Source: an uncultured delta proteobacterium (lineage in GTDB: Bacteria; Desulfobacterota; Desulfobaccia; Desulfobaccales; 0-14-0-80-60-11). From it: a stretch of DNA of 64,000 nt. Under the pieces are notes generated by a model. It ran no database searches. It was not told the DNA's origin and saw nothing but the letters and a program-made list of their open reading frames with translations. Of this stretch, positions 1 to 64,000 are shown piece after piece. The DNA lies in assembly GCA_963709285.1 (NCBI GenBank), contig CAVPVR010000002.1, positions 1,491 to 65,490 on the forward strand, read 5' to 3'. Each line of letters opens with the position of its first letter. Position 1 is the first letter of the stretch. The position numbers and the translations under genes were made by a program.

Positions 1-1529
1 AAAAGGCTAAAACTCGCTTGGTGCCTTCCCGGTCCCTGCGTGGCATGAAGGTCTTGGTGGTGGATGACAATGTCACTTCCCGGGAAATTTTGCAGGAAAT
101 GTTGGAGTCTTTTACCTTTGAAGTCACCCAGGCGGCCTCCGGAAAAGAGGGACTAAGAGAGCTTGAAAAAGCCTCGGCAGACCGTCCCTTTGAGCTGGTG
201 ATCATGGACTGGCAAATGCCGGGTATGGATGGCATTGAGGCTTCCAAGATTATCAAGAACCACCCTCTGCTGAGCAAAATTCCTGCCATTATTATGGTCA
301 CCAACTATGGCCGGGAAGAAATTATGCATCAGGCCGAGAGGGCGGGGCTGGACGGCTTCCTCATCAAGCCGGTGAACCCCTCCTTACTCTTTGACGCGAT
401 CATGCAATGTCTAAGTGAGGGTGTCCCCAGCACTGCGCCTGCCTTCGAGAGGGGAGTGGCTGCGGGAATCGAGTCGCGGCACTTTATCCAGGGGGCCAGG
501 GTGCTCCTGGTGGAGGATAATGAAATCAATCAACAAGTGGCCCTGGAAATCCTGGCCGGAGCCAATATCGAAGTCTCTCTCGTCACCAACGGCCAGGAAG
601 CGGTAAAAGCGGTAACGGAAAACGATTATGATGCCGTGCTCATGGACGTGCAGATGCCGGTTATGGATGGGCACGAGGCCACCCGGATCATTCGCCGCGA
701 TCCTCGCTTCCAAGACCTGCCGATAATTGCCATGACCGCCCATGCCATGGCCGGGGACCGGGAAAATTCGCTGGCCGCGGGTATGAACGATCATATTACT
801 AAACCCATTGACCCCGAAAAACTCTACCGTACCCTGGGCCATTGGCTGGGCAGGTCTACCGCCGTGACAGCCAGAGAACCAGTGGACCAGGAGCCCGCCA
901 GAAGAACGACCGTTGACGAGCCGGTGGAGTTGCCCGACTTGGTTGGCATCAACGTAGACGCCGGTTTGAAGCGGCTCCTGGGCAACAAGAAAACCTATCG
1001 GAGGATCCTCCAGCAGTTCAGGAGAGATTTTCAGGAGGCCGAAGAGACCATCAAGGGCCTGGTTGCTGCTGGGAAGGAATCCGAGGCCGGTGCTCTGGCT
1101 CATACCGTAAAAGGCGCGGCCGGCAATATCGGCGCTGAGGATTTACAGGAGGCTGCCGCCGGCTTGGAAACCTGGTTCAAGGAGAGCGGCACAGGCCTGC
1201 CGGAACCCGGACTTGGTGATTTTACCCGGGAGCTTCGCAAAGTTTTGGCTTCGCTGGCGGTTCTGGAGGAAGAACCAGCACTGCCGCGGGCCGCCGAAGA
1301 TGAAGCGGCCCCGCTGCCGCCGGAGCTGGCCCAAGAAGTGGCTCAACGCCTGCGGGAGGCCGTCGAAACGGGGGATGTGACGGAATTGGCCGGTATTGCC
1401 GCAGAGTTGACCGCCGGGACGGGTAGTGGCGCCCTGTACGGCGCGGAAATTCAGCGGCTGACCGAAGATTTTGACTTTGACGGTTTACTTAAACTTGCCG
1501 GTAAACTGGACCAGACTGCCACCGCTTAA
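1..1529 (+). CDS. C-terminal part of a hybrid sensor kinase / tandem receiver (REC-REC) plus Hpt phosphotransfer protein; the 5' end is probably outside the window
   Basis: ORF 18..1529. The frame stays open back to base 3. Two CheY-like receivers (VLVVDDN...DWQMPGMDG and [11 protein letters not shown]...DVQMPVMDG...TAHA) and an Hpt motif ([12 protein letters not shown]). Confidence 0.8.
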
Positions 1530-1541
1530 GTGGAGTTTTTT

Positions 1542-2924
1542 ATGACCAACGAACAAACCCCATCAGCTAACAATCACAGGCCACCTGAGCAACTATTGCT
1601 GGTGGATGACAATGTCACCAATCTGCAGGTATTGCAACAGACCCTGGATGGCCGGGGCTACAAATTGCTGGTGGCCAAAAACGGACCCGGCGCCCTGACC
1701 ATCGCCCAGAAGGCGAAACCTTCTCTCATTCTCCTGGATATCATGATGCCGGAGATGGACGGCTATGAAGTGTGCCGCCGGTTAAAAGCCGATCCGGAAA
1801 CCCAGGAAATCCCGGTCATTTTTCTTTCCGCCCTGACTGACACCGAAGACAAGGTGAAAGGCCTTGATCTGGGGGCGGTGGATTATGTGTCCAAGCCGTT
1901 TCAGCCGGAAGAGATTATTGCCCGGGTCAACACGCATTTGACCATTAATAGTCTAAAGAGGAGCTTGGCTGAGAAAAATAAAGCCCTGGAAGCTACCAAC
2001 GAAATATTGGAGGAACGAGTCAAGGAGCGCACCGCCGAACTGGCAACACTGAATGCCATCTACGAACGGTTTGTGCCCCGGGAGTTTTTGAGTCTCCTCG
2101 GGAAACAAAGCATCCTGGAGATCAGGCTGGGAGACCAGATAAATCAGCAAATGACCGTCATGTTTGCCGATGTCCGGGGCTGGACCACACTCTCGGAAAG
2201 CATGACACCTCAGGATAATTTCAACTTTATCAATGCGTATCTCAAGAGGGTAGGCCCGGTTATCAATCAGCATTACGGTTTCATTGACCAATACTTAGGC
2301 GACGGGGTGATGGCCCTTTTTCCCGGCAGGCCAGATGACGCAGTGCAGGCGGCTATTGCCATGCACAAGGCGGTGGCAGGCTATAATCGGGAGCGGGAAC
2401 AAGATGGTTTTCAACCGATCGGCATCGGCGTGGGTCTGCATATTGGGGATCTGATGCTAGGCGTTATCGGCACCCAGGAACGTTTACAAGGGACGGTGGT
2501 GGCTGATGCGGTAAATCTAGCGGCCCGCATTGAAAATTTGACCAAGGCCTATGGCTCATCCATCACTGTTAGTGAACAGATAATGGCTCATCTGGAAAAC
2601 CCGAATAATTATAATCACCGTTTTGTGGATAAGGTGCTGGTTAAAGGAAAAGATACCCCGGTTACGGTGTATGAGATATTCGATGGGAACCCTGAGTCGT
2701 TGATTGACTTGAAAAAAGAGACTAAAGCCAGTTTCGAAGAAGGGCTCCGGTTGTATTATGATCGAAATTTTGCCGAAGCCAGCGTCCAGTTCAATCAAGT
2801 GATACAAAAAAATCCCGAAGATAAAGCCGCCCGCATTTATCTCAAACGGAGCGCCACCTATATGGTACAGGGTGTTCCTGAAGACTGGACCGGGGTTGAA
2901 ACTTTGCTAGAGAAAACCAGCTGA
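1542..2924 (+). CDS. Response-regulator receiver fused to a class III adenylate/guanylate cyclase with a TPR-like C-terminus
   Basis: ORF 1530..2924 (GTG); ATG at 1542. REC domain (LLLVDDNVTNL...DIMMPEMDG), coiled linker, cyclase core (VMFADVRGWTTLSE...YLGDGVMALF...VNLAARIE). Confidence 0.85.
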   Translation: MTNEQTPSANNHRPPEQLLLVDDNVTNLQVLQQTLDGRGYKLLVAKNGPGALTIAQKAKPSLILLDIMMPEMDGYEVCRRLKADPETQEIPVIFLSALTDTEDKVKGLDLGAVDYVSKPFQPEEIIARVNTHLTINSLKRSLAEKNKALEATNEILEERVKERTAELATLNAIYERFVPREFLSLLGKQSILEIRLGDQINQQMTVMFADVRGWTTLSESMTPQDNFNFINAYLKRVGPVINQHYGFIDQYLGDGVMALFPGRPDDAVQAAIAMHKAVAGYNREREQDGFQPIGIGVGLHIGDLMLGVIGTQERLQGTVVADAVNLAARIENLTKAYGSSITVSEQIMAHLENPNNYNHRFVDKVLVKGKDTPVTVYEIFDGNPESLIDLKKETKASFEEGLRLYYDRNFAEASVQFNQVIQKNPEDKAARIYLKRSATYMVQGVPEDWTGVETLLEKTS

Positions 2925-2960
2925 TCACCCTCGACTTTACCAAAACATCCCCACGAAATT

Positions 2961-4753
2961 ATGTCCATTGATGCCTACCTGACCCTGGCCATTTTAGCGC
3001 TGACCTTTGTGCTCTTAATCAAGACCAGGATTCCTCCGGTGGCGATCTTTTTGGGGGCGCTGACCCTGACTATTACGTTTCGCCTGGCCCCTCTGGATCA
3101 AAGCCTCAAGGGTTTCGCCAATTCAGGCATGATGACCATCGGGGTGCTCTATATGATCGCCGCGGGCATGTACCGCACCGGCGCCATTACCCTGATCACC
3201 GAAAAGCTCATCGGCCGTCCCAAAAGCTTGCTCGCGGCCCAGGCCAAAATTCTCATCCCGGTGGCCGCAGGCAGCGCTTTTCTCAACAACACGCCCATCG
3301 TGGCCATGTTCATCCCGGTGATCCGGGACCTCTCCCGGGCCCTGCGCCTGGACGCCACCCGGCTTTACCTTCCTCTGAGTTACGCCTCCATACTGGGGGG
3401 GACCTGCACCCTCATCGGCACCGCCACCAACCTGGTGGTGGCCGGCCTGGTCCTGGACTATCTGGCCATGGACCAACAGCACGTGCCTTTGCACCAAATC
3501 GGCATGTTCGAGCTCACCTACATCGGAGTGCCGATCACCCTTGTCGGCATCGCCTTCATCATGCTGACCAGCCGGTTTCTCTTGCCGGACCCCCGGAAAA
3601 CCGACATCACCGCCAGGTTTAAGCGCCTCTATAGTTCAGAATTTGTCGTGAGCCAGAGGTCCCCGTTAATCGGCAAATATCTCGATAAGCTGGGGTTCAT
3701 CGATACGGAGGGGTTTCAACTGGTGACCCTGCAGCGAGTGGACGGCTCGATGGCGGCCATCGAGCCCCACACCAGGTTACAGGCCGGGGATATTCTGTGT
3801 TTCTCGGCCACCTTCGAATCTGTGCCCATTCTCTGGGACACCCAAGGACTGGAACCGGTCTACCAGATTCAGAGGATGGAAACTGAAAGGTCCACCCACC
3901 GGCTGGTGGAGGTGGTGATCTCCCCTCAATGCACCGCCATTGGCAGGGAAATCGCCGATCTGCCCAGGCCTGGCAGCCCCTACCGCGTCTCGATCATCGC
4001 CCTGTCCCGGAACGGCCAGCCGGTTTCGGGACCCCTTTCCGACGTGCGGCTTGAAGCCGGCGACGACGTCATCCTGGAAGTGGATGAAACCTTCTTCCAC
4101 GAGAACTTGAATGAGGTGGAGTTTTTGCTGACCAAGCGGCTCACCGGGGTCCGGTTCAAACGCTATGATCGCGCCCTGACCGCCACCCTGATCACCGCGG
4201 CCATGGTCCTGGTAGCCGCCCTGGGCTGGATGAGCATGTTGAATGCGGCGCTGTTGGCCACCGGTGCCATGCTTTTAACCGGGTGCATGACCTTGAGATG
4301 GGCCGGGCGCAGCGTGGAATTCCCTATCCTGATTATCATCGCCAGCGCCATGGGGCTGGAAGCGGCCGTGACGGAAAGCGGACTGGCGATGACCATTGCC
4401 GATCTGCTGCTCCGGATTGGCGGCAGAGACCCTTACGTGGCCATCACCATGGTTTTCCTGGGCTGCATCGCTCATGGACACATTGGTCACCAATGTGGCT
4501 TCCGCGGTGTTCATGTTCCCCATTGCCATCGATATGGCAGCCGCCCTGGGGGTGAATGGCATGCCCTTCGTGATGACCCTTATGGTGGGAGCCTCGTGCA
4601 GCTTTATCTCGCCCATGGGATACCAGACCAATTTGATGGTCTACGAGCCGGGGAGCTATCGCTTTCACCGATTTCGTCAAAATCGGTGTGCCTTTGACCA
4701 TAGTGGTGGGAATCGTGACCATCGCCCTGGTGCCTCGCGTCTGGCCGTTTTAA
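2961..4753 (+). pseudogene. SLC13/DASS (CitT/ArsB superfamily) anion permease with central TrkA-C domains, interrupted by two +1 frame disruptions
   Basis: Frame of 2961 is conserved to about 4470. It continues in the frame of ORF 4396..4779 (LMDTLVTNVASAVFMFPIAIDMAAALGVNGMPFVMTLMVGASCSFISPMGYQTNLMVYEPGSYRF). It then moves to a third frame from about 4664 (TDFVKIGVPLTIVVGIVTIALVPRVWPF, stop 4751..4753). Confidence 0.8.
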
Positions 4754-4977
4754 AAAATTTTTTTCTGATTTTCCCTTAACTTTGAAGCTCATACCAGGTT
4801 GCACTCAAGCAGGTAATATTAAGAAAATTTCAGGTTCAATTTTTCTTCAGGCCGGTGGCACAGGCGTCTCTTCTCAAGCAGGCGCAGGCTAAAGCCTGCG
4901 ACTACAAAAAAATTCCTTCATGATTGCAACTCTGTATTAGTTCCCCTGAGCAGTTTGGCGCAATGGGTTTCCGAAAA

Positions 4978-5020
4978 GCCCCCTCCCTTTGATGGGAAGG
5001 GGTTGGGGGGAGGGTGGTGA
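4978..5020. repeat. G/C-tract intergenic repeat, partial copy
   Basis: gccccctccctttgatgggaaggggttggggggagggtgg. It shares the AAGGGGTTGGGGG core with copies at 32575, 53305 and 60796. Confidence 0.5.
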
Positions 5021-5118
5021 GTTGAAGGTTGACGATTTGCTAGCCATTTTTCGGGGAAAGAAATTCGTTGGCTGGGGGCGTGGGATTCAGAGTAGGTAGC
5101 CTTACCCAGTTCAGATTT

Positions 5119-5814
5119 TTACCAGAATTTTAATCTACGCTTAATCTTGTCCCAAGCGCTGGGGGGCGGCGCCGGCTTCTTTTCTTTGGGCTTCTCTTCC
5201 TGAACTTCTTCTCCAGGTGACTTTTTCTCCTCGTTGGGCGAAGTTTTCACCTGGTCTGCCGTGACGGGAGGAGGGATGATCAATTCCGCCGGCTTCTCGG
5301 CAGGACTGGGCGCTGGGGCTTGAGATTCCGGACCCGCAGCCTTGGCCGCAACGGGGGTGGCCGCTGGCGGCGTCGGGCTCTTGTCGCTCTTCTTTTCTGG
5401 CGGGGGCGGACCGGGCGGCGGGACCCATCTGGCTTGCCTTCTTACTCTTATTCTGGGCTTCTTATAGGCAGTCACTTCCCCTAGGCGCAACTGTGACTTG
5501 AGGAAGTGCAGGCGCCAGTCCACCATGGTGTTCAGCCCCACGTAGAGGGCCTGGCCCCCAATGTGGGCCTTCAGGAAGAGATAGCGGCAGAAGGCCCGTT
5601 CGAACTTGCCCGCCCGCAGGAGGTCTTCGGTGTCTTCATAGAACTTGAGGGCGCCGCCGGTCCGTAACTCCTCCCCGAACTGCCTGACGTCACTCCCGTC
5701 CCGGGCGCTGGGCTTGTTCACTCCGTCGGCCCACACCGGCACTACTCCCGGACCCAGAACCAGCAGGGCCCCCAGGGCCAGGGCAACCCCCCAAAACTTC
5801 CTCAACGTGAACAT
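5119..5814 (-). CDS. Secreted hypothetical protein with a Pro/Lys/Glu-rich low-complexity C-terminus
   Basis: ORF 5119..5883. The likely start is the internal ATG at 5814 (MFTLRKFWGVALALGALLVLGPG, signal-peptide-like). No family recognised. Confidence 0.55.
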   Translation of the reverse strand: MFTLRKFWGVALALGALLVLGPGVVPVWADGVNKPSARDGSDVRQFGEELRTGGALKFYEDTEDLLRAGKFERAFCRYLFLKAHIGGQALYVGLNTMVDWRLHFLKSQLRLGEVTAYKKPRIRVRRQARWVPPPGPPPPEKKSDKSPTPPAATPVAAKAAGPESQAPAPSPAEKPAELIIPPPVTADQVKTSPNEEKKSPGEEVQEEKPKEKKPAPPPSAWDKIKRRLKFW

Positions 5815-6053
5815 TTTTCCTTTATGGGCGTTCTCGGCAGCCCCGGAGAAAAACTTGAAGGGCAAGGCGGCGCAGCAGTCCAAAATTCAGACATTTTTTT
5901 AAAAAAATGCGCCATTTTGGTTTAAGTCAAAGGGCCGCTGGAAAATCATGGTTACGATGCTTATATAAAGACCTAGTAACTTCACGCCCCCGCTCCCGGG
6001 TGGGGCGGCAAGATGTTCGGAAACTACCTTAACCCAGTCAGGAGGACATACGC

Positions 6054-7682
6054 ATGTTTTGTTATCAGTGTGAGCAAACGGCCAAAGGCGAAGGGTGCAC
6101 CGTCCTGGGAGTATGCGGCAAGAACCCCCAGGTGGCCGCGCTCCAGGATCTGTTAATTTACTCGCTGCAGGGTCTGTCCCAGGTGGCGGTGGCCGGCCGG
6201 CAAGTGGGCGTCAGTGACCCTGAGGTCAACGTCTTCACTTTGCAAGCCGCCTTTTCCACCCTCACCAACGTGGACTTTGACCCCCAGCGCTTCGTCGCGT
6301 GGATCAACCAGTGCGTGGCACACCGGGAAAAGCTCAAGGCCAAGGTGAAGGCCGCGGGGGGCCAGGCCGATTTCCCTGCCGGCCCCGCCACCTTCCAGCC
6401 CAAGGGCACGGTGGACGAACTGGTGGCCCAGGGCGAAGAGCATGGCCTGAAATCCTACCCCGCCCCTGATGCCGACGCCATGTCCTTGAAGCACATCTTG
6501 CTGTTCGGGGTCAAAGGGGTGTGCGCCTACGCCGACCACGCCCAGATTCTGGGACAGGAAGACGAGGCAGTTTATGCCTTCATCCACGAAGGCCTGGCCG
6601 CCACCGCCGATCCCAACCTGGGGATCCCCGACCTCTTGCCCCTGGTCCTCAAGTGCGGCGAGATCAACCTGAGGGCCATGGAACTCCTGGACGCCGGCAA
6701 TACCGGCCGGTACGGCCAACCGGTGCCCACCCAGGTGCCTCTGGGACACAAGAAAGGCAAGGCCATCCTGGTCTCCGGGCATGATCTCCTGGACATCGAG
6801 GAGATCCTCAAGCAGAGCGAAGGCAAGGGCATCTACGTGTACACCCACGGGGAGATGCTCCCCACCCACGCCTACCCGGAGCTCAAGAAGTATCCCCATT
6901 TTTACGGGCATTTCGGCACCGCCTGGCAGAACCAGATCAAGGAGTTCCCCGAGTTCCCCGGCCCCATCGTCATGACCACCAACTGTATCCAGAAGCCCAA
7001 GGATGAATATACCGACCGGATTTTCACCCGGGGCCTGGTGGGCTGGCCCGGCATCAAACACATCCCGGATCTCAACTTTGCGCCGGTGATCCAGAAGGCC
7101 CTGGAGCTTCCAGGGTTTCCCGATGACACCAACGGCAAGAGCGTCATGGTGGGCTTTGGCCGCAACACCGTCATGGGGGTGGCCGACAAGGTCATCGACG
7201 CGGTCAAGGGTGGAGCCATCAAGCACTTCTTCCTGGTGGGCGGTTGTGACGGCGCCAAGCCGGGGCGGAGCTACTACACCGAGTTCGTGGAAAAAACCCC
7301 CAAGGACACCGTGGTCCTCACTCTGGCCTGTGGCAAGTTCCGCTTCTTCGACAAGGACCTGGGCGATATCGGCGGCATCCCGCGGCTCCTGGATGTGGGC
7401 CAGTGCAACGACGCCTACTCCGCCATACAGATTGCGGTGGCCTTGGCCAACGCCTTCGGGGTGGGGGTGAACGACCTGCCCTTGTCCATCATCTGTTCCT
7501 GGTACGAGCAAAAGGCGGTGGCCATTCTCCTGACCCTCTTGCACCTGGGCATCAAAGACATCCGTTTAGGCCCGAGTCTCCCGGCCTTCGTCACTCCCAA
7601 CGTCTTGGACGTGCTGGTAAAAAACTTTGACATCAAGCCCATCTCCACTCCGGATGAGGACCTGAAGACCATCTTGGGCTAA
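6054..7682 (+). CDS. hcp: Hybrid-cluster protein / hydroxylamine reductase
   Basis: 542 aa. Diagnostic N-terminus MFCYQCEQTAKGEGCTVLGVCGK and full-length Hcp-like sequence. AGGAGG-type RBS (caggaggac) upstream. Confidence 0.97.
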   Translation: MFCYQCEQTAKGEGCTVLGVCGKNPQVAALQDLLIYSLQGLSQVAVAGRQVGVSDPEVNVFTLQAAFSTLTNVDFDPQRFVAWINQCVAHREKLKAKVKAAGGQADFPAGPATFQPKGTVDELVAQGEEHGLKSYPAPDADAMSLKHILLFGVKGVCAYADHAQILGQEDEAVYAFIHEGLAATADPNLGIPDLLPLVLKCGEINLRAMELLDAGNTGRYGQPVPTQVPLGHKKGKAILVSGHDLLDIEEILKQSEGKGIYVYTHGEMLPTHAYPELKKYPHFYGHFGTAWQNQIKEFPEFPGPIVMTTNCIQKPKDEYTDRIFTRGLVGWPGIKHIPDLNFAPVIQKALELPGFPDDTNGKSVMVGFGRNTVMGVADKVIDAVKGGAIKHFFLVGGCDGAKPGRSYYTEFVEKTPKDTVVLTLACGKFRFFDKDLGDIGGIPRLLDVGQCNDAYSAIQIAVALANAFGVGVNDLPLSIICSWYEQKAVAILLTLLHLGIKDIRLGPSLPAFVTPNVLDVLVKNFDIKPISTPDEDLKTILG

Positions 7683-7704
7683 AATGAGACCGTTGTGAAA
7701 GAAT

Positions 7705-7751
7705 CTTGAGGGGCGGGCCGGGGGACCACAAGCCCCCCGCCCTCCCCTCAA
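7705..7751. repeat. G/C-tract palindromic repeat (hairpin form)
   Basis: cttgaggggcgggccgggggaccacaagccccccgccctcccctcaa. The left 40 nt, including upstream gttgtgaaagaat, is near-identical to 20503..20540. Confidence 0.7.
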
Positions 7752-7776
7752 ACTCCCCCCTTAACCCTTCGAAAAA

Positions 7777-7799
7777 TCGAGGCCCATGCCTCGATTTTT
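7777..7799 (+). terminator. Rho-independent terminator downstream of hcp
   Basis: tcgaggc-ccat-gcctcga stem-loop followed by ttttt, preceded by aaaaa (could work in both directions). Confidence 0.6.
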
Positions 7800-7810
7800 C
7801 CATTATATTT

Positions 7811-7865
7811 TAAGGGCTTGGGGGAAGGAGGCCGGGGTATGCCACCCCCAGCCCCCTTTCCTAAA
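7811..7865. repeat. G/C-tract repeat, divergent copy
   Basis: taagggcttgggggaaggaggccggggtatgccacccccagccccctttcctaaaa. Confidence 0.5.
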
Positions 7866-8004
7866 ATATAGGCACAACAATCTTAATGTATTGATTTTAG
7901 ATGAGGCCCTTGTCAGCGGCCCGGGTGCGACCTAAAGTATGCCTAGTGTGCGTACGGAGCTGTTTTAATTTTCCTCAACCAGAAAAAGGGAACAACTGAA
8001 GATC

Positions 8005-8421
8005 ATGGCAAGAACCTTGTCTATGAAAGATTTGTCCCTGACGTTCGCAGCCGGCGTCCTAGGCGGCCTGGCCAACAGCCTGACGGTCTGGCTGTTCGGC
8101 GCCGTGGGCCTCAACCAGCTCCTGGGGGTGGCCTTAGCCCCCAAGCTCACCCTTGCCTGGCTGTATCCCCGGCTGGTGTGGGGCGGCCTCTGGGGCTGGC
8201 TCTTTCTTCTCCATCTCCCCAAGCTCACCTATCCCTCCCGGGGATACATCTTCAGCCTGGGGCCCTCCCTGGTGCAGATTTTTGTGGTCTTCCCCCTCCA
8301 AGCCCAAAAAGGGGTGGGAGGCGTTGAACTCGGCTACCTCATGCCGTTTCTGGTGCTGTTTTTTAATGCCGTCTGGGGCCTGGTGACCGCCCTTTGGCTG
8401 AAATGGTCCAGATCCAGCTGA
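8005..8421 (+). CDS. Small integral membrane protein, hypothetical
   Basis: 138 aa with about 4 hydrophobic helices (GVLGGLANSLTVWLFGAVGL..., LVWGGLWGWLFLL). No family recognised. Confidence 0.5.
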   Translation: MARTLSMKDLSLTFAAGVLGGLANSLTVWLFGAVGLNQLLGVALAPKLTLAWLYPRLVWGGLWGWLFLLHLPKLTYPSRGYIFSLGPSLVQIFVVFPLQAQKGVGGVELGYLMPFLVLFFNAVWGLVTALWLKWSRSS

Positions 8422-8694
8422 ACTGGTAAATATCCCCGGTTATTTCTTGAAAACCTGAGCTTCATCCGGCGGGATTTCTCTGTGAAGGGGCCATAGTGAA
8501 TGATCTTGCCACAATTCCTTTCCCCTCGGCAGGGACTGTAACTGTTTGGCTGCCCTACTCCCCTGAAACCTTCCTTGCCACCCCTGATTAATTCTCCTAT
8601 AATCGCCTTAATTCAAGGTGCCAAAGGAAGTGCGTGGCTGCCCCGGCGAGGCCCATTCACTTCAGGTATGCTGGACATTTTTTGGGAGGAGACT

Positions 8695-9219
8695 ATGCTG
8701 AGAGGGAAGTTGTCTGGAGCATTACTGACGGTAGGCGTGGCAATACTCATGCTGGGGGGATTTCCTCTCCTCGCCCAAGCCCAACCGGTGCATTTCAAGG
8801 AACTCATGGCCATCCTGGCCATCGATCCGCCCAAGGACTGGAAGGTGTCAGAAAAACCCAAAGGCACCACGCTCAAGTCCCCGGTGCAGATGAGTGAGGC
8901 AGAAGTGGAATTTCGGTCCGGTGACCAGAAAAAAATTGAAATCAAAATCGTCGACGGTCTCGGGGGCATGCTTCCTTTTGTCGGCATGGCTCAGGGCATG
9001 GAGATGGAAAGTAGCGAAGAGTACATGAAACCTATCGAGGTTCAGGGCTTCAAGGGTACGGAAAACTTTAAATATAAGGACAAGAAGGGGGAGATTACCT
9101 TACCGGTGGCCAACCGTTTCCTGGTCACCATTGAAGGGAGGGGGATGGACAACACCGAGGTCATGAAGGAAGTGGCCGGCAAATTGGACCTCAAGAAGCT
9201 GGCCGGCTTGGCCAAGTGA
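8695..9219 (+). CDS. Secreted hypothetical protein
   Basis: ORF 8575..9219. Internal ATG at 8695 is preceded by GGGAGGAG and gives a signal peptide (MLRGKLSGALLTVGVAILMLGGFPLLAQAQP). Confidence 0.55.
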   Translation: MLRGKLSGALLTVGVAILMLGGFPLLAQAQPVHFKELMAILAIDPPKDWKVSEKPKGTTLKSPVQMSEAEVEFRSGDQKKIEIKIVDGLGGMLPFVGMAQGMEMESSEEYMKPIEVQGFKGTENFKYKDKKGEITLPVANRFLVTIEGRGMDNTEVMKEVAGKLDLKKLAGLAK

Positions 9220-9353
9220 AAAATACCTGGCCTTTCCCGGTTTCAAGGAACCGGTCCTGGTGGTCGATATACCCCTATGATTCCGGAGAGCGGAATGGCA
9301 TGGGGCCGTGCTGGGGCCCATTCTCTTAACTCTTGTCTCAAGAGGCTTGATCC

Positions 9354-9911
9354 ATGATACCGCTTTTAATTATTCTTGGCGTGGTTCTCACCGTGTTTCT
9401 TTTGGGAGTGACCCAGTATAACCGCCTGGTGCGCAGCAAGCAGATGACCCAGGAGGGCTTGAGCGGCATTGACGTCCAACTCAAGCGCCGGGCCGATCTC
9501 ATCCCCAACCTCTTGGAGACGGTCAAGGGCTATATGGGTCATGAGCGCCAGGTCCTGGAAAAGGTGACGGAGCTCAGGGCTAAGAGCCTCCAGGCCGGCT
9601 CACTGGCTGAAAAGGGCCAGGCCGAAGGCCTGCTGTCCCGGGCCCTGGGGAACCTGTTTGCGGTGGCGGAAAACTATCCCGACCTCAAGGCTAGCCAGAA
9701 TTTCATCGAGCTGCAGAACTCCCTGGCCGAAATCGAGGAGCAGATACAACTTTCCCGGCGTTATTATAACGGCGCCGCCCGCAACCTGAACATCCTGGTG
9801 GATTCCTTTCCCAGCAATATCGTGGCCCGGATGTTCGGCTTCACCTCGGTGGAATACTTCGAACTGGAAGACCAGGGCGACCGGGCCGTGCCTCAGGTGA
9901 GTTTCGCTTAG
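9354..9911 (+). CDS. lemA: LemA family protein
   Basis: 185 aa. N-terminal TM helix, then the typical LemA sequence (YNRLV...IDVQLKRRADLIPNLLETVKGY...ENYPDLKA...RRYYN). Confidence 0.9.
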   Translation: MIPLLIILGVVLTVFLLGVTQYNRLVRSKQMTQEGLSGIDVQLKRRADLIPNLLETVKGYMGHERQVLEKVTELRAKSLQAGSLAEKGQAEGLLSRALGNLFAVAENYPDLKASQNFIELQNSLAEIEEQIQLSRRYYNGAARNLNILVDSFPSNIVARMFGFTSVEYFELEDQGDRAVPQVSFA

Positions 9912-9922
9912 GAGATAGCACC

Positions 9923-11861
9923 ATGAGGGTTTTCATCCGCAGCTTTCTGGTGGCGCTGGGGATGGTTGGGCTGTTGGCGCTTCCGGACCCGGCGGCCGCC
10001 ACTTACGGCGCCTCAGAGAGGATTCGGGACTTCCGCAGCTACATCGTGGTGCACCCCGACGCCACCATGACGGTCACCGAGACCATTACCGCGACTTGCG
10101 CCCGGCGGGAAATCAAACGGGGCATCATTCGGGAATTTCCCACCACCTACCGGGACAGGTTCGGCAACACTATTACGGTGGGCTTCGAAGTCAGGGAAGT
10201 GCTGCGGAACGGCAGACCGGAACCCTATCATCTAAAGGCCGCCCCGAACGGCCAAAAGATTTATATCGGCCAAAAAGAGGTTTACTTACGGCCTGGAGTT
10301 TACACGTACACCATCACCTATCATACGGACCGGCAGCTCGGTTATTTTCAGGACTTTGACGAGCTTTACTGGAATGTTACGGGCAACGGCTGGACCTTTC
10401 CCATCGACCATGCTGAAGCGGTAGTGGTGCTCCCGGAGGGGGCGCAAGTGATGCAGTCTGCCGCGTATACCGGACCCATGGGCGCCCAAGGTCAGGATTT
10501 CCGGGTCAGCCGCGACCGGGCTGGCAATATCGTGTTCACCACCACCCGGGGCCTCAACCCCCGGGAAGGCCTGACCATTGCGGTGGCCTGGCCCAAAGGC
10601 TTCGTGCGGGAACCTTCCGGCACAGAAAAAACCGCGTATTTCCTCAAGGACAACCTGAGCGCCGTCCTGGGCCTGCTCTGGCTGGTCATCGTTTTGGGCT
10701 ACTATCTGGTGGTTTGGCACCGGGTGGGCCGGGACCCGGAGGAGGGTGTCATTATCCCGCTGTTTGAGCCCCCCAAAGGCTTTTCGCCTGCGGGGACCCG
10801 GTTTCTCATGCGCCTGGGCTTTGACAACAAGGCCTTTACCGCCGCGGTGGTGGACATGGCCGTGAAGGGCTTCCTCACCATCGAAGAAAATAACGGTGAC
10901 TACACCCTGCGGAAACGAGACCACCTTACGAAGCCCCTTTCCTCCGGGGAGCGAAAACTCGCCGGCAGCTTGTTCTCCGGTCTCGGGGATGCCGTGGAAC
11001 TGAAAAACCAGAACCACGACCTCCTCGGCAAGGCCCGGGACGCCTTAAAAAGCACCCTGGACCGCGAATTGAACAAAATCTATTTTTTCAGGAATTCCCA
11101 ATACCTGATCCCCGGGGTGGGTATCACCCTGCTGGGCCTGGCCGCCATGGTCCTTACCGCCCGGGAAGCCTTTCAGGCAGGCTTCAGTATGTTGTGGCTG
11201 GCCATCTGGACCGTGGGCTGCTACTTCCTGGTGGTCAACGCCTGGAAAAAATGGCAGGCTGTCGGGGGCCCCGGCTTTCGGCAGTGGGGAAAGATCCTGG
11301 CCGCGCTGGGGGCCAGCCTCTTTGCCCTGTTTTTCCTGGCTGGCGAGGTTCTTGGGCTTTTTTTCCTGACCAGCGCCATCTCCCTGGGCGCCGCGCTCGT
11401 GCTCCTGGCGCTGATCGTCCTCAACTGCCTCTTTTTCCACCTCCTCAAGGCCCCCACCCTCCAGGGCCGCCGGGTTATGGATCAGGTGGAGGGCTTCAAG
11501 CTCTACCTTTCGGTGGCTGAAAAAGAGCGCCTGGAAATGTTCCATCCCCCGGAAAAGACGCCGGAACTTTTTGAAAAGTATCTGCCCTATGCCCTGGCCC
11601 TGGATGTGGAAAACGAGTGGAGTGAGCAGTTCGCCGAGGTGCTGGCCCGGGCCCAAGCCGAGGGCCGGGCTTATTCCCCGGTCTGGTATCACGGCAGCTC
11701 TTGGGATTCTTTCAGCCCCTCCCGCTTTGTCCAACACCCTGGGCAGCAGCTTTGCCGGGGCCATCGCCTCCGCGTCCACAGCGCCCGGGTCCTCCTCGGG
11801 GAGCGGCGGCGGAGGCTTCTCCGGCGGCGGGGGCGGCGGCGGCGGGGGCAGCGGCTGGTAG
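9923..11861 (+). pseudogene. DUF2207 domain membrane protein (usual LemA partner), with a +1 frame disruption near its Gly-rich C-terminus
   Basis: ORF 9923..11962 is DUF2207-like to about 11722. The expected tail (ALSNTLGSSFAGAIASASTAPGSSSGSGGGGFSGGGGGGGGGSGW, stop at 11859..11861) lies in the frame of ORF 11571..11861. There is an extra C in the run at 11720..11723. Confidence 0.8.
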
Positions 11862-11888
11862 GCGTTGTTATCACCAAGACCGGTAATC

Positions 11889-12984
11889 ATGCAGGCAGCG
11901 GAAGCCCCCCGGATCATCGAGCTGGCCGGCAGCCCCTGGGAGCGGGGCCGGCGGCACGGTGAGCTCCTAGCCGGGGAGATCCGGCTTATGCGCCGGGCCC
12001 TCTTGCAATATCTATCCCTTATTACCCTCTATCTGGGCGCCCTGCCCCTCCTCGCCGTTCTTCAACTTTTTACCCGCCTGTCTTTTTGGCCCCATATTCC
12101 CTCCCGACTCAAAGAAGAGCTCCAAGGGGTGGCCTCCGGGGCCCACCTGGGCCTCCCTCTGGTGCTGCTGATCAACACCCTGGACGACCTGGCCAACAAC
12201 CTGGCCTCCTGTTCCGCCCTGGCCGTAGGGGAGGGCCGCACTGCCCAGGGCCTCTTCCTGGCCGGGCGCAACCTGGACTATCCCGTTTTCGTGGACGTTC
12301 TGGTGGACCTCAAGACCCTGTTTCTCATAACCCCGGATCAGGGAGTGCCCTTGGTCTCCCTGGCTTGGCCCGGGTATGTGGGGGTGCTTACCGGCATGAA
12401 CCGAGCCGGGGTGGCCCTGGCCCAGCTCACCGCCATGTGTCGGGACACAACTCTCAAGGGTCTGCCCGCAGGGCTGCGCCACCGGCTGGCCCTGGAGCAG
12501 GAGACCACGGTCCAGGGCGTGGCCGCCCGTATCCTCGAGCCCCCGCGGACCATCGGCAACAACCTGCTCCTGTGCGGCCCCCGGGAGGCCCTGGTTCTGG
12601 AAGTTTCAGCCCACCGCCACGGCGTCCGCCGGCCGGCCGGGGGTGTCATTACGGCGACGAACCACTTCCAGAGTGACGAAATGGAGCCGGTCAAAGGGGA
12701 ATTTCGCCGACGCCCCCCTTCGCGCGGTCCTGTCCCCCTACCACTTTACCGAAGCTTACTCCCGGGACCGCAACACTCGCCTTCAGGAACTGGCGGCGAA
12801 CCGCTCTTTGGGGCCGGGGGACCTCCAGGCCATCCTGGGAGACCCCGGCATTGCCAATCCCGGCACGGTGAACAGCACGGTCTTCGCCCCGGCGGAACTC
12901 ACCCTGTGGGTGGCCCCCAAGCAGCCGCCGCCGGTAAGCCAGGGGCAATTTGCCGAAGTCAAATTGTGGGAGGCGGGACCGTGA
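11889..12984 (+). pseudogene. Peptidase C45 / acyl-CoA:6-aminopenicillanic-acid acyltransferase-like Ntn hydrolase, with a +1 frame disruption
   Basis: ORF 11865..13019 (TTG); ATG at 11889. AGSPWERGRRHGE...CSALAV...GRNLDYP...WPGYVGVLTGMN. After NHFQSDEMEPVKG the conserved sequence continues in the frame of ORF 12643..12984 (NFADAPLRAVLSPYHFTEAYSRDRNTRLQEL...). There is an extra G in gggg at 12696..12699. Confidence 0.75.
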
Positions 12985-13039
12985 CCGGGCACCCCGGTTT
13001 TCTTGACAGGTCGGGGTGATGTGATAATATTTTAGGTGC

Positions 13040-13116
13040 GGGCGATTAGCTCAGGTGGATAGAGCGTTGGTCTCCGGAACCAAAGGTCGGGCGTTCGAGT
13101 CGCCCATCGCCCGCCA
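13040..13116 (+). tRNA. tRNA-Arg (anticodon CCG)
   Basis: Hand-folded cloverleaf: acceptor GGGCGAT/ATCGCCC, D arm GCTC-AGGTGGATA-GAGC, anticodon arm TTGGT-CTCCGGA-ACCAA, T arm GGGCG-TTCGAGT-CGCCC, encoded CCA. Confidence 0.93.
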
Positions 13117-13465
13117 AGGAATTTTAGGAGGTTAGGCTGAATAGCCTGGCCTTTTTCTTTTTGATTATTTTCGTTTTCAACTGCATTTCCAACCTGGACT
13201 TGAAATAAGGGGAAATCGGGTGGGGTTGTGCGTTTATGGGAAAGGAGAATTATTCAGAAAAACTGCAATTTGCTTATTGTTCAATAAATTTGCTATCTTT
13301 ATCTATCGCCCACACCAGGTTCATAATTGCCTCTGCCCAGGTAGGCCCCGTGCCTTACTCCCACCTGTCGCCCTAGTGGGCAATTATTTGATGCAACTCT
13401 TCCCCAGTCACCGGGTCCAGGTAAGGAATTAGTCCATAGCTCCTGCAATGGTGGCGTCACCCTAC

Positions 13466-13497
13466 CCAGGGGAGGCCTCCGGGGGAGGGGGGAGGGT
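13466..13497. repeat. G-tract repeat fragment
   Basis: ccaggggaggcctccgggggaggggggagggt. Confidence 0.35.
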
Positions 13498-14166
13498 CAA
13501 TGGCGGCGTCGACGGAAAAAGGGGTACCTATAGCCGCACGAAAAATTTCTCAACTATCAGATGGCCCGTTTCGATATGCCGATCATCTCTGCAATTTTTC
13601 AAGAAGAGATGATAACTGCAAAGTTTCGCATGTGATCGCTATTTCTTCCCCCTCTCAAAGCAAGATTTCTCTGAGACTAGCGGTCAATTTCGCAGGACTG
13701 AGGAAGCATCAGCTTCTCTTTGGGCATATTAAGAAAATTTCTCCAAACTTTGAGGGAGGTCGACCGCTAACCCAGCAAATTTTCTTTTATTCGGTTTTCT
13801 GGACCAGGAATACCCCCAGGAGATAGTCAGTATTTCCCGAGGCAAATCTCAGGAAAAGGCTTGCATATTCCAAGCCATCATGTTAAAGAGTGGCAGGCTT
13901 GGGTCCCTCGTTGTAATCCCTATATTTTTTACTCCTCGTCTTTAATCTTTAGTATTTCCAAAGGACTTGTTAGGCATCACTTTGAATATTATAAATAAAA
14001 AATGCTTGAAGTTCGCACTCGTAATTACTTAATATAAGGAATTAAAAAATAATGAGGGGATATTTAGTCATTAGAAGGCCGATAATAAAGAGAAACAATT
14101 TGACAAGACTTTATATTCTAATAACTGTATAATGACTCTTATAATAACATTTCGGTTATTTAGTTG

Positions 14167-14304
14167 ATGATCGAGAATAAGCGAGAACTTCCCTTCCTAT
14201 TTTATATAATTCCTGCCGAATATTTTCACGACATCTGTAATAGTGAGAATGGGATTAAATGGATTGATCTTCGTGGTGACAATTTTGACCTCTTTCTGGA
14301 ATAA
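14167..14304 (+). CDS. Possible 45-aa small ORF immediately upstream of the lipid cluster (very uncertain)
   Basis: ATG at 14167, stop at 14302..14304, 6 nt before the next gene (MIENKRELPFLFYIIPAEYFHDICNSENGIKWIDLRGDNFDLFLE). AT-rich, no clear RBS, no recognised family. Confidence 0.2.
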   Translation: MIENKRELPFLFYIIPAEYFHDICNSENGIKWIDLRGDNFDLFLE

Positions 14305-14310
14305 AAAATT

Positions 14311-14854
14311 ATGGACAAGTCAAATATCTCAATATTCAATTTTTTAGAACTCCCTGATTACTTGACCCTGCTAGGGGGTATGCTGGGCATCCTTGGTGCA
14401 CTGGCCGCCATTAATCATCGCTTTACGTTGGCTGCCGTTCTCTTGGTGTTTACCGTGCCGTGTGACTATTTTGACGGCAAAATTGCCAGGGTCATGGGCC
14501 GGCGGCACCCAGAATATGGGGCCGCCCTCGATACTATCGTGGATACGGCCTCTTTTGTGATCTGTCCGGTAATATTCGGCTACTGCCTGGGCCTTAATTC
14601 CGTGTTCCACCTAGCCATTCTGATCCTCTTTGCCGGCGCGGCAATTCTCCGCCTAGCCGCGCTTTACCGTCCTGCCTCCCAGCCAAGAAGCCTTTACCGG
14701 CATGCCGGTGACCTATAACAATTTGATATTCCCTACAATTTACCTCATCTTAGGCTATGTGGGGCTGAAGGCCTTAGTGCCCCTCTTGTTCACTATACTT
14801 TACCTCGCCTCCGCTTATCTCATGGCTTCAACGATTCGCTGGAAAAAATTTTAG
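14311..14854 (+). pseudogene. CDP-alcohol phosphatidyltransferase (PssA/PgsA-like small form), with a +1 frame disruption
   Basis: Signature D-x2-DG-x2-AR-x8-G-x3-D-x3-D is present (DYFDGKIARVMGRRHPEYGAALDTIVD). After about 14661 the hydrophobic C-terminus continues in another frame (FTVLPPSQEAFTGMPVTYNNLIFPTIYLILGYVGLKALVPLLFTILYLASAYLMASTIRWKKF, stop 14852..14854). Confidence 0.8.
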
Positions 14855-14864
14855 GGGAGGTCCT

Positions 14865-15773
14865 GTGGGAGCCGTCAAGGTCATTGTTAATCCTCATGCC
14901 AGAAAACGGCTGAACTTTGAGTCATTCACCAAAAGATTTGACCCCCGGAACTTCAGTATTGCCGTAACCTCTCAGAGCGGTCACGCCCTTGAGCTGGCCA
15001 AGCAAGCGGTGGCTGAGGGGTTTGAGAAGGTGCTCGCGGTGGGCGGCGATGGCACGGTGAATGAGATCTTGAACGGTCTGGCCGAGTGCCAGACGTCCCT
15101 GGGGATTATTCCCGCGGGCGGCGCCAATGACTTTGCCACTCACTTGGGCATCCCGGGTGATTTCGAGAAGGCCCTCCAGGTTGCCTTACATGGCACTAAA
15201 AGAGTCGTTGATCTCATAAAGGTTCAGGATCGGTATTTCGCCACTGTGGGCGGTTTGGGGTTTGGGGCCAAAGTGGCGCTCAAGGTCAATAATCTCAAGG
15301 GCGCCTCCAAGGCGGGCCAGGCGCTGTACCGACTGTCGGGGAGTATCGTCTACAGCGCCTATGCTCTTTTCGAAATACTGTTTCGGCCAGAGTTTTGTAG
15401 TGCTTGTGCTCTGGTAATTGACGGACAAAAGCGCCACCTCAAGGTGTGGAGTCTCTTTGTAGGTAATCAGCCGCGGTTGGGAAAGAAATTTCTCATTCAT
15501 CCTGGCGCGGACAACCGCGATACCTGGCTGGATATTTGTGTAATTAACCGAATGACAAGCAAGCTTCGGCAGCTCCTGACCCTCCTGTATGCCTTCAGGG
15601 GTCGGCATACGGTGTTCCCATTCGTTGAGACCTACCGAGCCAGAACCGTGACGATTGAGTGTGACAATCCCCTGGAGTTTTTTGGCGACGGCGAGCTTCT
15701 CAACTTAAACCCTCCGCATATCATCGAACTGGTGCCGCGGGCCCTTACCGTGATGGTCCCGAACGGTTCTTAA
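14865..15773 (+). CDS. Diacylglycerol-kinase-family lipid kinase (YegS/BmrU-like)
   Basis: 302 aa, GTG start. DAGK catalytic motif (VLAVGGDGTVNEILNGL...IIPAGGANDFA). Confidence 0.85.
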   Translation: MGAVKVIVNPHARKRLNFESFTKRFDPRNFSIAVTSQSGHALELAKQAVAEGFEKVLAVGGDGTVNEILNGLAECQTSLGIIPAGGANDFATHLGIPGDFEKALQVALHGTKRVVDLIKVQDRYFATVGGLGFGAKVALKVNNLKGASKAGQALYRLSGSIVYSAYALFEILFRPEFCSACALVIDGQKRHLKVWSLFVGNQPRLGKKFLIHPGADNRDTWLDICVINRMTSKLRQLLTLLYAFRGRHTVFPFVETYRARTVTIECDNPLEFFGDGELLNLNPPHIIELVPRALTVMVPNGS

Positions 15774-15774
15774 C

Positions 15775-16674
15775 ATGAATACCCTAACCCTCTTCTTTGC
15801 CCTCATCGAAGGCTTATTCCTGCTGGGTTTCTTATTAATTGTGCGCCTCCACGTGCTGAAGAAAGGCACCGAAGAATCAAGGAAGAGGCTGTGGACGAAA
15901 TACGCCTGGTATTTGGGCATCGTCAATGTCTTTTTGCTTCTGACCTTCTGGGGGTATCCGTATTTTCAACTCTTGATGGGGGCCATCATCTTTTTAGCTC
16001 TCCGAGAGTTTTTCGGCGCACTCCGCCATAAAGGCCTGGAGGCCTATGAGTCTTTCGGAATATGCCTGGGTATGGGAGTTTTTGGCGCCTCTCTCGTCTT
16101 GACTCCTGCTGCCTTCTACTCGGTCGTTTTGCTTTTGCTGCTCCTGGTTCTCGCAGTGCCAATTGTCTCCTGCAGTCCGGAACTTGCGGTACCGAAAACC
16201 GCGGCTACCTTGTTGGCCGTGTTGTATATCAGCGTGCTGGCCAGTCATACGAGCTTCATCCAAAGTGCTGAAAACGGCCCATTCCGCATGGCCTTCCTCT
16301 ACACCTTGCTGGCCATTAACGACGGCTTTGCGGAGTTGCTGGGCCGCATGGTGGGAAGCAAGCCCCTCTGTACGGCGATAAGCCCCAACAAGACGGTGGG
16401 CGGGGCGCTGGGAGGTCTGCTCTCGGTCCTGGGCGGTTCCCTGGTGTTCAGTTTTCTGCTCCAGGGAATTCCTCTCTATCAATGTCTTTTAGCCGGAGCG
16501 CTCATCGGGCTGGCGGGTCAAACGGGGGATCTCGTGTCTTCGGCGTTCAAAAGAGACCTGGGCATAAAAGACTTCAGCAATCTCTTTCCCGGTCATGGCG
16601 GGGTGCTGGACAGGTTTGACGGTCTGATCTTCACCGCTCCAATATTTTACGGTTTTCTGAGGTTGATTTCTTAA
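15775..16674 (+). CDS. cdsA: Phosphatidate cytidylyltransferase (CDP-diglyceride synthase) family protein
   Basis: 299 aa polytopic protein. C-terminal CTP-transferase signature (SAFKRDLGIKDFSNLFPGHGGVLDRFDGLIFTAPIFY). The start is 1 nt after the upstream stop. Confidence 0.85.
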   Translation: MNTLTLFFALIEGLFLLGFLLIVRLHVLKKGTEESRKRLWTKYAWYLGIVNVFLLLTFWGYPYFQLLMGAIIFLALREFFGALRHKGLEAYESFGICLGMGVFGASLVLTPAAFYSVVLLLLLLVLAVPIVSCSPELAVPKTAATLLAVLYISVLASHTSFIQSAENGPFRMAFLYTLLAINDGFAELLGRMVGSKPLCTAISPNKTVGGALGGLLSVLGGSLVFSFLLQGIPLYQCLLAGALIGLAGQTGDLVSSAFKRDLGIKDFSNLFPGHGGVLDRFDGLIFTAPIFYGFLRLIS

Positions 16675-16690
16675 GGAGGAAATTTCCGAA

Positions 16691-17932
16691 ATGACGGCAA
16701 AAAGTATCCTTTTCCTGGGGGCCACCGGTTTCGGGGGGGGTAATCTGGCCCAGAAATTGCTTGTGCAGGGCCACCGGCTCATATGTCTCGCCAGAGCGAG
16801 CCAAAATACTTCAGGTCGCGAGCGGCTCAAAGCAGTTTTGGGTCAATTCTTTCCCAACAGCTTCCTGGAGGAATTGGAGCATACGCGCCTTGAGATCGTC
16901 GAGGGAGATATCACCAAGCCCAGATTGGGCTTAACGGAACGCATCTATGAGCGGCTTCGCCAGGAGGTTGGGGAAATCTGGCACTGCGCGGCGTTGCTCA
17001 GCTTCGACGCACGGCATCGCCCAGAGACGGAAGCGTGCAACGTCACCGGGACCTACCAGGTGCTTGAGTTCGCCAGGACCGCCCAGGTTAACCGGTTTCA
17101 CTATCTCAGTACAGCCTATGTCGCCGGGCAGCAGCAAGGCCTGATTCCAGAACAGTACCCCTGCCAGGCTCACGGCTTTAAAAATCCTTATGAACAGACG
17201 AAATGGCAGGCGGAAAAACTCGTCAGCGAATATGAGCTGGCCGGGCATGTCAAGGCGACCGTCTATCGCCCCTCCATCATTATCGGTGACACCAAGCCAG
17301 GCACGTTGTGTCCCAGCGGAGTTTACCGGGTGGCCCAACTCATTGCGGCCATTGCGGCGAAATACGGTTTGAAGGGCAATGGCAGGGAGGGCAGGGCCAG
17401 GATGAGAATTCCCGGCTCCAAAGACTGTGGTCTCAACCTCGTGCCCATTGATTTTGTGGTCAATGCCCTGAGCGCCATCGCAGAGAGGGCAGACGCCATC
17501 GGCAAGGTGTTTCACCTGGTCAATCCTTTGACCATGCCCAACGGGGAAGTGGTGGCCGCAGTCGGCGACGCCCTGGGAATAAAGCTGGAATTGGCTGAAA
17601 AGCAGGATTTTCAATTAGAACCCAAGACTGGGCCTGAACGGGCGCTGGCGAACATCATCAAGACGTATGTCCCTTATCTCCATGATAGACTGACCTTTGA
17701 TGAGAGGAACACCCGCAAGACCCTGAACGGCACGGACATTGTCTGTCCCCCCATTACCAGAGCGCGGCTGGCCAGCCTGGTGTCGTATTCCCAAAACGCC
17801 GCCGGGATGTCAGAAGTGGCTGAAACGCGGCCAGGTAAAAACCCGCCTGTTGTCAATAACGCGGTGTCTCCTGCATCACCTCCGTCATCAGGCCCTTTTT
17901 CGAGTCAGGCGCGAGGCCGGCACCATGTTTAA
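16691..17932 (+). CDS. Stand-alone thioester-reductase-type SDR (fatty acyl-CoA/ACP reductase-like, NAD_binding_4)
   Basis: 413 aa. LFLGATGFGGGNL...ICLARA...RLEIVEGDITKPRLGL...IWHCAALLSF...NVTGTYQVLEFA...YLSTAYV...YEQTKWQAEKLV...VYRPSII matches the terminal reductase-domain pattern. Confidence 0.8.
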   Translation: MTAKSILFLGATGFGGGNLAQKLLVQGHRLICLARASQNTSGRERLKAVLGQFFPNSFLEELEHTRLEIVEGDITKPRLGLTERIYERLRQEVGEIWHCAALLSFDARHRPETEACNVTGTYQVLEFARTAQVNRFHYLSTAYVAGQQQGLIPEQYPCQAHGFKNPYEQTKWQAEKLVSEYELAGHVKATVYRPSIIIGDTKPGTLCPSGVYRVAQLIAAIAAKYGLKGNGREGRARMRIPGSKDCGLNLVPIDFVVNALSAIAERADAIGKVFHLVNPLTMPNGEVVAAVGDALGIKLELAEKQDFQLEPKTGPERALANIIKTYVPYLHDRLTFDERNTRKTLNGTDIVCPPITRARLASLVSYSQNAAGMSEVAETRPGKNPPVVNNAVSPASPPSSGPFSSQARGRHHV

Positions 17933-20492
17933 GCGGGCTAACCGAAACTCTATCCAGGACTCCGCGTACATCCAGCCCTTACATGCGCCTGGAAGTCATC
18001 GGGAAGCCATCGTGGGCTCCAAAGCCGCTCGCCTTGCAGACATGGCCCAGCAAGGCTTTCCGGTGCCACTCGGCTTCGTCATTACCGTGGCTTCCATGGA
18101 GGCCTTCCTGTCCTATAACGGCATCACGGTGACCGCAGAAGCCTCCCCGGAAGCCGTGCGCCAGGCGATCGTCAAAGGCAGATTCCCCGATAACCTTGCC
18201 TGCGCCATAACCGCGGCGGCCCGAGAACTTGGCGCCGATGAAGTGGCGGTGCGTTCCTCGGCGCTCGGTGAGGACGGTCTGGCCATTTCCATGGCCGGGC
18301 AACTTTCCACCTTCCTCAAAGTGCATCCTGAGGATATCTTGCCAAAGGTGCAAGAATGCTGGGGCGCCTTATTCAGCCAGAGGGTGACGGCTTACCGACT
18401 CAAGCAAGAGGTATCCACATCCCGGGCCATGGGGGTCATTGTCCAAAAGCAGATCCAGGCAAGCTATGCTGGGGTGGCCTTTTCCCTGGATCCCAGCTTG
18501 CTGTCCACGGACCAGTTGCTGGTGGAGTGGGTTGAGGGCCTGGGCGAGTCCCTGGTTTCCGGACAGGTGACGCCGGCCCGCCTCAGCCTGCGCCGCAAAG
18601 ATCCAGTGGTGCCTGAGGAAGTCCCTCTACCTCTCGCCGGGGCCTTACAAGAGCTTTTGCCCCTTATGTTTCAGGCGGAAAAGCTGTTTAGCCACCCTCT
18701 GGATGTGGAGTGGTGCGTGGACGGCACCGGCCTCCACATCTTGCAGGCCCGACCCATCACCGGATTGATGGGCGAGAACATGGTCATCTGGTCCAATGTT
18801 AACATCGGCGAAAACTACTCCCAGGCCCTCAGTCCGTTTACCTGGTCGGTGGTGGAAGCCTTTCGCTTCGGCTATTTCAGGGCCCTGTTCCAGCATCTCG
18901 GCTTGCCGCCGGAGGCCCTCCGAGAAGCAGCCCCGGTCATCAGGAATCTTATCGGCATCCATGGAGGGCGCGTCTACTACAACCTGACAAACTGGTATGA
19001 GATGCTGGCGCTGTTCCCCCTGACCAGTTGGTTTAGAAAGTTTCTCGACCACTACATTGGCCAACGTGTGCCGTTCACCTATATCCCCCGCCGTCCCAAG
19101 CTGCGATTGTTTCGGGAATGGCGCCAAATCCACAGAAACTTAAGGTTCTGGGGTCGGCTCTTCTGGAATTATCTGCGCCTCGAACGCCAGGTGGCTCTCT
19201 TCGAGGACGAGTTCTATACCGCCCGGAAACGGTGGCGGTCGAAGCCCCTGGCTGCCTGTTCTCTCGAGGAACTGGAGGAATTGCTCCAGGATATCATGGG
19301 ATTTCTGAAAAATCAGTGGGGTCGGGCGGCGCTGGCCGATTTTTCGGCCATGATCTTTCCCGGTTGGCTGGAACTTTTGGCAAAGAAGTGGCTGGCGGAC
19401 TCCTCCGGCACAATGACCACGCAGCTTTTGAGGGGCATGAGCCTCAAAAGCACCGAGGGCTTGAAGCTCATCTACGAGATTGCCCAGACCATCGGCCAGG
19501 ACCCCAAACACAGGCAGCTTCTTCTGGACAGCCGGTATGAGGCATTAGAGGAGTCTTTGGACTCTGACCTGAGAGCTGCCGTCGAGCGCTTCATGGAGCA
19601 GTTCGGCGGCCGTTGTTATCATGAGCTCATGATAACCTCTCCCACCTTTGAAGAGCGTCACGATCTTTTCTGGGAGTTGGTACGAAGTTATTATCTGACG
19701 CCTGACAAGAATCCCCAGGACAAGGAGCAGACTGAAGCCCAAAATCGCGACCGCTTTACCGGCGAATGTCTGAGTCGCCTTCCGTTAGCCCGGCGATTGG
19801 TTTTCAGAAAAGTATTGCACGATGCGCACAAGGCCATCAAAGCCCGGGAGGTGGTGCGCCTCTGTCAAAGTCTGATTTATGGGGAACTGCGTCGGGTCGC
19901 TCTGGAACTCGGGGCCCGGCTGGTTACCGATGGCTATCTGATGACGGCCGATGAGGTGTTCCTCCTCACGGTGGAGGAAGTAAGCCACCTTTGCCAGGGG
20001 AAATTCTGGCAGCCCGGAGCACTCACTGAATCTTTGCCTCGCCGCCAGCACACGTGGGATGCGACCCAAGCGAGAGAGCTGCCGGAATTTTTCATTCTGC
20101 CCCGAGGGAGGTATTTTCAGAATTTTGCGGATGTTGTAACATCTGCCGGAGATCGGGAAGTGTTCCGGGGCCTTGGAGTCTCCGGAGGGCGGACGGAGGG
20201 CAAAGTCAGGATTATCCATGATCCTTCCCAAGACAAGGGCTTGGAGCCGGGGGAAATTTTGGTGGCAAAATCCACGGACCCTGGCTGGACGCCTTTATTT
20301 ATAGTGGCCGGCGGCTTGATTCTCGAAAAGGGCGGCCTCCTCTCCCATGGGGCCATCGTGGCCCGGGAGTTCGGCATCCCGGCGGTGGTGGGGGTGGAAG
20401 AAGCCACGCGTCTGTTGTCCGATGAACAACGGGTCCTAGTGGATGGCACCATCGGGGAGGTCAAAATTCTGTCTGACCGCGCCAATGCTTAA
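17925..20492 (+). CDS. PEP-utilising phosphotransferase (PPDK_N ATP-grasp + large central domain + C-terminal swivelling phosphohistidine domain); rifampicin-phosphotransferase-like architecture
   Basis: ORF 17739..20492. ATG at 17925 overlaps the upstream stop (ATGTTTAA). N-terminal PPDK_N (GSKAARLADMAQQGFPVPLGFVIT...VAVRSSALGEDG). C-terminal mobile domain (ILVAKSTDPGWTPLF...GGLILEKGGLLSHGAIVAREFGIPAVVG). No PEP/pyruvate-binding TIM-barrel domain. Confidence 0.8.
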   Translation: MFKRANRNSIQDSAYIQPLHAPGSHREAIVGSKAARLADMAQQGFPVPLGFVITVASMEAFLSYNGITVTAEASPEAVRQAIVKGRFPDNLACAITAAARELGADEVAVRSSALGEDGLAISMAGQLSTFLKVHPEDILPKVQECWGALFSQRVTAYRLKQEVSTSRAMGVIVQKQIQASYAGVAFSLDPSLLSTDQLLVEWVEGLGESLVSGQVTPARLSLRRKDPVVPEEVPLPLAGALQELLPLMFQAEKLFSHPLDVEWCVDGTGLHILQARPITGLMGENMVIWSNVNIGENYSQALSPFTWSVVEAFRFGYFRALFQHLGLPPEALREAAPVIRNLIGIHGGRVYYNLTNWYEMLALFPLTSWFRKFLDHYIGQRVPFTYIPRRPKLRLFREWRQIHRNLRFWGRLFWNYLRLERQVALFEDEFYTARKRWRSKPLAACSLEELEELLQDIMGFLKNQWGRAALADFSAMIFPGWLELLAKKWLADSSGTMTTQLLRGMSLKSTEGLKLIYEIAQTIGQDPKHRQLLLDSRYEALEESLDSDLRAAVERFMEQFGGRCYHELMITSPTFEERHDLFWELVRSYYLTPDKNPQDKEQTEAQNRDRFTGECLSRLPLARRLVFRKVLHDAHKAIKAREVVRLCQSLIYGELRRVALELGARLVTDGYLMTADEVFLLTVEEVSHLCQGKFWQPGALTESLPRRQHTWDATQARELPEFFILPRGRYFQNFADVVTSAGDREVFRGLGVSGGRTEGKVRIIHDPSQDKGLEPGEILVAKSTDPGWTPLFIVAGGLILEKGGLLSHGAIVAREFGIPAVVGVEEATRLLSDEQRVLVDGTIGEVKILSDRANA

Positions 20493-20514
20493 CGTGACCC
20501 TGTTGCGAAAATAT

Positions 20515-20558
20515 CTTGAGGGGCGGGCCGGGGGACCACTGGCCCCCTCTCCCAAAAG
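20515..20558. repeat. G/C-tract repeat, minimal form (both termini, no cargo)
   Basis: cttgaggggcgggccgggggaccactggccccctctcccaaaag. Confidence 0.7.
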
Positions 20559-20602
20559 ACTATTTTGCCACAATCTCAACCTAAGAAGAGAGTAAGCCCG
20601 CG

Positions 20603-21463
20603 ATGGTAACCGATATTGGGCTGTTTGTGAAAGAACGGTTTCCCCTTCCCGTCACCCTGCCCCTCACGCTGATTCTCTTTGCGGGTCCGGCCAGCTTAAG
20701 TCCGCCTGGCCTTTGGGAGGCGATTTTCGGCTGGGCCAGCACCTTTCTGGCTCTGTTATGCTTGAGAATAGCCGACGATCTGGCCTCCCTTCAGATCGAT
20801 ACGGTCGCGCACCCCGAGCGCGGCCTGCCGTCCGGGCGCATCAAGGCGGCGAACCTCAAGGCTTTTGTGGCTGTGAGCCTTGGCGCCATGGTTTTGTGGC
20901 AGAGCACCTCCCAGGCCTTCCTGTTGGTCGTGGCCACGATAACCTTTTACATTCTCTTTTTTAAAGGCTTCAAAGAGAGGCTCCCTCTCCTTATGCGGCC
21001 TTTCTTCTCAAATGTAATCTTCGCGGTGATCCCATGCTATGCTGGTTTGGTGAGCGGTAATTTGAGGATATCCCAGCTTTTCCTGGCCGGTTTTGTCTGG
21101 CTTGCCGCGGTGGCCCATGAATGGGCCCACAACGTGCATGGACCCGAAGAGGCAGGCTTGGGGCTGGCCGATTACGTCGAAGCCATAGGCGCGCGTCCAT
21201 CTGCGGCCGTGGCCCTAGCCCTGTTCGCCGGCGCCGTTTTTTTCGCCTGGCTGGCGTGGCTAAGAATGGCCAAGCCCTGGGTTTTTGGCATGCTGCTCGT
21301 GATAACTACGGTCCACGTAGGATTTTTAGGGGTCAAGCTTATCAAGGAGCCGGAATACAAAAATGCCAAACTTTTTTATGTGGCCGGTTTCACTTTTTTC
21401 CTCTTGCCCCTGGCCGGCTTGATCATAGATAGCCTCTTAGGCCAGATTGCCATACCCCAATAG
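20603..21463 (+). CDS. Polytopic membrane protein, divergent UbiA-prenyltransferase-like
   Basis: 286 aa with about 8 TM helices. Partial match to the first UbiA motif (RIADDLASLQIDTVAHPERGLPSGRI, compare NDxxDxxxD...RPLxSG). The second Asp-rich motif is not evident. Confidence 0.4.
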   Translation: MVTDIGLFVKERFPLPVTLPLTLILFAGPASLSPPGLWEAIFGWASTFLALLCLRIADDLASLQIDTVAHPERGLPSGRIKAANLKAFVAVSLGAMVLWQSTSQAFLLVVATITFYILFFKGFKERLPLLMRPFFSNVIFAVIPCYAGLVSGNLRISQLFLAGFVWLAAVAHEWAHNVHGPEEAGLGLADYVEAIGARPSAAVALALFAGAVFFAWLAWLRMAKPWVFGMLLVITTVHVGFLGVKLIKEPEYKNAKLFYVAGFTFFLLPLAGLIIDSLLGQIAIPQ

Positions 21464-21861
21464 ACCCGACCGCAATCGAGAGGAGAAGGCCCTCTTTCCG
21501 TTAAGGCCAGCGATACCAGCGGACCGCTGGCCACTTACTATTTTGGCCAATACGGGACTTGGGAGAGCAGCATACCCACCATCTCTCCTCCAGAAAAATC
21601 TAGGTAACGGCTCTGACTAGAAACTTAGCAAGCGGCTGAAAATTCTACTTATCCTACCCATAGCGACACATTAGCTCATCATCAAGGACGCCAAACTGTA
21701 AAGGTCCGGTAGACCCCTCCTTTGATAAAACACCACCCAGTTCTGATATCCAAATCATCTCTGAAATTTTTCCCACTCTAGCGATAATGGTCGATCCTGG
21801 CAAGAACTACAAAGGACGTTAAGAAGGCCAGTTTCTGCAGATCTTCTCTCTCCTCCTTAAC

Positions 21862-23211
21862 TCATCTTTCCAGCCGACCGACTATAGCGCGAGTGGCGAT
21901 CAGGCCGCTGGCTGAGGCCTGGATCAGTCCCCGGGTTATGCCAGCCCCATCCCCGATGATAAACAGATTGCGAATCGGGGTTTCCAGTTCCGGGCTTAGT
22001 TTCAAGCGGTGGGAGTAGAACTTCACTTCGACCCCGTAGAGCAAGGTGTGGCGATGGTTGATTCCTGGAGCCAAAGCATCTAACGCCTCTAACATTTCCA
22101 AGATGTCTTTGAGATAACGGTAAGGAAGGACGAAGCTCAGATCTCCAGGGGTGGCGCTTTTGAGCGTGGGCCGGGTGAGGCAACGTTCCAGGCGGGCGGC
22201 GGTAGTGCGGCGACCAACCTGGAGGTCACCCAGCCGCTGGACTAAGGCTCCCTGGCCCAAAAGATTGGCCAGGCGGGCGATATATTGGCCGTAACTAATA
22301 GGATCATCAAAGGGCTCGGTGAAAGTGGAACTCACCAGAATGGCGAAATTGCTGTTTTCCGTTTTCCGGGTAGTATAGCTGTGGCCATTGACGGTGATCA
22401 GGCCGTCCAGATCTTCTAAAACGACCTCACCGTAGGGGTTCATGCAAAAGGTGCGCACCTTGTCGTCGAAGGTGCGGGAGTAATAAATCAATTTGGCTTC
22501 GTAAGCCGCCTCGGTAAGGGGCGCCAGAACCGGGGCTGGGACCTCCACGCGCACCCCGATATCTACTGGGCTTGGAACGGAAGGAATAGCCAGGCGACGG
22601 GCTTCTTCCCGGATCCAGGCGGCCCCAGACCGTCCAGGCGCGGCGATCACATAGCGGGCCCCCACTACCTCTTCATTATCTAAGACCACCCCTGTGACTG
22701 CCCCATCCTTCACCCTGATCTGCTGGGCCCGGCAATGGGTGCGGATCTCCACGCGGCCGGTCAACCGCTCTCTCAAGCAGCTCAGGATTTTTTGGCAATT
22801 TTCCGTGCCGATATGGCGCAAGCGGGTGGGGATGAAGATCATCCCTGCATGCCGGGCCTTGGTTTTCAGAAGTTCCAGGGTATCCGGGTCGCCACCATGG
22901 GTTTCTGAGGGTGCTCCCAGCGATTGATAAATGCTGTCCACTTCCTGGATCAGACCAGTTAAGTCGTCCAGAGGGAGAAGGTCACCTAAGAAACCGCCCA
23001 CCTCGGGGGAAAGGATGAGTTTGCCGTCGCTGTAAGCGCCAGCTCCACCCCAGCCGCACAAGAGACCCCCCGGCTTGTCCCGATGACGATCCCTGAGGTC
23101 TGGACCTTGTTCCACCAACAGGACCTGGCCCGCACCTAAGTTCTCAAGGCTGAGGGCGGCAAACAGCCCCGCTGGCCCGGCTCCAATGATGACTACCTCA
23201 TAGGTGGACAT
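21862..23211 (-). CDS. FAD-dependent oxidoreductase (COG2509-like uncharacterised dehydrogenase)
   Basis: 449 aa. N-terminal dinucleotide fold (YEVVIIGAGPAGLFAAL) and C-terminal IIGDGAGITRGL motif. Confidence 0.75.
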   Translation of the reverse strand: MSTYEVVIIGAGPAGLFAALSLENLGAGQVLLVEQGPDLRDRHRDKPGGLLCGWGGAGAYSDGKLILSPEVGGFLGDLLPLDDLTGLIQEVDSIYQSLGAPSETHGGDPDTLELLKTKARHAGMIFIPTRLRHIGTENCQKILSCLRERLTGRVEIRTHCRAQQIRVKDGAVTGVVLDNEEVVGARYVIAAPGRSGAAWIREEARRLAIPSVPSPVDIGVRVEVPAPVLAPLTEAAYEAKLIYYSRTFDDKVRTFCMNPYGEVVLEDLDGLITVNGHSYTTRKTENSNFAILVSSTFTEPFDDPISYGQYIARLANLLGQGALVQRLGDLQVGRRTTAARLERCLTRPTLKSATPGDLSFVLPYRYLKDILEMLEALDALAPGINHRHTLLYGVEVKFYSHRLKLSPELETPIRNLFIIGDGAGITRGLIQASASGLIATRAIVGRLER

Positions 23212-23538
23212 AGTGCCCCCAAAGGTAACAAAAAGCTGCCGGCAAATCCATTACAATCCGCAGTGGCCAGGATGAGAGGAGAAACCCCCGGTTCCCTCTG
23301 TGGCCTCCATGCTTTTTCTCTTCATAAGCAAGAGGGATTTGACCGACCATAAAAGTGGCAAGTTTGGTTACACAGAGCATATCAAAATTATTTTGCAAAT
23401 TCAATAAGTTATCTTTATGGCAACGTATCAGTCATCTTGTTGTACACTTATTTTTCCCAAGTCGTGCGCACTGGTAAGTTCGGTTCTGGGGTAAGCGGCC
23501 ATCTTTACCAAGGAGTCAATAATGATATATTCTTTGAC

Positions 23539-24177
23539 ATGCCCACCTTCGTCGGACATTCACTGGTTGCTCTGAGCGTCTGCGCCCCTTTGCAAAGAAC
23601 ACCCTTGGGCAAGGCCATGTCGTTCCCTGGCTGGCTGGTGCTCCTGGTGACAGTAAGCATCTTGCCTGACTTTGATGTCCTGATGTTACGCTGGTTTCCG
23701 TATTCCCATCCGCTTAGCCACCGTGGCCTCGGTCATTCCCTGCTTTTTGCCCTGGTTGCCGCGTTTTGCATCACCATTTCCTGCTATCTCGCCGGAATTG
23801 TCCGGGGCAAGCTCCTTACCCTCATTTTGGTATGGCTGTTGGTGGCTGCGGTCATGGGAAGTCATGGCCTCCTGGATGCCTTGACCGATGGTGGATTAGG
23901 GATTGGTCTCTTAAGTCCTTTGAACTGGCGGCGGTATTTCTTCCCCATACGCCCCATCCCCGTTGCCTTGCTCAGCCCCTCCACCATGTTTAACCCTTAC
24001 ATGTTGCACGTTTATACTGTTGAAGTGGCTCTCTTCGGCTTCTTCTGCCTGGCGGCCTGGTTGTCCAGCGCTGATCTTTCAGGCATGCACCTCATTTCGG
24101 CTTTTCGATGGCTGGCCGCAGTAGCGCTTTTTATTTTCGGGATCGCCACCTGGATCGCCAGATGTCAATCTGTATGA
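23539..24177 (+). CDS. Membrane-bound metal-dependent hydrolase, DUF457/YdjM family
   Basis: ORF 23437..24177; likely start ATG at 23539 (MPTFVGHSLVA...). LPDFDVL, SHRGLGHSL and HGLLDALTDGG motifs. Confidence 0.6.
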   Translation: MPTFVGHSLVALSVCAPLQRTPLGKAMSFPGWLVLLVTVSILPDFDVLMLRWFPYSHPLSHRGLGHSLLFALVAAFCITISCYLAGIVRGKLLTLILVWLLVAAVMGSHGLLDALTDGGLGIGLLSPLNWRRYFFPIRPIPVALLSPSTMFNPYMLHVYTVEVALFGFFCLAAWLSSADLSGMHLISAFRWLAAVALFIFGIATWIARCQSV

Positions 24178-24522
24178 GAAATAGTCCAAAAGAGAGGCTT
24201 GAATCAATTAAACTCGTCGTCCTCATCTGGTCAACAGGGCAGGGTGAGCGGTAGATAGTTAATTTTTATATTCAAATTAGCTCTAAAATCTTTCCCGCTG
24301 CACTGATAAGGGTGAAGTTTAACAAGTTCTCAGAAAATCCATTCCATTGATCTTTTTCCCAAGGTGTAACATCGCTATTGAGGTAATCTTTAGAAAGCCT
24401 GGCATTACCGAGCTTCGCCAGAAACTCTGGGATTACTCCCCCCAAGATGCACTTAATCCTTGCTACAATTACCCAGAGCAGGTCACTATAAACAACTAAA
24501 AAAAGAGACTGTCTAATTTCAC

Positions 24523-26148
24523 ATGTTAAAGCGCGTGTACAGGTGGTTTGACCGAAATATCCTGGATCTCGGGAGAGAGATGCGACTGTCGTACCTCCCC
24601 CCCCTCATGGTCTATGTGGCCGCCGGGATCTCCGGCCTGACCGCCATTGTGGGCACCTTTTTCGTGAAGGACTATCTCGGCCTGTCAGCCGAGTTCCTCG
24701 CCGGGTTGGGTTTCTGGGCCGGCATCCCCTGGGCCCTCAAGATGCCTATGGGCCATTTGGTTGACCTGATCTGGCGGTACAAGTCCGCTTTAGTTTGGCT
24801 GGGCGCGACTTTGATTGCCGTCAGTCTCTGCATCATGCTGGGGCTGCTGGCCTATACGGACGCCATGCGCCAGGTCATGTCGGTGGATGCCTGGTTTGTT
24901 CTGAGCGTGCTGCTGGCGCCCGTCGGCTATGTCATCCAGGATGTGGTGGCCGACGCCATGACTGTGGAGGCGGTGCCCCGGCTGGATAGTGAAGGCAAGC
25001 CTTTCGAAGCGGCCGTCACCCGCCTGATGCACACCACCATGCAGACTCTTGGCCGGGTGGCCATTGTGGGCGGGGGCATCATCGTCGCCTTGCTCAATAT
25101 CTTCATGTTCAGCGGTGTGGAGTTCATGAACGAGGCCGCCAAGGTCCGCATTTATATCAAAATTTACCAACTGGCCCTCCTCATCCCCTTGGTCTCCGTC
25201 CTCGGGGTGACCCTCGGGGGACTTCTCAAGATACGGGAGTCACACCGCCTGCGCCGCCTAGGATTCACCTGGAAGCAGGCCTGGGCATCGATACAAGTTC
25301 AGGTGGAACGGCCGGCGGTGAACTGGTGGATTTTAGGGGGCAGTTTGGGATTTGTGGTGTTCACCCTCACTCTGGGTCTCGGCAAGTTGCCCTACAACCA
25401 GGAGATTATCTTCCTCGGCTCCATGGCCATCGTGCTGTTTCTCATGTCAAAGCTGGTGCAGGCCCTCGAACCCCCGGCACGCCGCGTGCTGGTGGGCACT
25501 GCCATCATCATCTTCGTTTACCGCGCCATACCAACACCAGGACCGGGGTCCACCTGGTGGATGATTGATAAGCTTGGTTTTGACCAACAGTTTCTCTCGG
25601 TGCTCTCTCTGATCAGCAGCAGCCTGGCGCTGGCCGGCATGTTTATCTTTCGCCGTTTCATGGCAGAGCGCTCCATCGCCTATGTCATCGCCTTCCTCAC
25701 CATCGCCACCACCTTATTGAGCCTGCCCATCGTCGGCCTGTACTATGGGCTACATCATTGGACCGCGGCCCATACCCATGGCATCGTCGATGCCCGGTTC
25801 ATTGCCCTGGTGGATACCGCGCTGGAATCCCCTCTGGGACAGGTCGCCATGATCCCCATGCTGGCCTGGATTGCCAATTCGGCGCCGTCCAACCTCAAGG
25901 CCACGTTTTTCGCGGTCATGGCCTCCTTCACCAATTTGGCCCTCTCCCTGAGCCAACTCGGCACCAAGTATCTTAATCAGATTTTCATTGTTACCCGGGA
26001 AGTGCAGGATCGAGCCACCGGCGTGATTACCGTGCCGGCGGATTACAGCGAGCTCGGGGTGCTGCTCATCACGGTCAGCGTCATCGGCTTGGCGCTGCCC
26101 ATGGCCGCCATTCTCCTGGTCAGAAGTCTCGGCTTACGAAGCGCGTAG
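24523..26148 (+). CDS. Polytopic transporter, MFS-like (possibly BT1 folate/biopterin-transporter family)
   Basis: 541 aa with about 12 TM helices. The family call is by general resemblance only. Confidence 0.5.
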   Translation: MLKRVYRWFDRNILDLGREMRLSYLPPLMVYVAAGISGLTAIVGTFFVKDYLGLSAEFLAGLGFWAGIPWALKMPMGHLVDLIWRYKSALVWLGATLIAVSLCIMLGLLAYTDAMRQVMSVDAWFVLSVLLAPVGYVIQDVVADAMTVEAVPRLDSEGKPFEAAVTRLMHTTMQTLGRVAIVGGGIIVALLNIFMFSGVEFMNEAAKVRIYIKIYQLALLIPLVSVLGVTLGGLLKIRESHRLRRLGFTWKQAWASIQVQVERPAVNWWILGGSLGFVVFTLTLGLGKLPYNQEIIFLGSMAIVLFLMSKLVQALEPPARRVLVGTAIIIFVYRAIPTPGPGSTWWMIDKLGFDQQFLSVLSLISSSLALAGMFIFRRFMAERSIAYVIAFLTIATTLLSLPIVGLYYGLHHWTAAHTHGIVDARFIALVDTALESPLGQVAMIPMLAWIANSAPSNLKATFFAVMASFTNLALSLSQLGTKYLNQIFIVTREVQDRATGVITVPADYSELGVLLITVSVIGLALPMAAILLVRSLGLRSA

Positions 26149-26550
26149 CCCTTTGCCTCATCAGGATAGTCCCTTTTGGGCCACTCTGTCCAAGTCCAAT
26201 CCAATATGCAAGGGCTCCAAGCACGACTCAGCTCATCCCTGCAGTTTTTTAGAGAACTAATACTACTCAAAGCCTAAAATTAAATCACCGGAAAATGGAG
26301 AACCACCCTCCTAGCGGTTCAGGCGCCGCTGCTCAATTAATCTATTTCCTGGTCTGAGTAATAATTGCAAAGTTGGTACGGGATATTGCCGGAGCAAAAG
26401 TGGAGCAGGTTTTTAACGCTTGGCTGAACCCTTAGGGGAATGGCTTTCTCAAAGGTTGATATTTTGATAAATTTGTTAAAACAAATTTCCCGTGAATGCC
26501 GATACAAAGCTTACTGTAGTGCACCAACTTAATTCAGGAAAGGGCTCTTC

Positions 26551-27252
26551 ATGACGGAACCACAAATACTTTATCAAAGAGATCGGGTGGCGGCGGTTCA
26601 AGGAGGTTTTATTCGCCGGGTTTACAATTGGATGGGGTTAGGTCTGGCAGTTACTGCGCTTGTGGCCCTCTACACCGCCTCCAATCATGCCCTCTTAGCA
26701 TTTATCTTTGGAAACTCCCTGTTGTTCTTTGGTCTGATTATCGGCCAATTGGCTGTGGTTATCATGCTGAGCGCCGGCATCAACCGCCTCCAGGCTTCCA
26801 CGGCGACCTTACTGTTCTTTCTCTACTCAGCCCTCACCGGTCTGACGCTGTCGGTAATCTTCCTGGCTTATACCCGAGCTTCCATTGCCAGCACCTTTTT
26901 TGTTACCGCCGGGACCTTCGGGATTATGAGTGTATATGGTTATACAACCCAGAGGGACCTGACCAACTGGGGAAGCTTCCTCTTCATGGGCTTGATCGGC
27001 ATCATCCTGGCGTCGGTGGTAAATATCTTTTTACACAATGAAACTGTTTACTGGGTAGTAACCTATGCCGGCATTCTTATCTTTGTGGGGCTGACTGCCT
27101 ATGACACGCAAAAACTGAAAGAAATGGCAATGGCAGGTTTTGCGAATGAAGAACTGGAGCGGAAAAGCGCGGTATTGGGCGCTTTAAGACTATATTTGGA
27201 TTTTATCAACCTCTTCCTGATGCTACTGAGGGTATTGGGGGACCGTCGGTAA
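26551..27252 (+). CDS. Bax inhibitor-1/YccA family membrane protein
   Basis: 233 aa with 7 TM helices. Typical ends (FIRRVYNWMGLGL... and ...GALRLYLDFINLFLMLLRVLG). Confidence 0.9.
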   Translation: MTEPQILYQRDRVAAVQGGFIRRVYNWMGLGLAVTALVALYTASNHALLAFIFGNSLLFFGLIIGQLAVVIMLSAGINRLQASTATLLFFLYSALTGLTLSVIFLAYTRASIASTFFVTAGTFGIMSVYGYTTQRDLTNWGSFLFMGLIGIILASVVNIFLHNETVYWVVTYAGILIFVGLTAYDTQKLKEMAMAGFANEELERKSAVLGALRLYLDFINLFLMLLRVLGDRR

Positions 27253-27323
27253 AAACGAACTTGCTCCTTGAAGGGCTCGGCTTGCACCGAGGCGAGAAAG
27301 CGAGTTCAGGTCCTGATCCCTTA

Positions 27324-27363
27324 CCTCCCCCGTGAGAAATCCCTCGCTTTTATGGGGGGGAGG
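27324..27363. repeat. C-tract/G-tract hairpin between convergent genes (repeat-family-like; may act as a terminator)
   Basis: cctcccccgtgagaaatccctcgcttttatgggggggagg. Confidence 0.4.
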
Positions 27364-27370
27364 TATCAGG

Positions 27371-27997
27371 TTACCTACTTCGTTGTAATAACCAGGCCAC
27401 CCAGGTGAAGCTTAGGTCAGGAGGAAGTTCGGGGTGCCAGAAATCGTTGACTCGTCGTTGATTGAGGGACCACCCCAGCTTCCGGTAGTTATCCCGTAAC
27501 AGAAACTCCTGGTTGTCCCGGAAGCCTGAGAGGATGAGGGAGCCCCCAGGAGCGGCTAAGCGGTCAAGCTCCGGCCCCTTGTCCAGTTGCACTTCCCAGG
27601 GAAGGTTAGCCACCACCAGGTCGAAACGGACCTTGACACACTCGGTGGAGCCCTGGACAGTCCTGAGCGAACCGGCCAGCACATTGTCCCGGGCGTTCTC
27701 CCGGGTGACCGCCGCCGCCCGCCGAGCTATATCCAAGCTCACCACCAGAGGAACTCCCAGGGCTGCCGCGGCCAGGCCCAGGACGCCGGCGCCGCAGCCC
27801 ACATCAACCAGGCGGTGGACCGAGCCCGCCGCCAGAGCCTCTTTGAGCAGGTCCAGACAAAGGCGGGTGGTGGGGTGGGTGGGCGGAAAGGCTTCGCCCA
27901 GATTTATCCTCAGGCTAGGTGGAGGAGTCCCGGACTGCTGAGCCTCTTTGAGCGTTACGAGCACAAGGTCAGAGGACACACGGTGAAACATGGGCAC
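27371..27997 (-). CDS. Class I SAM-dependent methyltransferase (PrmA-like, short form)
   Basis: 208 aa. Motif I VDVGCGAGVLGLAAA, then SLDI...DLVVANLP. Confidence 0.7.
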   Translation of the reverse strand: MPMFHRVSSDLVLVTLKEAQQSGTPPPSLRINLGEAFPPTHPTTRLCLDLLKEALAAGSVHRLVDVGCGAGVLGLAAAALGVPLVVSLDIARRAAAVTRENARDNVLAGSLRTVQGSTECVKVRFDLVVANLPWEVQLDKGPELDRLAAPGGSLILSGFRDNQEFLLRDNYRKLGWSLNQRRVNDFWHPELPPDLSFTWVAWLLQRSR

Positions 27998-28018
27998 CGC
28001 ACCCTATCTCGTTTGAAT

Positions 28019-29086
28019 TCAGAACCTTCCTGAGACTAACAGGCCCACTAGGGGCGCCACATCATGTTTGGTTCTATACAGCTCATCCCCGTCCCGGTCA
28101 TCCACATAGAGCTTGTTCAAAAAGGATGCTCCTCCGTAGAGGTCTATCTTCAAAGCCGGGAAGGGCTGGTACGCCAGGCGCACAAAAACCGGGATAGAAT
28201 TGTATTCCCCAATGCCATTCGGGATGGGGCCGTTATAATCGAGACGAAACCGGTATGAGCGATAGGCCCCGCCGATACCGACTTCCCACTGCGGATTCAG
28301 TCGGTAAGACAGTTCCAGGCCCGCGGGGCCGGCCGGGCCGGTGCGGAAGGGGTTGGTGAGCCGGAACCGGTCGCTGAGCTTCAGTTTTATGGCAGGAAAA
28401 GGGAAAACCCTGACCTCTTTGAGGTTGTAATACCCGGCTAGGCCAATACCGAGGACAACTTTCGGACCAAAGGCGTAAGTTACTACCCCGGCGCCACCAT
28501 AAACCAGGGCGTCGCCAAACCTGGCGCCGAACTCACCTGAAAATTGGGTTGCGGGGATGACGATGACCTTCCATTTTTCGTCAAAAGAATAAAATATAGG
28601 GATACTGAACCCCAGGCGCTGCACTTCCTTCCAGGGACGCGGTACGAAAAAGCCGGTCAGCCCGGAAAAGTCGTAGTCATCAAATTCATAAATGAAGTTG
28701 AGCCCGACCCCCAGCTTTTGGTTGATCTGTTTCATGACGTCGGCAGAAAAATAGAGGCTGAACACCCTGAGGGTGCCGCCGCCATCCACGTCGGCCGAAA
28801 ACCGGTAAATCGGCGCCACGGCAAAGGAGAACCTGAGGACTCGAGAGGGCTCGGGATAGCCACCCACTTTGGCGGAGAGAAAGGCAGGGCAGGCCAGGGT
28901 CAAGACCACCCAAACAGCCAGGATAACAGGGAGTTGAGATCTTTTTGAAAAGGTGAAGATCCTGCCGGGCTGGTTGAGAGGTTGCAATTCCCGGCTGGCC
29001 CTGGGCTGGACGGAGGACACGGCGCTCCGGGAAGGAGTCTTTTTTCTAACGTGGATCATAAACACTATTTTCCTTTTCTCTGGCAA
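28019..29086 (-). CDS. Putative outer-membrane beta-barrel protein
   Basis: 355 aa (start uncertain). Signal-like segment, alternating amphipathic strands rich in G/Y/F, C-terminal ...LLVSGRF ending in Phe. Confidence 0.55.
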   Translation of the reverse strand: MPEKRKIVFMIHVRKKTPSRSAVSSVQPRASRELQPLNQPGRIFTFSKRSQLPVILAVWVVLTLACPAFLSAKVGGYPEPSRVLRFSFAVAPIYRFSADVDGGGTLRVFSLYFSADVMKQINQKLGVGLNFIYEFDDYDFSGLTGFFVPRPWKEVQRLGFSIPIFYSFDEKWKVIVIPATQFSGEFGARFGDALVYGGAGVVTYAFGPKVVLGIGLAGYYNLKEVRVFPFPAIKLKLSDRFRLTNPFRTGPAGPAGLELSYRLNPQWEVGIGGAYRSYRFRLDYNGPIPNGIGEYNSIPVFVRLAYQPFPALKIDLYGGASFLNKLYVDDRDGDELYRTKHDVAPLVGLLVSGRF

Positions 29087-29192
29087 TCAAGCCATTGTCT
29101 TACCAGATCAAGAATTACGGCAAACACGAAGACTCCGATACCCTTTTTAACATCTCGGGGCGCTGGTGGGAAGGTCTTGCGGGGTTTTGTTA

Positions 29193-29375
29193 GAAATATC
29201 CACACAAAGATATTAGGCCGGGGAGAACATCAACTGGGTGGCCTGCATGCTGGGGCACCAGAGCCCGGTGATGACCCTGGAAAAGTATAACAGCTTCGTG
29301 CCGAATCTGACCCGTGAGGACGGCAAGGCGGTCTTGCAGGCAGGAGAAAAAGCGAAACGTTTCGCTATGGTTTGA
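29193..29375 (+). pseudogene. C-terminal fragment of a tyrosine recombinase/phage-type integrase
   Basis: Open frame from 29193, with no start codon and only 60 codons: KYPHKDIRPGENINWVACMLGHQSPVMTLEKYNSFVPNLTREDGKAVLQ... It contains the LGHxS-x2-MT-x3-Y catalytic-Tyr box. It lies 39 nt from the 3' end of tRNA-Glu. Confidence 0.6.
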
Positions 29376-29413
29376 AAAAAGATGGAGAAATATCAGTAAG
29401 TTAAATGCAAAAT

Positions 29414-29489
29414 TGGTAGTCCCAACGGGACTCGAACCCGTGTCTCTGCCTTGAGAGGGCAGTATCCTAGGCCACTAGACGATGGGACC
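29414..29489 (-). tRNA. tRNA-Glu (anticodon CUC)
   Basis: Reverse complement GGTCCCATCGTCTAGTGGCCTAGGATACTGCCCTCTCAAGGCAGAGACACGGGTTCGAGTCCCGTTGGGACTACCA. Anticodon arm CTGCC-CTCTCAA-GGCAG, T arm ACGGG-TTCGAGT-CCCGT, encoded CCA. Confidence 0.9.
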
Positions 29490-29550
29490 CTAAAAAAATT
29501 TATCTGAGTTGCCGAACCCTGTCAATGGGGTAAGAGTGGCCCGAGGGATT

Positions 29551-30225
29551 TTAGCACCGCTTTCCTTTTCTTTCCCCAGGCGTATTGGAACCCTGCCGCA
29601 GTGCCGCCCAGGCCTCCAGCCGGGCCAAATCCTCCGGTTGATTGAGGTTGAGGAAGCTGGCTCCCTCGGCATCGAAAGTTTTCCACATCTCGGGCCCCCA
29701 GACCTGGGGTCGGAGACGCTCCAGAAAAGCAATGAAACTCCGATCCTTTTGGAGAAATTCCTGAACGCGAGACAGAAGCCGCACCGCATACAACCCTGGG
29801 AAGGGCTCTAATCCTCGCTCCGACCGGCAAACCAAGGCCGGGCGGGAAATCTTCCCGGCAGCGCCGGCCAGGGCCGCGGCCAGGTCGTGAGTAAGAAAGG
29901 GAGCATCCGCCGAGGCCAGCAGCACCCAGGGAGTGCGGGCATAGAACAGGGCCGTGGCCAGGCCGCCCACCGGTCCCTGAAAGGGCACCAGGTCGGTGAC
30001 CAGGGGGAGGCCCAGGGACACATGCGACTGGGGGTGGTTGGTAACCAGCCAGAGGTCTATCACCACTGGCATCAGGGCCTCGGCCACCCAGTGGGCCAGG
30101 GGCTTGTCGCCCAGTTTCAGGGTCACTTTGTCCTGTCCCAGGCGGCGGCTTGAACCTCCGGCCAGGATGGCCCCGGTGACGCCCGGAGAGCGGGTGGCGG
30201 CATCAGTCTCGGCTGAGGTAGTCAT
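29551..30225 (-). CDS. mobA: Molybdenum cofactor guanylyltransferase
   Basis: ORF 29551..30297; likely start at 30225 (MTTSAETD...). GAILAGGSSRRLGQDK and FQGPVGGL motifs. Confidence 0.85.
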   Translation of the reverse strand: MTTSAETDAATRSPGVTGAILAGGSSRRLGQDKVTLKLGDKPLAHWVAEALMPVVIDLWLVTNHPQSHVSLGLPLVTDLVPFQGPVGGLATALFYARTPWVLLASADAPFLTHDLAAALAGAAGKISRPALVCRSERGLEPFPGLYAVRLLSRVQEFLQKDRSFIAFLERLRPQVWGPEMWKTFDAEGASFLNLNQPEDLARLEAWAALRQGSNTPGERKGKRC

Positions 30226-30745
30226 AAAGCCAGCGGCCCAACTCTTCAACCTGATGAGGCAGAAAGACCGGCAGCGGGGTGTCCACCGGCCTCTCACTGA
30301 CCAGGGCGATGAGGTGCGGGTAAGCGGGCGTCTCCTCCCCGGTTCCCGGCTCCAGAAGCGCCACTTTGGGGAGGGGCCCGGTTTTATAGCCCTCCACCAG
30401 GACCAGGTCGGCCTTAACCGCCAGGTCTGCCAGGACCTGTTCCAGGGGCGGCTCTCCGGAAAAACTGTGGGTAATTTGTAACAGCCCCGGGGCGGCTAAG
30501 GCCACAGTCTGGGCTCCGGCCTGACGGTAGCGCCAGGTATCCTTGCCCTGCTCCCCGAGGTCCAGGTCAGGGTGATGGCTGTGCTTGAGCACGGCCACCC
30601 GGAGGCCCTGGGCCTCCAGCCTGGGGAGCAGGCGGCAAATGAGCTCGGTCTTGCCGGAGTTGGACAAACCCACGAAAGCAACGGCTTTGGGCGAAGCAGG
30701 GGCATTATCAGGCTGAGTTGCGGTGGGCTCAGGAGATGAGGTCAT
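30203..30745 (-). CDS. mobB: Molybdopterin-guanine dinucleotide biosynthesis adaptor protein
   Basis: 180 aa. P-loop FVGLSNSGKTEL and RVAVLKHSHH. Confidence 0.85.
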   Translation of the reverse strand: MTSSPEPTATQPDNAPASPKAVAFVGLSNSGKTELICRLLPRLEAQGLRVAVLKHSHHPDLDLGEQGKDTWRYRQAGAQTVALAAPGLLQITHSFSGEPPLEQVLADLAVKADLVLVEGYKTGPLPKVALLEPGTGEETPAYPHLIALVSERPVDTPLPVFLPHQVEELGRWLYDYLSRD

Positions 30746-31188
30746 TCTGCAGGGGGGACTTTTACCAGGATCTTTTCCATTTTCAGGTGCCGGTTGAGAA
30801 ATACGGCGCAGCGCTCACAGGGGCCGTTGCACAGAGTTTCCTTGTACTCCCGCACTTCGTAACAGGGCCGCCAGGGCAGTTGGAAGGCCGGGCACTTTTC
30901 CTTGTCCTGGCAGTCGAAGATGTTCCAACAAGGGGCCAGCACCATGAGGTTGCGCAGGCAAGCCAGGGTAAAGCCCCGCTGGTGGATGAGATGATTGATT
31001 TGCTGAATCTGTTTAACGTCAAAGGGTGAGTAGAGGCGGTTATTGGTATTCTTTTCCCGCACGGGTTTGATGAATCCCTCTTTCTCGTATTCCCGGATGC
31101 GTTTCTGGGAGAGATTCACCACACGGGAGACGTCATTGATGAGGTAGAGATCTCGCAGGCGGACCTGCTTGTTTTTTCCTCGGGGCAT
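30742..31188 (-). CDS. MerR-family transcriptional regulator with a Cys-rich C-terminal domain
   Basis: 148 aa. N-terminal HTH (YLINDVSRVVNLSQKRIREYEKEGFIKP). C-terminus has 8 Cys (CLRN...PCWNIFDCQDKEKCPAF...PCYEV...LCNGPCERCAVF). The stop overlaps the mobB start (ATGA). Confidence 0.8.
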   Translation of the reverse strand: MPRGKNKQVRLRDLYLINDVSRVVNLSQKRIREYEKEGFIKPVREKNTNNRLYSPFDVKQIQQINHLIHQRGFTLACLRNLMVLAPCWNIFDCQDKEKCPAFQLPWRPCYEVREYKETLCNGPCERCAVFLNRHLKMEKILVKVPPAE

Positions 31189-31369
31189 TGTCTGTTCTAA
31201 AAGAAAAAAGGTTTAAACATACACTACCCAAAACAACCTAAAATTTCAAGCAAAAAGACTATCCTAACCAGCGACTTTGATCTTGGTTAACACCAGTGAT
31301 GAGGGCTTTTCCTGTTGACCGAAACCACAAGCGAAGTGTTGCCGCGGGGGCAGGGAAGACGAGGGGGGT

Positions 31370-32431
31370 TTAGGACTCAGGTTCCGGTTCTTGGCTCAGC
31401 TCTTTCCACCTCTCTCGCACCCGGGCCAGGCGCTCCTCTTGTTCCGGACCCGGCCAACAGGTCTTCACCAGGCCTGCCACCCAGTCCTGCACTTCTTTTT
31501 GCTCGGGGGGCTCCAGGTCAGCCAAGGTGCTTTCCCGCCGCCGGGGTCGGGACACCTTCTTGAGGAGAGCCACTTTTTCCTGATCTTCCAACCCCTTGGT
31601 TTTGAGAATGGATTTTAGGAGGTTGGCGGCTACCTCTGCTGGCAGATCCCCATTTTCCCCCAAGGCCAGGTTGATCATTTCCTGCACCCCCACCTGGTAG
31701 CGCCGGAACAGGTGTAAGTTGGGGGAGCGCCGGCTGTAAAGGCGAATGGACTCCTCCCCCACCACGGTGACCACCTTGGCCAGGAAGGTGCGGGCCAAAA
31801 ATTCCCGGCCGCCGGTGTAAGCCGCCCTTCTCCCCCAGTAATAAGGGTTGACGATGTTCACCGCGCCCCAGGCCCAGCGGGCCGCCCGGTACATGTGGTG
31901 CCGCTTCAGGAACTGGTGGACCGGATGGTTTTTGACCTTCTGGTAGGTGTCGTGGAGGAGCATGACCGTGGACAGTTCCATGTCCCTCAGGGGGCGGAAG
32001 GGGACGGTCTCCAGCCAGGCGGTGAGGCGCACTCCAACCCGGCGGTACAGGGCCACCAGATCGGCCAGAGAGGCCTTCAGTTCCGGCCGCTCTTCTTCCG
32101 GGTAGTAAATCCGGGCGATTTCCGCCACCAGGGTCTGGGAGAGCTCGTTGATTTCCCGGAAGCTGAACCTGGTATCCGGCCACAGTTTATAGAGATATCG
32201 ACGGCGGTATTCCCTCAGGAGACGCAGGGCCTCCTGATCCTGAGGCTGGGGATCGGGCAGACGGATCTCCAGGTCTTCAAGCCTGGCCTCCTCCTGGTTC
32301 AGGGCAGCACTGAGACGCTTCAGAGTCAAATAACGCACCAGGAGCAGGGAGGAACCCCAGAGGGCGGCCATCCCCAAAAGGACCCAGACCCACCAATAAT
32401 CACGAAAGAAATGCAGGATTGACGTTATCAT
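31370..32431 (-). CDS. Membrane-anchored hypothetical protein
   Basis: 353 aa. One N-terminal TM helix (YWWVWVLLGMAALWGSSLLLV), then a charged helical region. No family recognised. Confidence 0.55.
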   Translation of the reverse strand: MITSILHFFRDYWWVWVLLGMAALWGSSLLLVRYLTLKRLSAALNQEEARLEDLEIRLPDPQPQDQEALRLLREYRRRYLYKLWPDTRFSFREINELSQTLVAEIARIYYPEEERPELKASLADLVALYRRVGVRLTAWLETVPFRPLRDMELSTVMLLHDTYQKVKNHPVHQFLKRHHMYRAARWAWGAVNIVNPYYWGRRAAYTGGREFLARTFLAKVVTVVGEESIRLYSRRSPNLHLFRRYQVGVQEMINLALGENGDLPAEVAANLLKSILKTKGLEDQEKVALLKKVSRPRRRESTLADLEPPEQKEVQDWVAGLVKTCWPGPEQEERLARVRERWKELSQEPEPES

Positions 32432-32454
32432 GGACCGTGGTCGTTAGTTTTTTT

Positions 32455-32634
32455 GTGGGGGGAGGGCCAGGGAGCGCGGCTCCCTCCCCTCCCCCCACAC
32501 CCCCCTCCCAACCCGCAGAGGGGCTGGCAAGGCGGGGCTTCACCCCGACTTACCAGCATGCTTCTGTTCCCTTAAGGGGTTGGGGGAGGGGGCAGGGGTC
32601 TTTGACCCCTGGCCCCCTCTCCCGGTTCCTCTCG
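32455..32634. repeat. Composite G/C-tract repeat cluster
   Basis: tgtggggggagggccagggagcgcggctccctcccctcccccc ... cttaaggggttgggggagggggcaggggtctttgacccctggccccctctcccgg. It overlaps the 3' end of the ABC ATPase ORF. Confidence 0.7.
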
Positions 32635-33400
32635 GCAAGAAATGCACGGCCGGGCGCCCGGTGGCCGGGTGGGGCTCCACCAGGACCGGAGTTTCATACA
32701 CCGTCTCCAGCACCTCCGGCCGGCAGGCGGCAAAGGTGTGGTCATCCCGGTAAATGCCTTGATCTTTTAAAAAAATCAGGCGCTCACAGTACTGGGTGGC
32801 CAGGTTGACGTCGTGCATCACGGCCAGGACGGTGAGGCCCCGGGTGCGGTTGAGGTCCGTCAGCAGATCGAAGACCTCGAGTTTGCGGCGCACATCCAGG
32901 GAGGAGGTGGCTTCATCCAAAAAGAGAATGGGGGTGTCTTGGGCCAGGGCTCGGGCCAGGACCACCAACTGGCGTTCGCCGCCGGACACCTGGGTAATGA
33001 GGCGGGAGGCCAGTTCCGTGGTTTGGGTTTCGGCCATGGCCTGGTGCACCGCGTCCAGGTCCGCCGGGGAATCACCTTGAAAGCGCTGGCGGTAAGGGTA
33101 GCGCCCCATGAGCACTACCTCCAAGCAGGTGAAGGGGAAGCTGACCCAGGTAAACTGGGGCACCACGGCCACCTGGCGGGCCAGGGCCCGGGGACGCCAG
33201 GCCTCTAAAGAGGTGCCGTTATACCACACCTCTCCGGAGCGTAACGGCACCAGACCCGTCAGGGCGTTCAGTAGGGTGCTCTTGCCGGAGCCGTTGGGAC
33301 CGAGGAGGCCCACAAATTCTCCGGTGGCCACCTGGAAGTTCAGGTTTTCCAGGATGACCCGGTCGCCATAGGCCACGGTGAGGTTTTCGACGCGAATCAT
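32540..33400 (-). CDS. ABC transporter ATP-binding protein (FepC/FecE/BtuD-type iron-chelate or cobalamin importer)
   Basis: 286 aa. Walker A GPNGSGKST, signature VSGGERQ, Walker B ILFLDEATS. The last ~30 codons run into a G/C-rich repeat. Confidence 0.9.
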   Translation of the reverse strand: MIRVENLTVAYGDRVILENLNFQVATGEFVGLLGPNGSGKSTLLNALTGLVPLRSGEVWYNGTSLEAWRPRALARQVAVVPQFTWVSFPFTCLEVVLMGRYPYRQRFQGDSPADLDAVHQAMAETQTTELASRLITQVSGGERQLVVLARALAQDTPILFLDEATSSLDVRRKLEVFDLLTDLNRTRGLTVLAVMHDVNLATQYCERLIFLKDQGIYRDDHTFAACRPEVLETVYETPVLVEPHPATGRPAVHFLPRGTGRGGQGSKTPAPSPNPLREQKHAGKSG

Positions 33401-33483
33401 AGGAATTGGTTAGTAATGATTGACTAGTTTTTACTGGTAATAATTCAAAAGTTGTTTTTTGAAATGCCTTTAGAGAATAATAA

Positions 33484-33897
33484 TTAATACCCCGTAGTTC
33501 GTGAAATAAACAGCCACATAAATGGAAATGATATAATTCCAACAACTGTTATTGATAAACATGTCCAGGGATATTTTTTCCAATAATCATGATACTTATC
33601 AAAAATATCTAATAATTTTGGCGGTGATTCCCTTGCTATAATATTTCTAGCTGTAGTCACAATTATTGCAATTAAAAAGATTAAACCAATAGGAACAAAA
33701 AAAGCATGTAAAAGGCCAATCGTAAAAATGTATATAAAACGTTTCCATAGAGGACCTTGTTCAAAAGTTTCTCTACTCTCACGAATTTCATCAAAACATA
33801 ATTTCAATGCGCAATAATTACCAAGAATAAAACTGAGAATAAAGCCAATGACAAATGTTAATTCCCCAATATATTTTATCATGGCAAAATTCCCCAA
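33484..33897 (-). CDS. Orphan small membrane protein in an AT-rich insert
   Basis: 137 aa with 3-4 TM helices (ELTFVIGFILSFILGNYCAL; FIYIFTIGLLHAFFVPIGLIFLIAIIV; CLSITVVGIISFPFMWLFI). Same strand as the flanking operon. Base composition is sharply different from its neighbours. Confidence 0.45.
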   Translation of the reverse strand: MGNFAMIKYIGELTFVIGFILSFILGNYCALKLCFDEIRESRETFEQGPLWKRFIYIFTIGLLHAFFVPIGLIFLIAIIVTTARNIIARESPPKLLDIFDKYHDYWKKYPWTCLSITVVGIISFPFMWLFISRTTGY

Positions 33898-33954
33898 AAA
33901 TTAATAATAATTACAGTAATAAGATCTTTGAGGCTTGATTGCTGTAATCTTACA

Positions 33955-35043
33955 CTATACCAGTGTCTGGCCTTTAGTAACTTTCAAGAGATAGCAGAAA
34001 AAGGGACCCCCCAGGAGGGCGGTGATAATTCCCACCGGCAGTTCCTGGCCATAAGGCAGGATGACCCGGGCCAGAGTGTCGGCGGCTATGAGGAGCACGG
34101 CCCCGGCCAGGCCTGCGACTGGCAGAAGGCGCCGGTGGTCAGGCCCCACCAACAGGCGCGCTACATGGGGAACAATGAGGCCCACGAAACCAATGATGCC
34201 GGACACCGCTACCGCGCCGGCGGTGATGAGGGAAGCGGCTAAAAGCAGGGTGAGGCGCACCCGGCTCACTGCCAGGCCCAGTTGCTGGGCCGGGGCGTCC
34301 CCCAGGGTGAGGAGGTTAAGTTCCCGGGAATAGAGCAAGAGAACGAGGCTGCCCACCAGAATATAGGGAAAGGCAAAGAACACGTGGGACCAGCCCCGGG
34401 CCGACAGGCTCCCCATGATCCAGAAAACGATGGTTGAGAGGCTGTCGGCGTAAAGGAACTTCACCAGACTGATAAGGGACGAGAGGAAAGCGCTGACAAT
34501 GACCCCGGCCAGGATCAGGGTGCCGTGCTGGATGCCCCCGGCCATGGCCCCTAGGGCCAAGACCAGGACCAGGGCCGCCACTGCGCCCAGGAGGGCCATC
34601 AGGGGCACCAGACCCAGGGACCCTAGAAGCACCCCGCTCAAACCCAGACTCAAGGCCAGAGAGGCCCCGAAGGCCGCGCCCGCGGCCACCCCCAGGGTAA
34701 AGGGTTCGGCCAGGGGGTTCAGCAGGATGCCTTGAAAGGCCGCACCCGCCAGGCTGAGCCCCAGCCCCACCAGGCCGGCGAGGACAATGCGGGCTATCCT
34801 AATATGGAAAATTACCGCCAGGGCCGTGGCTTCGGCCGGGTTCAGGGTATCCCCTGCGGCCCAACGCTTTACCAGGCTGAACAGGTGGCCATAACTCAAC
34901 TTATAGGGCCCCACCCCGGCGGCATAGACCGCCATAATCACCAGGAGCACGGTAAGTCCGGCCAAGAGAAGAGGATAGCTCCAGCCCCGGAGCAGCCAGG
35001 GCTGCAGGGTATGACTCTCACCGTGCGGTAAATTTTCACTCAT
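33955..35043 (-). CDS. FecCD/BtuC-family ABC transporter permease
   Basis: ORF 33955..35295; likely start ATG at 35043 (MSENLPHGESH...). Typical FecCD sequence (RIARIVLAGLVGLGLSLAGAAFQGILLNPLAEPFTLGV...GIIGFVGLIVPHVARLLVG). Confidence 0.9.
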   Translation of the reverse strand: MSENLPHGESHTLQPWLLRGWSYPLLLAGLTVLLVIMAVYAAGVGPYKLSYGHLFSLVKRWAAGDTLNPAEATALAVIFHIRIARIVLAGLVGLGLSLAGAAFQGILLNPLAEPFTLGVAAGAAFGASLALSLGLSGVLLGSLGLVPLMALLGAVAALVLVLALGAMAGGIQHGTLILAGVIVSAFLSSLISLVKFLYADSLSTIVFWIMGSLSARGWSHVFFAFPYILVGSLVLLLYSRELNLLTLGDAPAQQLGLAVSRVRLTLLLAASLITAGAVAVSGIIGFVGLIVPHVARLLVGPDHRRLLPVAGLAGAVLLIAADTLARVILPYGQELPVGIITALLGGPFFCYLLKVTKGQTLV

Positions 35044-35158
35044 GATCACCCAAGGTTTTCCCTTCCGGGGCAAGGGAATATCTGCCAGGGAAGGCACCTT
35101 CCCTGGACTTTTGACCATATCATATTGAAATGCCGTGAGGAAATACGGAAAAGCGCAG

Positions 35159-35953
35159 TTAGGCCCTGACCACCGCCAGGGATCGGCCTTTTCCCATTCC
35201 CAGCCGGCGGGCTGCATTTCCCTGGGCGCAGGCAATTTCCAGATACCCGTGGCTCCCCACCAGGGCCAGAAACTCCTTGGGGGCGGCATCGCCATAGGTG
35301 CGGGTCAGGCCCTTCAAGGTCAGACTGCCCAGGATTACCGCGTAGGTCTCCTCTCCCAGCCAAGCCATGAGGTCGCTTCCCCTGATGTTACTCACCAGGT
35401 TGCCGAAGCCATCCACATAGACAATCTCGCCCCGAACAGCCTCGGGGGTGTAGATGGATTGCGGCCAGGGAAGGGCTACGGGGTCGGAGAGCGGAGAACC
35501 GAAGGCGTCCAGGGGCGTGCCGTGGGAAAGGTACGCGGCCACGGGGGCGAAGATATCCCGGCCGTGAAAGGTGGAGGATACGGATTCCCGAAAATAATGG
35601 GGATTTTCCAGAGAAACGATGTCCGGGGCGCCGCTCTCCAGGAAAACCAGGTGAAAGAGGCCGTTGTCCGGGCCCACCCAGAACTGCCCCCGGGCTCTGG
35701 CAACCAAGGCCCGGCGCTGAGTGCCTACCCCCGGGTCCACCACCGCCAGGTGAATGGTCCTGGGTGGGAAATAGGGCGCGGCCCCAGCCAAGAGAAAGGC
35801 GCCGGCGACAATGTCCTGAGGCGGCACCTCATGGGTCAGGTCCACCAGGATGGCCTCAGGTTGTATGGACAATATCACCCCTTTCATGGCCGCCACATAG
35901 GGGTCGCGGGTGCCGAAATCACTAAGCAGCGTAATAATGGGCCGTGTGGTCAT
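35159..35953 (-). CDS. SAM hydroxide adenosyltransferase / SAM-dependent halogenase-like protein (DUF62)
   Basis: 264 aa. ITLLSDFGTRDPYVAAMKGVI...VDLTHEVPPQDI...AVVDPGVG...FHGRDIFAPVAA. Confidence 0.85.
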   Translation of the reverse strand: MTTRPIITLLSDFGTRDPYVAAMKGVILSIQPEAILVDLTHEVPPQDIVAGAFLLAGAAPYFPPRTIHLAVVDPGVGTQRRALVARARGQFWVGPDNGLFHLVFLESGAPDIVSLENPHYFRESVSSTFHGRDIFAPVAAYLSHGTPLDAFGSPLSDPVALPWPQSIYTPEAVRGEIVYVDGFGNLVSNIRGSDLMAWLGEETYAVILGSLTLKGLTRTYGDAAPKEFLALVGSHGYLEIACAQGNAARRLGMGKGRSLAVVRA

Positions 35954-35985
35954 TTTGGTTAAGAGAAGGTTTTGGTAGAGAGTTT

Positions 35986-36025
35986 TTGAGGGAGGGACTA
36001 AAGGCCCTGGTCCTCCCCCCGCAAA
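35986..36025. repeat. G/C-tract palindromic repeat, short copy
   Basis: ttgagggagggactaaaggccctggtcctccccccgcaaa. Confidence 0.5.
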
Positions 36026-36030
36026 TATAG

Positions 36031-36564
36031 TTATAACCCCTTCCTTTCAAACCAGTAAAACAGCCCCAGGGTGCCCAGAATCACCACCGGAATGACAACC
36101 CAAGGGTTCACCCCCAGGACCTGGGGCAGGGTAAGTTTGCCCAGGTTGCCCCAGGTGAGGAGCGTCTGTTTCATGAGGGGGTAGGCTTCAGCATACAGGG
36201 CGGCACCGACAATCATTCCTATAATACCCCACAGCGTTCCCCAGCGTCCCTCACCCACCGCGCCCACGGCAGTGCCGGGGCAGAAGCCGAACAGGCCCCA
36301 GCCCATGCCGAAGATGAGCCCGCCGCTAATGTTGCCCCCCAGAACCGTGGCTTTGATGGAGAGCTTGACCAGGCCCAGATCATGGAGGAAATAGACGCCC
36401 ACCATGGCCACCAGGATGCTGGACATCATGAACTTGACAATGGTCATGTCCAGGAGGCGCAGAGCGCCAAGTTGCTTATCGTAGCGCAGCACCTGGCCTC
36501 TCTGCAGGAGAAAACCGAACAGGATGCCGGTGATGAAGCCATAGAGCAGAACTGTCATGGTCAT
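36031..36564 (-). CDS. YeeE/YedE (DUF395, sulfur/selenium transport) family protein, second half-transporter gene
   Basis: ORF 36031..36780. The likely start ATG at 36564 (MTMTVLLYGFITGILFGFLLQRG) overlaps the upstream stop as ATGA. Conserved GLFGFCPGTAVG motif. Confidence 0.8.
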   Translation of the reverse strand: MTMTVLLYGFITGILFGFLLQRGQVLRYDKQLGALRLLDMTIVKFMMSSILVAMVGVYFLHDLGLVKLSIKATVLGGNISGGLIFGMGWGLFGFCPGTAVGAVGEGRWGTLWGIIGMIVGAALYAEAYPLMKQTLLTWGNLGKLTLPQVLGVNPWVVIPVVILGTLGLFYWFERKGL

Positions 36565-37079
36565 TTCCCCCTGCCATACAGGAGACGGGCTATCACCATA
36601 CCGCCCAGAAAAAAACAAATCAAGGCCACAAAACCGCTGACCGATAGCTGGAGCAGACCGCTCAGCCCATGGCCGCTGGGTCAGCCGCCGGCCAGACGCG
36701 CCCCGAACATGGCCACAGTGCCGCCCGCCAAGGCCACCACACCTCGGGTCCCCTGGTTGGGGCCGAAGCGCCCCTCCCACATGGGGGGCACGGCCTCCCA
36801 GCGGAAGTCATCAAAAAGTTTGGCTGACACGCAGGCGCCCAGTAAAATGCCCAGCACGAACATCCACTGCCAATCCACCTGCGGCAGGGTTTTGACGAAA
36901 TAGGGCATGCTGGCCACCCGCTCGGGGGTCACCAGGCTCTCCAGCATGCCGGCGGTGCGGACAAAGCTGGTGGAGGCCCCGAAAAACTTGCCACTCAGCC
37001 ACACGGAGAACACCATGAGCAGGCCGGTCAGGGCTCCGGCCAGGTAAGGGTTCCAGCCTTTTTTAGAGTTCCCGGACAT
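36561..37079 (-). CDS. YeeE/YedE family protein, first half-transporter gene, with an in-frame UGA (putative selenocysteine) at codon 133
   Basis: ORF 36681..37079 stops at TGA (36681..36683) inside ...FGARLAGG-TGA-PSGHGLSGLLQLSVSGFVALICFFLGGMVIARLLYGRGK. The same frame stays open 39 more codons to a TGA at 36561..36563, which overlaps the next gene's ATG. The TGA sits where this family has the Cys of the GGC motif. Confidence 0.7.
36639..36674 (-). promoter_or_regulatory. Putative bacterial SECIS hairpin
   Basis: mRNA GGCC-AUGG-GCUGAGC-GGUCU-GCUC(C)AGC-UAUC-GGUC. The upper stem has 7 bp with one bulged C. Apical loop GGUCU; its GG lies 22-23 nt after the UGA, resembling the E. coli fdhF SECIS apex. 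Confidence 0.5.
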
Positions 37080-37291
37080 GATTTCTCCTTATTTTTTGTG
37101 AGGAACGGCGCGCCCGGCTCGACGTAACTCTTTCCTTATTTAATATAACCAGGGATTCTGGGAGCGCCTGGGTGCCTTACCTAATTCTGCGCCAGGCAGG
37201 GAGGGCAGGCAAGGCCCACGCAGCCAAAACCAGCAGGTAGTATTTTCCTGGAAAACCTGCCCTGCCTGACCGTGGGAACCCCCTGGTCACG

Positions 37292-37696
37292 TCAGATAGT
37301 CTCAGCTGCCAGAAGGGCCTTAATTTCCTCCTGGATGCGCTCCACGGGCAGCGCCCCGGCGAAGCGGCCCCGGCCGTTCAGGTAGACCAGAGGCGGAGGA
37401 TAGGTGAGGGAACACAAGAGCTTGGTTTGGGGTAGCTCCGGCCCCCGGGGGTCCTGGAGAACATTGATGTACTCCACCCGGACCTTTCCCGGAAATTCTT
37501 TTTCCAGGGTCAGGGCCAAGGCCTGGGTTTGCATTTCCACACTGATTTTTTCAAAGGCATCGCGGGGTTGGTGCGTATGGCTGTGCCCAGGCCCATGGTC
37601 GTGGCCGTGATGATGGTCGCAGCCGCAGTCACAACCCCCGCGGCGGGCCACAGGAGCGTCATAGATGACAATTTCCACCAAATTAGTTGAACGCAT
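37292..37696 (-). CDS. Thioredoxin-fold, ArsD-like small protein with a Cys/His-rich metal-binding insert
   Basis: ORF 37292..37906; likely start ATG at 37696 behind AGGAGG. VEIVIYDAPVARRGGCDCGCDHHHGHDHGPGHSHTH... and C-terminal PPLVYLNGRGRFAGALPVERIQEEI resemble the ArsD layout. Assignment is tentative. Confidence 0.5.
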   Translation of the reverse strand: MRSTNLVEIVIYDAPVARRGGCDCGCDHHHGHDHGPGHSHTHQPRDAFEKISVEMQTQALALTLEKEFPGKVRVEYINVLQDPRGPELPQTKLLCSLTYPPPLVYLNGRGRFAGALPVERIQEEIKALLAAETI

Positions 37697-37868
37697 ATAT
37701 CCTCCTGGGGGCAAGAAGAAAGGCGCACTCCTTGCCCTAAATATCCTCGCTTGGTGAAATTTTCGCGCTAGTGGCTCAGTAACCCAAGTATTTTTGCACA
37801 AAAGATGGTTAAGGGAAGGTTTAGTTTTTTCAAATAACGTATAATAATTGGTTGAGAAGGAGGCCGTT

Positions 37869-38711
37869 ATGGAGCTCAACATTCTCCAGGCCATTGAACT
37901 GGCCATTGCCCATGAGCTGGAGGCCCGCCGCAGTTACCTGGCCCTGGCCGACGAAGCCGACGACCCAGAGCTCAGACACCTGTTACAAGAGATCGCCCAG
38001 GAGGAAGCGGGCCACGAGGCCAGTCTCAGGAGCCGGTTGCGTCTTTACGAACAAAGGATTTTACTGCGGGATACCCTGAGCCGCTACGTCAGCCCGGCCA
38101 TGACCGAGGAGATTTTGAAAAACCCGGAGACTCTCCAGTTAGGCGGCCAGCGGCGCCATGTGTCGGTGCTCTTCGCCGATATCAAGGGCTTCACCTCGCT
38201 CTCCGAGAAGATGGACCCCGCCGAAGTGGTGGAAATGCTCAATCACTATTTCACCCAGATGGTGGACCTGGTCTTTGAACACCAGGGCACCCTGGACAAG
38301 TTTCTGGGGGACGGCCTTATGGCCTTCTTTGGGGCGCCCCTCGAAGTGCCCCAGGCTGCCAGCCAGGCCGTGGCCTGCGCCATCGCCATGCAACAACGCC
38401 TCCACGCCCTGAAACAGGAGGGGGTTACCCCCATTCAGGGTCTGTGGGTGGGCGTCAACACCGGGGAGGCCATCGTCGGCAATATCGGCTCGGCCAGACG
38501 CATGGACTTTACTATCATCGGGGATGTGGTGAACGTGGCCGCCCGCCTCCTGGAGGTGGGTCGGGAGCAGGAAGCCTCCATCGTTATTGGGGAATCCACC
38601 TACCGGGAGGTGGAAGGCAATTTCACTCTGAACCCCGGGCCCTCCGTGGTTCTCAGGGGCCGCCAGGAGACCACCGTGAGTTACCTGGTGGAGTTCCCTC
38701 TCACCCCCTGA
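37869..38711 (+). CDS. Class III adenylate/guanylate cyclase with an N-terminal ferritin/rubrerythrin-like helical domain
   Basis: ORF 37848..38711; ATG at 37869 behind AGGAGG. N-terminus LQAIELAIAHELEARRSYLALA...LLQEIAQEEAGHEASL. Cyclase core VSVLFADIKGFTSLSE...FLGDGLMAFFGAP...VNVAARL. Confidence 0.8.
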   Translation: MELNILQAIELAIAHELEARRSYLALADEADDPELRHLLQEIAQEEAGHEASLRSRLRLYEQRILLRDTLSRYVSPAMTEEILKNPETLQLGGQRRHVSVLFADIKGFTSLSEKMDPAEVVEMLNHYFTQMVDLVFEHQGTLDKFLGDGLMAFFGAPLEVPQAASQAVACAIAMQQRLHALKQEGVTPIQGLWVGVNTGEAIVGNIGSARRMDFTIIGDVVNVAARLLEVGREQEASIVIGESTYREVEGNFTLNPGPSVVLRGRQETTVSYLVEFPLTP

Positions 38712-38795
38712 CCCCCTATTTTTTCGGAACAGATATTTGTGAAAAATTTCTGTTGACATTGGTTTTAATTTTTATTAAGTTTAGGTCTTGGGAAT

Positions 38796-38813
38796 ATGTG
38801 AATAAATTCACTT
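38796..38813. promoter_or_regulatory. Candidate Rex (redox-sensing repressor) operator upstream of sat
   Basis: ATGTGAATAAATTCACTT versus the published Rex palindrome TTGTGAAnnnnTTCACAA; the core GTGAA-N4-TTCAC is perfect. It lies 59 nt upstream of the sat ATG. A weaker half-match, TTGTGAAAAATTTCTGTT, is at 38737..38754. Confidence 0.4.
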
Positions 38814-38871
38814 GCATTTCCACGACGTTACGGCTAGCCGGCAAATACTTAGTCCTCCAGGAGGAAGATAG

Positions 38872-40102
38872 ATGGCTCTGGTAAATCCACACGGTAAAGA
38901 AAAGAAATTAAAGCCTTTGCTGCTTTCCCCGGCCGAGGTGGCCGAAGAAAAGAAGCGGGTCAAGGATCTGACTGCAGTTGTCATGACGTCCCGGGAAACG
39001 GCCGACCTCATCATGCTGGCCATCGGCGGCTTCACCCCCCTGGACGGCTTCATGGGCTCCAAGGACTGGAAGGGGGTCTGTGACAACTATCAGTTGGCGG
39101 ACGGCACCTTCTGGCCCATCCCCATCACCTTCTCCACCACCAAGGGCAAAGCCGACTCCATCAAGGAGGGTCAGGAAGTGCTGCTGGTGGACGAAGAGAC
39201 GGAAGAGCGGATGGGGACCATGGTGGTCACCGAAAAGTACACCATTGACAAGGTGCATGAGTGCAAGCAGATCTTCAGGACCGATGACATGGAGCACCCG
39301 GGGGTGCGCATGGTCATGGGTCAGGCCGAGGTCAACCTGGCGGGCACCGTCAAGGTCTGGAGCGAAGGCCCCTTTCCCAAGGCGTACCCTGGCCTTTATA
39401 TGCGGCCGGCGGAGACCCGGCGGCTGTTTGAGGAAAAGGGCTGGAACACCATCGCCGCCCTGCAGCTCAGAAACCCCATGCACCGCTCCCACGAGTATTT
39501 GGCCAAGATCGCCATCGAAGTCTGCGACGGCGGTGCTGATCCACCAGCTCCTGGGGAAACTGAAACCTGGCGACATTCCTGCCGAGGTGCGCACCGATGC
39601 CATTAATGTCCTGATGGAACACTATTTTGTTAAGGACACCGTGGTCCAGGCTGGTTACCCTCTGGATATGCGGTATGCCGGACCCCGGGAAGCGCTGTTG
39701 CACGCGGTCTTCCGTCAGAACTTCGGGTGCAGCCACCTCATCGTCGGCCGTGACCATGCCGGTGTGGGTGAGTACTACGGCCCCTTCGACGCCCAGCATA
39801 TCTTCCTGGAAATCCCCAAGAATTCCCTGGAACTCAAACCCTTGAACATCGACTGGACCTTCTATTGCCATAAGTGTGACGGCATGGCCTCCATGCGTAC
39901 CTGCCCCCATGGCAAGGATGACCGGCTCATCCTGAGCGGCACCATGCTGCGGAAGATGCTGTCCGAAGGTCTGGATGTACCTGACCACTTCAGCCGTGAT
40001 GAAGTCCTGAAAGTCCTCCGGAAATATTATGAAGGTCTGACCGAGAAAGTGGAGGTCAAGGTCCACGGTTTTGCCACCGGGGATCTCCCGGGCAAAAAGT
40101 AG
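38872..40102 (+). pseudogene. sat: Sulfate adenylyltransferase (ATP sulfurylase), with one +1 frame disruption
   Basis: ORF 38872..39606 (...[23 protein letters not shown]) continues in the frame of ORF 39080..40102 ([20 protein letters not shown]...GRDHAGVG...). There is an extra G at about 39541. RBS GGAGGA upstream. Confidence 0.93.
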
Positions 40103-40214
40103 GGAATTGCCGCCCCTGGCGGATGGCTATATATTCACCTGGGAGCGGCGCTTGGCGCCCTCCCGGCCCTGAGAAAAAAAATATCAGTAACCTTTATTTC
40201 AGGAGGTTGGAAAC

Positions 40215-40640
40215 ATGCCCAGTTTTGTAATTTCGGAGAAATGTGACGGCTGCAAAGCCCTGGACAGGACCGCCTGCCAGTACATCTGCCCCAATGACCT
40301 GATGGTCCTGGACCATGAAAAGATGAAAGCCTTCAACCAGGAGCCGGAGCAGTGCTGGGAGTGCTACAACTGTGTAAAGATCTGCCCCGTGCAGGCCGTT
40401 GAGGTCCGCCACTATGCGGACATTATGCCGCTCGGCTCCAGCACCATCCCGCTCCGTGGCACAGACAACATCATGTGGACCATCAAGTTCCGGAACCAGA
40501 AGACCATCAAGCGCTTCAAGTTCCCCACCCGCACCACCCCGGAAGGCTCCATTGATGCCTTCAAAGGCAAAACCCTGCCCAGCGATTTGGCTGACCTCAA
40601 GAAACCTGGTTTCTATACTGCCCCGGCCCGGGACAAGTAA
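40215..40640 (+). CDS. aprB: Adenylylsulfate (APS) reductase beta subunit
   Basis: 141 aa. MPSFVISEKCDGCKALDRTACQYICPNDLM...CWECYNCVKICP ferredoxin-like clusters plus the AprB tail. Confidence 0.95.
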   Translation: MPSFVISEKCDGCKALDRTACQYICPNDLMVLDHEKMKAFNQEPEQCWECYNCVKICPVQAVEVRHYADIMPLGSSTIPLRGTDNIMWTIKFRNQKTIKRFKFPTRTTPEGSIDAFKGKTLPSDLADLKKPGFYTAPARDK

Positions 40641-40678
40641 GCCGGTTTGACCGCGAAATTTTAAGGAGGATCTGAATA

Positions 40679-42640
40679 ATGGAAAAAGAATTCTGTAAGT
40701 GGTCGTTCTGTGAAAAACCGCCGGTCGAGACCGTCGAGACCGATCTCCTCCTCGTAGGCGGCGGCATGGCTTGCTGCGGCGCCGCGGTGGAGGCAGCCGC
40801 TTGGGCCAAGGCAACCGGTCTTAAGGTCACCATGGTGGACAAAGCGGCGGTGGACCGTTCCGGCGCGGTGGCCATGGGTCTGTCGGCCATTAACACCTAC
40901 GTCGGCAAAGAAAACCCGGTGGATGACTACGTTAAGTACGTGCGCACCGACCTCATGGGCATCATCCGGGAAGACCTGGTGCACTCCCTGGGCTGCCACG
41001 TGGACATCTCCGTGCATGACTTTGAAGAGTGGGGCCTCCCCATCTGGAAAAAGGACAAAGAAGGCCACACCGTGGACGGCCAGGTGGCCAAAGACGAAGA
41101 GCTGCCTCTCCTGAAAGACGGGGGCCAATGCTGCCGTTCCGGCCGTTGGCAGTGCATGATTAATGGTGAGTCCTACAAGGTCATCGTCGGCGAGGCCGCC
41201 AAAAACGCCCTCGGAACCGATAACATTTACGAGCGCGTCTTCATCGTCAAACTCTTGACCGACAAGAAAGACCCCAACCGGGTGTGCGGCGCCGTCGGCT
41301 TCAGCGTCCGTGAGCACAAGGCATACGTCTTCAAGTGCAAAGCCATGATCGTGGCCTGCGGTGGCGTGGTCAACGTCTTCCGGCCTCGGTCCGTGGCGGA
41401 AGGCCAGGGCCGCGCCTGGTACCCGGTGTGGAACGCCGGCTCCACCTACGCCATGCCCGCGGAAATCGGCGCCAAGATGGTTCTCATGGAGAACCGTTTC
41501 GTCCCGGCCCGGTTTAAGGACGGTTACGGCCCCGTAGGCGCCTGGTTCTTGTTCTTCAAGGCCAAGGCCACCAACGCTTACAACGAAGATTACATGGAAA
41601 AGAACTGGGATCGGGTCAAAAAGGAATATCCCGGCTACGCCGATTCCCCCGGCACCTGCCTTCGGAACCATGCCGCCATGATCGAGATGCGGGACGGCAA
41701 AGGCCCCATCATGATGCACACCGACAAGGCCATGGCGGAACTGGCCAAGGTTCTCTCCAAAAAAGAGCTCAAGCACCTGGAAGCGGAAGCCTGGGAAGAC
41801 TTCCTGGACATGTCCATCTCCGCCGCGTGCGCTGTGGGCCTCCATGAACATGGAGCCCGACAAGGTGCCTTCTGAGATCATCCCGTCCGAGCCCTACCTG
41901 CTCGGTTCCCACGCCGGCTGCGCCGGTCTCTGGGTTTCCGGTCCCTCTAAGGGCTACCTGGGCGCCCCCGATGACTGGTTCTGGGGCTATGACCGCATGA
42001 CCACCGTCGAGGGTCTGTTCACCGCCGGTGACGGCGTTGGCGCCTCCGGGCACAAGTTCTCCTCCGGTTCCCACGCTGAGGGCCGCATGGCCGCCAAGGC
42101 TGCCTTCGCCTTCATCCTGGATCACAAGGACGACAAGCTCGAGGCCGCTCAGAACATCGACGAGGTCCTGGAACAGATCTACCTGCCCTTCGAGATCTTC
42201 GAAAAGCACAAGAACTACACCACCGCGCCGGACATCAACCCCAACTACCTCCGGCCCAAGCATGTTCAGTCCCGCTTGCAGAAGATCATGGACGAGTACG
42301 TGGGCGGCATGCGCCACCATGTACATGACCAACGAAAAAATGCTGGAACATCGCGCTGGAGCGCCTCACCATGCTGAAGGAAGACGCCCAGCACATGGCC
42401 GCGGGGGACCTCCACGAGCTCATGCGGGCCTGGGAGCAGTACCACCGCATCCTGGCCGGTGAGGCCCACCTGCGCCACATCCTCTTCCGGGAAGAGAGCC
42501 GGTACCCTGGTTACTACTACCGCTCCGACTTCCTGAGCATCGATGATAAGAAATGGAGGGTCTTCACCATTTCCCAGTACGACATGAACACCAACGAGTG
42601 GAAGTTCGAGACCGTGCCCTATAAGGAACTGGTGAAGTAA
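40679..42640 (+). pseudogene. aprA: Adenylylsulfate (APS) reductase alpha subunit, with three +1 frame disruptions
   Basis: The sequence reads in four pieces across three frames. (1) ORF 40679..41875 (DLLLVGGGMACCGAA...). (2) ORF 41844..42377 (MNMEPDKVPSEIIPSEPYLLGSHAGCAGLWVSGP...). (3) A short stretch in a third frame (ATMYMTNEKMLEH). (4) ORF 42371..42640 (ALERLTMLKEDAQ...YKELVK). The shifts are at about 41825, 42311 and 42351. Confidence 0.93.
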
Positions 42641-42758
42641 AACATAAGCATCCACCCCGGGGCTTCCTCAGGAAGCCCCGGACCTTGCTTGGGGCCGTGG
42701 TCTTTGAACCTAACCACGGCCACTTTTTTATCCGGCAAGCTCCTAAAGGAGGACTAAG

Positions 42759-44018
42759 GTGAGCTCCGACAACGGTACGATTCTGGTTGTCGGGGGAGGC
42801 ATGAGCGGTCTGACGGCTGCCCTCGAAGCCGCCGAGTCCGGCGCCCAGGTCATCATTACGGAAAGAGAGCCGTATCTGGGCGGCCGGGTCGCTCAACTCC
42901 ACCGATACTTCCCCAAGCTCTGCCCGCCTACCTGTGGTCTGGAGATTCAATTTCGCCGCATTCGGGAAAACCCCCGGATCACCTTCTACACCATGGCGGA
43001 AGTGACCCAGGTCTCCGGCAGCGCTGGCGAGTTTGAGGTGACCGTCCAGGTCAAGCCCCGCTATGTTAATGACCGTTGCGTGGCCTGCGATGCCTGTACG
43101 GAAGCCTGCCCGGCCTGGCGGGTGAACGACTTTAACTACGGTTTGGACAAAACCAAAGCGGCCTACATCCCTTTTGACATGGCCTTTCCCCTGAAATACG
43201 TCATCGACATGGAGGCCTGCACCGGGGACTGCGGCCAAAAGTGCGCCGAGGCCTGTAAGTACGAGGCTATCGATCTCGGTATGCAGTCCCAGACCCACAC
43301 CTTCCAGGTGGGATCCATCGTCCTGGCGGGCGGTTGGGAGCTTTATGACGTCTCCAAGGTGGAAACTTTGGGCTCCGGCCAGGTGAACAACGTCATAACC
43401 AACATGCAGATGGAACGCCTGGCGGCCGCTAACGGCCCCACCGGCGGCAAGATCCAGCGGCCCAGCGACAGCCAGCCGCCCAAGAAGGTGGCCTTCGTGC
43501 AGTGCGCCGGCTCCCGGGACGAGAATCATCTGCCCTACTGTTCCTACATCTGCTGCATGGCCTCTCTGAAGCAGGTCACCTACCTCAAGGAGCAGGACCC
43601 CGAGACCGAGGCTACCGTATTTTACATTGACCTCCGCACCCCGGGCCGCTATGAGCAGTTTATGTGGAAAGTGCGGGACGAAGAGGGTATCAACCTCATC
43701 CGGGGCAAGGTGGCCAGGTTGGAGCAGCAGCCGGGCACCGACAACGTGGTGGTCACCGTGGAAGACACCGTGGGCGGTCGCAAATTGAAAGAAACCTTTG
43801 ACCTGGTGGTCCTGGCCGCCGGCATGGTGCCCTCCACCAAGAACAGCCCCTTTCCGTTGCCCCTGTCCTACACCCCGGAGGGCTTCGTCATTCCTGAGCT
43901 TCTGCCCGACGGGGTTTTTGCCGTCGCCTCAATGAAAAGCCCTCTGGATGTCATGAAGTCCAACGAAGACGCCACCGGGGCCGCCCTTAAAAGTCTCATC
44001 AGCCTGAGCAGGAGGTAG
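42759..44018 (+). CDS. qmoA: Quinone-interacting membrane-bound oxidoreductase complex subunit A (HdrA-like flavoprotein)
   Basis: 419 aa, GTG start behind AAGGAGG. ILVVGGGMSGLTAALEAAESG. Position directly after aprBA. Confidence 0.9.
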   Translation: MSSDNGTILVVGGGMSGLTAALEAAESGAQVIITEREPYLGGRVAQLHRYFPKLCPPTCGLEIQFRRIRENPRITFYTMAEVTQVSGSAGEFEVTVQVKPRYVNDRCVACDACTEACPAWRVNDFNYGLDKTKAAYIPFDMAFPLKYVIDMEACTGDCGQKCAEACKYEAIDLGMQSQTHTFQVGSIVLAGGWELYDVSKVETLGSGQVNNVITNMQMERLAAANGPTGGKIQRPSDSQPPKKVAFVQCAGSRDENHLPYCSYICCMASLKQVTYLKEQDPETEATVFYIDLRTPGRYEQFMWKVRDEEGINLIRGKVARLEQQPGTDNVVVTVEDTVGGRKLKETFDLVVLAAGMVPSTKNSPFPLPLSYTPEGFVIPELLPDGVFAVASMKSPLDVMKSNEDATGAALKSLISLSRR

Positions 44019-44020
44019 CC

Positions 44021-46197
44021 ATGGAAGAACGGACATACGCGGCGTATTTGTGCAAGGGCTGTGGCATCGGGGAGGTCTTAAATTTCGCCGACCTGAGCAA
44101 GGTGGCGACCCGGGAGGCCAAACTCAAGAATGTCAAGGAGCATGACGTTCTGTGCAGTCCCGAAGGTCTGGAGATGATCAAGCAGGATATCGCCGACGAG
44201 GGGGTCAACTGCATCCTCATCGCCGCCTGCTCTCCCCGGGTGAAGTTCGAGGAGTTCGACTTCCCCGGTTGCATCGTAGAGCGGGTCGGCCTCCGGGAAC
44301 TCGTGGCCTGGACTCAGGATCCCGAAGACAAGGAAACCCAGCCCCTGGCGGAAGACTATATCCGCATGTATGGGGCCAAGATCAAGAAAGCGGAACTCCC
44401 CGAGCCCTTCCAGTACGAGGAAGAACTCAGCAAGACCATCCTGGTCATCGGCGGCGGCACGGCTGGCCTCTCTGCGGCCCTCTTTGCCGCCCGGCACGAC
44501 TACCAGGTGGTCCTGGTGGAAAAAGAAGCGGAACTTGGCGGCTACGGCGCCAAACTGCACCGTTCCACCCCCACCATCTATCCTTATACCCAGCTCCAGG
44601 AGCCTCCAGTCCTGGCCAAAATCAAGGAAGTGGAGGCCGAGCCCAACGTCCGGGTGCTCACCCAGACCCAGGTGGTAAAAATGGAAGGCCAGCCCGGTCT
44701 TCTGGACGTCACCGTCAACACCAACGGCTCCGAAGAGACCTTTCGCATCGGCACCGTGGTTATGGCTGCCGGCTGGCAGCCTTACGACGCCACCAAACTT
44801 GAAAAATTCGGCTACGGCACTTCGCCGGACATCATCACCAGCATTCAGATGGAGGAGATGGCCAAGAGCGGCAAGATCGTGCGCCCCTCGGACGGGAAGG
44901 CCCCCGAAGCTGTGGCCTTCATCCTCTGCGCCGGTCAGCGCGACCCGGATCACCTGCCATACTGTTCCGATATTTGCTGCGCCTCGTCCGTGAAGCAAGC
45001 CCTCTACGTGCGGCAGGCCAATCCCAATGCCGCAGCCATGATCCTCTATAAGGACATCCGCATTCCAGGTCAACTGGAGCTGTTCTATAAAGAGGCCCAG
45101 AGCGACCCGGGACTGATGCTTACCAAGGCCGAAGTCACCGGGGTGGAACCGGCCCCCGGGGCTAAGCTTAAAGTCACAGCCAAGGACACTCTCCTGGGTG
45201 AAAACATCGCCCTCGAGGCGGACCTGGTGGTCCTGGCCACCGGCATGGTCCCAGTTACGGCGGACGACCCCGTGCTCCAACTGGAATACCGCCAGGGTCC
45301 CGGCCTGCCGGACCTTGAGCTGTTTAACGGCTTTGCCGACTCCAACTTCATCTGTTTTCCTTATGAAACCCGCCGAACCGGCATCTATGCCGCCGGCTGG
45401 CGTGCGCCAGCCCATGGGCATGGCCATGGCCATGGATGACGGCGTGGGTGCAGCCCTGAAAGCCATCCAGGCGATAGAGCATAACGCCGTGGGCATGGCG
45501 GTCCATCCCCGGGCCTGGGATGAAACCTTCCCGGACCCCATCATGCAGCGCTGCACCCAGTGTAAACGCTGCACCGAGGAATGCCCCTTCGGCGCCATCG
45601 ATGAAGACGAGAAGGGCACGCCCTTCTTCAAGATCAACCGCTGCCGCCGCTGCGGCACCTGCATGGGGGCCTGCCCGGAGCGCATCGTCAACTTCAAGGA
45701 CTTTAGCGTGGACATTATGGGTTCCATGCTCAAGGCCCTGGACGTGCCCACCGAGGACGATATGGAAGACGAAGAAGAGGAAGTTCCCCTCCGCCTCCTC
45801 GGTTTGGTGTGCGAAAACGACGCCTATCCGGCCCTGGACGCCGCGGCTCTGAACAAGCTGAAACTCAACCCGGCGGTTCGCTTCGTGCCGTTGCGCTGCA
45901 TGGGTTCCTTCAACCTGGTGTGGGTCTCCGACGCTTTTTCCCGGGGCGTGGACGGCATGCTCCTCCTGGGCTGTAAGTACGGTGACGATTATCAGTGCCA
46001 CTTCGCCAAGGGCAGCGAGCTCGTGCGCCTACCGGCTCACCAAGTTGTCGGAAACCCTGGACAAGCTGGGTCTGGAAGCAGACCGGGTGCAACAGATTCA
46101 AGTGGCCATCTCTGAGTTCGACCAGCTCCCGCAAGTTGTCGAAGATTTCGTGGTGCGGCTCAAAGAGATCGGTCCTAACCCCTTTAAAGGCTTGTAG
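44021..46197 (+). pseudogene. qmoB: Qmo complex subunit B (HdrA-like flavoprotein plus 4Fe-4S and MvhD-like C-terminus), with two +1 frame disruptions
   Basis: ORF 44021..45439 runs to ...TGIYAAG. It continues in the frame of ORF 45198..46115 (VRQPMGMAMAMDDGVGAALKAI...CTQCKRCTEECP...), then in the frame of ORF 45982..46197 (CAYRLTKLSETLDKLGLEADRV...). The shifts are at about 45399 and 46023. Confidence 0.9.
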
Positions 46198-46209
46198 GAG
46201 GTGTGATCC

Positions 46210-47368
46210 ATGGCTGGCGAAACTCTTATTAAACCGGATCTGCAATTCGTCAAGCGGATCGTCGCCGCCGGGGGGGACACCGCCAAGAAGTGTTACCAGT
46301 GCGACACCTGCGACGTGGTGTGCAACCTGAGCCCCGACGAAAGACCTTTTCCCCGGAAAGAGATGCTCATGGCCCAGTGGGGTCTGACAGACGTCCTCAA
46401 GGACCCGGACATCTGGCTGTGCCACGCGTGCAGCGACTGTACCGTGCATTGCCCCCGGGGGGCCAAGCCCGGGGAGGTGCTGGGGGTCTTGCGGCAGATG
46501 TGCATCGAAAAATACGCCTTCCCGTCTATCCTGGCCCGCATGGTGGGGGACATCAAGTTCCTGCCCGTCCTCATCGCCTATGCCCGTGGTGCTTCTCCTG
46601 GTGTGGCTGTTTGGCATGGGCTTCCTCGGAATCAAGGTGGCGGGAGGCATGGTCCATAAAGGCATCGCCCTTCCTGAAGGACCGGTGATCTACTCCAAGC
46701 TGTTCCCCACCCTGTGGGCCATTGACGCTATCTTTGTACCAGCGTTCTTCTTCGCCGTCGGGGTCCTCGGTCTTGGGGTCATGAGATTCTGGAAGGACCT
46801 CAACGAAGCCAACCCCTGGAAGGTGAAGCTCCATGGCAATCTCATCGGCAACCTGGTGGCGGTGGTCCAGGACATCCTGTGGCACAACCGCTTTCGGGAA
46901 TGTGAAACGACCTTTGGGCGGGCGCTGAACCACCTCTTGCTGGTCTTCGGGTTCATCTTCCTGGCCGTGGTCACTGGCTGGGCCTTTTTAAAAGAGTGGG
47001 TCTTACACCAGGATTCTCCGTACTTTTTCTTTTCGCCCATCAAGCTCCTGGCCATGGTGGGCACCGCCGCCTTGCTCTATGGCATCTGGCAGATCTACCA
47101 GGCCCGCCAGGAAAATGCGGAGAAAGCCGGTTACGGCACCTACTACGACTGGCAGCTCATCTATCTCATCATGGCCGTGGGCTTCACCGGACTGGGCTCC
47201 TGGGTCTTCCGGCTCCTGGGCTCGACCACCCTGGCCTACCCCACCTACTTCGTGCACCTGGTGTCGATCTTTTGTCTCTTCTTTTATGCGCCGTACACCA
47301 AGATCGCCCACCTGGTTTACCGCACCGTGGCCATGCTGTATGCCCGCATGGCGGACCGGGGTTTTTAA
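46210..47368 (+). pseudogene. qmoC: Qmo complex subunit C (HdrC-like Fe-S domain fused to an HdrE/NarI-like membrane cytochrome b), with one +1 frame disruption
   Basis: ORF 46210..46659 (CYQCDTCDVVCN...CHACSDCTVHCP...FLPVLIA) continues in the frame of ORF 46580..47368 (MPVVLLLVWLFGMGFL...). There is an extra T at about 46579. AGGAGG RBS. Confidence 0.9.
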
Positions 47369-47393
47369 AACCTGCTGACAAAACTACAAACAC

Positions 47394-47422
47394 AACCGGC
47401 CCCCACGGGGGCCGGTTTTTTT
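47394..47422 (+). terminator. Rho-independent terminator of the sat-apr-qmo locus
   Basis: aaccggccccc-ac-gggggccgg stem-loop followed by a T7 run, 26 nt after the qmoC stop. Confidence 0.75.
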
Positions 47423-47482
47423 ATGAAACATTACCTATACCGATTATTCTCTTTGCTCTAAGAGAGAATAATGCTTTTTTAG

Positions 47483-47553
47483 TGGGGGGAGGGCCAGTGA
47501 CCACGACCCCAGTAGCACGGGCTTCCAGCCTGTGGGAACCCCCCTCTCCCGGA
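47483..47553. repeat. G/C-tract repeat with an internal hairpin
   Basis: gtggggggagggccagtgaccacgaccccagtagcacgggcttccagcctgtgggaacccccctctcccgg. Confidence 0.6.
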
Positions 47554-47560
47554 AGGCGTC

Positions 47561-48208
47561 CTACCGGCTGAACCGGATGGAGTCCATGATCCTTTGCATC
47601 ACCGCCCGGTGTTGTGGGAACTGGCTCGGTTCGGAGGCGGCCATGAAGTTGTAATAATAATTCTGTCCGTCATAGCACTGCCAGATAATGCGCTGGAAGC
47701 CGCCAGAGCCCTTTTCCGCAGTTTCGATGGTTTCCCAACCGATGACGTTGCCCTGGTTCCGGCGCTTCACCGACAGGTACTTGTTGATGGTCATTTCCTC
47801 TCTGGCCTGTTTGTAACCGGCGTCCACCGCGGCTTTGCGGGGAAAGCTCGGGACCATCTGGGTGAAATGGAATTGGAAAGAAGCAGTGGTGCCGGGTTTC
47901 ATGAACGTCGGTCGGTTACCGGTGGGGTCTCCTCCTTCAAGACGCCAGCCCGCCGGGATGGTGTAGGAAAAAGGCCGCTTGGTGTTCCTGTAGGTCGTAT
48001 CCGAAGGCAAGCCGGGGCCCCCCACTTTCTCATCCGCCACCCCGTGGGGCGCCTCTCGCCCGGGGCTGGTAGTTTCCTGCTCTGCACCCCGGCGCGCGGC
48101 GTCAATGCCCCGCCGGATGGGGCCCCACTGCGCCAGGAGAGCCGGAGGCACGAGGAGCATCACTGTCAACAATCCCGCCAGAATCCACCACCGTGTTGCA
48201 CTGCCCAT
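47561..48208 (-). CDS. Secreted or membrane-anchored hypothetical protein
   Basis: ORF 47561..48349; likely start ATG at 48208 behind AGGAGG (MGSATRWWILAGLLTVMLLVPPALLAQW). No family recognised. Confidence 0.55.
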   Translation of the reverse strand: MGSATRWWILAGLLTVMLLVPPALLAQWGPIRRGIDAARRGAEQETTSPGREAPHGVADEKVGGPGLPSDTTYRNTKRPFSYTIPAGWRLEGGDPTGNRPTFMKPGTTASFQFHFTQMVPSFPRKAAVDAGYKQAREEMTINKYLSVKRRNQGNVIGWETIETAEKGSGGFQRIIWQCYDGQNYYYNFMAASEPSQFPQHRAVMQRIMDSIRFSR

Positions 48209-48395
48209 AATCTTCCTCCTAGTTTGAAATATGTGGAGAAGTATGCCCAAGAAAGAAGTTCTTAGCCTTAATCGACCCCTCGGCCCCATACTAAAAGTGA
48301 AATTTTCTCTTGGCAAGGCTTTATTGGCGGGGTCAGAGTTTTTTCTCACCGGGAAATTTCAGGGTTTTTTGATACAATATGACAAATGACTCAAA

Positions 48396-49202
48396 ATGAA
48401 GGAGTTGTCTATGGTTGATCTAAACCTGCAGGCGGTGCGCCCGGTGAAGCTCACCCCCGAGAGCCGCTTTCGTTTTCGCTGCCACCCGGGTGTCTCCTGC
48501 TTTACAGCCTGCTGCGGTAAAACTACCCTTATTCTCACCCCCTATGACATCCTGCGCCTGAAGCAGCGCCTGGGGATCACCTCCACCGAATTTCTCGAAC
48601 GCTATACCCGGCGGGACGTGCACGACAAATCGGGCCTGCCCCTGGTTATTATGGATATGCCCCGTTACGAGGGCATCTGCCCCTTTGTCAGACCCGTGGA
48701 GGGCTGCCTGGTTTACACCGACCGCCCCGCCACCTGCCGCTACTATCCGGTGGGTCAGGGCACTCTGGTGACGGAAGAGGGCGTGGATGAGTTCTACTTC
48801 CTGGTCACGGAAGAACACTGCAAGGGCTTTGAGGAAGACGCCGAGTGGAACGTGGAGACCTGGAAGAAGGACCAGGGAGCCGACTATTACGACGACATAA
48901 ACCTGGAGTGGAAGTCCATGATGCTCAGGCGCAGCTCCGTGGGCAAGCCCGACATCGACGACAAGACGGCCAACCTCTTCTACACGGTGATGTATGACCT
49001 GGATCAGTTCCGGCGCTTCATCTTTACCACTCGCTTTCTCAACGTCTTCACCGTGGACGAGGACACCCAACAGCGCATCTACGAAGACGACCTGGAACTT
49101 CTGAAATTCGGCTACCAGTACCTCAAGATGGCCCTGAAAATCGAAGACACTATCCAACTCCAAAAACCCATGGAGCCAAACCAGGACACCACGTCGGTGT
49201 GA
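48396..49202 (+). CDS. YkgJ-family cysteine-cluster (CxxCxxCC-type) protein
   Basis: 268 aa. FRCHPGVSCFTACCGK...LTPYDILRL... and later ICPF...C...TCRYYP. Assignment by motif only. Confidence 0.6.
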   Translation: MKELSMVDLNLQAVRPVKLTPESRFRFRCHPGVSCFTACCGKTTLILTPYDILRLKQRLGITSTEFLERYTRRDVHDKSGLPLVIMDMPRYEGICPFVRPVEGCLVYTDRPATCRYYPVGQGTLVTEEGVDEFYFLVTEEHCKGFEEDAEWNVETWKKDQGADYYDDINLEWKSMMLRRSSVGKPDIDDKTANLFYTVMYDLDQFRRFIFTTRFLNVFTVDEDTQQRIYEDDLELLKFGYQYLKMALKIEDTIQLQKPMEPNQDTTSV

Positions 49203-49275
49203 GGGGTTGGGATTCTTGAGGGGAGTGCTGGGGAGCATGGCTTCCTTGCACTGGGGCACGGCAAGCCGTGCCCTT
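49203..49275. repeat. G/C-tract repeat with an internal hairpin
   Basis: ggggttgggattcttgaggggagtgctggggagcatggcttccttgcactggggcacggcaagccgtgccc. Confidence 0.55.
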
Positions 49276-49421
49276 ACAATTTTCACCTTACCCTTTGACC
49301 GGGAGCGCCGGCAACTTGCCTGTGCTACCTCAGCAAGAACCTTGTTTTCCCTGATAACATGGTAAGGAGCAGGGTTAAAGGGCCGCGCCCAGTAACCCCT
49401 CCTGCGTTCAAGGAGAAGCTT

Positions 49422-49838
49422 ATGAGCGAGGTAACGGCCGGTCCGGAGGAGATCAAGGCCATCCTCCAGGACTGCAAGGTGGTGGCGGTGGTGGGGCTCT
49501 CTCCCAAGCCGGAGCGGCCCAGCTTTCGGGTGGCTCATTATCTCAAGGAGCACGGTTACCGAATTGTCCCGGTGAATCCCGGTCAGAAAGAGATCCTGGG
49601 TGAGAAGTGTTACCCCAACCTGAAAGAGATTCCCTTTCCCATTGAAGTGGTGGATATTTTCCGCAATGTGGAGGCCATTCCGGCCATCGTCGACGAAGCC
49701 ATTACCATAGGGGCCAAGGTGGTGTGGATGCAACAGGGCCTGGTGGAACACGCCTCCGCCCAGAAAGCCAAGGAGGCCGGCCTCCAGGTGGTCATGGACC
49801 GCTGCATGAAAGTGGACCACGCACAGCTTTTAGCGTGA
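49422..49838 (+). CDS. CoA-binding domain protein (YccU/YneT-like)
   Basis: ORF 49359..49838; ATG at 49422 behind AAGGAG. KVVAVVGLSPKPERPSFRVAHYLKEHGYRIVPVNP...VDIFR. Confidence 0.85.
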   Translation: MSEVTAGPEEIKAILQDCKVVAVVGLSPKPERPSFRVAHYLKEHGYRIVPVNPGQKEILGEKCYPNLKEIPFPIEVVDIFRNVEAIPAIVDEAITIGAKVVWMQQGLVEHASAQKAKEAGLQVVMDRCMKVDHAQLLA

Positions 49839-49865
49839 GGACGAGATGATTTTTTTGGGAGAGGG

Positions 49866-50045
49866 GGCCAGGGGTCGCGGACCCCTGCCCCCTCTCCCAA
49901 ACCCTCTCCCCCAACCCCTTATTTGGGGATTTTAGGGCCGGAAAGTCGGGCCTTGGGCCCGCCTTTCCGGCCCGACTTATGCGGGTTGGGAGGGGGGCTT
50001 GGGGGGAGGGCAGGGACCTCAGGTCCCTGGCCCTCCCCCCAAAAC
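49866..50045. repeat. Composite G/C-tract repeat cluster (core in inverted orientation)
   Basis: tgggagagggggccaggggtcgcggacccctgccccctctcccaaaccctctcccccaacccctta ... ggccggaaagtcgggcc..gcccgcctttccggcc ... gggaggggggcttggggggagggcagggacctcaggtccctggccctcccccc. Confidence 0.7.
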
Positions 50046-50118
50046 TTTTAACAACCCCTCAACTTATGTGGTGCTTGTGCCGAAAAGGCATGAGACTCCA
50101 TGTTGAGGAGGCCTAGCC

Positions 50119-50727
50119 GTGGGAATCATCCTGGCCCTGGTCGCCGGCTTGGGCGGCGCTCTGGTGGGGGCCTTTTTAAGCGGCCGCATCATCGCCTATG
50201 CCCACTATTTGAATAAACAAAAGCTGGTCCGGGACCGGGAGGCCCGCACCCTGCTCAATCTCTTCCAGGCCCTGCAAGCTGAGCTCGCCGCACTCTGGAC
50301 GGCTTACGAGGCTCTGGTGGGAGAAGAACTGGAGCGCGCCGACAAGCCTGAGGAACTGGCTTACGCCGGGGTCATCAGCGCCTCCCAGCATTACTTCAGT
50401 GTCTATGACAACATGGCGCACCTCCTGGGGACCCTGGAGCCGGACTCCGGCAAGCGGCTCATTGATACCTACGTGAACCTGAAGACCTATTTTGACGAGC
50501 TGAATACCTATCAGCGCCTCACGGACAAAACGCGGGAGGTCCGTTTGAGGACCAATGTCAATTTGTATGAGGCCCGGGAACTTCGGCAGGAGCACGAAAA
50601 CTTTTTCAATTATCTGAAAAAACGGCACTTTCAGTTGAAGGGCCTGGTGCTCGGGACCCTGGAGATGCTCAAGGAATTCATTTCTTTGGGAGAACAAGCC
50701 CGCACTTCCGTTACCCTGAAAATTTGA
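50119..50727 (+). CDS. Hypothetical protein with an N-terminal TM helix and a helical body
   Basis: 202 aa, GTG start. MGIILALVAGLGGALVGAFL then a coiled/charged sequence. Flanked on the left by a repeat cluster. No family recognised. Confidence 0.4.
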   Translation: MGIILALVAGLGGALVGAFLSGRIIAYAHYLNKQKLVRDREARTLLNLFQALQAELAALWTAYEALVGEELERADKPEELAYAGVISASQHYFSVYDNMAHLLGTLEPDSGKRLIDTYVNLKTYFDELNTYQRLTDKTREVRLRTNVNLYEARELRQEHENFFNYLKKRHFQLKGLVLGTLEMLKEFISLGEQARTSVTLKI

Positions 50728-50848
50728 TATTTACGCCTCCTCCTTCCCCGTGGTAAGAATGTAAGTAAATTTATTAGGGGGATGGAGGATAGGTGCGTTT
50801 CCCTTTTACTGACCCTCTTCCCCCACAAAAACCGTTCACTATGCTCCC

Positions 50849-52378
50849 ATGTTAGCCCGGGTTAAAAGTGGCGCTTTGAAGGGGGTGGACGCCTACATCG
50901 TCGAGGTGGAGGTGGACCTGGCCCCGGGGCTCCCGGCCTTCACCACGGTGGGGTTGCCGGAGACCGCGGTGAAGGAGGCCAAGGACCGGGTGCGGGCCGC
51001 GCTCAAGAATTCGGGCTATAAGTTTCCGGGCAATCGCATCACCATCAATCTGGCTCCGGCGGACGTGCGCAAAGAGGGGACGGGCTTTGACCTGCCCGTG
51101 GCCGTGGGGCTCTTGGCCGCGCAAGGGGTGGTGCCCCCGGAGGGACTGGAGAAGTATTTGCTGTTCGGCGAGCTGTCCCTGGACGGCCGCCTCAAGCCCA
51201 CCCGGGGGGTGTTGTCCATGGCGTTGGCCACAAGGGAGGCGGGCTTGAGTCTCATCCTTCCGCAAGAAAACGCCCGGGAAGCCGCAGTGGTCCAGGGGTT
51301 AGAGCTTTATGCGGTGGAGACCCTGGCCCAGGTGGTGGATTTCCTGGCCGGGCGGGAGCAGCTCGAACCTACCCCACCCCTGGCCCCGGAGGAAGCGGGC
51401 TGGGAGCCCCAAGACGAGGTGGACTTTAAGGAAGTGCGGGGCCAGGAGCCGGTGAAACGGGCTCTGCTCCTGGCCGCGGCCGGGGGTCACAACGTGCTGA
51501 TGGTGGGCCCGCCCGGCGCCGGCAAGACTATGGTGGCCCAGCGCCTCTCCAGCATCTTGCCGCCCTTGAGCTTCGAGGAGGCGGTGGAAACCTCCCGGAT
51601 TTATAGCATCATGGGGCTCTTGCCGCCGGGTCAGGCGCTGCTCCGCCAGCGGCCCTTCCGCTCCCCCCACCACACCATTTCGGATGCCGGGCTCATCGGC
51701 GGCGGCACCAGCCCCAAGCCCGGAGAGGTGTCCCTGGCCCACCATGGCGTGCTCTTTTTAGATGAACTCCCGGAGTTCAAGCGGGCCACCCTCGAGGTTC
51801 TACGCCAGCCCCTGGAAGATGGCCGGGTCACCATCTCCCGGGCCACCAGTTCTTTGACCTACCCGGCCCGTTTCATGCTGGTGGCGGCCATGAATCCCTG
51901 CCCCTGCGGCTTTTACGGGGACCCCAGGAAGCCCTGCACCTGCAACCCCCACCAGATCAACACTTACCGCTCCCGCATCTCGGGGCCGCTTTTGGACCGC
52001 ATCGATCTCCAGGTACAGGTGCCGGCGGTGCGTTTTCAGGAATTGGCCGGGTCGGAAGACGGTCAACAGAGTTCCCCAGCCATGCGGGCCCGGGTGCTTA
52101 TGGCCCGGGAAAAGCAAAGAGCCCGTTTCACCACAGGAAAGATTTTCGCCAACGCCCACATGACGCCGAAGCTGTTAAAAGAGCACTGTGCGTTAACGGA
52201 AGAAACCCGGCGACTGTTGGAGGCGGCCATGGAGAAGCTGGCCCTGTCGGCCCGGGCCTATTCCCGCATCCTGAAGATCGCCCGCACCATCGCCGACCTG
52301 GAAGGGGAACCAAACCTCGCCCCGGCTCACGTGGCCGAGGCCATCCAATACCGCACCCTGGACCGGAAGTTTACTTGA
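50849..52378 (+). CDS. comM: YifB/ComM-family Mg-chelatase-like AAA ATPase
   Basis: 509 aa. MLARVKSGALKGVDAYIVEVEVDLAPGLPAFTTVGLP..., Walker A GPPGAGKTM, FLDELPEF. Confidence 0.93.
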   Translation: MLARVKSGALKGVDAYIVEVEVDLAPGLPAFTTVGLPETAVKEAKDRVRAALKNSGYKFPGNRITINLAPADVRKEGTGFDLPVAVGLLAAQGVVPPEGLEKYLLFGELSLDGRLKPTRGVLSMALATREAGLSLILPQENAREAAVVQGLELYAVETLAQVVDFLAGREQLEPTPPLAPEEAGWEPQDEVDFKEVRGQEPVKRALLLAAAGGHNVLMVGPPGAGKTMVAQRLSSILPPLSFEEAVETSRIYSIMGLLPPGQALLRQRPFRSPHHTISDAGLIGGGTSPKPGEVSLAHHGVLFLDELPEFKRATLEVLRQPLEDGRVTISRATSSLTYPARFMLVAAMNPCPCGFYGDPRKPCTCNPHQINTYRSRISGPLLDRIDLQVQVPAVRFQELAGSEDGQQSSPAMRARVLMAREKQRARFTTGKIFANAHMTPKLLKEHCALTEETRRLLEAAMEKLALSARAYSRILKIARTIADLEGEPNLAPAHVAEAIQYRTLDRKFT

Positions 52379-52432
52379 TAAAGCTGGCTAATTTAGGCGG
52401 CAAGCCGGATTGCCCGAGACCACCTACCCCTC

Positions 52433-53134
52433 ATGATTATTTCAGCCAATCAGCCGTATTTTTGCCCGTATCCGGGGTTTTTCTACAAGGCCCACCTTTC
52501 TGACGTCTTGGTAATTCTGGATGAGGTGCAGTTTCCCCGGGGCACCACCTGGCTCAGCCGCAACCGATTTAAAAATGATCAGGGTGAATTGTGGCTCACC
52601 ATTCCGGTCTGGAAGAAGGGCCTGGGACTGCAAACCATCAGCCAAGTGAAGATCTGCCAGGAGGGCCGCTGGCCTCGCAAGCACCTGGCCAGCCTCACCA
52701 ACGCCTATGGCAATGCCCCTTACCTGGAAGAGCATGTCCCCTTTTTAGAAAAAATGTTTTCCTCCGACTTCACCAAACTGGTGGATTTGAATGTGGCAGT
52801 GATCCGCTACCTGATGGCTTGCTTCCGGCTCGACACGAAACTGGTGCTCCAATCCGAGTTGGGGGTGACAGGCAGGGGAACCCAGCTTCTCCTGGACCTC
52901 TGCCGGGCCCTGGGGGCCTCAACCTTTCTGATTCAAAGCCCGGCGAAAAAATATCTGGAGGCCGACCTTTTCGCCCAAGCGGGGATTGAGCTCCGCCCCT
53001 TTACCTACGAGGCGCCGGTTTATCCGCAACTATGGGGGGACTTCCTCGCCAACCTGTCCGCGTTTGATGTGGTGTTCACCTGCGGTCCCAAAGCCCGGGA
53101 CATCCTGCTGCAAAACCAACCGGCGGTGCGGTAA
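52433..53134 (+). CDS. WbqC-family protein
   Basis: 233 aa. MIISANQPYFCPYPGFFYKAHLSDVLVILDEVQFPRG...RNRFKNDQGELWLTIPV matches the WbqC-like N-terminus. Confidence 0.8.
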   Translation: MIISANQPYFCPYPGFFYKAHLSDVLVILDEVQFPRGTTWLSRNRFKNDQGELWLTIPVWKKGLGLQTISQVKICQEGRWPRKHLASLTNAYGNAPYLEEHVPFLEKMFSSDFTKLVDLNVAVIRYLMACFRLDTKLVLQSELGVTGRGTQLLLDLCRALGASTFLIQSPAKKYLEADLFAQAGIELRPFTYEAPVYPQLWGDFLANLSAFDVVFTCGPKARDILLQNQPAVR

Positions 53135-53155
53135 GATGGGGTTGAATATAGTAGA

Positions 53156-53372
53156 CTTGAGGGGAGGGCCGGGGGATCATGGAGGCACAGGCGTCTCGCC
53201 AGTGCTTCCCTCTACAAGCTTTCCTTCCACCTTGCCTTAAACGGGAGAACAGGCATCCTGCCTGTTTTTGCACAGGCTGGAAGCCTGTGCTCCCGCTTCG
53301 TGTAAGGGGTTGGGGGAGAGTGCTTGGGAGAGGGGGCAGGGGTCCGCGACCCCTGGCCCCCTCTCCCAAAAA
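53156..53372. repeat. Long composite copy: repeat termini enclosing three extra hairpins (MITE-like)
   Basis: The left end is cttgaggggagggccgggggatc. The right end is aaggggttgggggagagtgcttgggagagggggcaggggtccgcgacccctggccccctctcccaaaaa. Cargo hairpins are gcacaggcg-tct-cgccagtgc, acaggca-tcc-tgcctgt+ttttt and gcacaggc-tggaa-gcctgtgc. Confidence 0.7.
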
Positions 53373-53381
53373 TCTAAACCC

Positions 53382-53787
53382 ATGCAGCTAACCGAAAAGA
53401 ACCGGCAGGACCTCTGGACAGCAGCCACCGATGCTGTGTCACGGGCTTATGCCCCGTATTCCCGCATTCAAGGTGGGGGCCAGTCTACTGACTGCTAAGG
53501 GGTATATTTATGCCGGGGCCAATATAGAAAATGCCTCCTATGGCCTCACCCTGTGCGCTGAGCGGGGGGCCATTGCCCAGGCGGTGGCCGCAGAGGGGCC
53601 ATCGATGCACATCAAAGCCCTGGCGGTGGCGAGCAATCAACCCGGCCCCTTTGCACCCTGCGGGGCCTGCCGCCAGGTGATCTTCGAGTTCGGCCCCGAG
53701 GCCCTGGTGATTTTCCAGGGGGAGGAAGGTCTCCAGGAAGTTTTCATCGCCGACCTTCTGCCTGATGCTTTCCGCCTGAGCCCTTAG
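53382..53787 (+). pseudogene. cdd: Cytidine deaminase, with one +1 frame disruption near the N-terminus
   Basis: ATG at 53382 (MQLTEKNRQDLWTAATDAVSRAYAPYSR). It continues in the frame of ORF 53431..53787 (FKVGASLLTAKG...CAERGAI...PCGACRQVIFEF). There is an extra A at about 53466. Confidence 0.85.
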
Positions 53788-54039
53788 GCTGTCCGTGGGA
53801 ATACGGCCAGGAACCTCGGCCCTTCCTTACCTCGTTTTTTCAAGAGATTCAACCATACCAAGAAAAGAAAAATCTTCCCCACCTTGCGGACTACCTCGGG
53901 GACGTCTTACTTTATAAGAAAAATGGGATTGAGGTTCCCCTTTCCCATGATAAGGGTTTTACTTTTAGAATATATTGATATAATTTAAAAATTGAGCATA
54001 TGCCCTGAAAAGGGGACAGGTTACTGGAGGGAGGATGAC

Positions 54040-54297
54040 ATGTCGTACTCAATGGATAGCCTGAAAGCCAAGATTGTGGACTTCTACCCGGAGATTGAAA
54101 AGCATCAACTCGAAACCAGCATGACCTTTGACGAGGGCAAAAATGCCTACGTGGTGAAAGTAAAAAAAGGGGAACACGTCCTCACCACATTTCTCGAAAA
54201 AGCGGACGCGGACTCCTGTATGGAAGGCAACAAGTGTATTTACCTCGGGCTGCACATCGCTGAATTTGTTAAGAATTTTGAGTTAGAGGAAAAGTAG
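54040..54297 (+). CDS. Small hypothetical protein
   Basis: ORF 53992..54297; ATG at 54040 behind GGAGGGAGG. 85 aa, no family recognised. Confidence 0.45.
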   Translation: MSYSMDSLKAKIVDFYPEIEKHQLETSMTFDEGKNAYVVKVKKGEHVLTTFLEKADADSCMEGNKCIYLGLHIAEFVKNFELEEK

Positions 54298-54657
54298 TTG
54301 GAGAAAAAGACGGAAAAATTCGCCCTCTTCGCCTTTAACGGCGAGGCCACCTGCTTTGTTCATGTCCTGCTGAACGGCCTGGACCTCAAAGCCAGGGGCC
54401 AGGAGGTCAAGATAATTATCGAGGGTGCGGCCTGTGGTCTGATCCCCGAGTTGGGGGAAGGGGGCCACCCCTTGCACCAACTGTACGCCAAGGCCCGGGA
54501 GGCTGGTCTCATTGGCGGGGTTTGTCAGGCTTGTGCCCAGAAAATGGGGGGTCTGAACGCAGCCCGGGCCCAGGGCCTCACCATCCTGGAAGACATGTCG
54601 GGGCATGCCGGCATGGCACCATATCTTTTAGAGGGGTACCGAATCATCACCTTTTAA
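54298..54657 (+). CDS. DsrE/DsrF-like sulfur-relay family protein
   Basis: 119 aa, TTG start. KFALFAFNGEATCFVHVLLNG...VKIIIEGAACGL...GVCQACAQKMG. Assignment by overall pattern. Confidence 0.55.
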   Translation: MEKKTEKFALFAFNGEATCFVHVLLNGLDLKARGQEVKIIIEGAACGLIPELGEGGHPLHQLYAKAREAGLIGGVCQACAQKMGGLNAARAQGLTILEDMSGHAGMAPYLLEGYRIITF

Positions 54658-54776
54658 CGGCACGTCTGGGGGGACTTGCCGTAGGGGACCCCGGGATGAC
54701 ACGGCGCTGAGGGGGGCCGAAGCTCCGGGGTACAGTAGTAACCGCCGTCAACCTTTTAGTGGGGGGGAAACACACC

Positions 54777-57146
54777 ATGAGACTCTTCAAAGGGATGGGG
54801 GATCCCAGATTCGACCGTTTCCACTCACGCCGGCGCTGGGCCAAGCGCCTGGGGTGGATCATCTATGGTCTTTTGTTCACCGGACTCCTGGCGTTGCTGG
54901 GAGCCGCCGGATTTATTTACTATTCCTACATCAAAGACCTGCCCGATTTTACTGCCATCAAGCAGTACCGCCCCCCGGTGGTGACCACAATTTATGCCCG
55001 GGACGGCCGCCCCATGGGGGAATTCTATGCCGAGCGCCGCATTGAGGTGCCTTACAGCCGCCTGCCCTCGCACCTGATCCTGGCCTTTGTGTCCGCGGAA
55101 GACGCCCGCTTCTTTGAGCATCCGGGGGTGGACCTCTTCGGCATCGTCCGAGCCTTCATCAGAAACGTGGAGGCCGGGGAGATCGTCCAGGGGGGGAGCA
55201 CCATCACCCAGCAGGTGGTGAAGCGCATCATGCTTTCCTCCGAGAAGAGCTACGCCCGCAAGATCAAGGAGGCGGTGCTGGCCTACCGCATAGACAACTA
55301 CCTTACCAAGGAAGAGATTCTGACCCTGTACCTGAACCACATCTTTCTGGGGCGGGGCGCCTACGGGGTGGAAGCCGCAGCCCAGGAGTTTTTTTCCAAG
55401 CACGTGGAGGACCTGACTCTGGCAGAGTCAGCCCTGCTGGCGGGCATTCCCAAGGCTCCCAGCCGCTACTCTCCGTACTTGAACCCCCAAAAGGCCAAGG
55501 AGCGCCAGGCTTATGTGCTGAAGCGTATGGCCGAGGTGGGCTTTATCAGCAAGGAGGACGCGTCCAAGGCCTTGCGCCAGCCCATCAAGCTCAAACCTTC
55601 CCGGTCGGACTGGATCAAAGAGTGCGGTTATTTCACCGAGCACGTACGGAGCCTCCTGGAAGACCGTTTTGGGAAAGAACAGGTCATGAGCCTGGGCCTC
55701 AAGGTTTACACCACCGCAGATGTGGACCTGCACCGGGTGGCCCAGAAGGCCATCAGGGATGGCATGGAGGCCCTGGTGAAGCGCAACGGCTACCGGGGGC
55801 CTCTCAATCACCTGAATAAAAAGGAAATGGCGGCCTTCCAGGAACGCAAATTTCGCTACTTCAAAAAATATCCTCCCCGCAAGGGCATCCTGGTCACCGC
55901 CCTGGTAGTTCAGGGGGATAAAAAAGGCCAGCGGGTGCAGATACGCTTCGGGCAACACTCGGGGATGCTGGTCCCTCCGGCCTCGGACCAGACTTCAGAG
56001 GACCGCTATCGGGTTCGCCTTTCTTCCTTTCGGCCAGGAGACGTCTTGCTGGTGCGCCTGGTCAATCAGGATCGCCAGAAAAGCTGGACCGCCACCCTGG
56101 AACCCGCGCCCATGGTGCAGGGAGCCCTGTTCTCCATGGAGTTCAAGACCGGCAAGGTGCGGGCCATGATGGGTGGCAAAGAGTTCACCGACAGCACCTT
56201 CAACCGGGCGGTCCAGGCCCACCGTCAGCCGGGGAGCGCCTTCAAACCTATTATCTATGCAGCGGCGATAGAGCGGGGCTACGGCCCCAACTCCATCCTC
56301 ATAGATGAACCTCTATCCCTTCCAGGGGGCCGCCGCGGGGAACTGTGGAGCCCGCAGAACTATGATCACTCGTTCACCGGGCCGATTCCGCTGTCCACGG
56401 CTCTGGCCCGCTCCCGGAACATTCCAGCAGTGCGTATGATGATGGCTTTGGGGGTCCCCGCCATCGTCAAGATGGCCAAGACCTTGGGGATTTCCTCTCC
56501 CATCTACCCCAATTACGCCTCTGCCCTGGGGGCCTCGGAGGTGACGCTGCTTGAGCTCACCCGGGCCTACTCGGTTTTTCCCAACCGGGGCTACCTGGTA
56601 GAACCCGTTTTCATTGACCGCATTGAAGACCGGGACGGCCGGGTTCTCTTCGAAGCCAAGCCCCGGCGGTACGTGGTAATCAAACCAGAGAGCGCCGACA
56701 TCATGACCAACCTCCTCCTGGGGGTGGTGCAACGGGGCACCGGTACCCGGGTCAGGGTGTTGCAGCGGCCCGTCGGCGGTAAGACCGGCACAACCAACAA
56801 GACCCGGGACGCCTGGTTTTTGGGTTTCACCCCGTCTCTCATCACCGGGGTATGGGTGGGGATGGACGACGAGCGTAGCCTGGGCCCCAAGGAGACTGGC
56901 TCACAGGCAGCGGCGCCCATCTTTATCGCCTACATGCAGGAAGCTCTGAAAAACCAGCCGGTGGAGCAGTTCCCCGACGCGGTCAAGGCCCCATCAGGAA
57001 GAGGTGATCCTGACCTGGAATACGATGACGAAGAGGCGGTTGACGAAGAAGAACTCTTTTATCCGGAAAACAACACGCTGACCGGGGGCTCTCCCAAACC
57101 CCCGTCCCCCAGCCAGAACTTTTTTAAGAGTGATCTGGAAGGGTGA
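54777..57146 (+). CDS. mrcA: Class A penicillin-binding protein 1A (glycosyltransferase + transpeptidase)
   Basis: ORF 54759..57146; ATG at 54777. GT51 motifs (EDARFFEHPGVD, GGSTITQQ, RKIKE) and transpeptidase motifs (SAFKP, SRN, KTGTT). Confidence 0.93.
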   Translation: MRLFKGMGDPRFDRFHSRRRWAKRLGWIIYGLLFTGLLALLGAAGFIYYSYIKDLPDFTAIKQYRPPVVTTIYARDGRPMGEFYAERRIEVPYSRLPSHLILAFVSAEDARFFEHPGVDLFGIVRAFIRNVEAGEIVQGGSTITQQVVKRIMLSSEKSYARKIKEAVLAYRIDNYLTKEEILTLYLNHIFLGRGAYGVEAAAQEFFSKHVEDLTLAESALLAGIPKAPSRYSPYLNPQKAKERQAYVLKRMAEVGFISKEDASKALRQPIKLKPSRSDWIKECGYFTEHVRSLLEDRFGKEQVMSLGLKVYTTADVDLHRVAQKAIRDGMEALVKRNGYRGPLNHLNKKEMAAFQERKFRYFKKYPPRKGILVTALVVQGDKKGQRVQIRFGQHSGMLVPPASDQTSEDRYRVRLSSFRPGDVLLVRLVNQDRQKSWTATLEPAPMVQGALFSMEFKTGKVRAMMGGKEFTDSTFNRAVQAHRQPGSAFKPIIYAAAIERGYGPNSILIDEPLSLPGGRRGELWSPQNYDHSFTGPIPLSTALARSRNIPAVRMMMALGVPAIVKMAKTLGISSPIYPNYASALGASEVTLLELTRAYSVFPNRGYLVEPVFIDRIEDRDGRVLFEAKPRRYVVIKPESADIMTNLLLGVVQRGTGTRVRVLQRPVGGKTGTTNKTRDAWFLGFTPSLITGVWVGMDDERSLGPKETGSQAAAPIFIAYMQEALKNQPVEQFPDAVKAPSGRGDPDLEYDDEEAVDEEELFYPENNTLTGGSPKPPSPSQNFFKSDLEG

Positions 57147-57247
57147 GGCAGGGTTTTCCGGAAATAAGGGCTAACCAAAAAAAGGGCTGACCAAGGAAAG
57201 CGTGAGGTTGCTGCTTTTCCCCGGTCTCTCTTTGCTTTGAGGCAAGG

Positions 57248-58087
57248 ATGCGGCAAATTGACGTCAAGACAATTATAGAGGCGGTGAAAGACGCAGCTAT
57301 ATCTGCTAATTACGAGTTAGACGAGGATATTCTGGCCGCTTTTGCCCAGGGGGAAAGAGAAGAGGAGTCTCCGGCCGGACGGGAAATTTTCCGGCAGCTC
57401 GGTGAGAATGCCCGAATCGCCGCCCAAGAGCGCATTCCCCTGTGTCAGGACTGCGGCTTGGCGGTCATTTTCGCTGAGGTGGGCCAGGACGTGCACATTG
57501 CGGGGGGAGACTTTGAGGCCGCCCTCCAGGAAGGGGTCCGACAAGGCTATGGTGAGGGTTATTTGCGCAAGTCCCTCTGCCACCCCCTCACCCGGGAAAA
57601 CACGGGTGACAATACTCCGGCAGTTATCCATCTCGAACTAGTGCCCGGGGACCGACTGAAACTTATGGTGGTGCCCAAAGGCGGCGGCAGTGAAAACATG
57701 AGCAAGCTCTTCATGCTCAAGCCCGCCGAGGGTCTCGCCGGTATCAAGGGCAAAGTGGTGGCCACGGTGTCAGAAGCCGGCCCCAACGTTTGTCCCCCCA
57801 TGATCGTGGGGGTGGGTATTGGGGGTAACTTCGAGCGCTCAGCCTTGCTCGCCAAAAAGGCTCTTATCAGGAAACTCTCGGACACCCATCCGGATCCGGA
57901 AGTGGCGGCCCTGGAAAAGGAACTGCTCACCGCCATCAATGACCTGGGCATCGGACCGGCGGGTCTGGGGGGCCGGATCACCGCCCTGGGGGTCAAAATC
58001 AACATGCAGCCCTGCCACATCGCCAGCCTGCCGGTGGCGGTGAACATCCAGTGCCACTCCAGCCGCCACCTGGAAGTGATTTTGTAG
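57248..58087 (+). CDS. Fe-S type (class I) fumarate/tartrate hydro-lyase, alpha subunit
   Basis: 279 aa. PLCQDCGLAV...KGGGSENMS...PPMIVGVGIGGNFE. Confidence 0.9.
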   Translation: MRQIDVKTIIEAVKDAAISANYELDEDILAAFAQGEREEESPAGREIFRQLGENARIAAQERIPLCQDCGLAVIFAEVGQDVHIAGGDFEAALQEGVRQGYGEGYLRKSLCHPLTRENTGDNTPAVIHLELVPGDRLKLMVVPKGGGSENMSKLFMLKPAEGLAGIKGKVVATVSEAGPNVCPPMIVGVGIGGNFERSALLAKKALIRKLSDTHPDPEVAALEKELLTAINDLGIGPAGLGGRITALGVKINMQPCHIASLPVAVNIQCHSSRHLEVIL

Positions 58088-58096
58088 GGAAAGTTC

Positions 58097-58657
58097 ATGA
58101 GCAAACAGGTGCGCCTTACCCCCCCGGTGACCAACGACATGATCAAGGGCCTAGTGATGGGCGATCAGGTTCTGGTGAACGGGATTATCTATACCGCCCG
58201 GGACGCAGCCCACAAACGGCTCATGGAGCTTTTGGAGGCGGGACAGGCATTGCCGGTGGACTTTAACGGGCAGATTTTGTATTACGTCGGCCCCAGCCCA
58301 GCCCGGCCCGGCCGGGTCATCGGCGCTGCCGGTCCTACCACCAGCACCCGTATGGACGTTTATACCCCCACCCTGCTGAAGCTGGGCCTGAAGGCCATGA
58401 TCGGCAAGGGAAGCCGTGGTCCTGAAGTTATCGCGGCCCTGAAGGAGTATACCGCGGTGTATCTGGGGGCCACGGGTGGTGCCGGGGCCCTCATCTCCAA
58501 ATGCATCAAGGCCGCGGAAGTGGTGGCTTTTCCGGATTTGGGCCCGGAAGCCATCCATCGCCTGGAAGTGGAGGACTTTCCCACCATCGTGATCAACGAT
58601 TGCCATGGCGGGGACCTCTATGAATTGGGCCGGCGGGAGTTCGCCCGGGTGACGTGA
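58097..58657 (+). CDS. Fe-S type (class I) fumarate/tartrate hydro-lyase, beta subunit
   Basis: 186 aa. GIIYTARDAAHKRL...YYVGPSPARPG...GPTTSTRMD...MIGKG. Confidence 0.9.
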   Translation: MSKQVRLTPPVTNDMIKGLVMGDQVLVNGIIYTARDAAHKRLMELLEAGQALPVDFNGQILYYVGPSPARPGRVIGAAGPTTSTRMDVYTPTLLKLGLKAMIGKGSRGPEVIAALKEYTAVYLGATGGAGALISKCIKAAEVVAFPDLGPEAIHRLEVEDFPTIVINDCHGGDLYELGRREFARVT

Positions 58658-58764
58658 ACTTCTGGTTTAGGTGCGGTTGCGGAAGGGGCCGGGGAATCTA
58701 GGTATTCTTTGGCAAAGCCTGCCCCAGGTTAAGGCGGGTTCTGAATTAGGACAGGACAAGGAAG

Positions 58765-60111
58765 ATGATGGCGGACCTGGAAAAAATCATGGGCCGGATC
58801 AAGGAGAAGCGGCGCGCTTTCCAGGAATATAAGTTTGACACTCAGGAAAACGACGCGCTCAAGACCTTTTTCGACCTGGCCCAAGAATATGAAACCCTGG
58901 AAAACTTCTACCGGATATCAGTAGGGGTGATCAAGGAGTTTTTCGGCCTGGAATCCAGCCTCTACCTGATCTCCCGGGAAGAGACCCTGCAACTGGTGTG
59001 CGACAGCATCCAGGGCATCTATCCGGACAAGCCTCCAGCCCCGGCGCACATCCGCCTCGACAACCAGGCGTACGTCACTGACCACTCCTGGCTGGCGCCC
59101 ATCCGGGGAAATTTCTTGTTGGTGGATCGTCTGCCTTTTTACAGCAAGGAGCAGCTTATCGGCATGCTGGAGGTTTTTCCCCTGGAGAGGCTCTCCACGC
59201 GCCGGCGCTTCTTTTTGGAAAAATACACCAACCGTCTGGGCTACAACCTCCACAACAAGATCATCTCCTGGCAGAACATCCAGCACATCCGCTTCATCAA
59301 CAGCCTGGTGGGGGACATCGAGCACAACATCATCCTCCCGAATATCAACTTGAGCCTCTATCTCCGCAAGCTCAAGCGCAAAATCAAGTCCCTCAAGGCT
59401 CTGGAATGCTCCTGTTTTCAGGCGGACTCGGCGGAGGCCGCCCAACTCCAGGACTTGGTGGAGGAGATGGAGCAGGACTACCAGACCCTGGAACGCCAGT
59501 ACCGGGGTGTGAGTCTCTTCATCGAGTCTCTGTTCCGGCCCTCTCACTTCCAAAAGGGGCAGTTGGTGCTGCGGCGGCGTACCACTCGGGTGTTGAGTGA
59601 TATTATCCAGCCCCAACTCCAGCTTCATCTGGCCAAATTCGAGGAGCGTCACATTGACATCGATGTGGGGCTGGGGGGCGTCCCTGATGAAGATTTTCCC
59701 CTGTCCGTGGACAAGGGGCTCATGGCTCAGGTGTACGCCAATCTCCTTTCCAATGCCGTGAAGTACACCCGCACCAATCATGAAGGGCATCGGTACCTGT
59801 CCTATGGCCGGGAAGTGCTCAAGGATTTTTTCGACCCCGGCAAAGACGGCATCAAATTTAACGTCTTCACCACCGGACCCCATATTCCCCCGGAGGACGT
59901 ACCCCACATCTTTGAAGAAGGTTACCGGGGCTCCAATATCGAGAAGGAAGTGGGCACCGGCCGGGGCCTCTATTTCGTGCGCAATGTCATTGAGACCCAC
60001 GGGGGCGTGGTGGGCTATGAGCCTACCCACGAAGGGAACAACTTCTACTTCGTGCTTCCCCTGGTCACCGGGCGTGAACCTCCCCTGGCCGTAGAACTGG
60101 CCACCTCATAA
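58765..60111 (+). CDS. Sensor histidine kinase (GAF-like N-terminus, HATPase_c C-terminus), no adjacent response regulator
   Basis: 448 aa. N box ANLLSNAVKYT, G boxes GTGRGLYFV and GGVVGYEP. Confidence 0.8.
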   Translation: MMADLEKIMGRIKEKRRAFQEYKFDTQENDALKTFFDLAQEYETLENFYRISVGVIKEFFGLESSLYLISREETLQLVCDSIQGIYPDKPPAPAHIRLDNQAYVTDHSWLAPIRGNFLLVDRLPFYSKEQLIGMLEVFPLERLSTRRRFFLEKYTNRLGYNLHNKIISWQNIQHIRFINSLVGDIEHNIILPNINLSLYLRKLKRKIKSLKALECSCFQADSAEAAQLQDLVEEMEQDYQTLERQYRGVSLFIESLFRPSHFQKGQLVLRRRTTRVLSDIIQPQLQLHLAKFEERHIDIDVGLGGVPDEDFPLSVDKGLMAQVYANLLSNAVKYTRTNHEGHRYLSYGREVLKDFFDPGKDGIKFNVFTTGPHIPPEDVPHIFEEGYRGSNIEKEVGTGRGLYFVRNVIETHGGVVGYEPTHEGNNFYFVLPLVTGREPPLAVELATS

Positions 60112-60128
60112 TCAAGACGCGCAAAACC

Positions 60129-60326
60129 GTGCCCATTCGCTACCTGGCCCAAGAGCTTTACCGGCTGACGAGTAAAGTAGAGGAACTGGAGTTGCGGCTG
60201 GCCGCTCTGGGAACAGGGCCTTCCCCGGAACGGGGACCCCTCGAGATCGAACTTCTCCAGACGAAAAAGGAGCGGGATCGTCTACGGGAGGTGCTGGAGT
60301 CGAAAAAGGAAAAGCCCCTGGTGTAA
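60129..60326 (+). CDS. Possible small coiled-coil protein
   Basis: 65 aa, GTG start, heptad-like charged sequence. No family recognised. Confidence 0.3.
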   Translation: MPIRYLAQELYRLTSKVEELELRLAALGTGPSPERGPLEIELLQTKKERDRLREVLESKKEKPLV

Positions 60327-60396
60327 GCGTTCTGCCTTCCCACCCCCCTGCCCGTGAAATTCATTCGGACCCTTAAGAAATCCCTTCTAGCCAGGC

Positions 60397-60669
60397 TCAG
60401 CAGAGCCAGCAGCCCTTTTCCCGGATCTCCTCGTACCACTTGTGCAGGATTTGGCTCCTTTCCCCTCTTTTTAAAAAGAGGAAACGGAGGACCTGGCTCA
60501 TGTCGATGAAACCGGCAAAGTAGGCATATTTCACCAGGTTTTCCAGGTTCTCCGGGGAAAAATCCTTGGCGTGCTCCGGGACCCGTTCCCACATGTCCTC
60601 TTCCTGGATGATGTCCTTCACCAGGTGATAATGGGCCTGTTGCTGCCCGGGGGTGCTCGGGTGCGGCAT
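60397..60669 (-). CDS. Hypothetical protein
   Basis: 90 aa ATG ORF with normal-looking composition. No family recognised. Confidence 0.35.
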   Translation of the reverse strand: MPHPSTPGQQQAHYHLVKDIIQEEDMWERVPEHAKDFSPENLENLVKYAYFAGFIDMSQVLRFLFLKRGERSQILHKWYEEIREKGCWLC

Positions 60670-60724
60670 GATTGATGTTGTTGTTTCGTGCGTTGCTGTT
60701 ACTCAGAGCATTCAAACGGTTAAT

Positions 60725-60864
60725 TTGAGGGGAGGGCCGGGGGACCGCAGGGGGGCCCCCCGCCCTCCCCTTAAGCTCCCCTCCCAACCCCCCTTAAGGG
60801 GTTGGGGGAGAGGGTTTGGGAGAGGGGGCAGGGGTCCGCCACCCCTGGCCCCCTCTCCCAAAAC
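60725..60864. repeat. Composite G/C-tract repeat (hairpin form plus core form in tandem)
   Basis: ttgaggggagggccgggggaccgcaggggggccccccgccctcccctt...aaggggttgggggagagggtttgggagagggggcaggggtccgccacccctggccccctctcccaaaa. Confidence 0.7.
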
Positions 60865-60907
60865 AAATTTTCTCTGCTTGGCCCTTCTTTTGAGTCCCCT
60901 TTTACAT

Positions 60908-62365
60908 CTATAACACCATCCGAGCGCGGCGTGCCGCTTTTTGGCCCTGGGCGATGGCGGCTTCCACGCAGGGGAGGCCCTCCAAATCGGAGTTGGCCAA
61001 AATGAGGCGCCCTTCCTGAGGGCTGAGGCGGCCCTTGAGAAAATGAATGAAGCCCGGATACGGCACCACCTGGGCGTGGCCGAAGCGGTAAAGGTGAACC
61101 TCCTCCACCTCCTCTTGCAGGCCGGGGAAATGACGCACCACGGCGTTGAAAATTTCCTCTCCTTGTTCTTCCGGGGTTTTCTCAAGCAAACTTTTCCTCC
61201 CGTGGGGGTAAGGTTGGGGGGCAAAGACCGTCATGACCCGGGGGGAGCCAGGCGGCGCCTCCCGGGGCGTCAGGATGAAGTCGGAGAAGGCCGGGTCCCC
61301 GGTAACCCAGTTTTCAAACCCCGGCGCCTCGAGGCTGAGATTGCCGCACAGGGCCGCCACCACATAGCTGCTGTACCGGAAGGCCTTGAAAATATCGAGG
61401 TCCCAGCCGCAGTCAGGGGGCAGCAGGCACCGAGTGACAAATTTTCCGGTGGCTAAGATGACCACTCCGGCCTCCAGGCGCCAGGGACACCGGGCCGCGC
61501 CGTCCCAAACCAGAAGATGGATGGCGTCGGGATGAATTTTCAGGCCCACCACCGTTTGCTGCACCTGAACCGGCCTGGGAAGAGACGCGGTTAGGGCCTG
61601 CACCAAGCGGGCATTTCCCTCGGGAAAGGAGCCGATCCGAGATACGGGAGAAAATTCAGACATAAGGAAATAAAGCCCGGCCCAGGCCGAAACCTCCTGC
61701 GGGCCGGCCCCCAGGCAGGAGCGGCAGTAGGGCTCGAAGAAGCCGACAACCTCCGGGGGAAAACCCCACAAACTCTCCAGAAGCTGCTGTAGGGAATAGC
61801 GGTCCCATTCCGGATTGGTCAGAAACGGGGAGGTCAAGGGGTCCCATCTGGCTTCCCGTTGCGCCATTTCCCCAGCGAAACGATACAGTTGGTCCTGCAC
61901 CCCGGGGGCTACCGGGAGGGTCTTGATACCTGCGGCGGAAAAGCAGTCCGGGTGCCACCGGCCCTGGTTAAACATGGCGCTGGCCGGGGTCGCCACCAAG
62001 GCCTCTTCCACCTTGAGACCCAGGTCCTGGAACCAGGTCCGGCTGTCTGAATACTCCGGATCGTAGTAAAAATAAGCAGATCCGGCGGGATAGGGTATGT
62101 TCTGATATGCTCCGGGCAAACAAACGCCCCCGGGTTGACTGCCCGCTTCCAGGACCAAAACCTCATGGCCCTGGAGATGATAGGCGGCAGTAAGCCCCGA
62201 GAGCCCCGCTCCCACCACAGCCACCTCCACCTGGGTTTCGGCTCGGTCCGGCCAGACCACGTCAGGAGTTTGGGATGTCTGGAAAAGCCCGTGGCAGGCC
62301 TGGGGTTCATCCCCGCCCCAGGAATGCACAGGTGGCATCATCTGAACATTTCTTTTTCTCACCAT
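60908..62365 (-). CDS. FAD-dependent oxidoreductase (amine-oxidase/phytoene-desaturase-like)
   Basis: 485 aa. VAVVGAGLSGLTAAYHL...VLVLEAGSQPGG and a C-terminal FAD-binding segment (LILANSDLEG). Confidence 0.8.
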   Translation of the reverse strand: MVRKRNVQMMPPVHSWGGDEPQACHGLFQTSQTPDVVWPDRAETQVEVAVVGAGLSGLTAAYHLQGHEVLVLEAGSQPGGVCLPGAYQNIPYPAGSAYFYYDPEYSDSRTWFQDLGLKVEEALVATPASAMFNQGRWHPDCFSAAGIKTLPVAPGVQDQLYRFAGEMAQREARWDPLTSPFLTNPEWDRYSLQQLLESLWGFPPEVVGFFEPYCRSCLGAGPQEVSAWAGLYFLMSEFSPVSRIGSFPEGNARLVQALTASLPRPVQVQQTVVGLKIHPDAIHLLVWDGAARCPWRLEAGVVILATGKFVTRCLLPPDCGWDLDIFKAFRYSSYVVAALCGNLSLEAPGFENWVTGDPAFSDFILTPREAPPGSPRVMTVFAPQPYPHGRKSLLEKTPEEQGEEIFNAVVRHFPGLQEEVEEVHLYRFGHAQVVPYPGFIHFLKGRLSPQEGRLILANSDLEGLPCVEAAIAQGQKAARRARMVL

Positions 62366-62484
62366 GCGGTCAATACGCCCAATGGAGACTTATTAGAGCT
62401 CCCACTGAGTCAGAGAAGGCTACACACTATCAGAGTGGCGCTCAAACACTTGTCCCTCAATGCCTGGTGCCTCAGTGCCTTATG

Positions 62485-63421
62485 CTTAGTGCTTATCCGT
62501 AAATAACTTGACATTTATCAAATAATATGGCATGCATATCCATAAAAAAGCTCAACGGAGGTGCGCATGCCAAGGTTGCCGTCATGGGCTGTTTCCGATG
62601 CTTTTTGGCAGCGTGTGGAGCCACTCTTACCGCAACCGACCAGGGACCCGAACAAATCTTATATCCGGAAAAAAGGTGGCGGCAGAAAGCCGTTGGATTA
62701 TCGCAAGGTATTTGAAGGTATTGTTTATGTTCTCCGCACCGGTTGTCAATGGAAGGCTCTCCCCAAAGAGATATATGGTAGCCCCAGTTCCATCCATGCC
62801 TACTTTCGGCAGTGGGAAAAGGCCGGGGTATTTCTGGCCATCTGGCGAGCTGGATTGGCGGAATACGATGAAATGGAGGGCATCTCCTGGCTGTGGCAAA
62901 GTATTGATAGCGCCATGACCAAAGCGCCTTTGGCACGAGAGGCGGTTGGTCCGAGCCCGACGGACAGGGGGAAAAAAAGGAAGCAAACGCCACGTGCTGG
63001 TGGAAGAGCGTGGCGTCCCTCTGTCGATCGTCGTCACCGGGGCGAATAGACATGATGTAACTCAACTGGAAATCGTCTTGGATAGCATGGTCATTCAACG
63101 ACCAGAACCTACAGCAGACCAACCTCAGCACCTTTGCGCCGACAAAGGCTATGACGGTAAACCTGCATACCAAAGCATAGTCGACCGGGATTATATCCCC
63201 CACGTTCGGCGCCGCGGCGAGGAAATCGAGGCGAAAAAAACTGTTCCCGGCTACCGTGCTCGCCGCTGGATCGTAGAAGCTTGCAATTCATGGTTTAACA
63301 GGTTTCGCAAGATCCTGGTTCGTTATGAAAAAACCCTTTCCAGCTATATCGCCTTGCTTCATTTAGCAGCAGCCATAATCTGCTGGCGAAAAGTTGGAGT
63401 TATTTACGGATAAGCACTAAG
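62485..63421 (+). mobile_element. IS5-family insertion sequence (IS427/IS1031-like group), 937 bp
   Basis: Perfect 24-bp terminal inverted repeats: CTTAGTGCTTATCCGTAAATAACT at 62485..62508 and its reverse complement at 63398..63421. They enclose a two-frame DDE transposase. Confidence 0.85.
62567..63413 (+). CDS. IS5-family DDE transposase in two overlapping frames joined at an A7 run
   Basis: orfA (ORF 62561..63049, ATG at 62567 behind GGAGG: ...YVLRTGCQWKALPKE...PSPTDRGKK). orfB (ORF 62946..63413: GSKRHVLVEERGVPLSIVVTGANRHD...LCADKGYDG...RWIVEACNSWFNRFRKILVRYEK). A7 at 62972..62978. Confidence 0.85.
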
Positions 63422-63475
63422 TTCAGCAGGGAGCTTGGGAGGAAGACTGGTGACCTCGAGACCTATCCCCTTCCT

Positions 63476-64000
63476 TCAATCCTGGCGATTGATCAGGGCC
63501 GCCAGGTAGCCGGCCCCGAAGCCGTTGTCAATGTTTACTACCGCGATGCCGTTGGCGCAGGAATTGAGCATGGCCAAAAGGGCCGCCAGGCCCCCGAAGG
63601 CAGCCCCATAGCCCACACTGGTGGGCACCGCAATGACCGGGCGGTCCACTAGGCCCCCCACCACGCTGGGAAGCGCCCCCTCCATGCCCGCCACCACGAT
63701 AAAGACGGTGGCCTGGCGCAAGAGTTGCTGGTGCGCCAATAGCCGGTGCAAACCCGCTACTCCGCAGTCATAGAGGGTTTCCACCCGGTGCCCCATGATG
63801 CGGGCGGTGAGCGCGGCCTCCTCGGCCACCGGGATGTCCGAGGTGCCTGCCGAAAAGACCACAATGACACCCCGGCCCCGGTCGGGAACTTCGCCCCGGC
63901 TCAGGGTAAGCACCTGGGAAACGGGGTGATATTGGGCCTCAGGGAAATCGGCCACCAGGACCTCGGCCTTGTCAGGAGCCAGGCGGGTCATCAGGATATG
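63476..64000 (-). CDS. larB: Nickel-pincer cofactor biosynthesis protein LarB (PurE-like); N-terminus outside the window
   Basis: ORF 63476..63991, open to the window end. [16 protein letters not shown]...[17 protein letters not shown]...[24 protein letters not shown]...[10 protein letters not shown]. Confidence 0.85.

Follow-up and report, generated by a model that had tools for sequence, protein, structure and literature searches.

We propose that six adjacent genes (g1 to g6) of an uncultured sulfate-reducing bacterium act together as a single cassette that makes a phospholipid of an unusual and probably ether-linked kind, a reading to which we assign a probability of about 0.5. The genes reside in the window, the 64,000-nucleotide stretch of DNA that was analysed as a whole, and as predicted from sequence the operon joins look-alikes of the archaeal lipid end-steps with a thioester reductase, a lipid kinase and an Rph-like dikinase (Table 1). 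Congruent with the original prediction that the block matches no known pathway, profile, structure and literature searches placed the reductase, dikinase and UbiA-like genes in no characterised pathway, and no description of the cassette was found in the literature.

Table 1. Features of the cassette locus, in window coordinates.
Feature	Position	Strand	Description
tRNA-Arg(CCG)	13040-13116		1194 nt before g1
36-nt imperfect direct repeat, left copy	13565-13600	.	29/36 identical to right copy
AT-rich leader or promoter region	14059-14310	+	non-coding, conserved with L001, GC 0.306
g1	14311-14854	+	small CDP-alcohol phosphatidyltransferase, PssA/archaetidylserine-synthase-like; frameshifted
g2	14865-15773	+	soluble DAG-kinase-family lipid kinase, YegS/DgkB type
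g3	15775-16674	+	CdsA-family membrane cytidylyltransferase, CDP-lipid synthase type; N-terminal half divergent
g4	16691-17932	+	stand-alone thioester reductase, SDR, four-electron 'R-domain' type
g5	17925-20492	+	Rph/PigC-like phosphohistidine dikinase, 855 aa counted from ATG
GC-rich hairpin insertion, ~88 nt	20497-20587	+	in g5-g6 spacer; window genome only
g6	20603-21463	+	UbiA-fold membrane protein; signature gene of cassette
36-nt imperfect direct repeat, right copy	21737-21772	.	pairs with 13565-13600

An ORF check reproduced the anticipated same-strand packing exactly, with gaps of 10, 1 and 16 nt, an overlap of 8 nt and a gap of 110 nt, and Pfam profile matches for g1 to g6 confirmed all six domain assignments, as was the tRNA-Arg about 1.2 kb ahead of the block. 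The start of the block, first placed at 14167, was however corrected to the ATG of g1. A 46-aa ORF with a TTG start at 14164 was rejected as a gene, being not conserved in the related locus L001. DNA homology between the window and L001 spans 14059-21478 only, with unrelated flanks on either side, which marks the cassette as a discrete unit; within it the leader shows about 75-80% DNA identity and has no Rfam match. The block is also bracketed by the 36-nt direct repeats, the significance of which is uncertain. The lower GC content originally noted for the block proved marginal (0.559 versus 0.578 for the rest of the window, with 24% of windows of block size equal or lower; 0.51-0.58 for the individual cluster genes, other genes having a median of 0.60), whereas the AT-rich upstream DNA was upheld, 13117-14310 representing the only clearly AT-rich stretch (GC 0.44 and 0.31). 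The compositional argument for an island is weak.

The signature protein, g6, matches PF01040 at 46.2 bits (cut-off 34.2). Its profile recovers DGGGP synthase (DGGGPS) of M. jannaschii (Mj) as the sole match in the PDB (E 1.4e-10), and its AF2 model (pLDDT 94.2) has 6m31 and 7bpu as top Foldseek PDB matches (TM 0.73); by profile and predicted fold, g6 is closest to the archaeal DGGGP synthase. The subfamily is small and discrete, with 78 representatives at E<=1e-30 among 1.84 billion. UbiA motif 1 is partly retained, its central Asp being variable in the subfamily and replaced by Ser at the position of Mj D66 in the clade of the window, and motif 3, the second Asp-rich motif (Mj D180/D183/D187), is missing, with H172-E-x-x-H176 in its place. 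In family alignments this H[E/D]xxH is invariant and tracks the subfamily. Alanine mutants of the DGGGPS motif residues cripple the enzyme (PMC9385802), and with motif 3 lost and Ser at Mj D66, g6 may thus not be a conventional prenyl-diphosphate transferase. Moreover, UbiA enzymes make poor use of saturated alkyl diphosphates as donors, and phytanyl-PP does not serve as one (PMC9385802), so a donor derived from a fatty alcohol would have to carry an allylic position or rely on new chemistry.

Its partner g5 matches PF01326 (177 bits) and PF00391 (88.4 bits), contains the phospho-His motif GGLLSHGAIVARE and is arranged as an ATP-grasp, a central domain and a His swivel, without the PEP/pyruvate TIM-barrel domain. 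This three-part architecture, with a central substrate domain and a C-terminal swivelling His domain, is common to Rph, PigC/RedH and the flavonoid-phosphorylating PEP-synthase-like dikinases, and an Rph_4th domain is seen in g5 orthologues. In contrast to Rph, PigC and RedH, however, g5 reaches no NCBIfam cut-off (PRK06241.2-2 500/883, RedH 360, PigC 346, Rph 283/999; Listeria RPH is matched at 193 bits), falling into its own discrete subfamily (41 clusters at >=593 bits, next score 403), the members of which are consistently coupled in translation to a membrane UbiA enzyme. Dikinases of the Rph/PigC/RedH type act in an ATP-driven manner on hydrophobic hydroxyl or carbonyl groups, releasing AMP and Pi. 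The products of known Rph-family enzymes are phosphate monoesters, with PigC activating a carbonyl, and we know of no family member that makes an alkyl diphosphate.

The other four genes resemble enzymes of lipid metabolism to differing degrees. The kinase g2 (PF00781 99.4 bits; YegS_C, PF19279, 74.7 bits) carries a GGDGT motif, exceeds the cut-off of the YegS/BmrU lipid-kinase model TIGR00147 (141.9 versus 118.65 bits) and has S. aureus DgkB as nearest solved structure (81 bits). The cytidylyltransferase g3 (PF01148 170.4 bits) retains the CdsA signature S-x-F-K-R-x4-K-D-x-S-x2-F-P-x-H-G-G-V-x-D-R-F-D, with T. maritima CdsA as its nearest and only solved relative (65 bits), and scores 76 bits against the PRK11624 equivalog (cut-off 385). 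For g4 (PF07993 163.4 bits; TIGR01746 164.5 bits, under the cut-off of 213), the nearest structure is the terminal reductase of MxaA (113 bits), the most similar type being a thioester reductase that releases a primary alcohol, followed by a PKS TR and CAR, with a fatty acyl-CoA reductase structure at only 33 bits; its identity to L001 is 69%, that of the remaining cassette genes 85-89%. Once the frameshift is repaired, g1 (180 aa; PF01066 46.8 bits) displays the motif DG-x2-AR-x9-G-x3-D-x3-D, and its top NCBIfam matches, archaetidylserine synthase (82 bits) and pssA (72.5 bits, equivalog cut-off 107), are both under cut-off.

The core of dikinase, UbiA, kinase and cytidylyltransferase, mostly joined by a CDP-alcohol transferase, recurs at about 30 loci in several gene orders, the carriers including Desulfobacterota, Myxococcota and other phyla, with all relatives being MAGs or metagenome contigs. 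Counting a reductase that takes thioesters to primary alcohols, five functions are kept in company over these loci. Neighbourhood comparison bore out that the six genes travel together, in identical order and between differing flanks, in L001 and L032 (UbiA identity to g6 85% and 50%). The claim that this is no housekeeping locus likewise stood, with a pattern scan across 185,579 species genomes recovering the cassette from 8, each of them a MAG, and g3 and g1 far under the CdsA and PssA equivalog cut-offs. At 31 of the 31 loci with room (29 distinct), the UbiA gene is immediately preceded, on its own strand, by the Rph-like gene, and the two mostly overlap by 1-32 nt; the g5 and g6 subfamilies, both rare and discrete, occur on shared contigs, and a kinase together with a CdsA or CarS-like cytidylyltransferase was found at every locus with enough flank. 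The PssA/archaetidylserine-synthase-like transferase is usual but missing from Myxococcaceae-type loci; first matches of the transferases are archaetidylserine synthase and pssA, the latter cut-off being passed in L003 (109.1 versus 107).

Other members vary. L034 has the order TR, DAGK, Rph, UbiA, CDP-OH, CdsA; the thioester reductase is absent from L002 and L031, and type B loci hold an HMGR-like domain in its stead, with L033, L028 and L029 encoding an HMG-CoA_red domain fused to an EcKL/APH kinase at the TR and DAGK position. Judging by these variants, the thioester reductase is an optional or replaceable member, and the fusion represents an exchange between non-homologous versions of one "thioester to alcohol to phosphate" module, both reductase types performing four-electron thioester-to-alcohol chemistry. 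The HMGR-kinase fusion and the UbiA-CarS fusions (P0025 and P0067) imply consecutive pathway steps.

It is conceivable, though unlikely, that the window copy is a decaying, horizontally acquired island whose product is no longer made. The frameshift foreseen in the first gene is present as one extra C at 14657 (+1) relative to the intact 180-aa orthologues of L001 and L032, the insertion breaks the otherwise universal g5-g6 coupling, and AT-rich orphan DNA and a tRNA-Arg occupy the left flank, with the 36-nt repeat on both sides. The insertion (hairpin MFE -37 kcal/mol, z -1.96) is missing in L001, whose spacer measures 22 nt, and has no further copies in the window or in the compared loci. 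However, dN/dS values of 0.17-0.31 across all six genes point to purifying selection on each of them, with 0.14 ahead of and 0.18 behind the g1 frameshift, and every catalytic motif is intact. Moreover, neither an integrase nor a tRNA-derived att repeat was found at the locus, and one-base indels within GC runs are frequent assembly errors; the frameshift is either a recent event or a sequencing error.

In the pathway we favour, g4 would reduce an acyl-thioester, bound to CoA or a carrier protein, to a lipid alcohol that would be phosphorylated by g2, and g5, the constant partner of g6, would supply a phosphorylated (mono- or di-phosphate) donor. In an alkyl or prenyl transfer analogous to that of DGGGP synthase, g6 would then ether-link this donor to an acceptor of the lipid or glycerol-phosphate type, with the product of the reductase and kinase serving either as alkyl donor or as phosphate-bearing backbone, the acceptor. 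Next, g3 would convert the lipid phosphate to a CDP-lipid, and g1 would swap CMP for serine, from which a decarboxylase encoded elsewhere could give ethanolamine; the head group is probably serine/ethanolamine. A phospholipid product, as in the original prediction of a specialised phospholipid or ether-lipid module, is strengthened by a phosphatidylserine decarboxylase in the L033 cassette (TIGR00163, 124 versus cut-off 112) and by the UbiA-CarS and CarS-like variants, the latter matching the CDP-archaeol synthase model. We infer the step order, the role of the dikinase and the identity of the product, and the caution first attached to product and order still holds.

Two established routes offer parallels. 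The archaeal polar-lipid line, from DGGGP synthase via CarS and archaetidylserine synthase to archaetidylserine decarboxylase, is matched by g6, the CarS-like variants, the transferases and the L033 decarboxylase, and the class I HMGR-like domain of type B cassettes has an archaeal nearest solved relative. The cassette hosts are however bacterial, and no G1P dehydrogenase, GGGP synthase or GGPP synthase was found in any cassette examined. Also in contrast to the archaeal line, both UbiA motifs are altered as described, the window genes score far under curated cut-offs, a reductase, kinase and dikinase are added, and the window has CdsA rather than CarS. With the bacterial route from DAG via PA and CDP-DAG to PS and onwards to PE (DgkB/YegS, CdsA, PssA, Psd), g2, g3 and g1 share enzyme families and logical order; the low equivalog scores of g3 and g1, the tie to a UbiA/dikinase pair and a thioester reductase, and the rare, mobile rather than conserved nature of the cassette set it apart.

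Somewhat less probable than decay is salvage of a lipid alcohol or prenol feeding a prenylated specialised metabolite, with no membrane lipid formed. Here, an isoprenoid or enoyl acid would be the starting point from which reductase, kinase and dikinase make an allylic diphosphate; UbiA would transfer its chain onto a small acceptor, with the CDP enzymes adding a phospho-linked polar group to yield a signal or antibiotic-like molecule. Congruent with this, the cassette is rare and patchy with variable genomic context, and PF01148 also takes in CTP-dependent prenol kinases, VTE5 and g3 belonging to this one family. The logic from alcohol via phosphate and diphosphate to UbiA transfer is shared with plant VTE5/VTE6/VTE2 and the archaeal geranylgeraniol and GGP kinases, and GGK and GGPK activities are known with the genes for both unassigned (PMC9385802). 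Nevertheless, g3 keeps the full cytidylyltransferase signature, not a kinase-type one, and CarS-like proteins stand in for it. The phosphorylating enzymes (DAGK/EcKL and Rph-like dikinase) are unrelated to VTE6, and a CDP-alcohol transferase and, in L033, a decarboxylase come after. An NRPS adjoins L003 and a PKS-like gene L029, but neither neighbour is recurrent.

Lower still we place a variant isoprenoid-precursor route, in which the HMGR-kinase protein would deliver phosphomevalonate, the dikinase a second phosphate and the membrane enzymes would use the isoprenoid, TR and DAGK of the window being a derived analogue. The strong HMG-CoA reductase scores (338-343 bits) make mevalonate a possible product of the fused protein, which retains equivalents of the catalytic E559, K691, D767 and H866 and of R590, D690, K692 and N755. 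Lys735 of HMGR, however, salt-bridges the HMG carboxylate (PMC9500038), and all fused proteins have H, Q or Y at this position, with Ser684 changed to Glu and His752 to Asn. Furthermore, neither the decarboxylase for such a route nor an isoprenyl-diphosphate synthase was found in any cassette, HMG-CoA and mevalonate are unlikely substrates for an MxaA-like reductase and a DgkB-like lipid kinase, and CdsA/CarS and the serine transferase would be left without a role. Finally, chance proximity of two unrelated units, one a trio for DAG recycling (kinase, CdsA, PssA) and the other a pair for detoxification or resistance (an Rph-like phosphotransferase and its membrane partner), each resembling a known self-sufficient function and with several g5 homologues annotated by JGI as rifampicin phosphotransferase, is very improbable given that both sets co-occur at every locus with enough sequence across phyla and gene orders, are linked by the UbiA-CarS fusion and comprise equally rare g5 and g6 subfamilies, with g5 well short of the Rph cut-off.

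Returning to the ether-type phospholipid, Myxococcota and sulfate reducers, the same host phyla as those of the cassette, are known ether-lipid producers. In contrast to the myxobacterial ElbD/AGPS and the PlsA/Ger systems of anaerobes, the cassette lacks an ElbD-type multidomain protein, AGPS and a PlsA homologue. As judged from the loci compared, the cassette is rare and uncharacterised, recurring in a few dozen uncultured bacteria. Should it form an ether, this would proceed through UbiA-type transfer, mechanistically unrelated to the ElbD/AGPS or PlsA/Ger routes, and if g5 makes an alkyl or prenyl (di)phosphate, this would represent a new role for the Rph family.

Judged from its gene content, the cassette is a predicted phospholipid biosynthesis operon built from a new combination of enzymes, probably with a new product. 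Its six genes encode in order a CDP-alcohol transferase (g1), a DAG-kinase-family kinase (g2), a CdsA-like cytidylyltransferase (g3), a thioester reductase (g4), a dikinase resembling rifampicin phosphotransferase (Rph; g5) and a UbiA-like protein (g6). The original prediction of six plus-strand open reading frames holds except for the start of g1, the spacing of 10, 1 and 16 nt, an 8-nt overlap and 110 nt is exact, and a Pfam search agrees with the domain assignments of all six genes. The block had been taken to start at 14167; there we find a TTG-initiated small frame (14164-14304), which was rejected as a gene because it is not conserved in L001, a related locus with the same six genes, and the true start of g1 is the ATG at 14311. 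The expected tRNA-Arg neighbour is present.

Coordinates of the cassette, its surroundings and notable features of related loci
Feature	Location	Strand	Remarks
tRNA-Arg(CCG)	13040-13116		
36-nt imperfect direct repeat	13565-13600 and 21737-21772		29/36 identical; brackets the cassette
g1	14311-14854	+	CDP-OH_P_transf (Pfam) after frameshift repair
g2	14865-15773	+	DAGK_cat + YegS_C (Pfam)
g3	15775-16674	+	CTP_transf_1 (Pfam)
g4	16691-17932	+	NAD_binding_4 (Pfam)
g5	17925-20492	+	PPDK_N + PEP-utilizers (Pfam)
Insertion in g5-g6 spacer	20497-20587		about 88 nt; GC-rich hairpin at 20520-53; missing from the 85%-identical L001 cassette
g6	20603-21463	+	UbiA (Pfam)
HMGR-like + EcKL/APH kinase fusion	L003:7531-10302		
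HMGR-like + EcKL/APH kinase fusion	L005:11839-14274		
HMGR-like + EcKL/APH kinase fusion	L028:5042-7456		
HMGR-like + EcKL/APH kinase fusion	L029:736-3549		
HMGR-like + EcKL/APH kinase fusion	L033:3282-5936		
UbiA-CarS fusion P0025, 490 aa	L030:2880-4352		CarS-like CDP-archaeol-synthase domain
Phosphatidylserine/archaetidylserine decarboxylase (PSD)	L033:9996-10910		TIGR00163 124, cut-off 112; between CDP-alcohol transferase and CarS of a type B cassette

The most distinctive member is g6. PF01040 recognizes it at 46.2 bits (cut-off 34.2), and its AF2 model (pLDDT 94.2, pTM 0.91) displays the nine-TM all-helical UbiA fold. The top Foldseek matches in the PDB all belong to the UbiA family (6m31, 7bpu, 4od4, 8j8j and 4tq3; TM 0.6-0.73), led by two entries of the archaeal DGGGP synthase (DGGGPS; TM 0.73), with other UbiA structures following, and DGGGPS is the only PDB sequence found by the family profile (E 1.4e-10). 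Profile and fold together thus place g6 in the UbiA fold, nearest to the archaeal enzyme that adds the second ether linkage in archaeol. Its scores against the NCBIfam equivalogs of that synthase all fall below the cut-offs (PRK12882, 46.5 of 269 bits; PRK12883, 30.4 of 296; PRK12884, 24.6 of 353).

Motif roles were taken from work on DGGGPS (PMC9385802). The family consensus of motif 1 is D58-D59-x-x-[D/S]62-x-x-x-D66, followed by P-x-R-x-L-x-x-G, compared with N-D-x-x-D-x-x-x-D (N62, D63, D66 and D70) in the Methanocaldococcus jannaschii enzyme. The clade of the window carries Ser at the position of D66, where an Ala substitution strongly reduced the activity of the archaeal protein (PMC9385802). 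Motif 3 (D-x-x-D-x-x-x-D; D180, D183 and D187 in M. jannaschii) is absent, with V178, P181 and G185 of g6 aligning there, and one turn upstream an invariant H172-[E/D]-x-x-H176 marks the subfamily. The metal and diphosphate site is atypical, and a donor other than a diphosphate may lie behind the loss of motif 3. H[ED]xxH is present in nearly all hits at or above about 145 bits and in none below about 115 bits, and thus defines a discrete subfamily.

In the collections searched, the cassette is conserved and compact, and its family rare. A word-index search returned only 62 homologues of g6, all from metagenomes or MAGs and all generically named, and the profile, searched exhaustively against 1.84 billion representatives, gave 78 at E<=1e-30 before falling into ordinary UbiA families; an exact look-up of the window's g6 in the assembly collection gave no match. 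Scanning 185,579 species genomes with patterns from a 14-sequence alignment yielded at least 8 carriers, all MAGs, a minimum, since these patterns match no more than the AVAHE-type half of the UbiA subfamily, and the metagenome scan recovered mostly short contigs. The sources that bear a name are MAGs assigned to Deltaproteobacteria/Desulfobacteraceae, Myxococcaceae/Myxococcales, Anaerolineae, Rubrobacteridae and Pseudomonadota. Like the UbiA proteins, the dikinases form an equally discrete subfamily, with 41 clusters at or above 593 bits and the next at 403, many of them on contigs with UbiA hits.

We gathered 34 related loci, mapped by tblastn. In 31 of 31 loci with upstream sequence (29 distinct), the UbiA gene directly follows, on the same strand, a gene for an Rph-like dikinase, the two mostly overlapping by 1-32 nt, and a kinase and a membrane cytidylyltransferase occur in every locus with enough flank. 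In type A (the window, L001, L002, L031, L032 and L034) these are a DAG-kinase-family kinase and a CdsA-like protein; four of the six loci add a thioester reductase, and five a CDP-alcohol transferase. Type B (L003/4, L005/6, L008-L014, L017, L022, L025-L030 and L033) instead has a class I HMG-CoA-reductase-like domain (338-343 bits) fused to a kinase of EcKL/APH fold, together with a CarS-like (CDP-archaeol synthase) or CdsA-like protein and often a CDP-alcohol transferase. The order in L034 (thioester reductase, DAG-kinase-family kinase, dikinase, UbiA, CDP-alcohol transferase, CdsA-like) is collinear with that of L033, L028 and L029 (HMGR-like/kinase fusion, dikinase, UbiA, CDP-alcohol transferase, PSD in L033, CarS), so a non-homologous module has taken over the slot of the reductase and kinase. 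P0025 fuses UbiA to CarS, and P0067 (480 aa) is probably a second such fusion. Taken with the collinearity, these fusions and the HMGR-like/kinase one imply that reductase and kinase catalyze consecutive steps, as do UbiA enzyme and cytidylyltransferase. Together with the PSD gene of L033, they link the parts into a single proposed pathway. One Desulfobacteraceae cassette also has a ThiF-family (E1-like adenylyltransferase) gene between CarS and dikinase (L008:6451-7400).

The fused HMGR-like domain of type B retains the catalytic E559, K691, D767 and H866 as well as R590, D690, K692 and N755 (human numbering), and scores 270-287 bits against TIGR00533, under the cut-off of 441.8. In all fused proteins Lys735 is replaced by H, Q or Y, Ser684 by Glu and His752 by Asn, in HMMER and MAFFT alignments that lie one residue apart; given this difference, an Arg could stand near the Lys735 position in the Myxococcaceae-type proteins. 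Lys735 lies in the segment N-x-N-K-N-L-V-G-S (MYKNLIGS in 6hr7), and in human HMGR it forms a salt bridge with the HMG carboxylate (PMC9500038). The substitutions suggest a remodelled acyl pocket, and the fused protein may act as a reductase-kinase on a compound that is not HMG-CoA.

Catalytic signatures are readable in the translations of g1 to g5. For g1, the PF01066 match (46.8 bits) and the motif DG-x2-AR-x9-G-x3-D-x3-D, which fits the pattern D-G-x2-A-R-x(8-9)-G-x3-D-x3-D, both appear only once the base at 14657 is removed. Its scores stay below the cut-offs of pssA (72.5 of 107) and archaetidylserine synthase (82 of 240), the two models that its orthologues likewise match first, and the orthologue in L003 passes pssA (109.1 against 107). 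A serine specificity of this type of transferase is indirectly supported by the putative decarboxylase in L033. The predicted lipid kinase g2 passes TIGR00147, the YegS/Rv2252/BmrU lipid-kinase model (141.9 against 118.65), and carries VGGDGT; its nearest structure is Staphylococcus aureus DgkB. The cytidylyltransferase g3 matches PF01148 at 170.4 bits and contains the full CdsA signature, which we take to be the PROSITE pattern S-x-[LIVMF]-K-R-x4-K-D-x-[GSA]-x2-[LIF]-[PGS]-x-H-G-G-x-x-D-R-x-D. Its only PDB match is Thermotoga maritima CdsA, its N-terminal half is divergent, and against the housekeeping CdsA equivalog PRK11624 it reaches 76.2 bits, under the cut-off of 385, with only residues 130-298 aligning.

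The reductase g4 (PF07993, 163.4 bits) combines the GxxGxxG Rossmann motif GATGFGG with YEQTK (YxxxK). It scores 164.5 against TIGR01746, under the cut-off of 213, lacks a carrier-protein domain, and resembles terminal R domains with primary-alcohol release (MxaA, 113 bits; PKS thioester reductases; CAR) more closely than it does fatty acyl-CoA reductase (33 bits). This gene evolves much faster than its neighbours, with 69% identity to L001 compared with 85-89% for the others and a dN of 0.205, and it is the one component lost or replaced in other cassettes. A Pistol ribozyme match inside it (16786-16843; 23 bits against a gathering threshold of 34.5, E 0.95) was judged to be chance. The dikinase g5, with the phospho-histidine motif GGLLSHGAIVARE, has the Rph architecture but reaches none of the family cut-offs, staying well below the Rph equivalogs (NF041857, 283.1 of 999 bits; NF000283, 216 of 1700). 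It likewise falls below the PEP synthase/PPDK model TIGR01418 (240 of 739.75); only the two domains listed in the table were detected, and a search for the PEP/pyruvate TIM-barrel domain (PF02896) found none in g5.

That the six genes travel together, which had been put forward as a check, is borne out by L032 (50% UbiA identity), where the identical order follows a divergent Crp-type regulator, and by DNA homology to L001 (85% UbiA identity) across the block, which spans 14059-21478 at 85-90% identity and ends there, the flanks being unrelated. Alignment to two intact orthologues placed the anticipated frameshift of g1 at one extra C (14657). Compared with the L001 cassette (85% identical), dN/dS is 0.17-0.31 across all six genes; the values for the halves of g1 separated by the frameshift are 0.14 and 0.18, so the lesion either arose recently or is a sequencing error. 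The cassette of the window may itself be defective. Its second departure from L001 is the 88-nt insertion between g5 and g6. Counterparts of these two genes overlap or nearly touch in every other locus, and the insertion could affect the coupling or expression of g6; its hairpin is not exceptional.

The direct repeat that brackets the cassette may be what is left of an att site, a shared operator or a chance match. Neither an integrase nor a tRNA-derived att repeat was found, and a search with the 3' end of tRNA-Arg recovered no repeat of 14 nt or more; with the 29/36 repeat as sole trace, the evidence is too weak to name an integrative element. Horizontal mobility of the cassette is thus supported by context, without a recognizable element. 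The argument from base composition is marginal. A lower GC content had been claimed for the block and is weak there (0.559 versus 0.578 in the rest of the window, with about a quarter of equal-sized windows as low or lower), whereas the AT-richness of the upstream non-coding DNA stands, at 0.44 GC in 13117-14058 and 0.31 in 14059-14310. The former stretch, some 940 nt, separates tRNA-Arg from the conserved leader; it shows neither homology to L001 nor an Rfam match, and the single frame checked in it (13500-13826) has no Pfam match. Directly upstream of tRNA-Arg are an AAT-like gene (acyl-CoA:6-APA acyltransferase/peptidase C45 family; 11865-13019) and, preceding it, a LemA and DUF2207 pair (9354-11962), all probably unrelated to the cassette. 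Elsewhere the window is an ordinary-looking sulfate-reducer chromosome, with ATP sulfurylase, hybrid-cluster protein, transporters and two-component proteins, and no further lipid genes were found in the rest of the 64 kb. Around minus-strand ABC/FecCD transporter genes, GC dips to 0.433 (33001-34000) and AT skew is strong (0.36; 34001-35000).

Across the loci, reductase, kinase, dikinase, DGGGPS-like UbiA protein, cytidylyltransferase, serine-type transferase and, once, decarboxylase form a conserved association. The model that best accommodates it, to which in its general form we assign a probability of about 50%, runs from an acyl-thioester-derived alcohol phosphate through a UbiA-made ether lipid and a CDP-lipid to a serine phospholipid. 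An acyl-thioester would be reduced to a lipid alcohol and then phosphorylated; the UbiA enzyme would form the ether bond with a phosphorylated donor supplied by the dikinase; and the lipid phosphate would be converted to a CDP-lipid to which serine is added, with ethanolamine obtainable through the decarboxylase. Three orders can be envisaged. The dikinase could further phosphorylate the reductase/kinase product, yielding an alkyl or prenyl donor to an acceptor of glycerol-phosphate type. Alternatively, that product could be a hydroxyalkyl phosphate serving as both backbone and acceptor, the part that GGGP plays for DGGGPS, with the dikinase activating a second alcohol, or the CDP-alcohol itself could be the UbiA donor. 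Known Rph-type enzymes yield monoesters, which counts against a saturated alkyl-diphosphate donor. So does the finding that phytanyl diphosphate does not serve as a prenyl donor (PMC9385802).

Among known systems, the closest is the archaeal line of DGGGPS, CarS, archaetidylserine synthase and decarboxylase, the other parent being the bacterial Dgk-CdsA-PssA-Psd route. The cassette belongs to neither: scores remain under the equivalog cut-offs, one defining UbiA motif is absent and genes for G1P, GGGPS and GGPPS are missing from the cassettes. We know of no precedent in lipid assembly for the added reductase, kinase and dikinase, and to our knowledge neither an Rph-like dikinase nor an HMGR-like reductase-kinase fusion has been linked to it. 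Full-text literature searches (UbiA, CDP-alcohol transferase, thioester reductase, Rph/PigC, CarS, HMGR fusion, dikinase) across 8 million full texts found no description of the cassette, the Lipocone paper covering only other UbiA and HMGR neighbourhoods.

Knowledge of how bacteria form ether-linked and other non-canonical membrane lipids is incomplete (PlsA/Ger, ElbD/AGPS). Tentatively, and with the odds against it, the cassette could represent a third, unrecognized bacterial route to ether phospholipids, in which an acyl-thioester is converted to alcohol and phosphate, an Rph-like dikinase prepares an activated alkyl or prenyl phosphate as donor, a UbiA enzyme of HExxH type, related to archaeal DGGGPS, makes the ether linkage, perhaps on a hydroxyalkyl phosphate without glycerol as backbone, and archaeal-style CarS/CdsA, serine synthase and decarboxylase finish the lipid. 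If true, this would mean new chemistry for the UbiA and PEP-utilizing families and an archaeal-type lipid assembly line at work in bacteria. The cassette, which combines relatives of archaeal DGGGPS, CarS and serine synthase with an Rph-like dikinase and an HMGR-like reductase-kinase fusion, is a compact candidate open to direct testing, comprises 5-7 genes for which intact orthologues exist, and offers biochemical handles in the natural swap between thioester reductase plus DAG-kinase-family kinase and HMGR-kinase, and in HExxH replacing a catalytic Asp-rich motif. Ether-linked or non-canonical lipid synthesis in bacteria bears on the "lipid divide" and on the interpretation of sediment biomarkers; should the product prove to be just a minor specialized lipid confined to a few uncultured lineages, its ecological weight would be modest and the enzymology still new.

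Follow-up and report, generated by a model that had tools for sequence, protein, structure and literature searches.

A probable selenocysteine codon with its own hairpin in one half of a split YeeE/YedE-type transporter

In the 64-kb stretch of DNA analysed here (the window), the gene for one half of a YeeE/YedE-type transporter carries an in-frame TGA that we take, with a probability close to 0.9, to be a selenocysteine (Sec) codon accompanied by its own hairpin, in a transporter split over two genes. Read-through of this UGA as selenocysteine had been put forward in a preliminary description of the same DNA, and the proposal is now supported by the alignment of the codon with a conserved cysteine, by the existence of 63 loci with the Sec form and 25 with the Cys form, and by a hairpin that is specific to the former.

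The in-frame TGA and its cysteine counterparts

The features of the locus are collected in Table 1. Translation of the minus strand gives a frame that reads ...AMFGARLAGG up to the TGA and then PSGHGLSG..., and the ORF stop after FGARLAGG from which the preliminary description started was thus borne out. The 39 in-frame codons beyond it (PSGHGLSGLLQLSVSGFVALICFFLGGMVIARLLYGRGK) are uninterrupted, as had also been claimed, and the peptide that they encode is conserved among related loci; they end at a second TGA which overlaps the ATG of the other half-transporter gene, in agreement with the ATGA junction noted before. According to the sequence, read-through of the first TGA would give one further transmembrane segment and bring the ribosome to this junction. 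The product of the Sec-subunit gene matches the Pfam family PF04143 (Sulf_transp) with 85.9 bits (cut-off 27; 4.7e-24) over profile positions 174-310. As these belong to the profile's C-terminal half, the Sec subunit is the counterpart of that same half of YeeE (PmpA-like). It reads G-G-U-P-S-G around the codon, as expected from the motif GUxSG of the Sec form of PF04143 proteins. Since TGA is the stop codon of 10 of the 25 Pfam-supported genes in the window, the codon has not been reassigned throughout the genome.

Table 1. Features of the split transporter locus (positions in the window; coordinates in ascending order are added in brackets where available)
Feature	Position	Strand	Remarks
Shine-Dalgarno-like AAGGAG	37090..37085 (37085..37090)	minus	5 nt from the ATG; from sequence
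Start ATG of the Sec-subunit gene	37079..37077	minus	from sequence
Sec half-transporter gene	37079..36561 (36561..37079)	minus	172 codons, U133; coordinates include the final TGA stop
In-frame TGA, probable selenocysteine codon	36683..36681 (36681..36683)	minus	motif GG-U-PSG; aligned with the invariant Cys
Possible extended lower SECIS stem	36632..36682	minus	columns 2-13 with 42-52; poorly supported
SECIS upper hairpin	36667..36646 (36646..36667)	minus	8 bp, one bulged C; apical loop GGUCU at 36655..36659
Terminal TGA of the Sec-subunit gene	36563..36561	minus	overlaps the partner ATG
Partner ATG	36564..36562	minus	ATGA overlap with the stop of the Sec-subunit gene
Partner half-transporter gene	36031..36564	minus	177 aa, PmpB-like; PF04143; Cys95 in GFCPG

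The cysteine that the preliminary description had expected at the TGA position in this family was found without exception in the 13 full-length homologues that were aligned (171-176 aa), within the motif GCPSGHGLSG, and the 39-codon tail could be aligned with the C-terminal segment of these 13 proteins without gaps. Ten other database homologues, with 82-100% identity, have their called C-terminus exactly at G132; nine of them are 132 aa long and one, with a longer called N-terminus, has 145 aa. The codon present at this position was also compared in a combined set of 88 usable loci, obtained after a metagenome scan had contributed 80 loci. It was TGA in 63, TGC in 17 and TGT in 8 of them, in a sample that was found from a Sec query and is therefore biased towards its relatives. 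The 25 loci with TGC or TGT encode Cys at the aligned position, and the peptide located 3' of the codon is kept in all 88. One genome per species was also scanned, in a set of species representatives that did not include the source genome, and 16 related loci were obtained, in metagenome-assembled genomes (MAGs) labelled as Desulfobacterales, Desulfovibrionales, Desulfonatronospira, Trichloromonas, Desulfomonilaceae, Thermodesulfobacteriota and Deltaproteobacteria. TGA and, directly after it, PSGHG(L/I)S... occur in all 15 loci with a match to the motif, while the sixteenth (L019, 44% identity) has no motif match and was left outside this count. The downstream peptide PSGHGLSG..LQL..SG..CFF.GG..AR..YG is kept in every motif-matching locus. 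A rough neighbour-joining tree shows Sec and Cys forms intermixed, and parsimony requires at least seven changes between them. Such interleaving of Sec and Cys forms is the usual pattern in selenoprotein families, and the Sec/Cys pairs among orthologues that the preliminary description had recommended looking for turned out to be abundant.

The hairpin downstream of the UGA and other readings of the codon

The stem-loop with an apical GGUCU that had been described downstream of the UGA is present, with its GG 22-23 nt after the codon when the distance is counted from the A of UGA. Its sequence is GGCUGAGC-GGUCU-GCUC(C)CAGCU. If numbering starts with the U of UGA, the hairpin spans positions 17-38, in which 17-24 pair with 30-38 and the loop GG occupies 25-26; the spacing between hairpin and UGA is 21 nt, the loop has 5 nt and the folding energy is -10.2 kcal/mol. 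It shares with the SECIS element of Escherichia coli fdhF its location within the coding region, immediately 3' of the UGA, an apical loop that starts with GGU and a single-base bulge in the stem. The loop GG of fdhF, however, lies at about +22/+23, one codon upstream of the +25/+26 found here, and the bulged base is a U on the 5' side in fdhF and a C on the 3' side in our case. Comparison with a bacterial SECIS model, another check that had been suggested, gave a positive result. The published model (PMC13188914) allows loops of 3-9 nt with a G as the first or second nucleotide, upper stems of 4-16 bp, a spacing of 16-37 nt from the UGA and a minimum free energy (MFE) of -7.5 kcal/mol or below, and the hairpin agrees with it in loop, G position, stem, spacing and MFE.

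With respect to the significance of this structure, only 2.8% of the 2000 versions of this peptide that were recoded with synonymous codons folded equally well. A dinucleotide shuffle of the 71-nt stretch gave a non-significant result (z = -0.73), which means that the energy of a single sequence is weak evidence and that the case rests on comparative data; synonymous-codon resampling and comparative tests therefore took the place of this uninformative shuffle. In a scan of the whole window with Rfam gathering thresholds only two tRNAs were obtained, and nothing reached the threshold for any SECIS family. In 15 diverged sequences, 98.3% of the cells of the helix are paired, and three pairs have changed on both sides (G-C to A-U, C-G to U-A and G-C to C-G), in all cases at synonymous codon positions; when the 3' partners were shifted by 1 to 3 columns, pairing fell to 25-50%. 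The Cys-encoding homologues, whose peptide is nearly identical, provide a natural control for the hairpin. On average 7.84 of the 8 pairs are formed in the 63 TGA loci versus 5.16 in the 25 Cys loci, with mean hairpin energies of -10.9 and -6.8 kcal/mol, respectively, and the Gly codon in the loop is GGU in 59 of the 63 TGA loci, while it varies freely (GGU, GGG, GGC, GGA) in the Cys loci. The hairpin is thus kept where there is a TGA and not kept where there is a Cys codon, indicating that the structure is maintained specifically where a UGA needs to be decoded. An extended lower stem is not well supported: the whole structure that includes it has an MFE of -21.0 kcal/mol in the window, and across loci this stem is 78.7% paired, with zero double-sided changes.

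These data bear on three other ways of explaining the TGA. The quality of the assembly is imperfect, with frameshifts in essential genes such as aprA and sat; the latter is split by an extra G near 39531-39533, in line with the single-base insertions elsewhere in the window on which the preliminary description had remarked. This would favour the TGA being a sequencing or assembly error, or else a recent pseudogenising mutation of TGC or TGT. The TGA is, however, no sequencing error, given that three independent JGI metagenome contigs (L001-L003), assembled separately with identical sequence, contain this gene with the same TGA, and that TGA stands at this codon in another 60 diverged loci, which come from many samples. 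The other errors in the window are moreover indels, whereas a substitution would be required here, and we regard an artefact or recent mutation as exceedingly unlikely. It also seems very unlikely that the TGA is a true stop that gives rise to a truncated protein of 132 aa, with the 39-codon tail being untranslated or forming a separate micro-ORF. The public gene calls are 132-aa hypothetical proteins, as would correspond to such a stop, and TGA works as an ordinary stop elsewhere in the window; against this, the tail peptide is conserved at the amino acid level over loci with 53-85% identity, it is collinear with the Cys homologues, in which it constitutes the last transmembrane helix, and it has neither an opening start codon nor a Shine-Dalgarno sequence of its own. 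A 132-aa product would miss that final helix and the residue equivalent to an essential Cys, and a hairpin with specific structure confined to TGA genes would not be expected next to a true stop.

The UGA could, on the other hand, be read through without selenium, either by near-cognate insertion of Cys or Trp or by SECIS-independent suppression, with the hairpin acting as a pause or stimulator, for instance as a throttle on expression that does not depend on selenium. Low-level misreading of UGA as Cys or Trp does occur in bacteria, and no Sec machinery was seen in the window: Pfam scans of 40 further ORFs over the 64 kb revealed no selA, selB or selD, and neither ARAGORN nor Rfam found a tRNA-Sec (selC), so that decoding of Sec by the organism can only be inferred. 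Selenium-free read-through is nevertheless quite improbable in view of the SelB-type features of the hairpin (a 5-nt loop opening with GGU, a spacing of 21 nt and a bulged stem), the position of the UGA at a functional Cys, the defining mark of Sec/Cys pairs, and the fact that a study of selenium-utilisation traits in genomes already includes the family among the selenoproteins. A crude scan of the window for other ORF pairs joined by TGA, noisy at 57% GC, rendered no other convincing selenoprotein candidate.

Identity of the transporter, its neighbours and a possible transport route

The product of the partner gene (MTMTVLLYGF...), which ends at 36031, also matches PF04143, with 57.4 bits (cut-off 27; 2.3e-15), over profile positions 18-149, that is, the N-terminal half. 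In a PDB sequence search, residues 66-170 of the Sec subunit aligned to residues 236-330 of YeeE/TsuA from Spirochaeta thermophila (StYeeE; 6LEO, 8J4C), with U133 opposite C293, and the partner aligned to residues 4-178, with C95 opposite C91 and L26 opposite C22. C293 of StYeeE is located in a periplasmic indentation, in direct contact with the thiosulfate bound at "position I", and C91 sits in the middle of the hourglass; these two residues are essential in the S. thermophila protein, but C22 is not (PMC7449682).

The pair therefore shares with YeeE/TsuA (6LEO; E. coli YeeE) the fold family and the sites of C293, which would be U133, and C91, which is C95 of the partner. TsuA, in contrast, is a single polypeptide of 330-350 residues, while the two products of the window have 172 and 177 aa and are encoded in swapped order, with the C-terminal half first, and they present a Leu at the C22 position and Sec at that of C293. 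The scores against the NCBIfam TsuA/YeeE models NF052577 and NF041049 (56.5 and 34.7 bits) are below the cut-offs of 400 and 645. TsuA is characterised by three cysteines (C22, C91 and C293) and an adjacent TsuB/YeeD gene; here Sec, Cys95 and Leu26 were found instead, and no TsuB/YeeD (TusA-like) neighbour was recognised, either by the Pfam and NCBIfam scans of adjacent genes, run with no profile specific to TusA/YeeD, or by clustering the neighbours of 89 loci. We thus rejected the pair as a TsuA equivalog, on account of scores far below the cut-offs and the lack of C22.

A closer parallel exists with the short YeeE-family proteins PmpA and PmpB of Serratia, which represent the C-terminal half, with a C293-type Cys, and the N-terminal half, with a C91-type Cys, and which have been suggested to form a heterodimer (Li et al., 2024; PMC11582611). 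Both arrangements consist of adjacent genes in the same order and with the same logic of halves, and in the window the C- and N-half genes each have a single equivalent of C293 or C91, as in the split pair of Serratia. PmpA and PmpB have around 130 aa and four transmembrane helices (PMC11582611); the subunits described here are, by comparison, longer, with 172 and 177 aa, the second one extending to the position of StYeeE residue 178, and Sec has not been described for PmpA.

For the YedE/FdhT membrane protein a link to selenium has been proposed on the basis of comparative genomics (PMC5322559), and the preliminary description implied a tie to this subfamily. Our data give no support to it: membership of the YedE/FdhT selenium-metabolism subfamily was rejected because the scores, 26.7 bits with NF033796 (cut-off 350) and 20.6 bits with TIGR04112 (cut-off 200), are below the curated cut-offs. 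The superfamily and a conserved Cys at the same motif are common to both; unlike with YedE/FdhT, no third neighbour recurs at the loci of the window gene (89 loci), and neither selD nor yedF was recognised among the window genes scanned.

Clustering of the neighbours in the 89 loci identified the partner half-gene, located downstream in 86 of them, as the only conserved neighbour, with no third gene recurring beside the pair. In the window, the genes downstream of the pair are a SAM_HAT (DUF62-type) gene and FecCD/ABC transporter genes, and upstream of it there is the gene for a His/Cys-rich protein of 134 aa that has no match in Pfam or NCBIfam. Recurrence of this His-rich gene and of a rubrerythrin-cyclase gene is limited to the closest relatives among the 89 loci clustered. 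The other strand carries, starting at 38.9 kb, the genes sat, aprB and aprA together with a QmoA-like gene. A functional tie to this sulfate-activation locus had been implied earlier, but it is unsupported: as the partner half-gene is the sole neighbour kept across loci, the link to the sulfate-activation genes is positional, with no evidence of function, and the idea of a functional tie to sat/aprBA/qmo was dropped.

Based on the similarities indicated above, the following sequence of events can be proposed. By analogy with the bacterial Sec pathway, the UGA at codon 133 would be decoded as selenocysteine during translation, with the GGU-loop hairpin located 21 nt downstream recruiting SelB and Sec-tRNA(Sec) to the ribosome. 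Translation would then complete the last transmembrane helix and, given the overlap at ATGA, could continue into the partner gene by coupling. Homology suggests that the two subunits may assemble as a heterodimeric hourglass in which U133 of subunit A would occupy the position of C293, the residue that contacts thiosulfate in the periplasm-facing indentation, and C95 of subunit B the central position of C91. Most likely, the pair would function as an importer of thiosulfate or another species with sulfane sulfur, possibly selenium, through what by homology could be a relay from Sec to Cys. A selenol, being more nucleophilic and having a low pKa, would improve the capture or hand-over of the substrate. 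Thiosulfate itself is uncertain as the substrate, because of the Leu at the C22 position, the other assignments of the adjacent genes and the lack of a recurrent third gene.

The location of a selenol at the outward-facing capture site of a transporter (the C293 position), and not in a soluble redox enzyme, leads to a further idea, which is tentative and in our opinion rather doubtful. Transport might involve a covalent Se-S (or Se-Se) intermediate, with a chalcogen relay from Sec of subunit A to Cys of subunit B importing sulfane sulfur or selenium, and not the passage of hydrogen-bonded thiosulfate. As part of the same conjecture, the Sec form could also be prevalent in sulfate- and metal-reducing Desulfobacterota, hidden as 132-aa fragments.

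A mis-annotated, probable member of a known selenoprotein family

Sec-containing YeeE/YedE proteins have been catalogued before. Supplementary file 4 of Peng et al. (2016) has an entry for the "YeeE/YedE family", with counts of 5 and 5, a review of 2022 includes "YeeE/YedE family protein, pfam04143, WP_012471001.1" as a selenoprotein, and a review of 2026 describes a YeeE/YedE selenoprotein family with the motif GUxSG (PMC13188914). These are the only listings of the family in the literature consulted, and it is not mentioned in the main texts of Zhang and Gladyshev (2008) or Peng et al. (2016). The product of the window gene has in common with the catalogued proteins the Pfam family, the motif G-U-P-S-G and a single Sec in place of the conserved Cys, as well as, judging by the name of the listed example and the loci found here, an association with delta-proteobacteria/Desulfobacterota. 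This likeness is drawn from the description in the catalogues, which give no SECIS analysis, structural mapping or abundance data. Since the motif matches that of the catalogued family, the window gene is a further, mis-annotated member of a known selenoprotein family, and no new category is opened by it.

What this work adds is the covariation within the SECIS hairpin together with its contrast between Sec and Cys loci, the placement of Sec at C293, the residue that contacts thiosulfate in a solved structure, the recognition of the Sec subunit as the PmpA-like half of a split pair, and the finding of many TGA forms among the relatives of this gene in Desulfobacterota metagenomes (63 of 88 loci, in a sample biased towards relatives of the Sec query). 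In terms of annotation, the gene should be described as encoding one selenoprotein of 172 aa, instead of a hypothetical protein of 132 aa. The same correction is due for dozens of related metagenome and MAG entries, and it changes the selenoproteome counts of Desulfobacterota. The position of Sec at the C293 site is a modest but useful pointer to a residue with a chemically active role in transport. As a natural pair, the two forms, with Sec or Cys, offer a test of how substrates are handled by YeeE-type transporters.

Coordinates of the features discussed in this part
Feature	Position	Strand	Remark
FecCD ORF, longest form, 446 aa	33955-35295	-	
SAM_HAT gene	35159-35953	-	upstream of the FecCD ORF
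134-aa protein	37292-37702	-	immediately upstream of the transporter pair
Fused rubrerythrin-like N-terminal and adenylate/guanylate cyclase domains	37848-38711	+	
sat	38872..40102	+	+1 frameshift at 39525-39540
QmoA-like gene	42759..44018		borders the expected qmoB region
Expected qmoB region	44078-46665	both	between the QmoA-like gene and 46580..47368
IS4/IS5-type transposase fragments	62561-63413	+	
DUF4096	62561..63049	+	part of the transposase fragments
Second transposase ORF	62946..63413	+	overlaps the DUF4096 ORF

Reading frames and gene starts

Reading of the sequence revealed an extra G in sat, at ...GTC TGC GAC GGC G/GTG CTG ATC..., which splits the gene, and the reading frame of aprA changes at about 41844-41875. 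Both frameshifts hit genes that a sulfate reducer cannot do without, and erroneous indels in the assembly are their most likely cause. The absence of a long plus-strand ORF in the expected qmoB region, along with the antisense ORFs chosen there by a crude gene caller, suggests further frameshifts in the assembly. The second transposase ORF may reflect a programmed or an erroneous frameshift.

The longest FecCD ORF overlaps the SAM_HAT gene by about 137 nt. Since the JGI call for the same FecCD gene (metagenome contig L001) is 387 aa long, versus 446 aa for the longest ORF, the true start is probably internal to the latter.

The Sec-type subunit in related loci

In the related loci (L004-L099) the Sec and Cys forms are intermixed on a rough tree, with at least seven switches between them. 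Public gene calls for the Sec-type subunit in these loci systematically stop at 132 aa and are labelled as hypothetical protein.

Neighbours of the transporter pair in close relatives

Comparison of neighbours across loci showed that the rubrerythrin-like/cyclase fusion gene, located between the transporter locus and sat, is kept in six close relatives, and that the 134-aa protein is found again upstream of the Sec-type pair in seven close loci. This protein, which had no match in Pfam or NCBIfam, carries a Cys/His-rich stretch at its N-terminus, CDCGCDHHHGHDHGPGHSHTH, and could act as a partner that binds metals or chalcogens.
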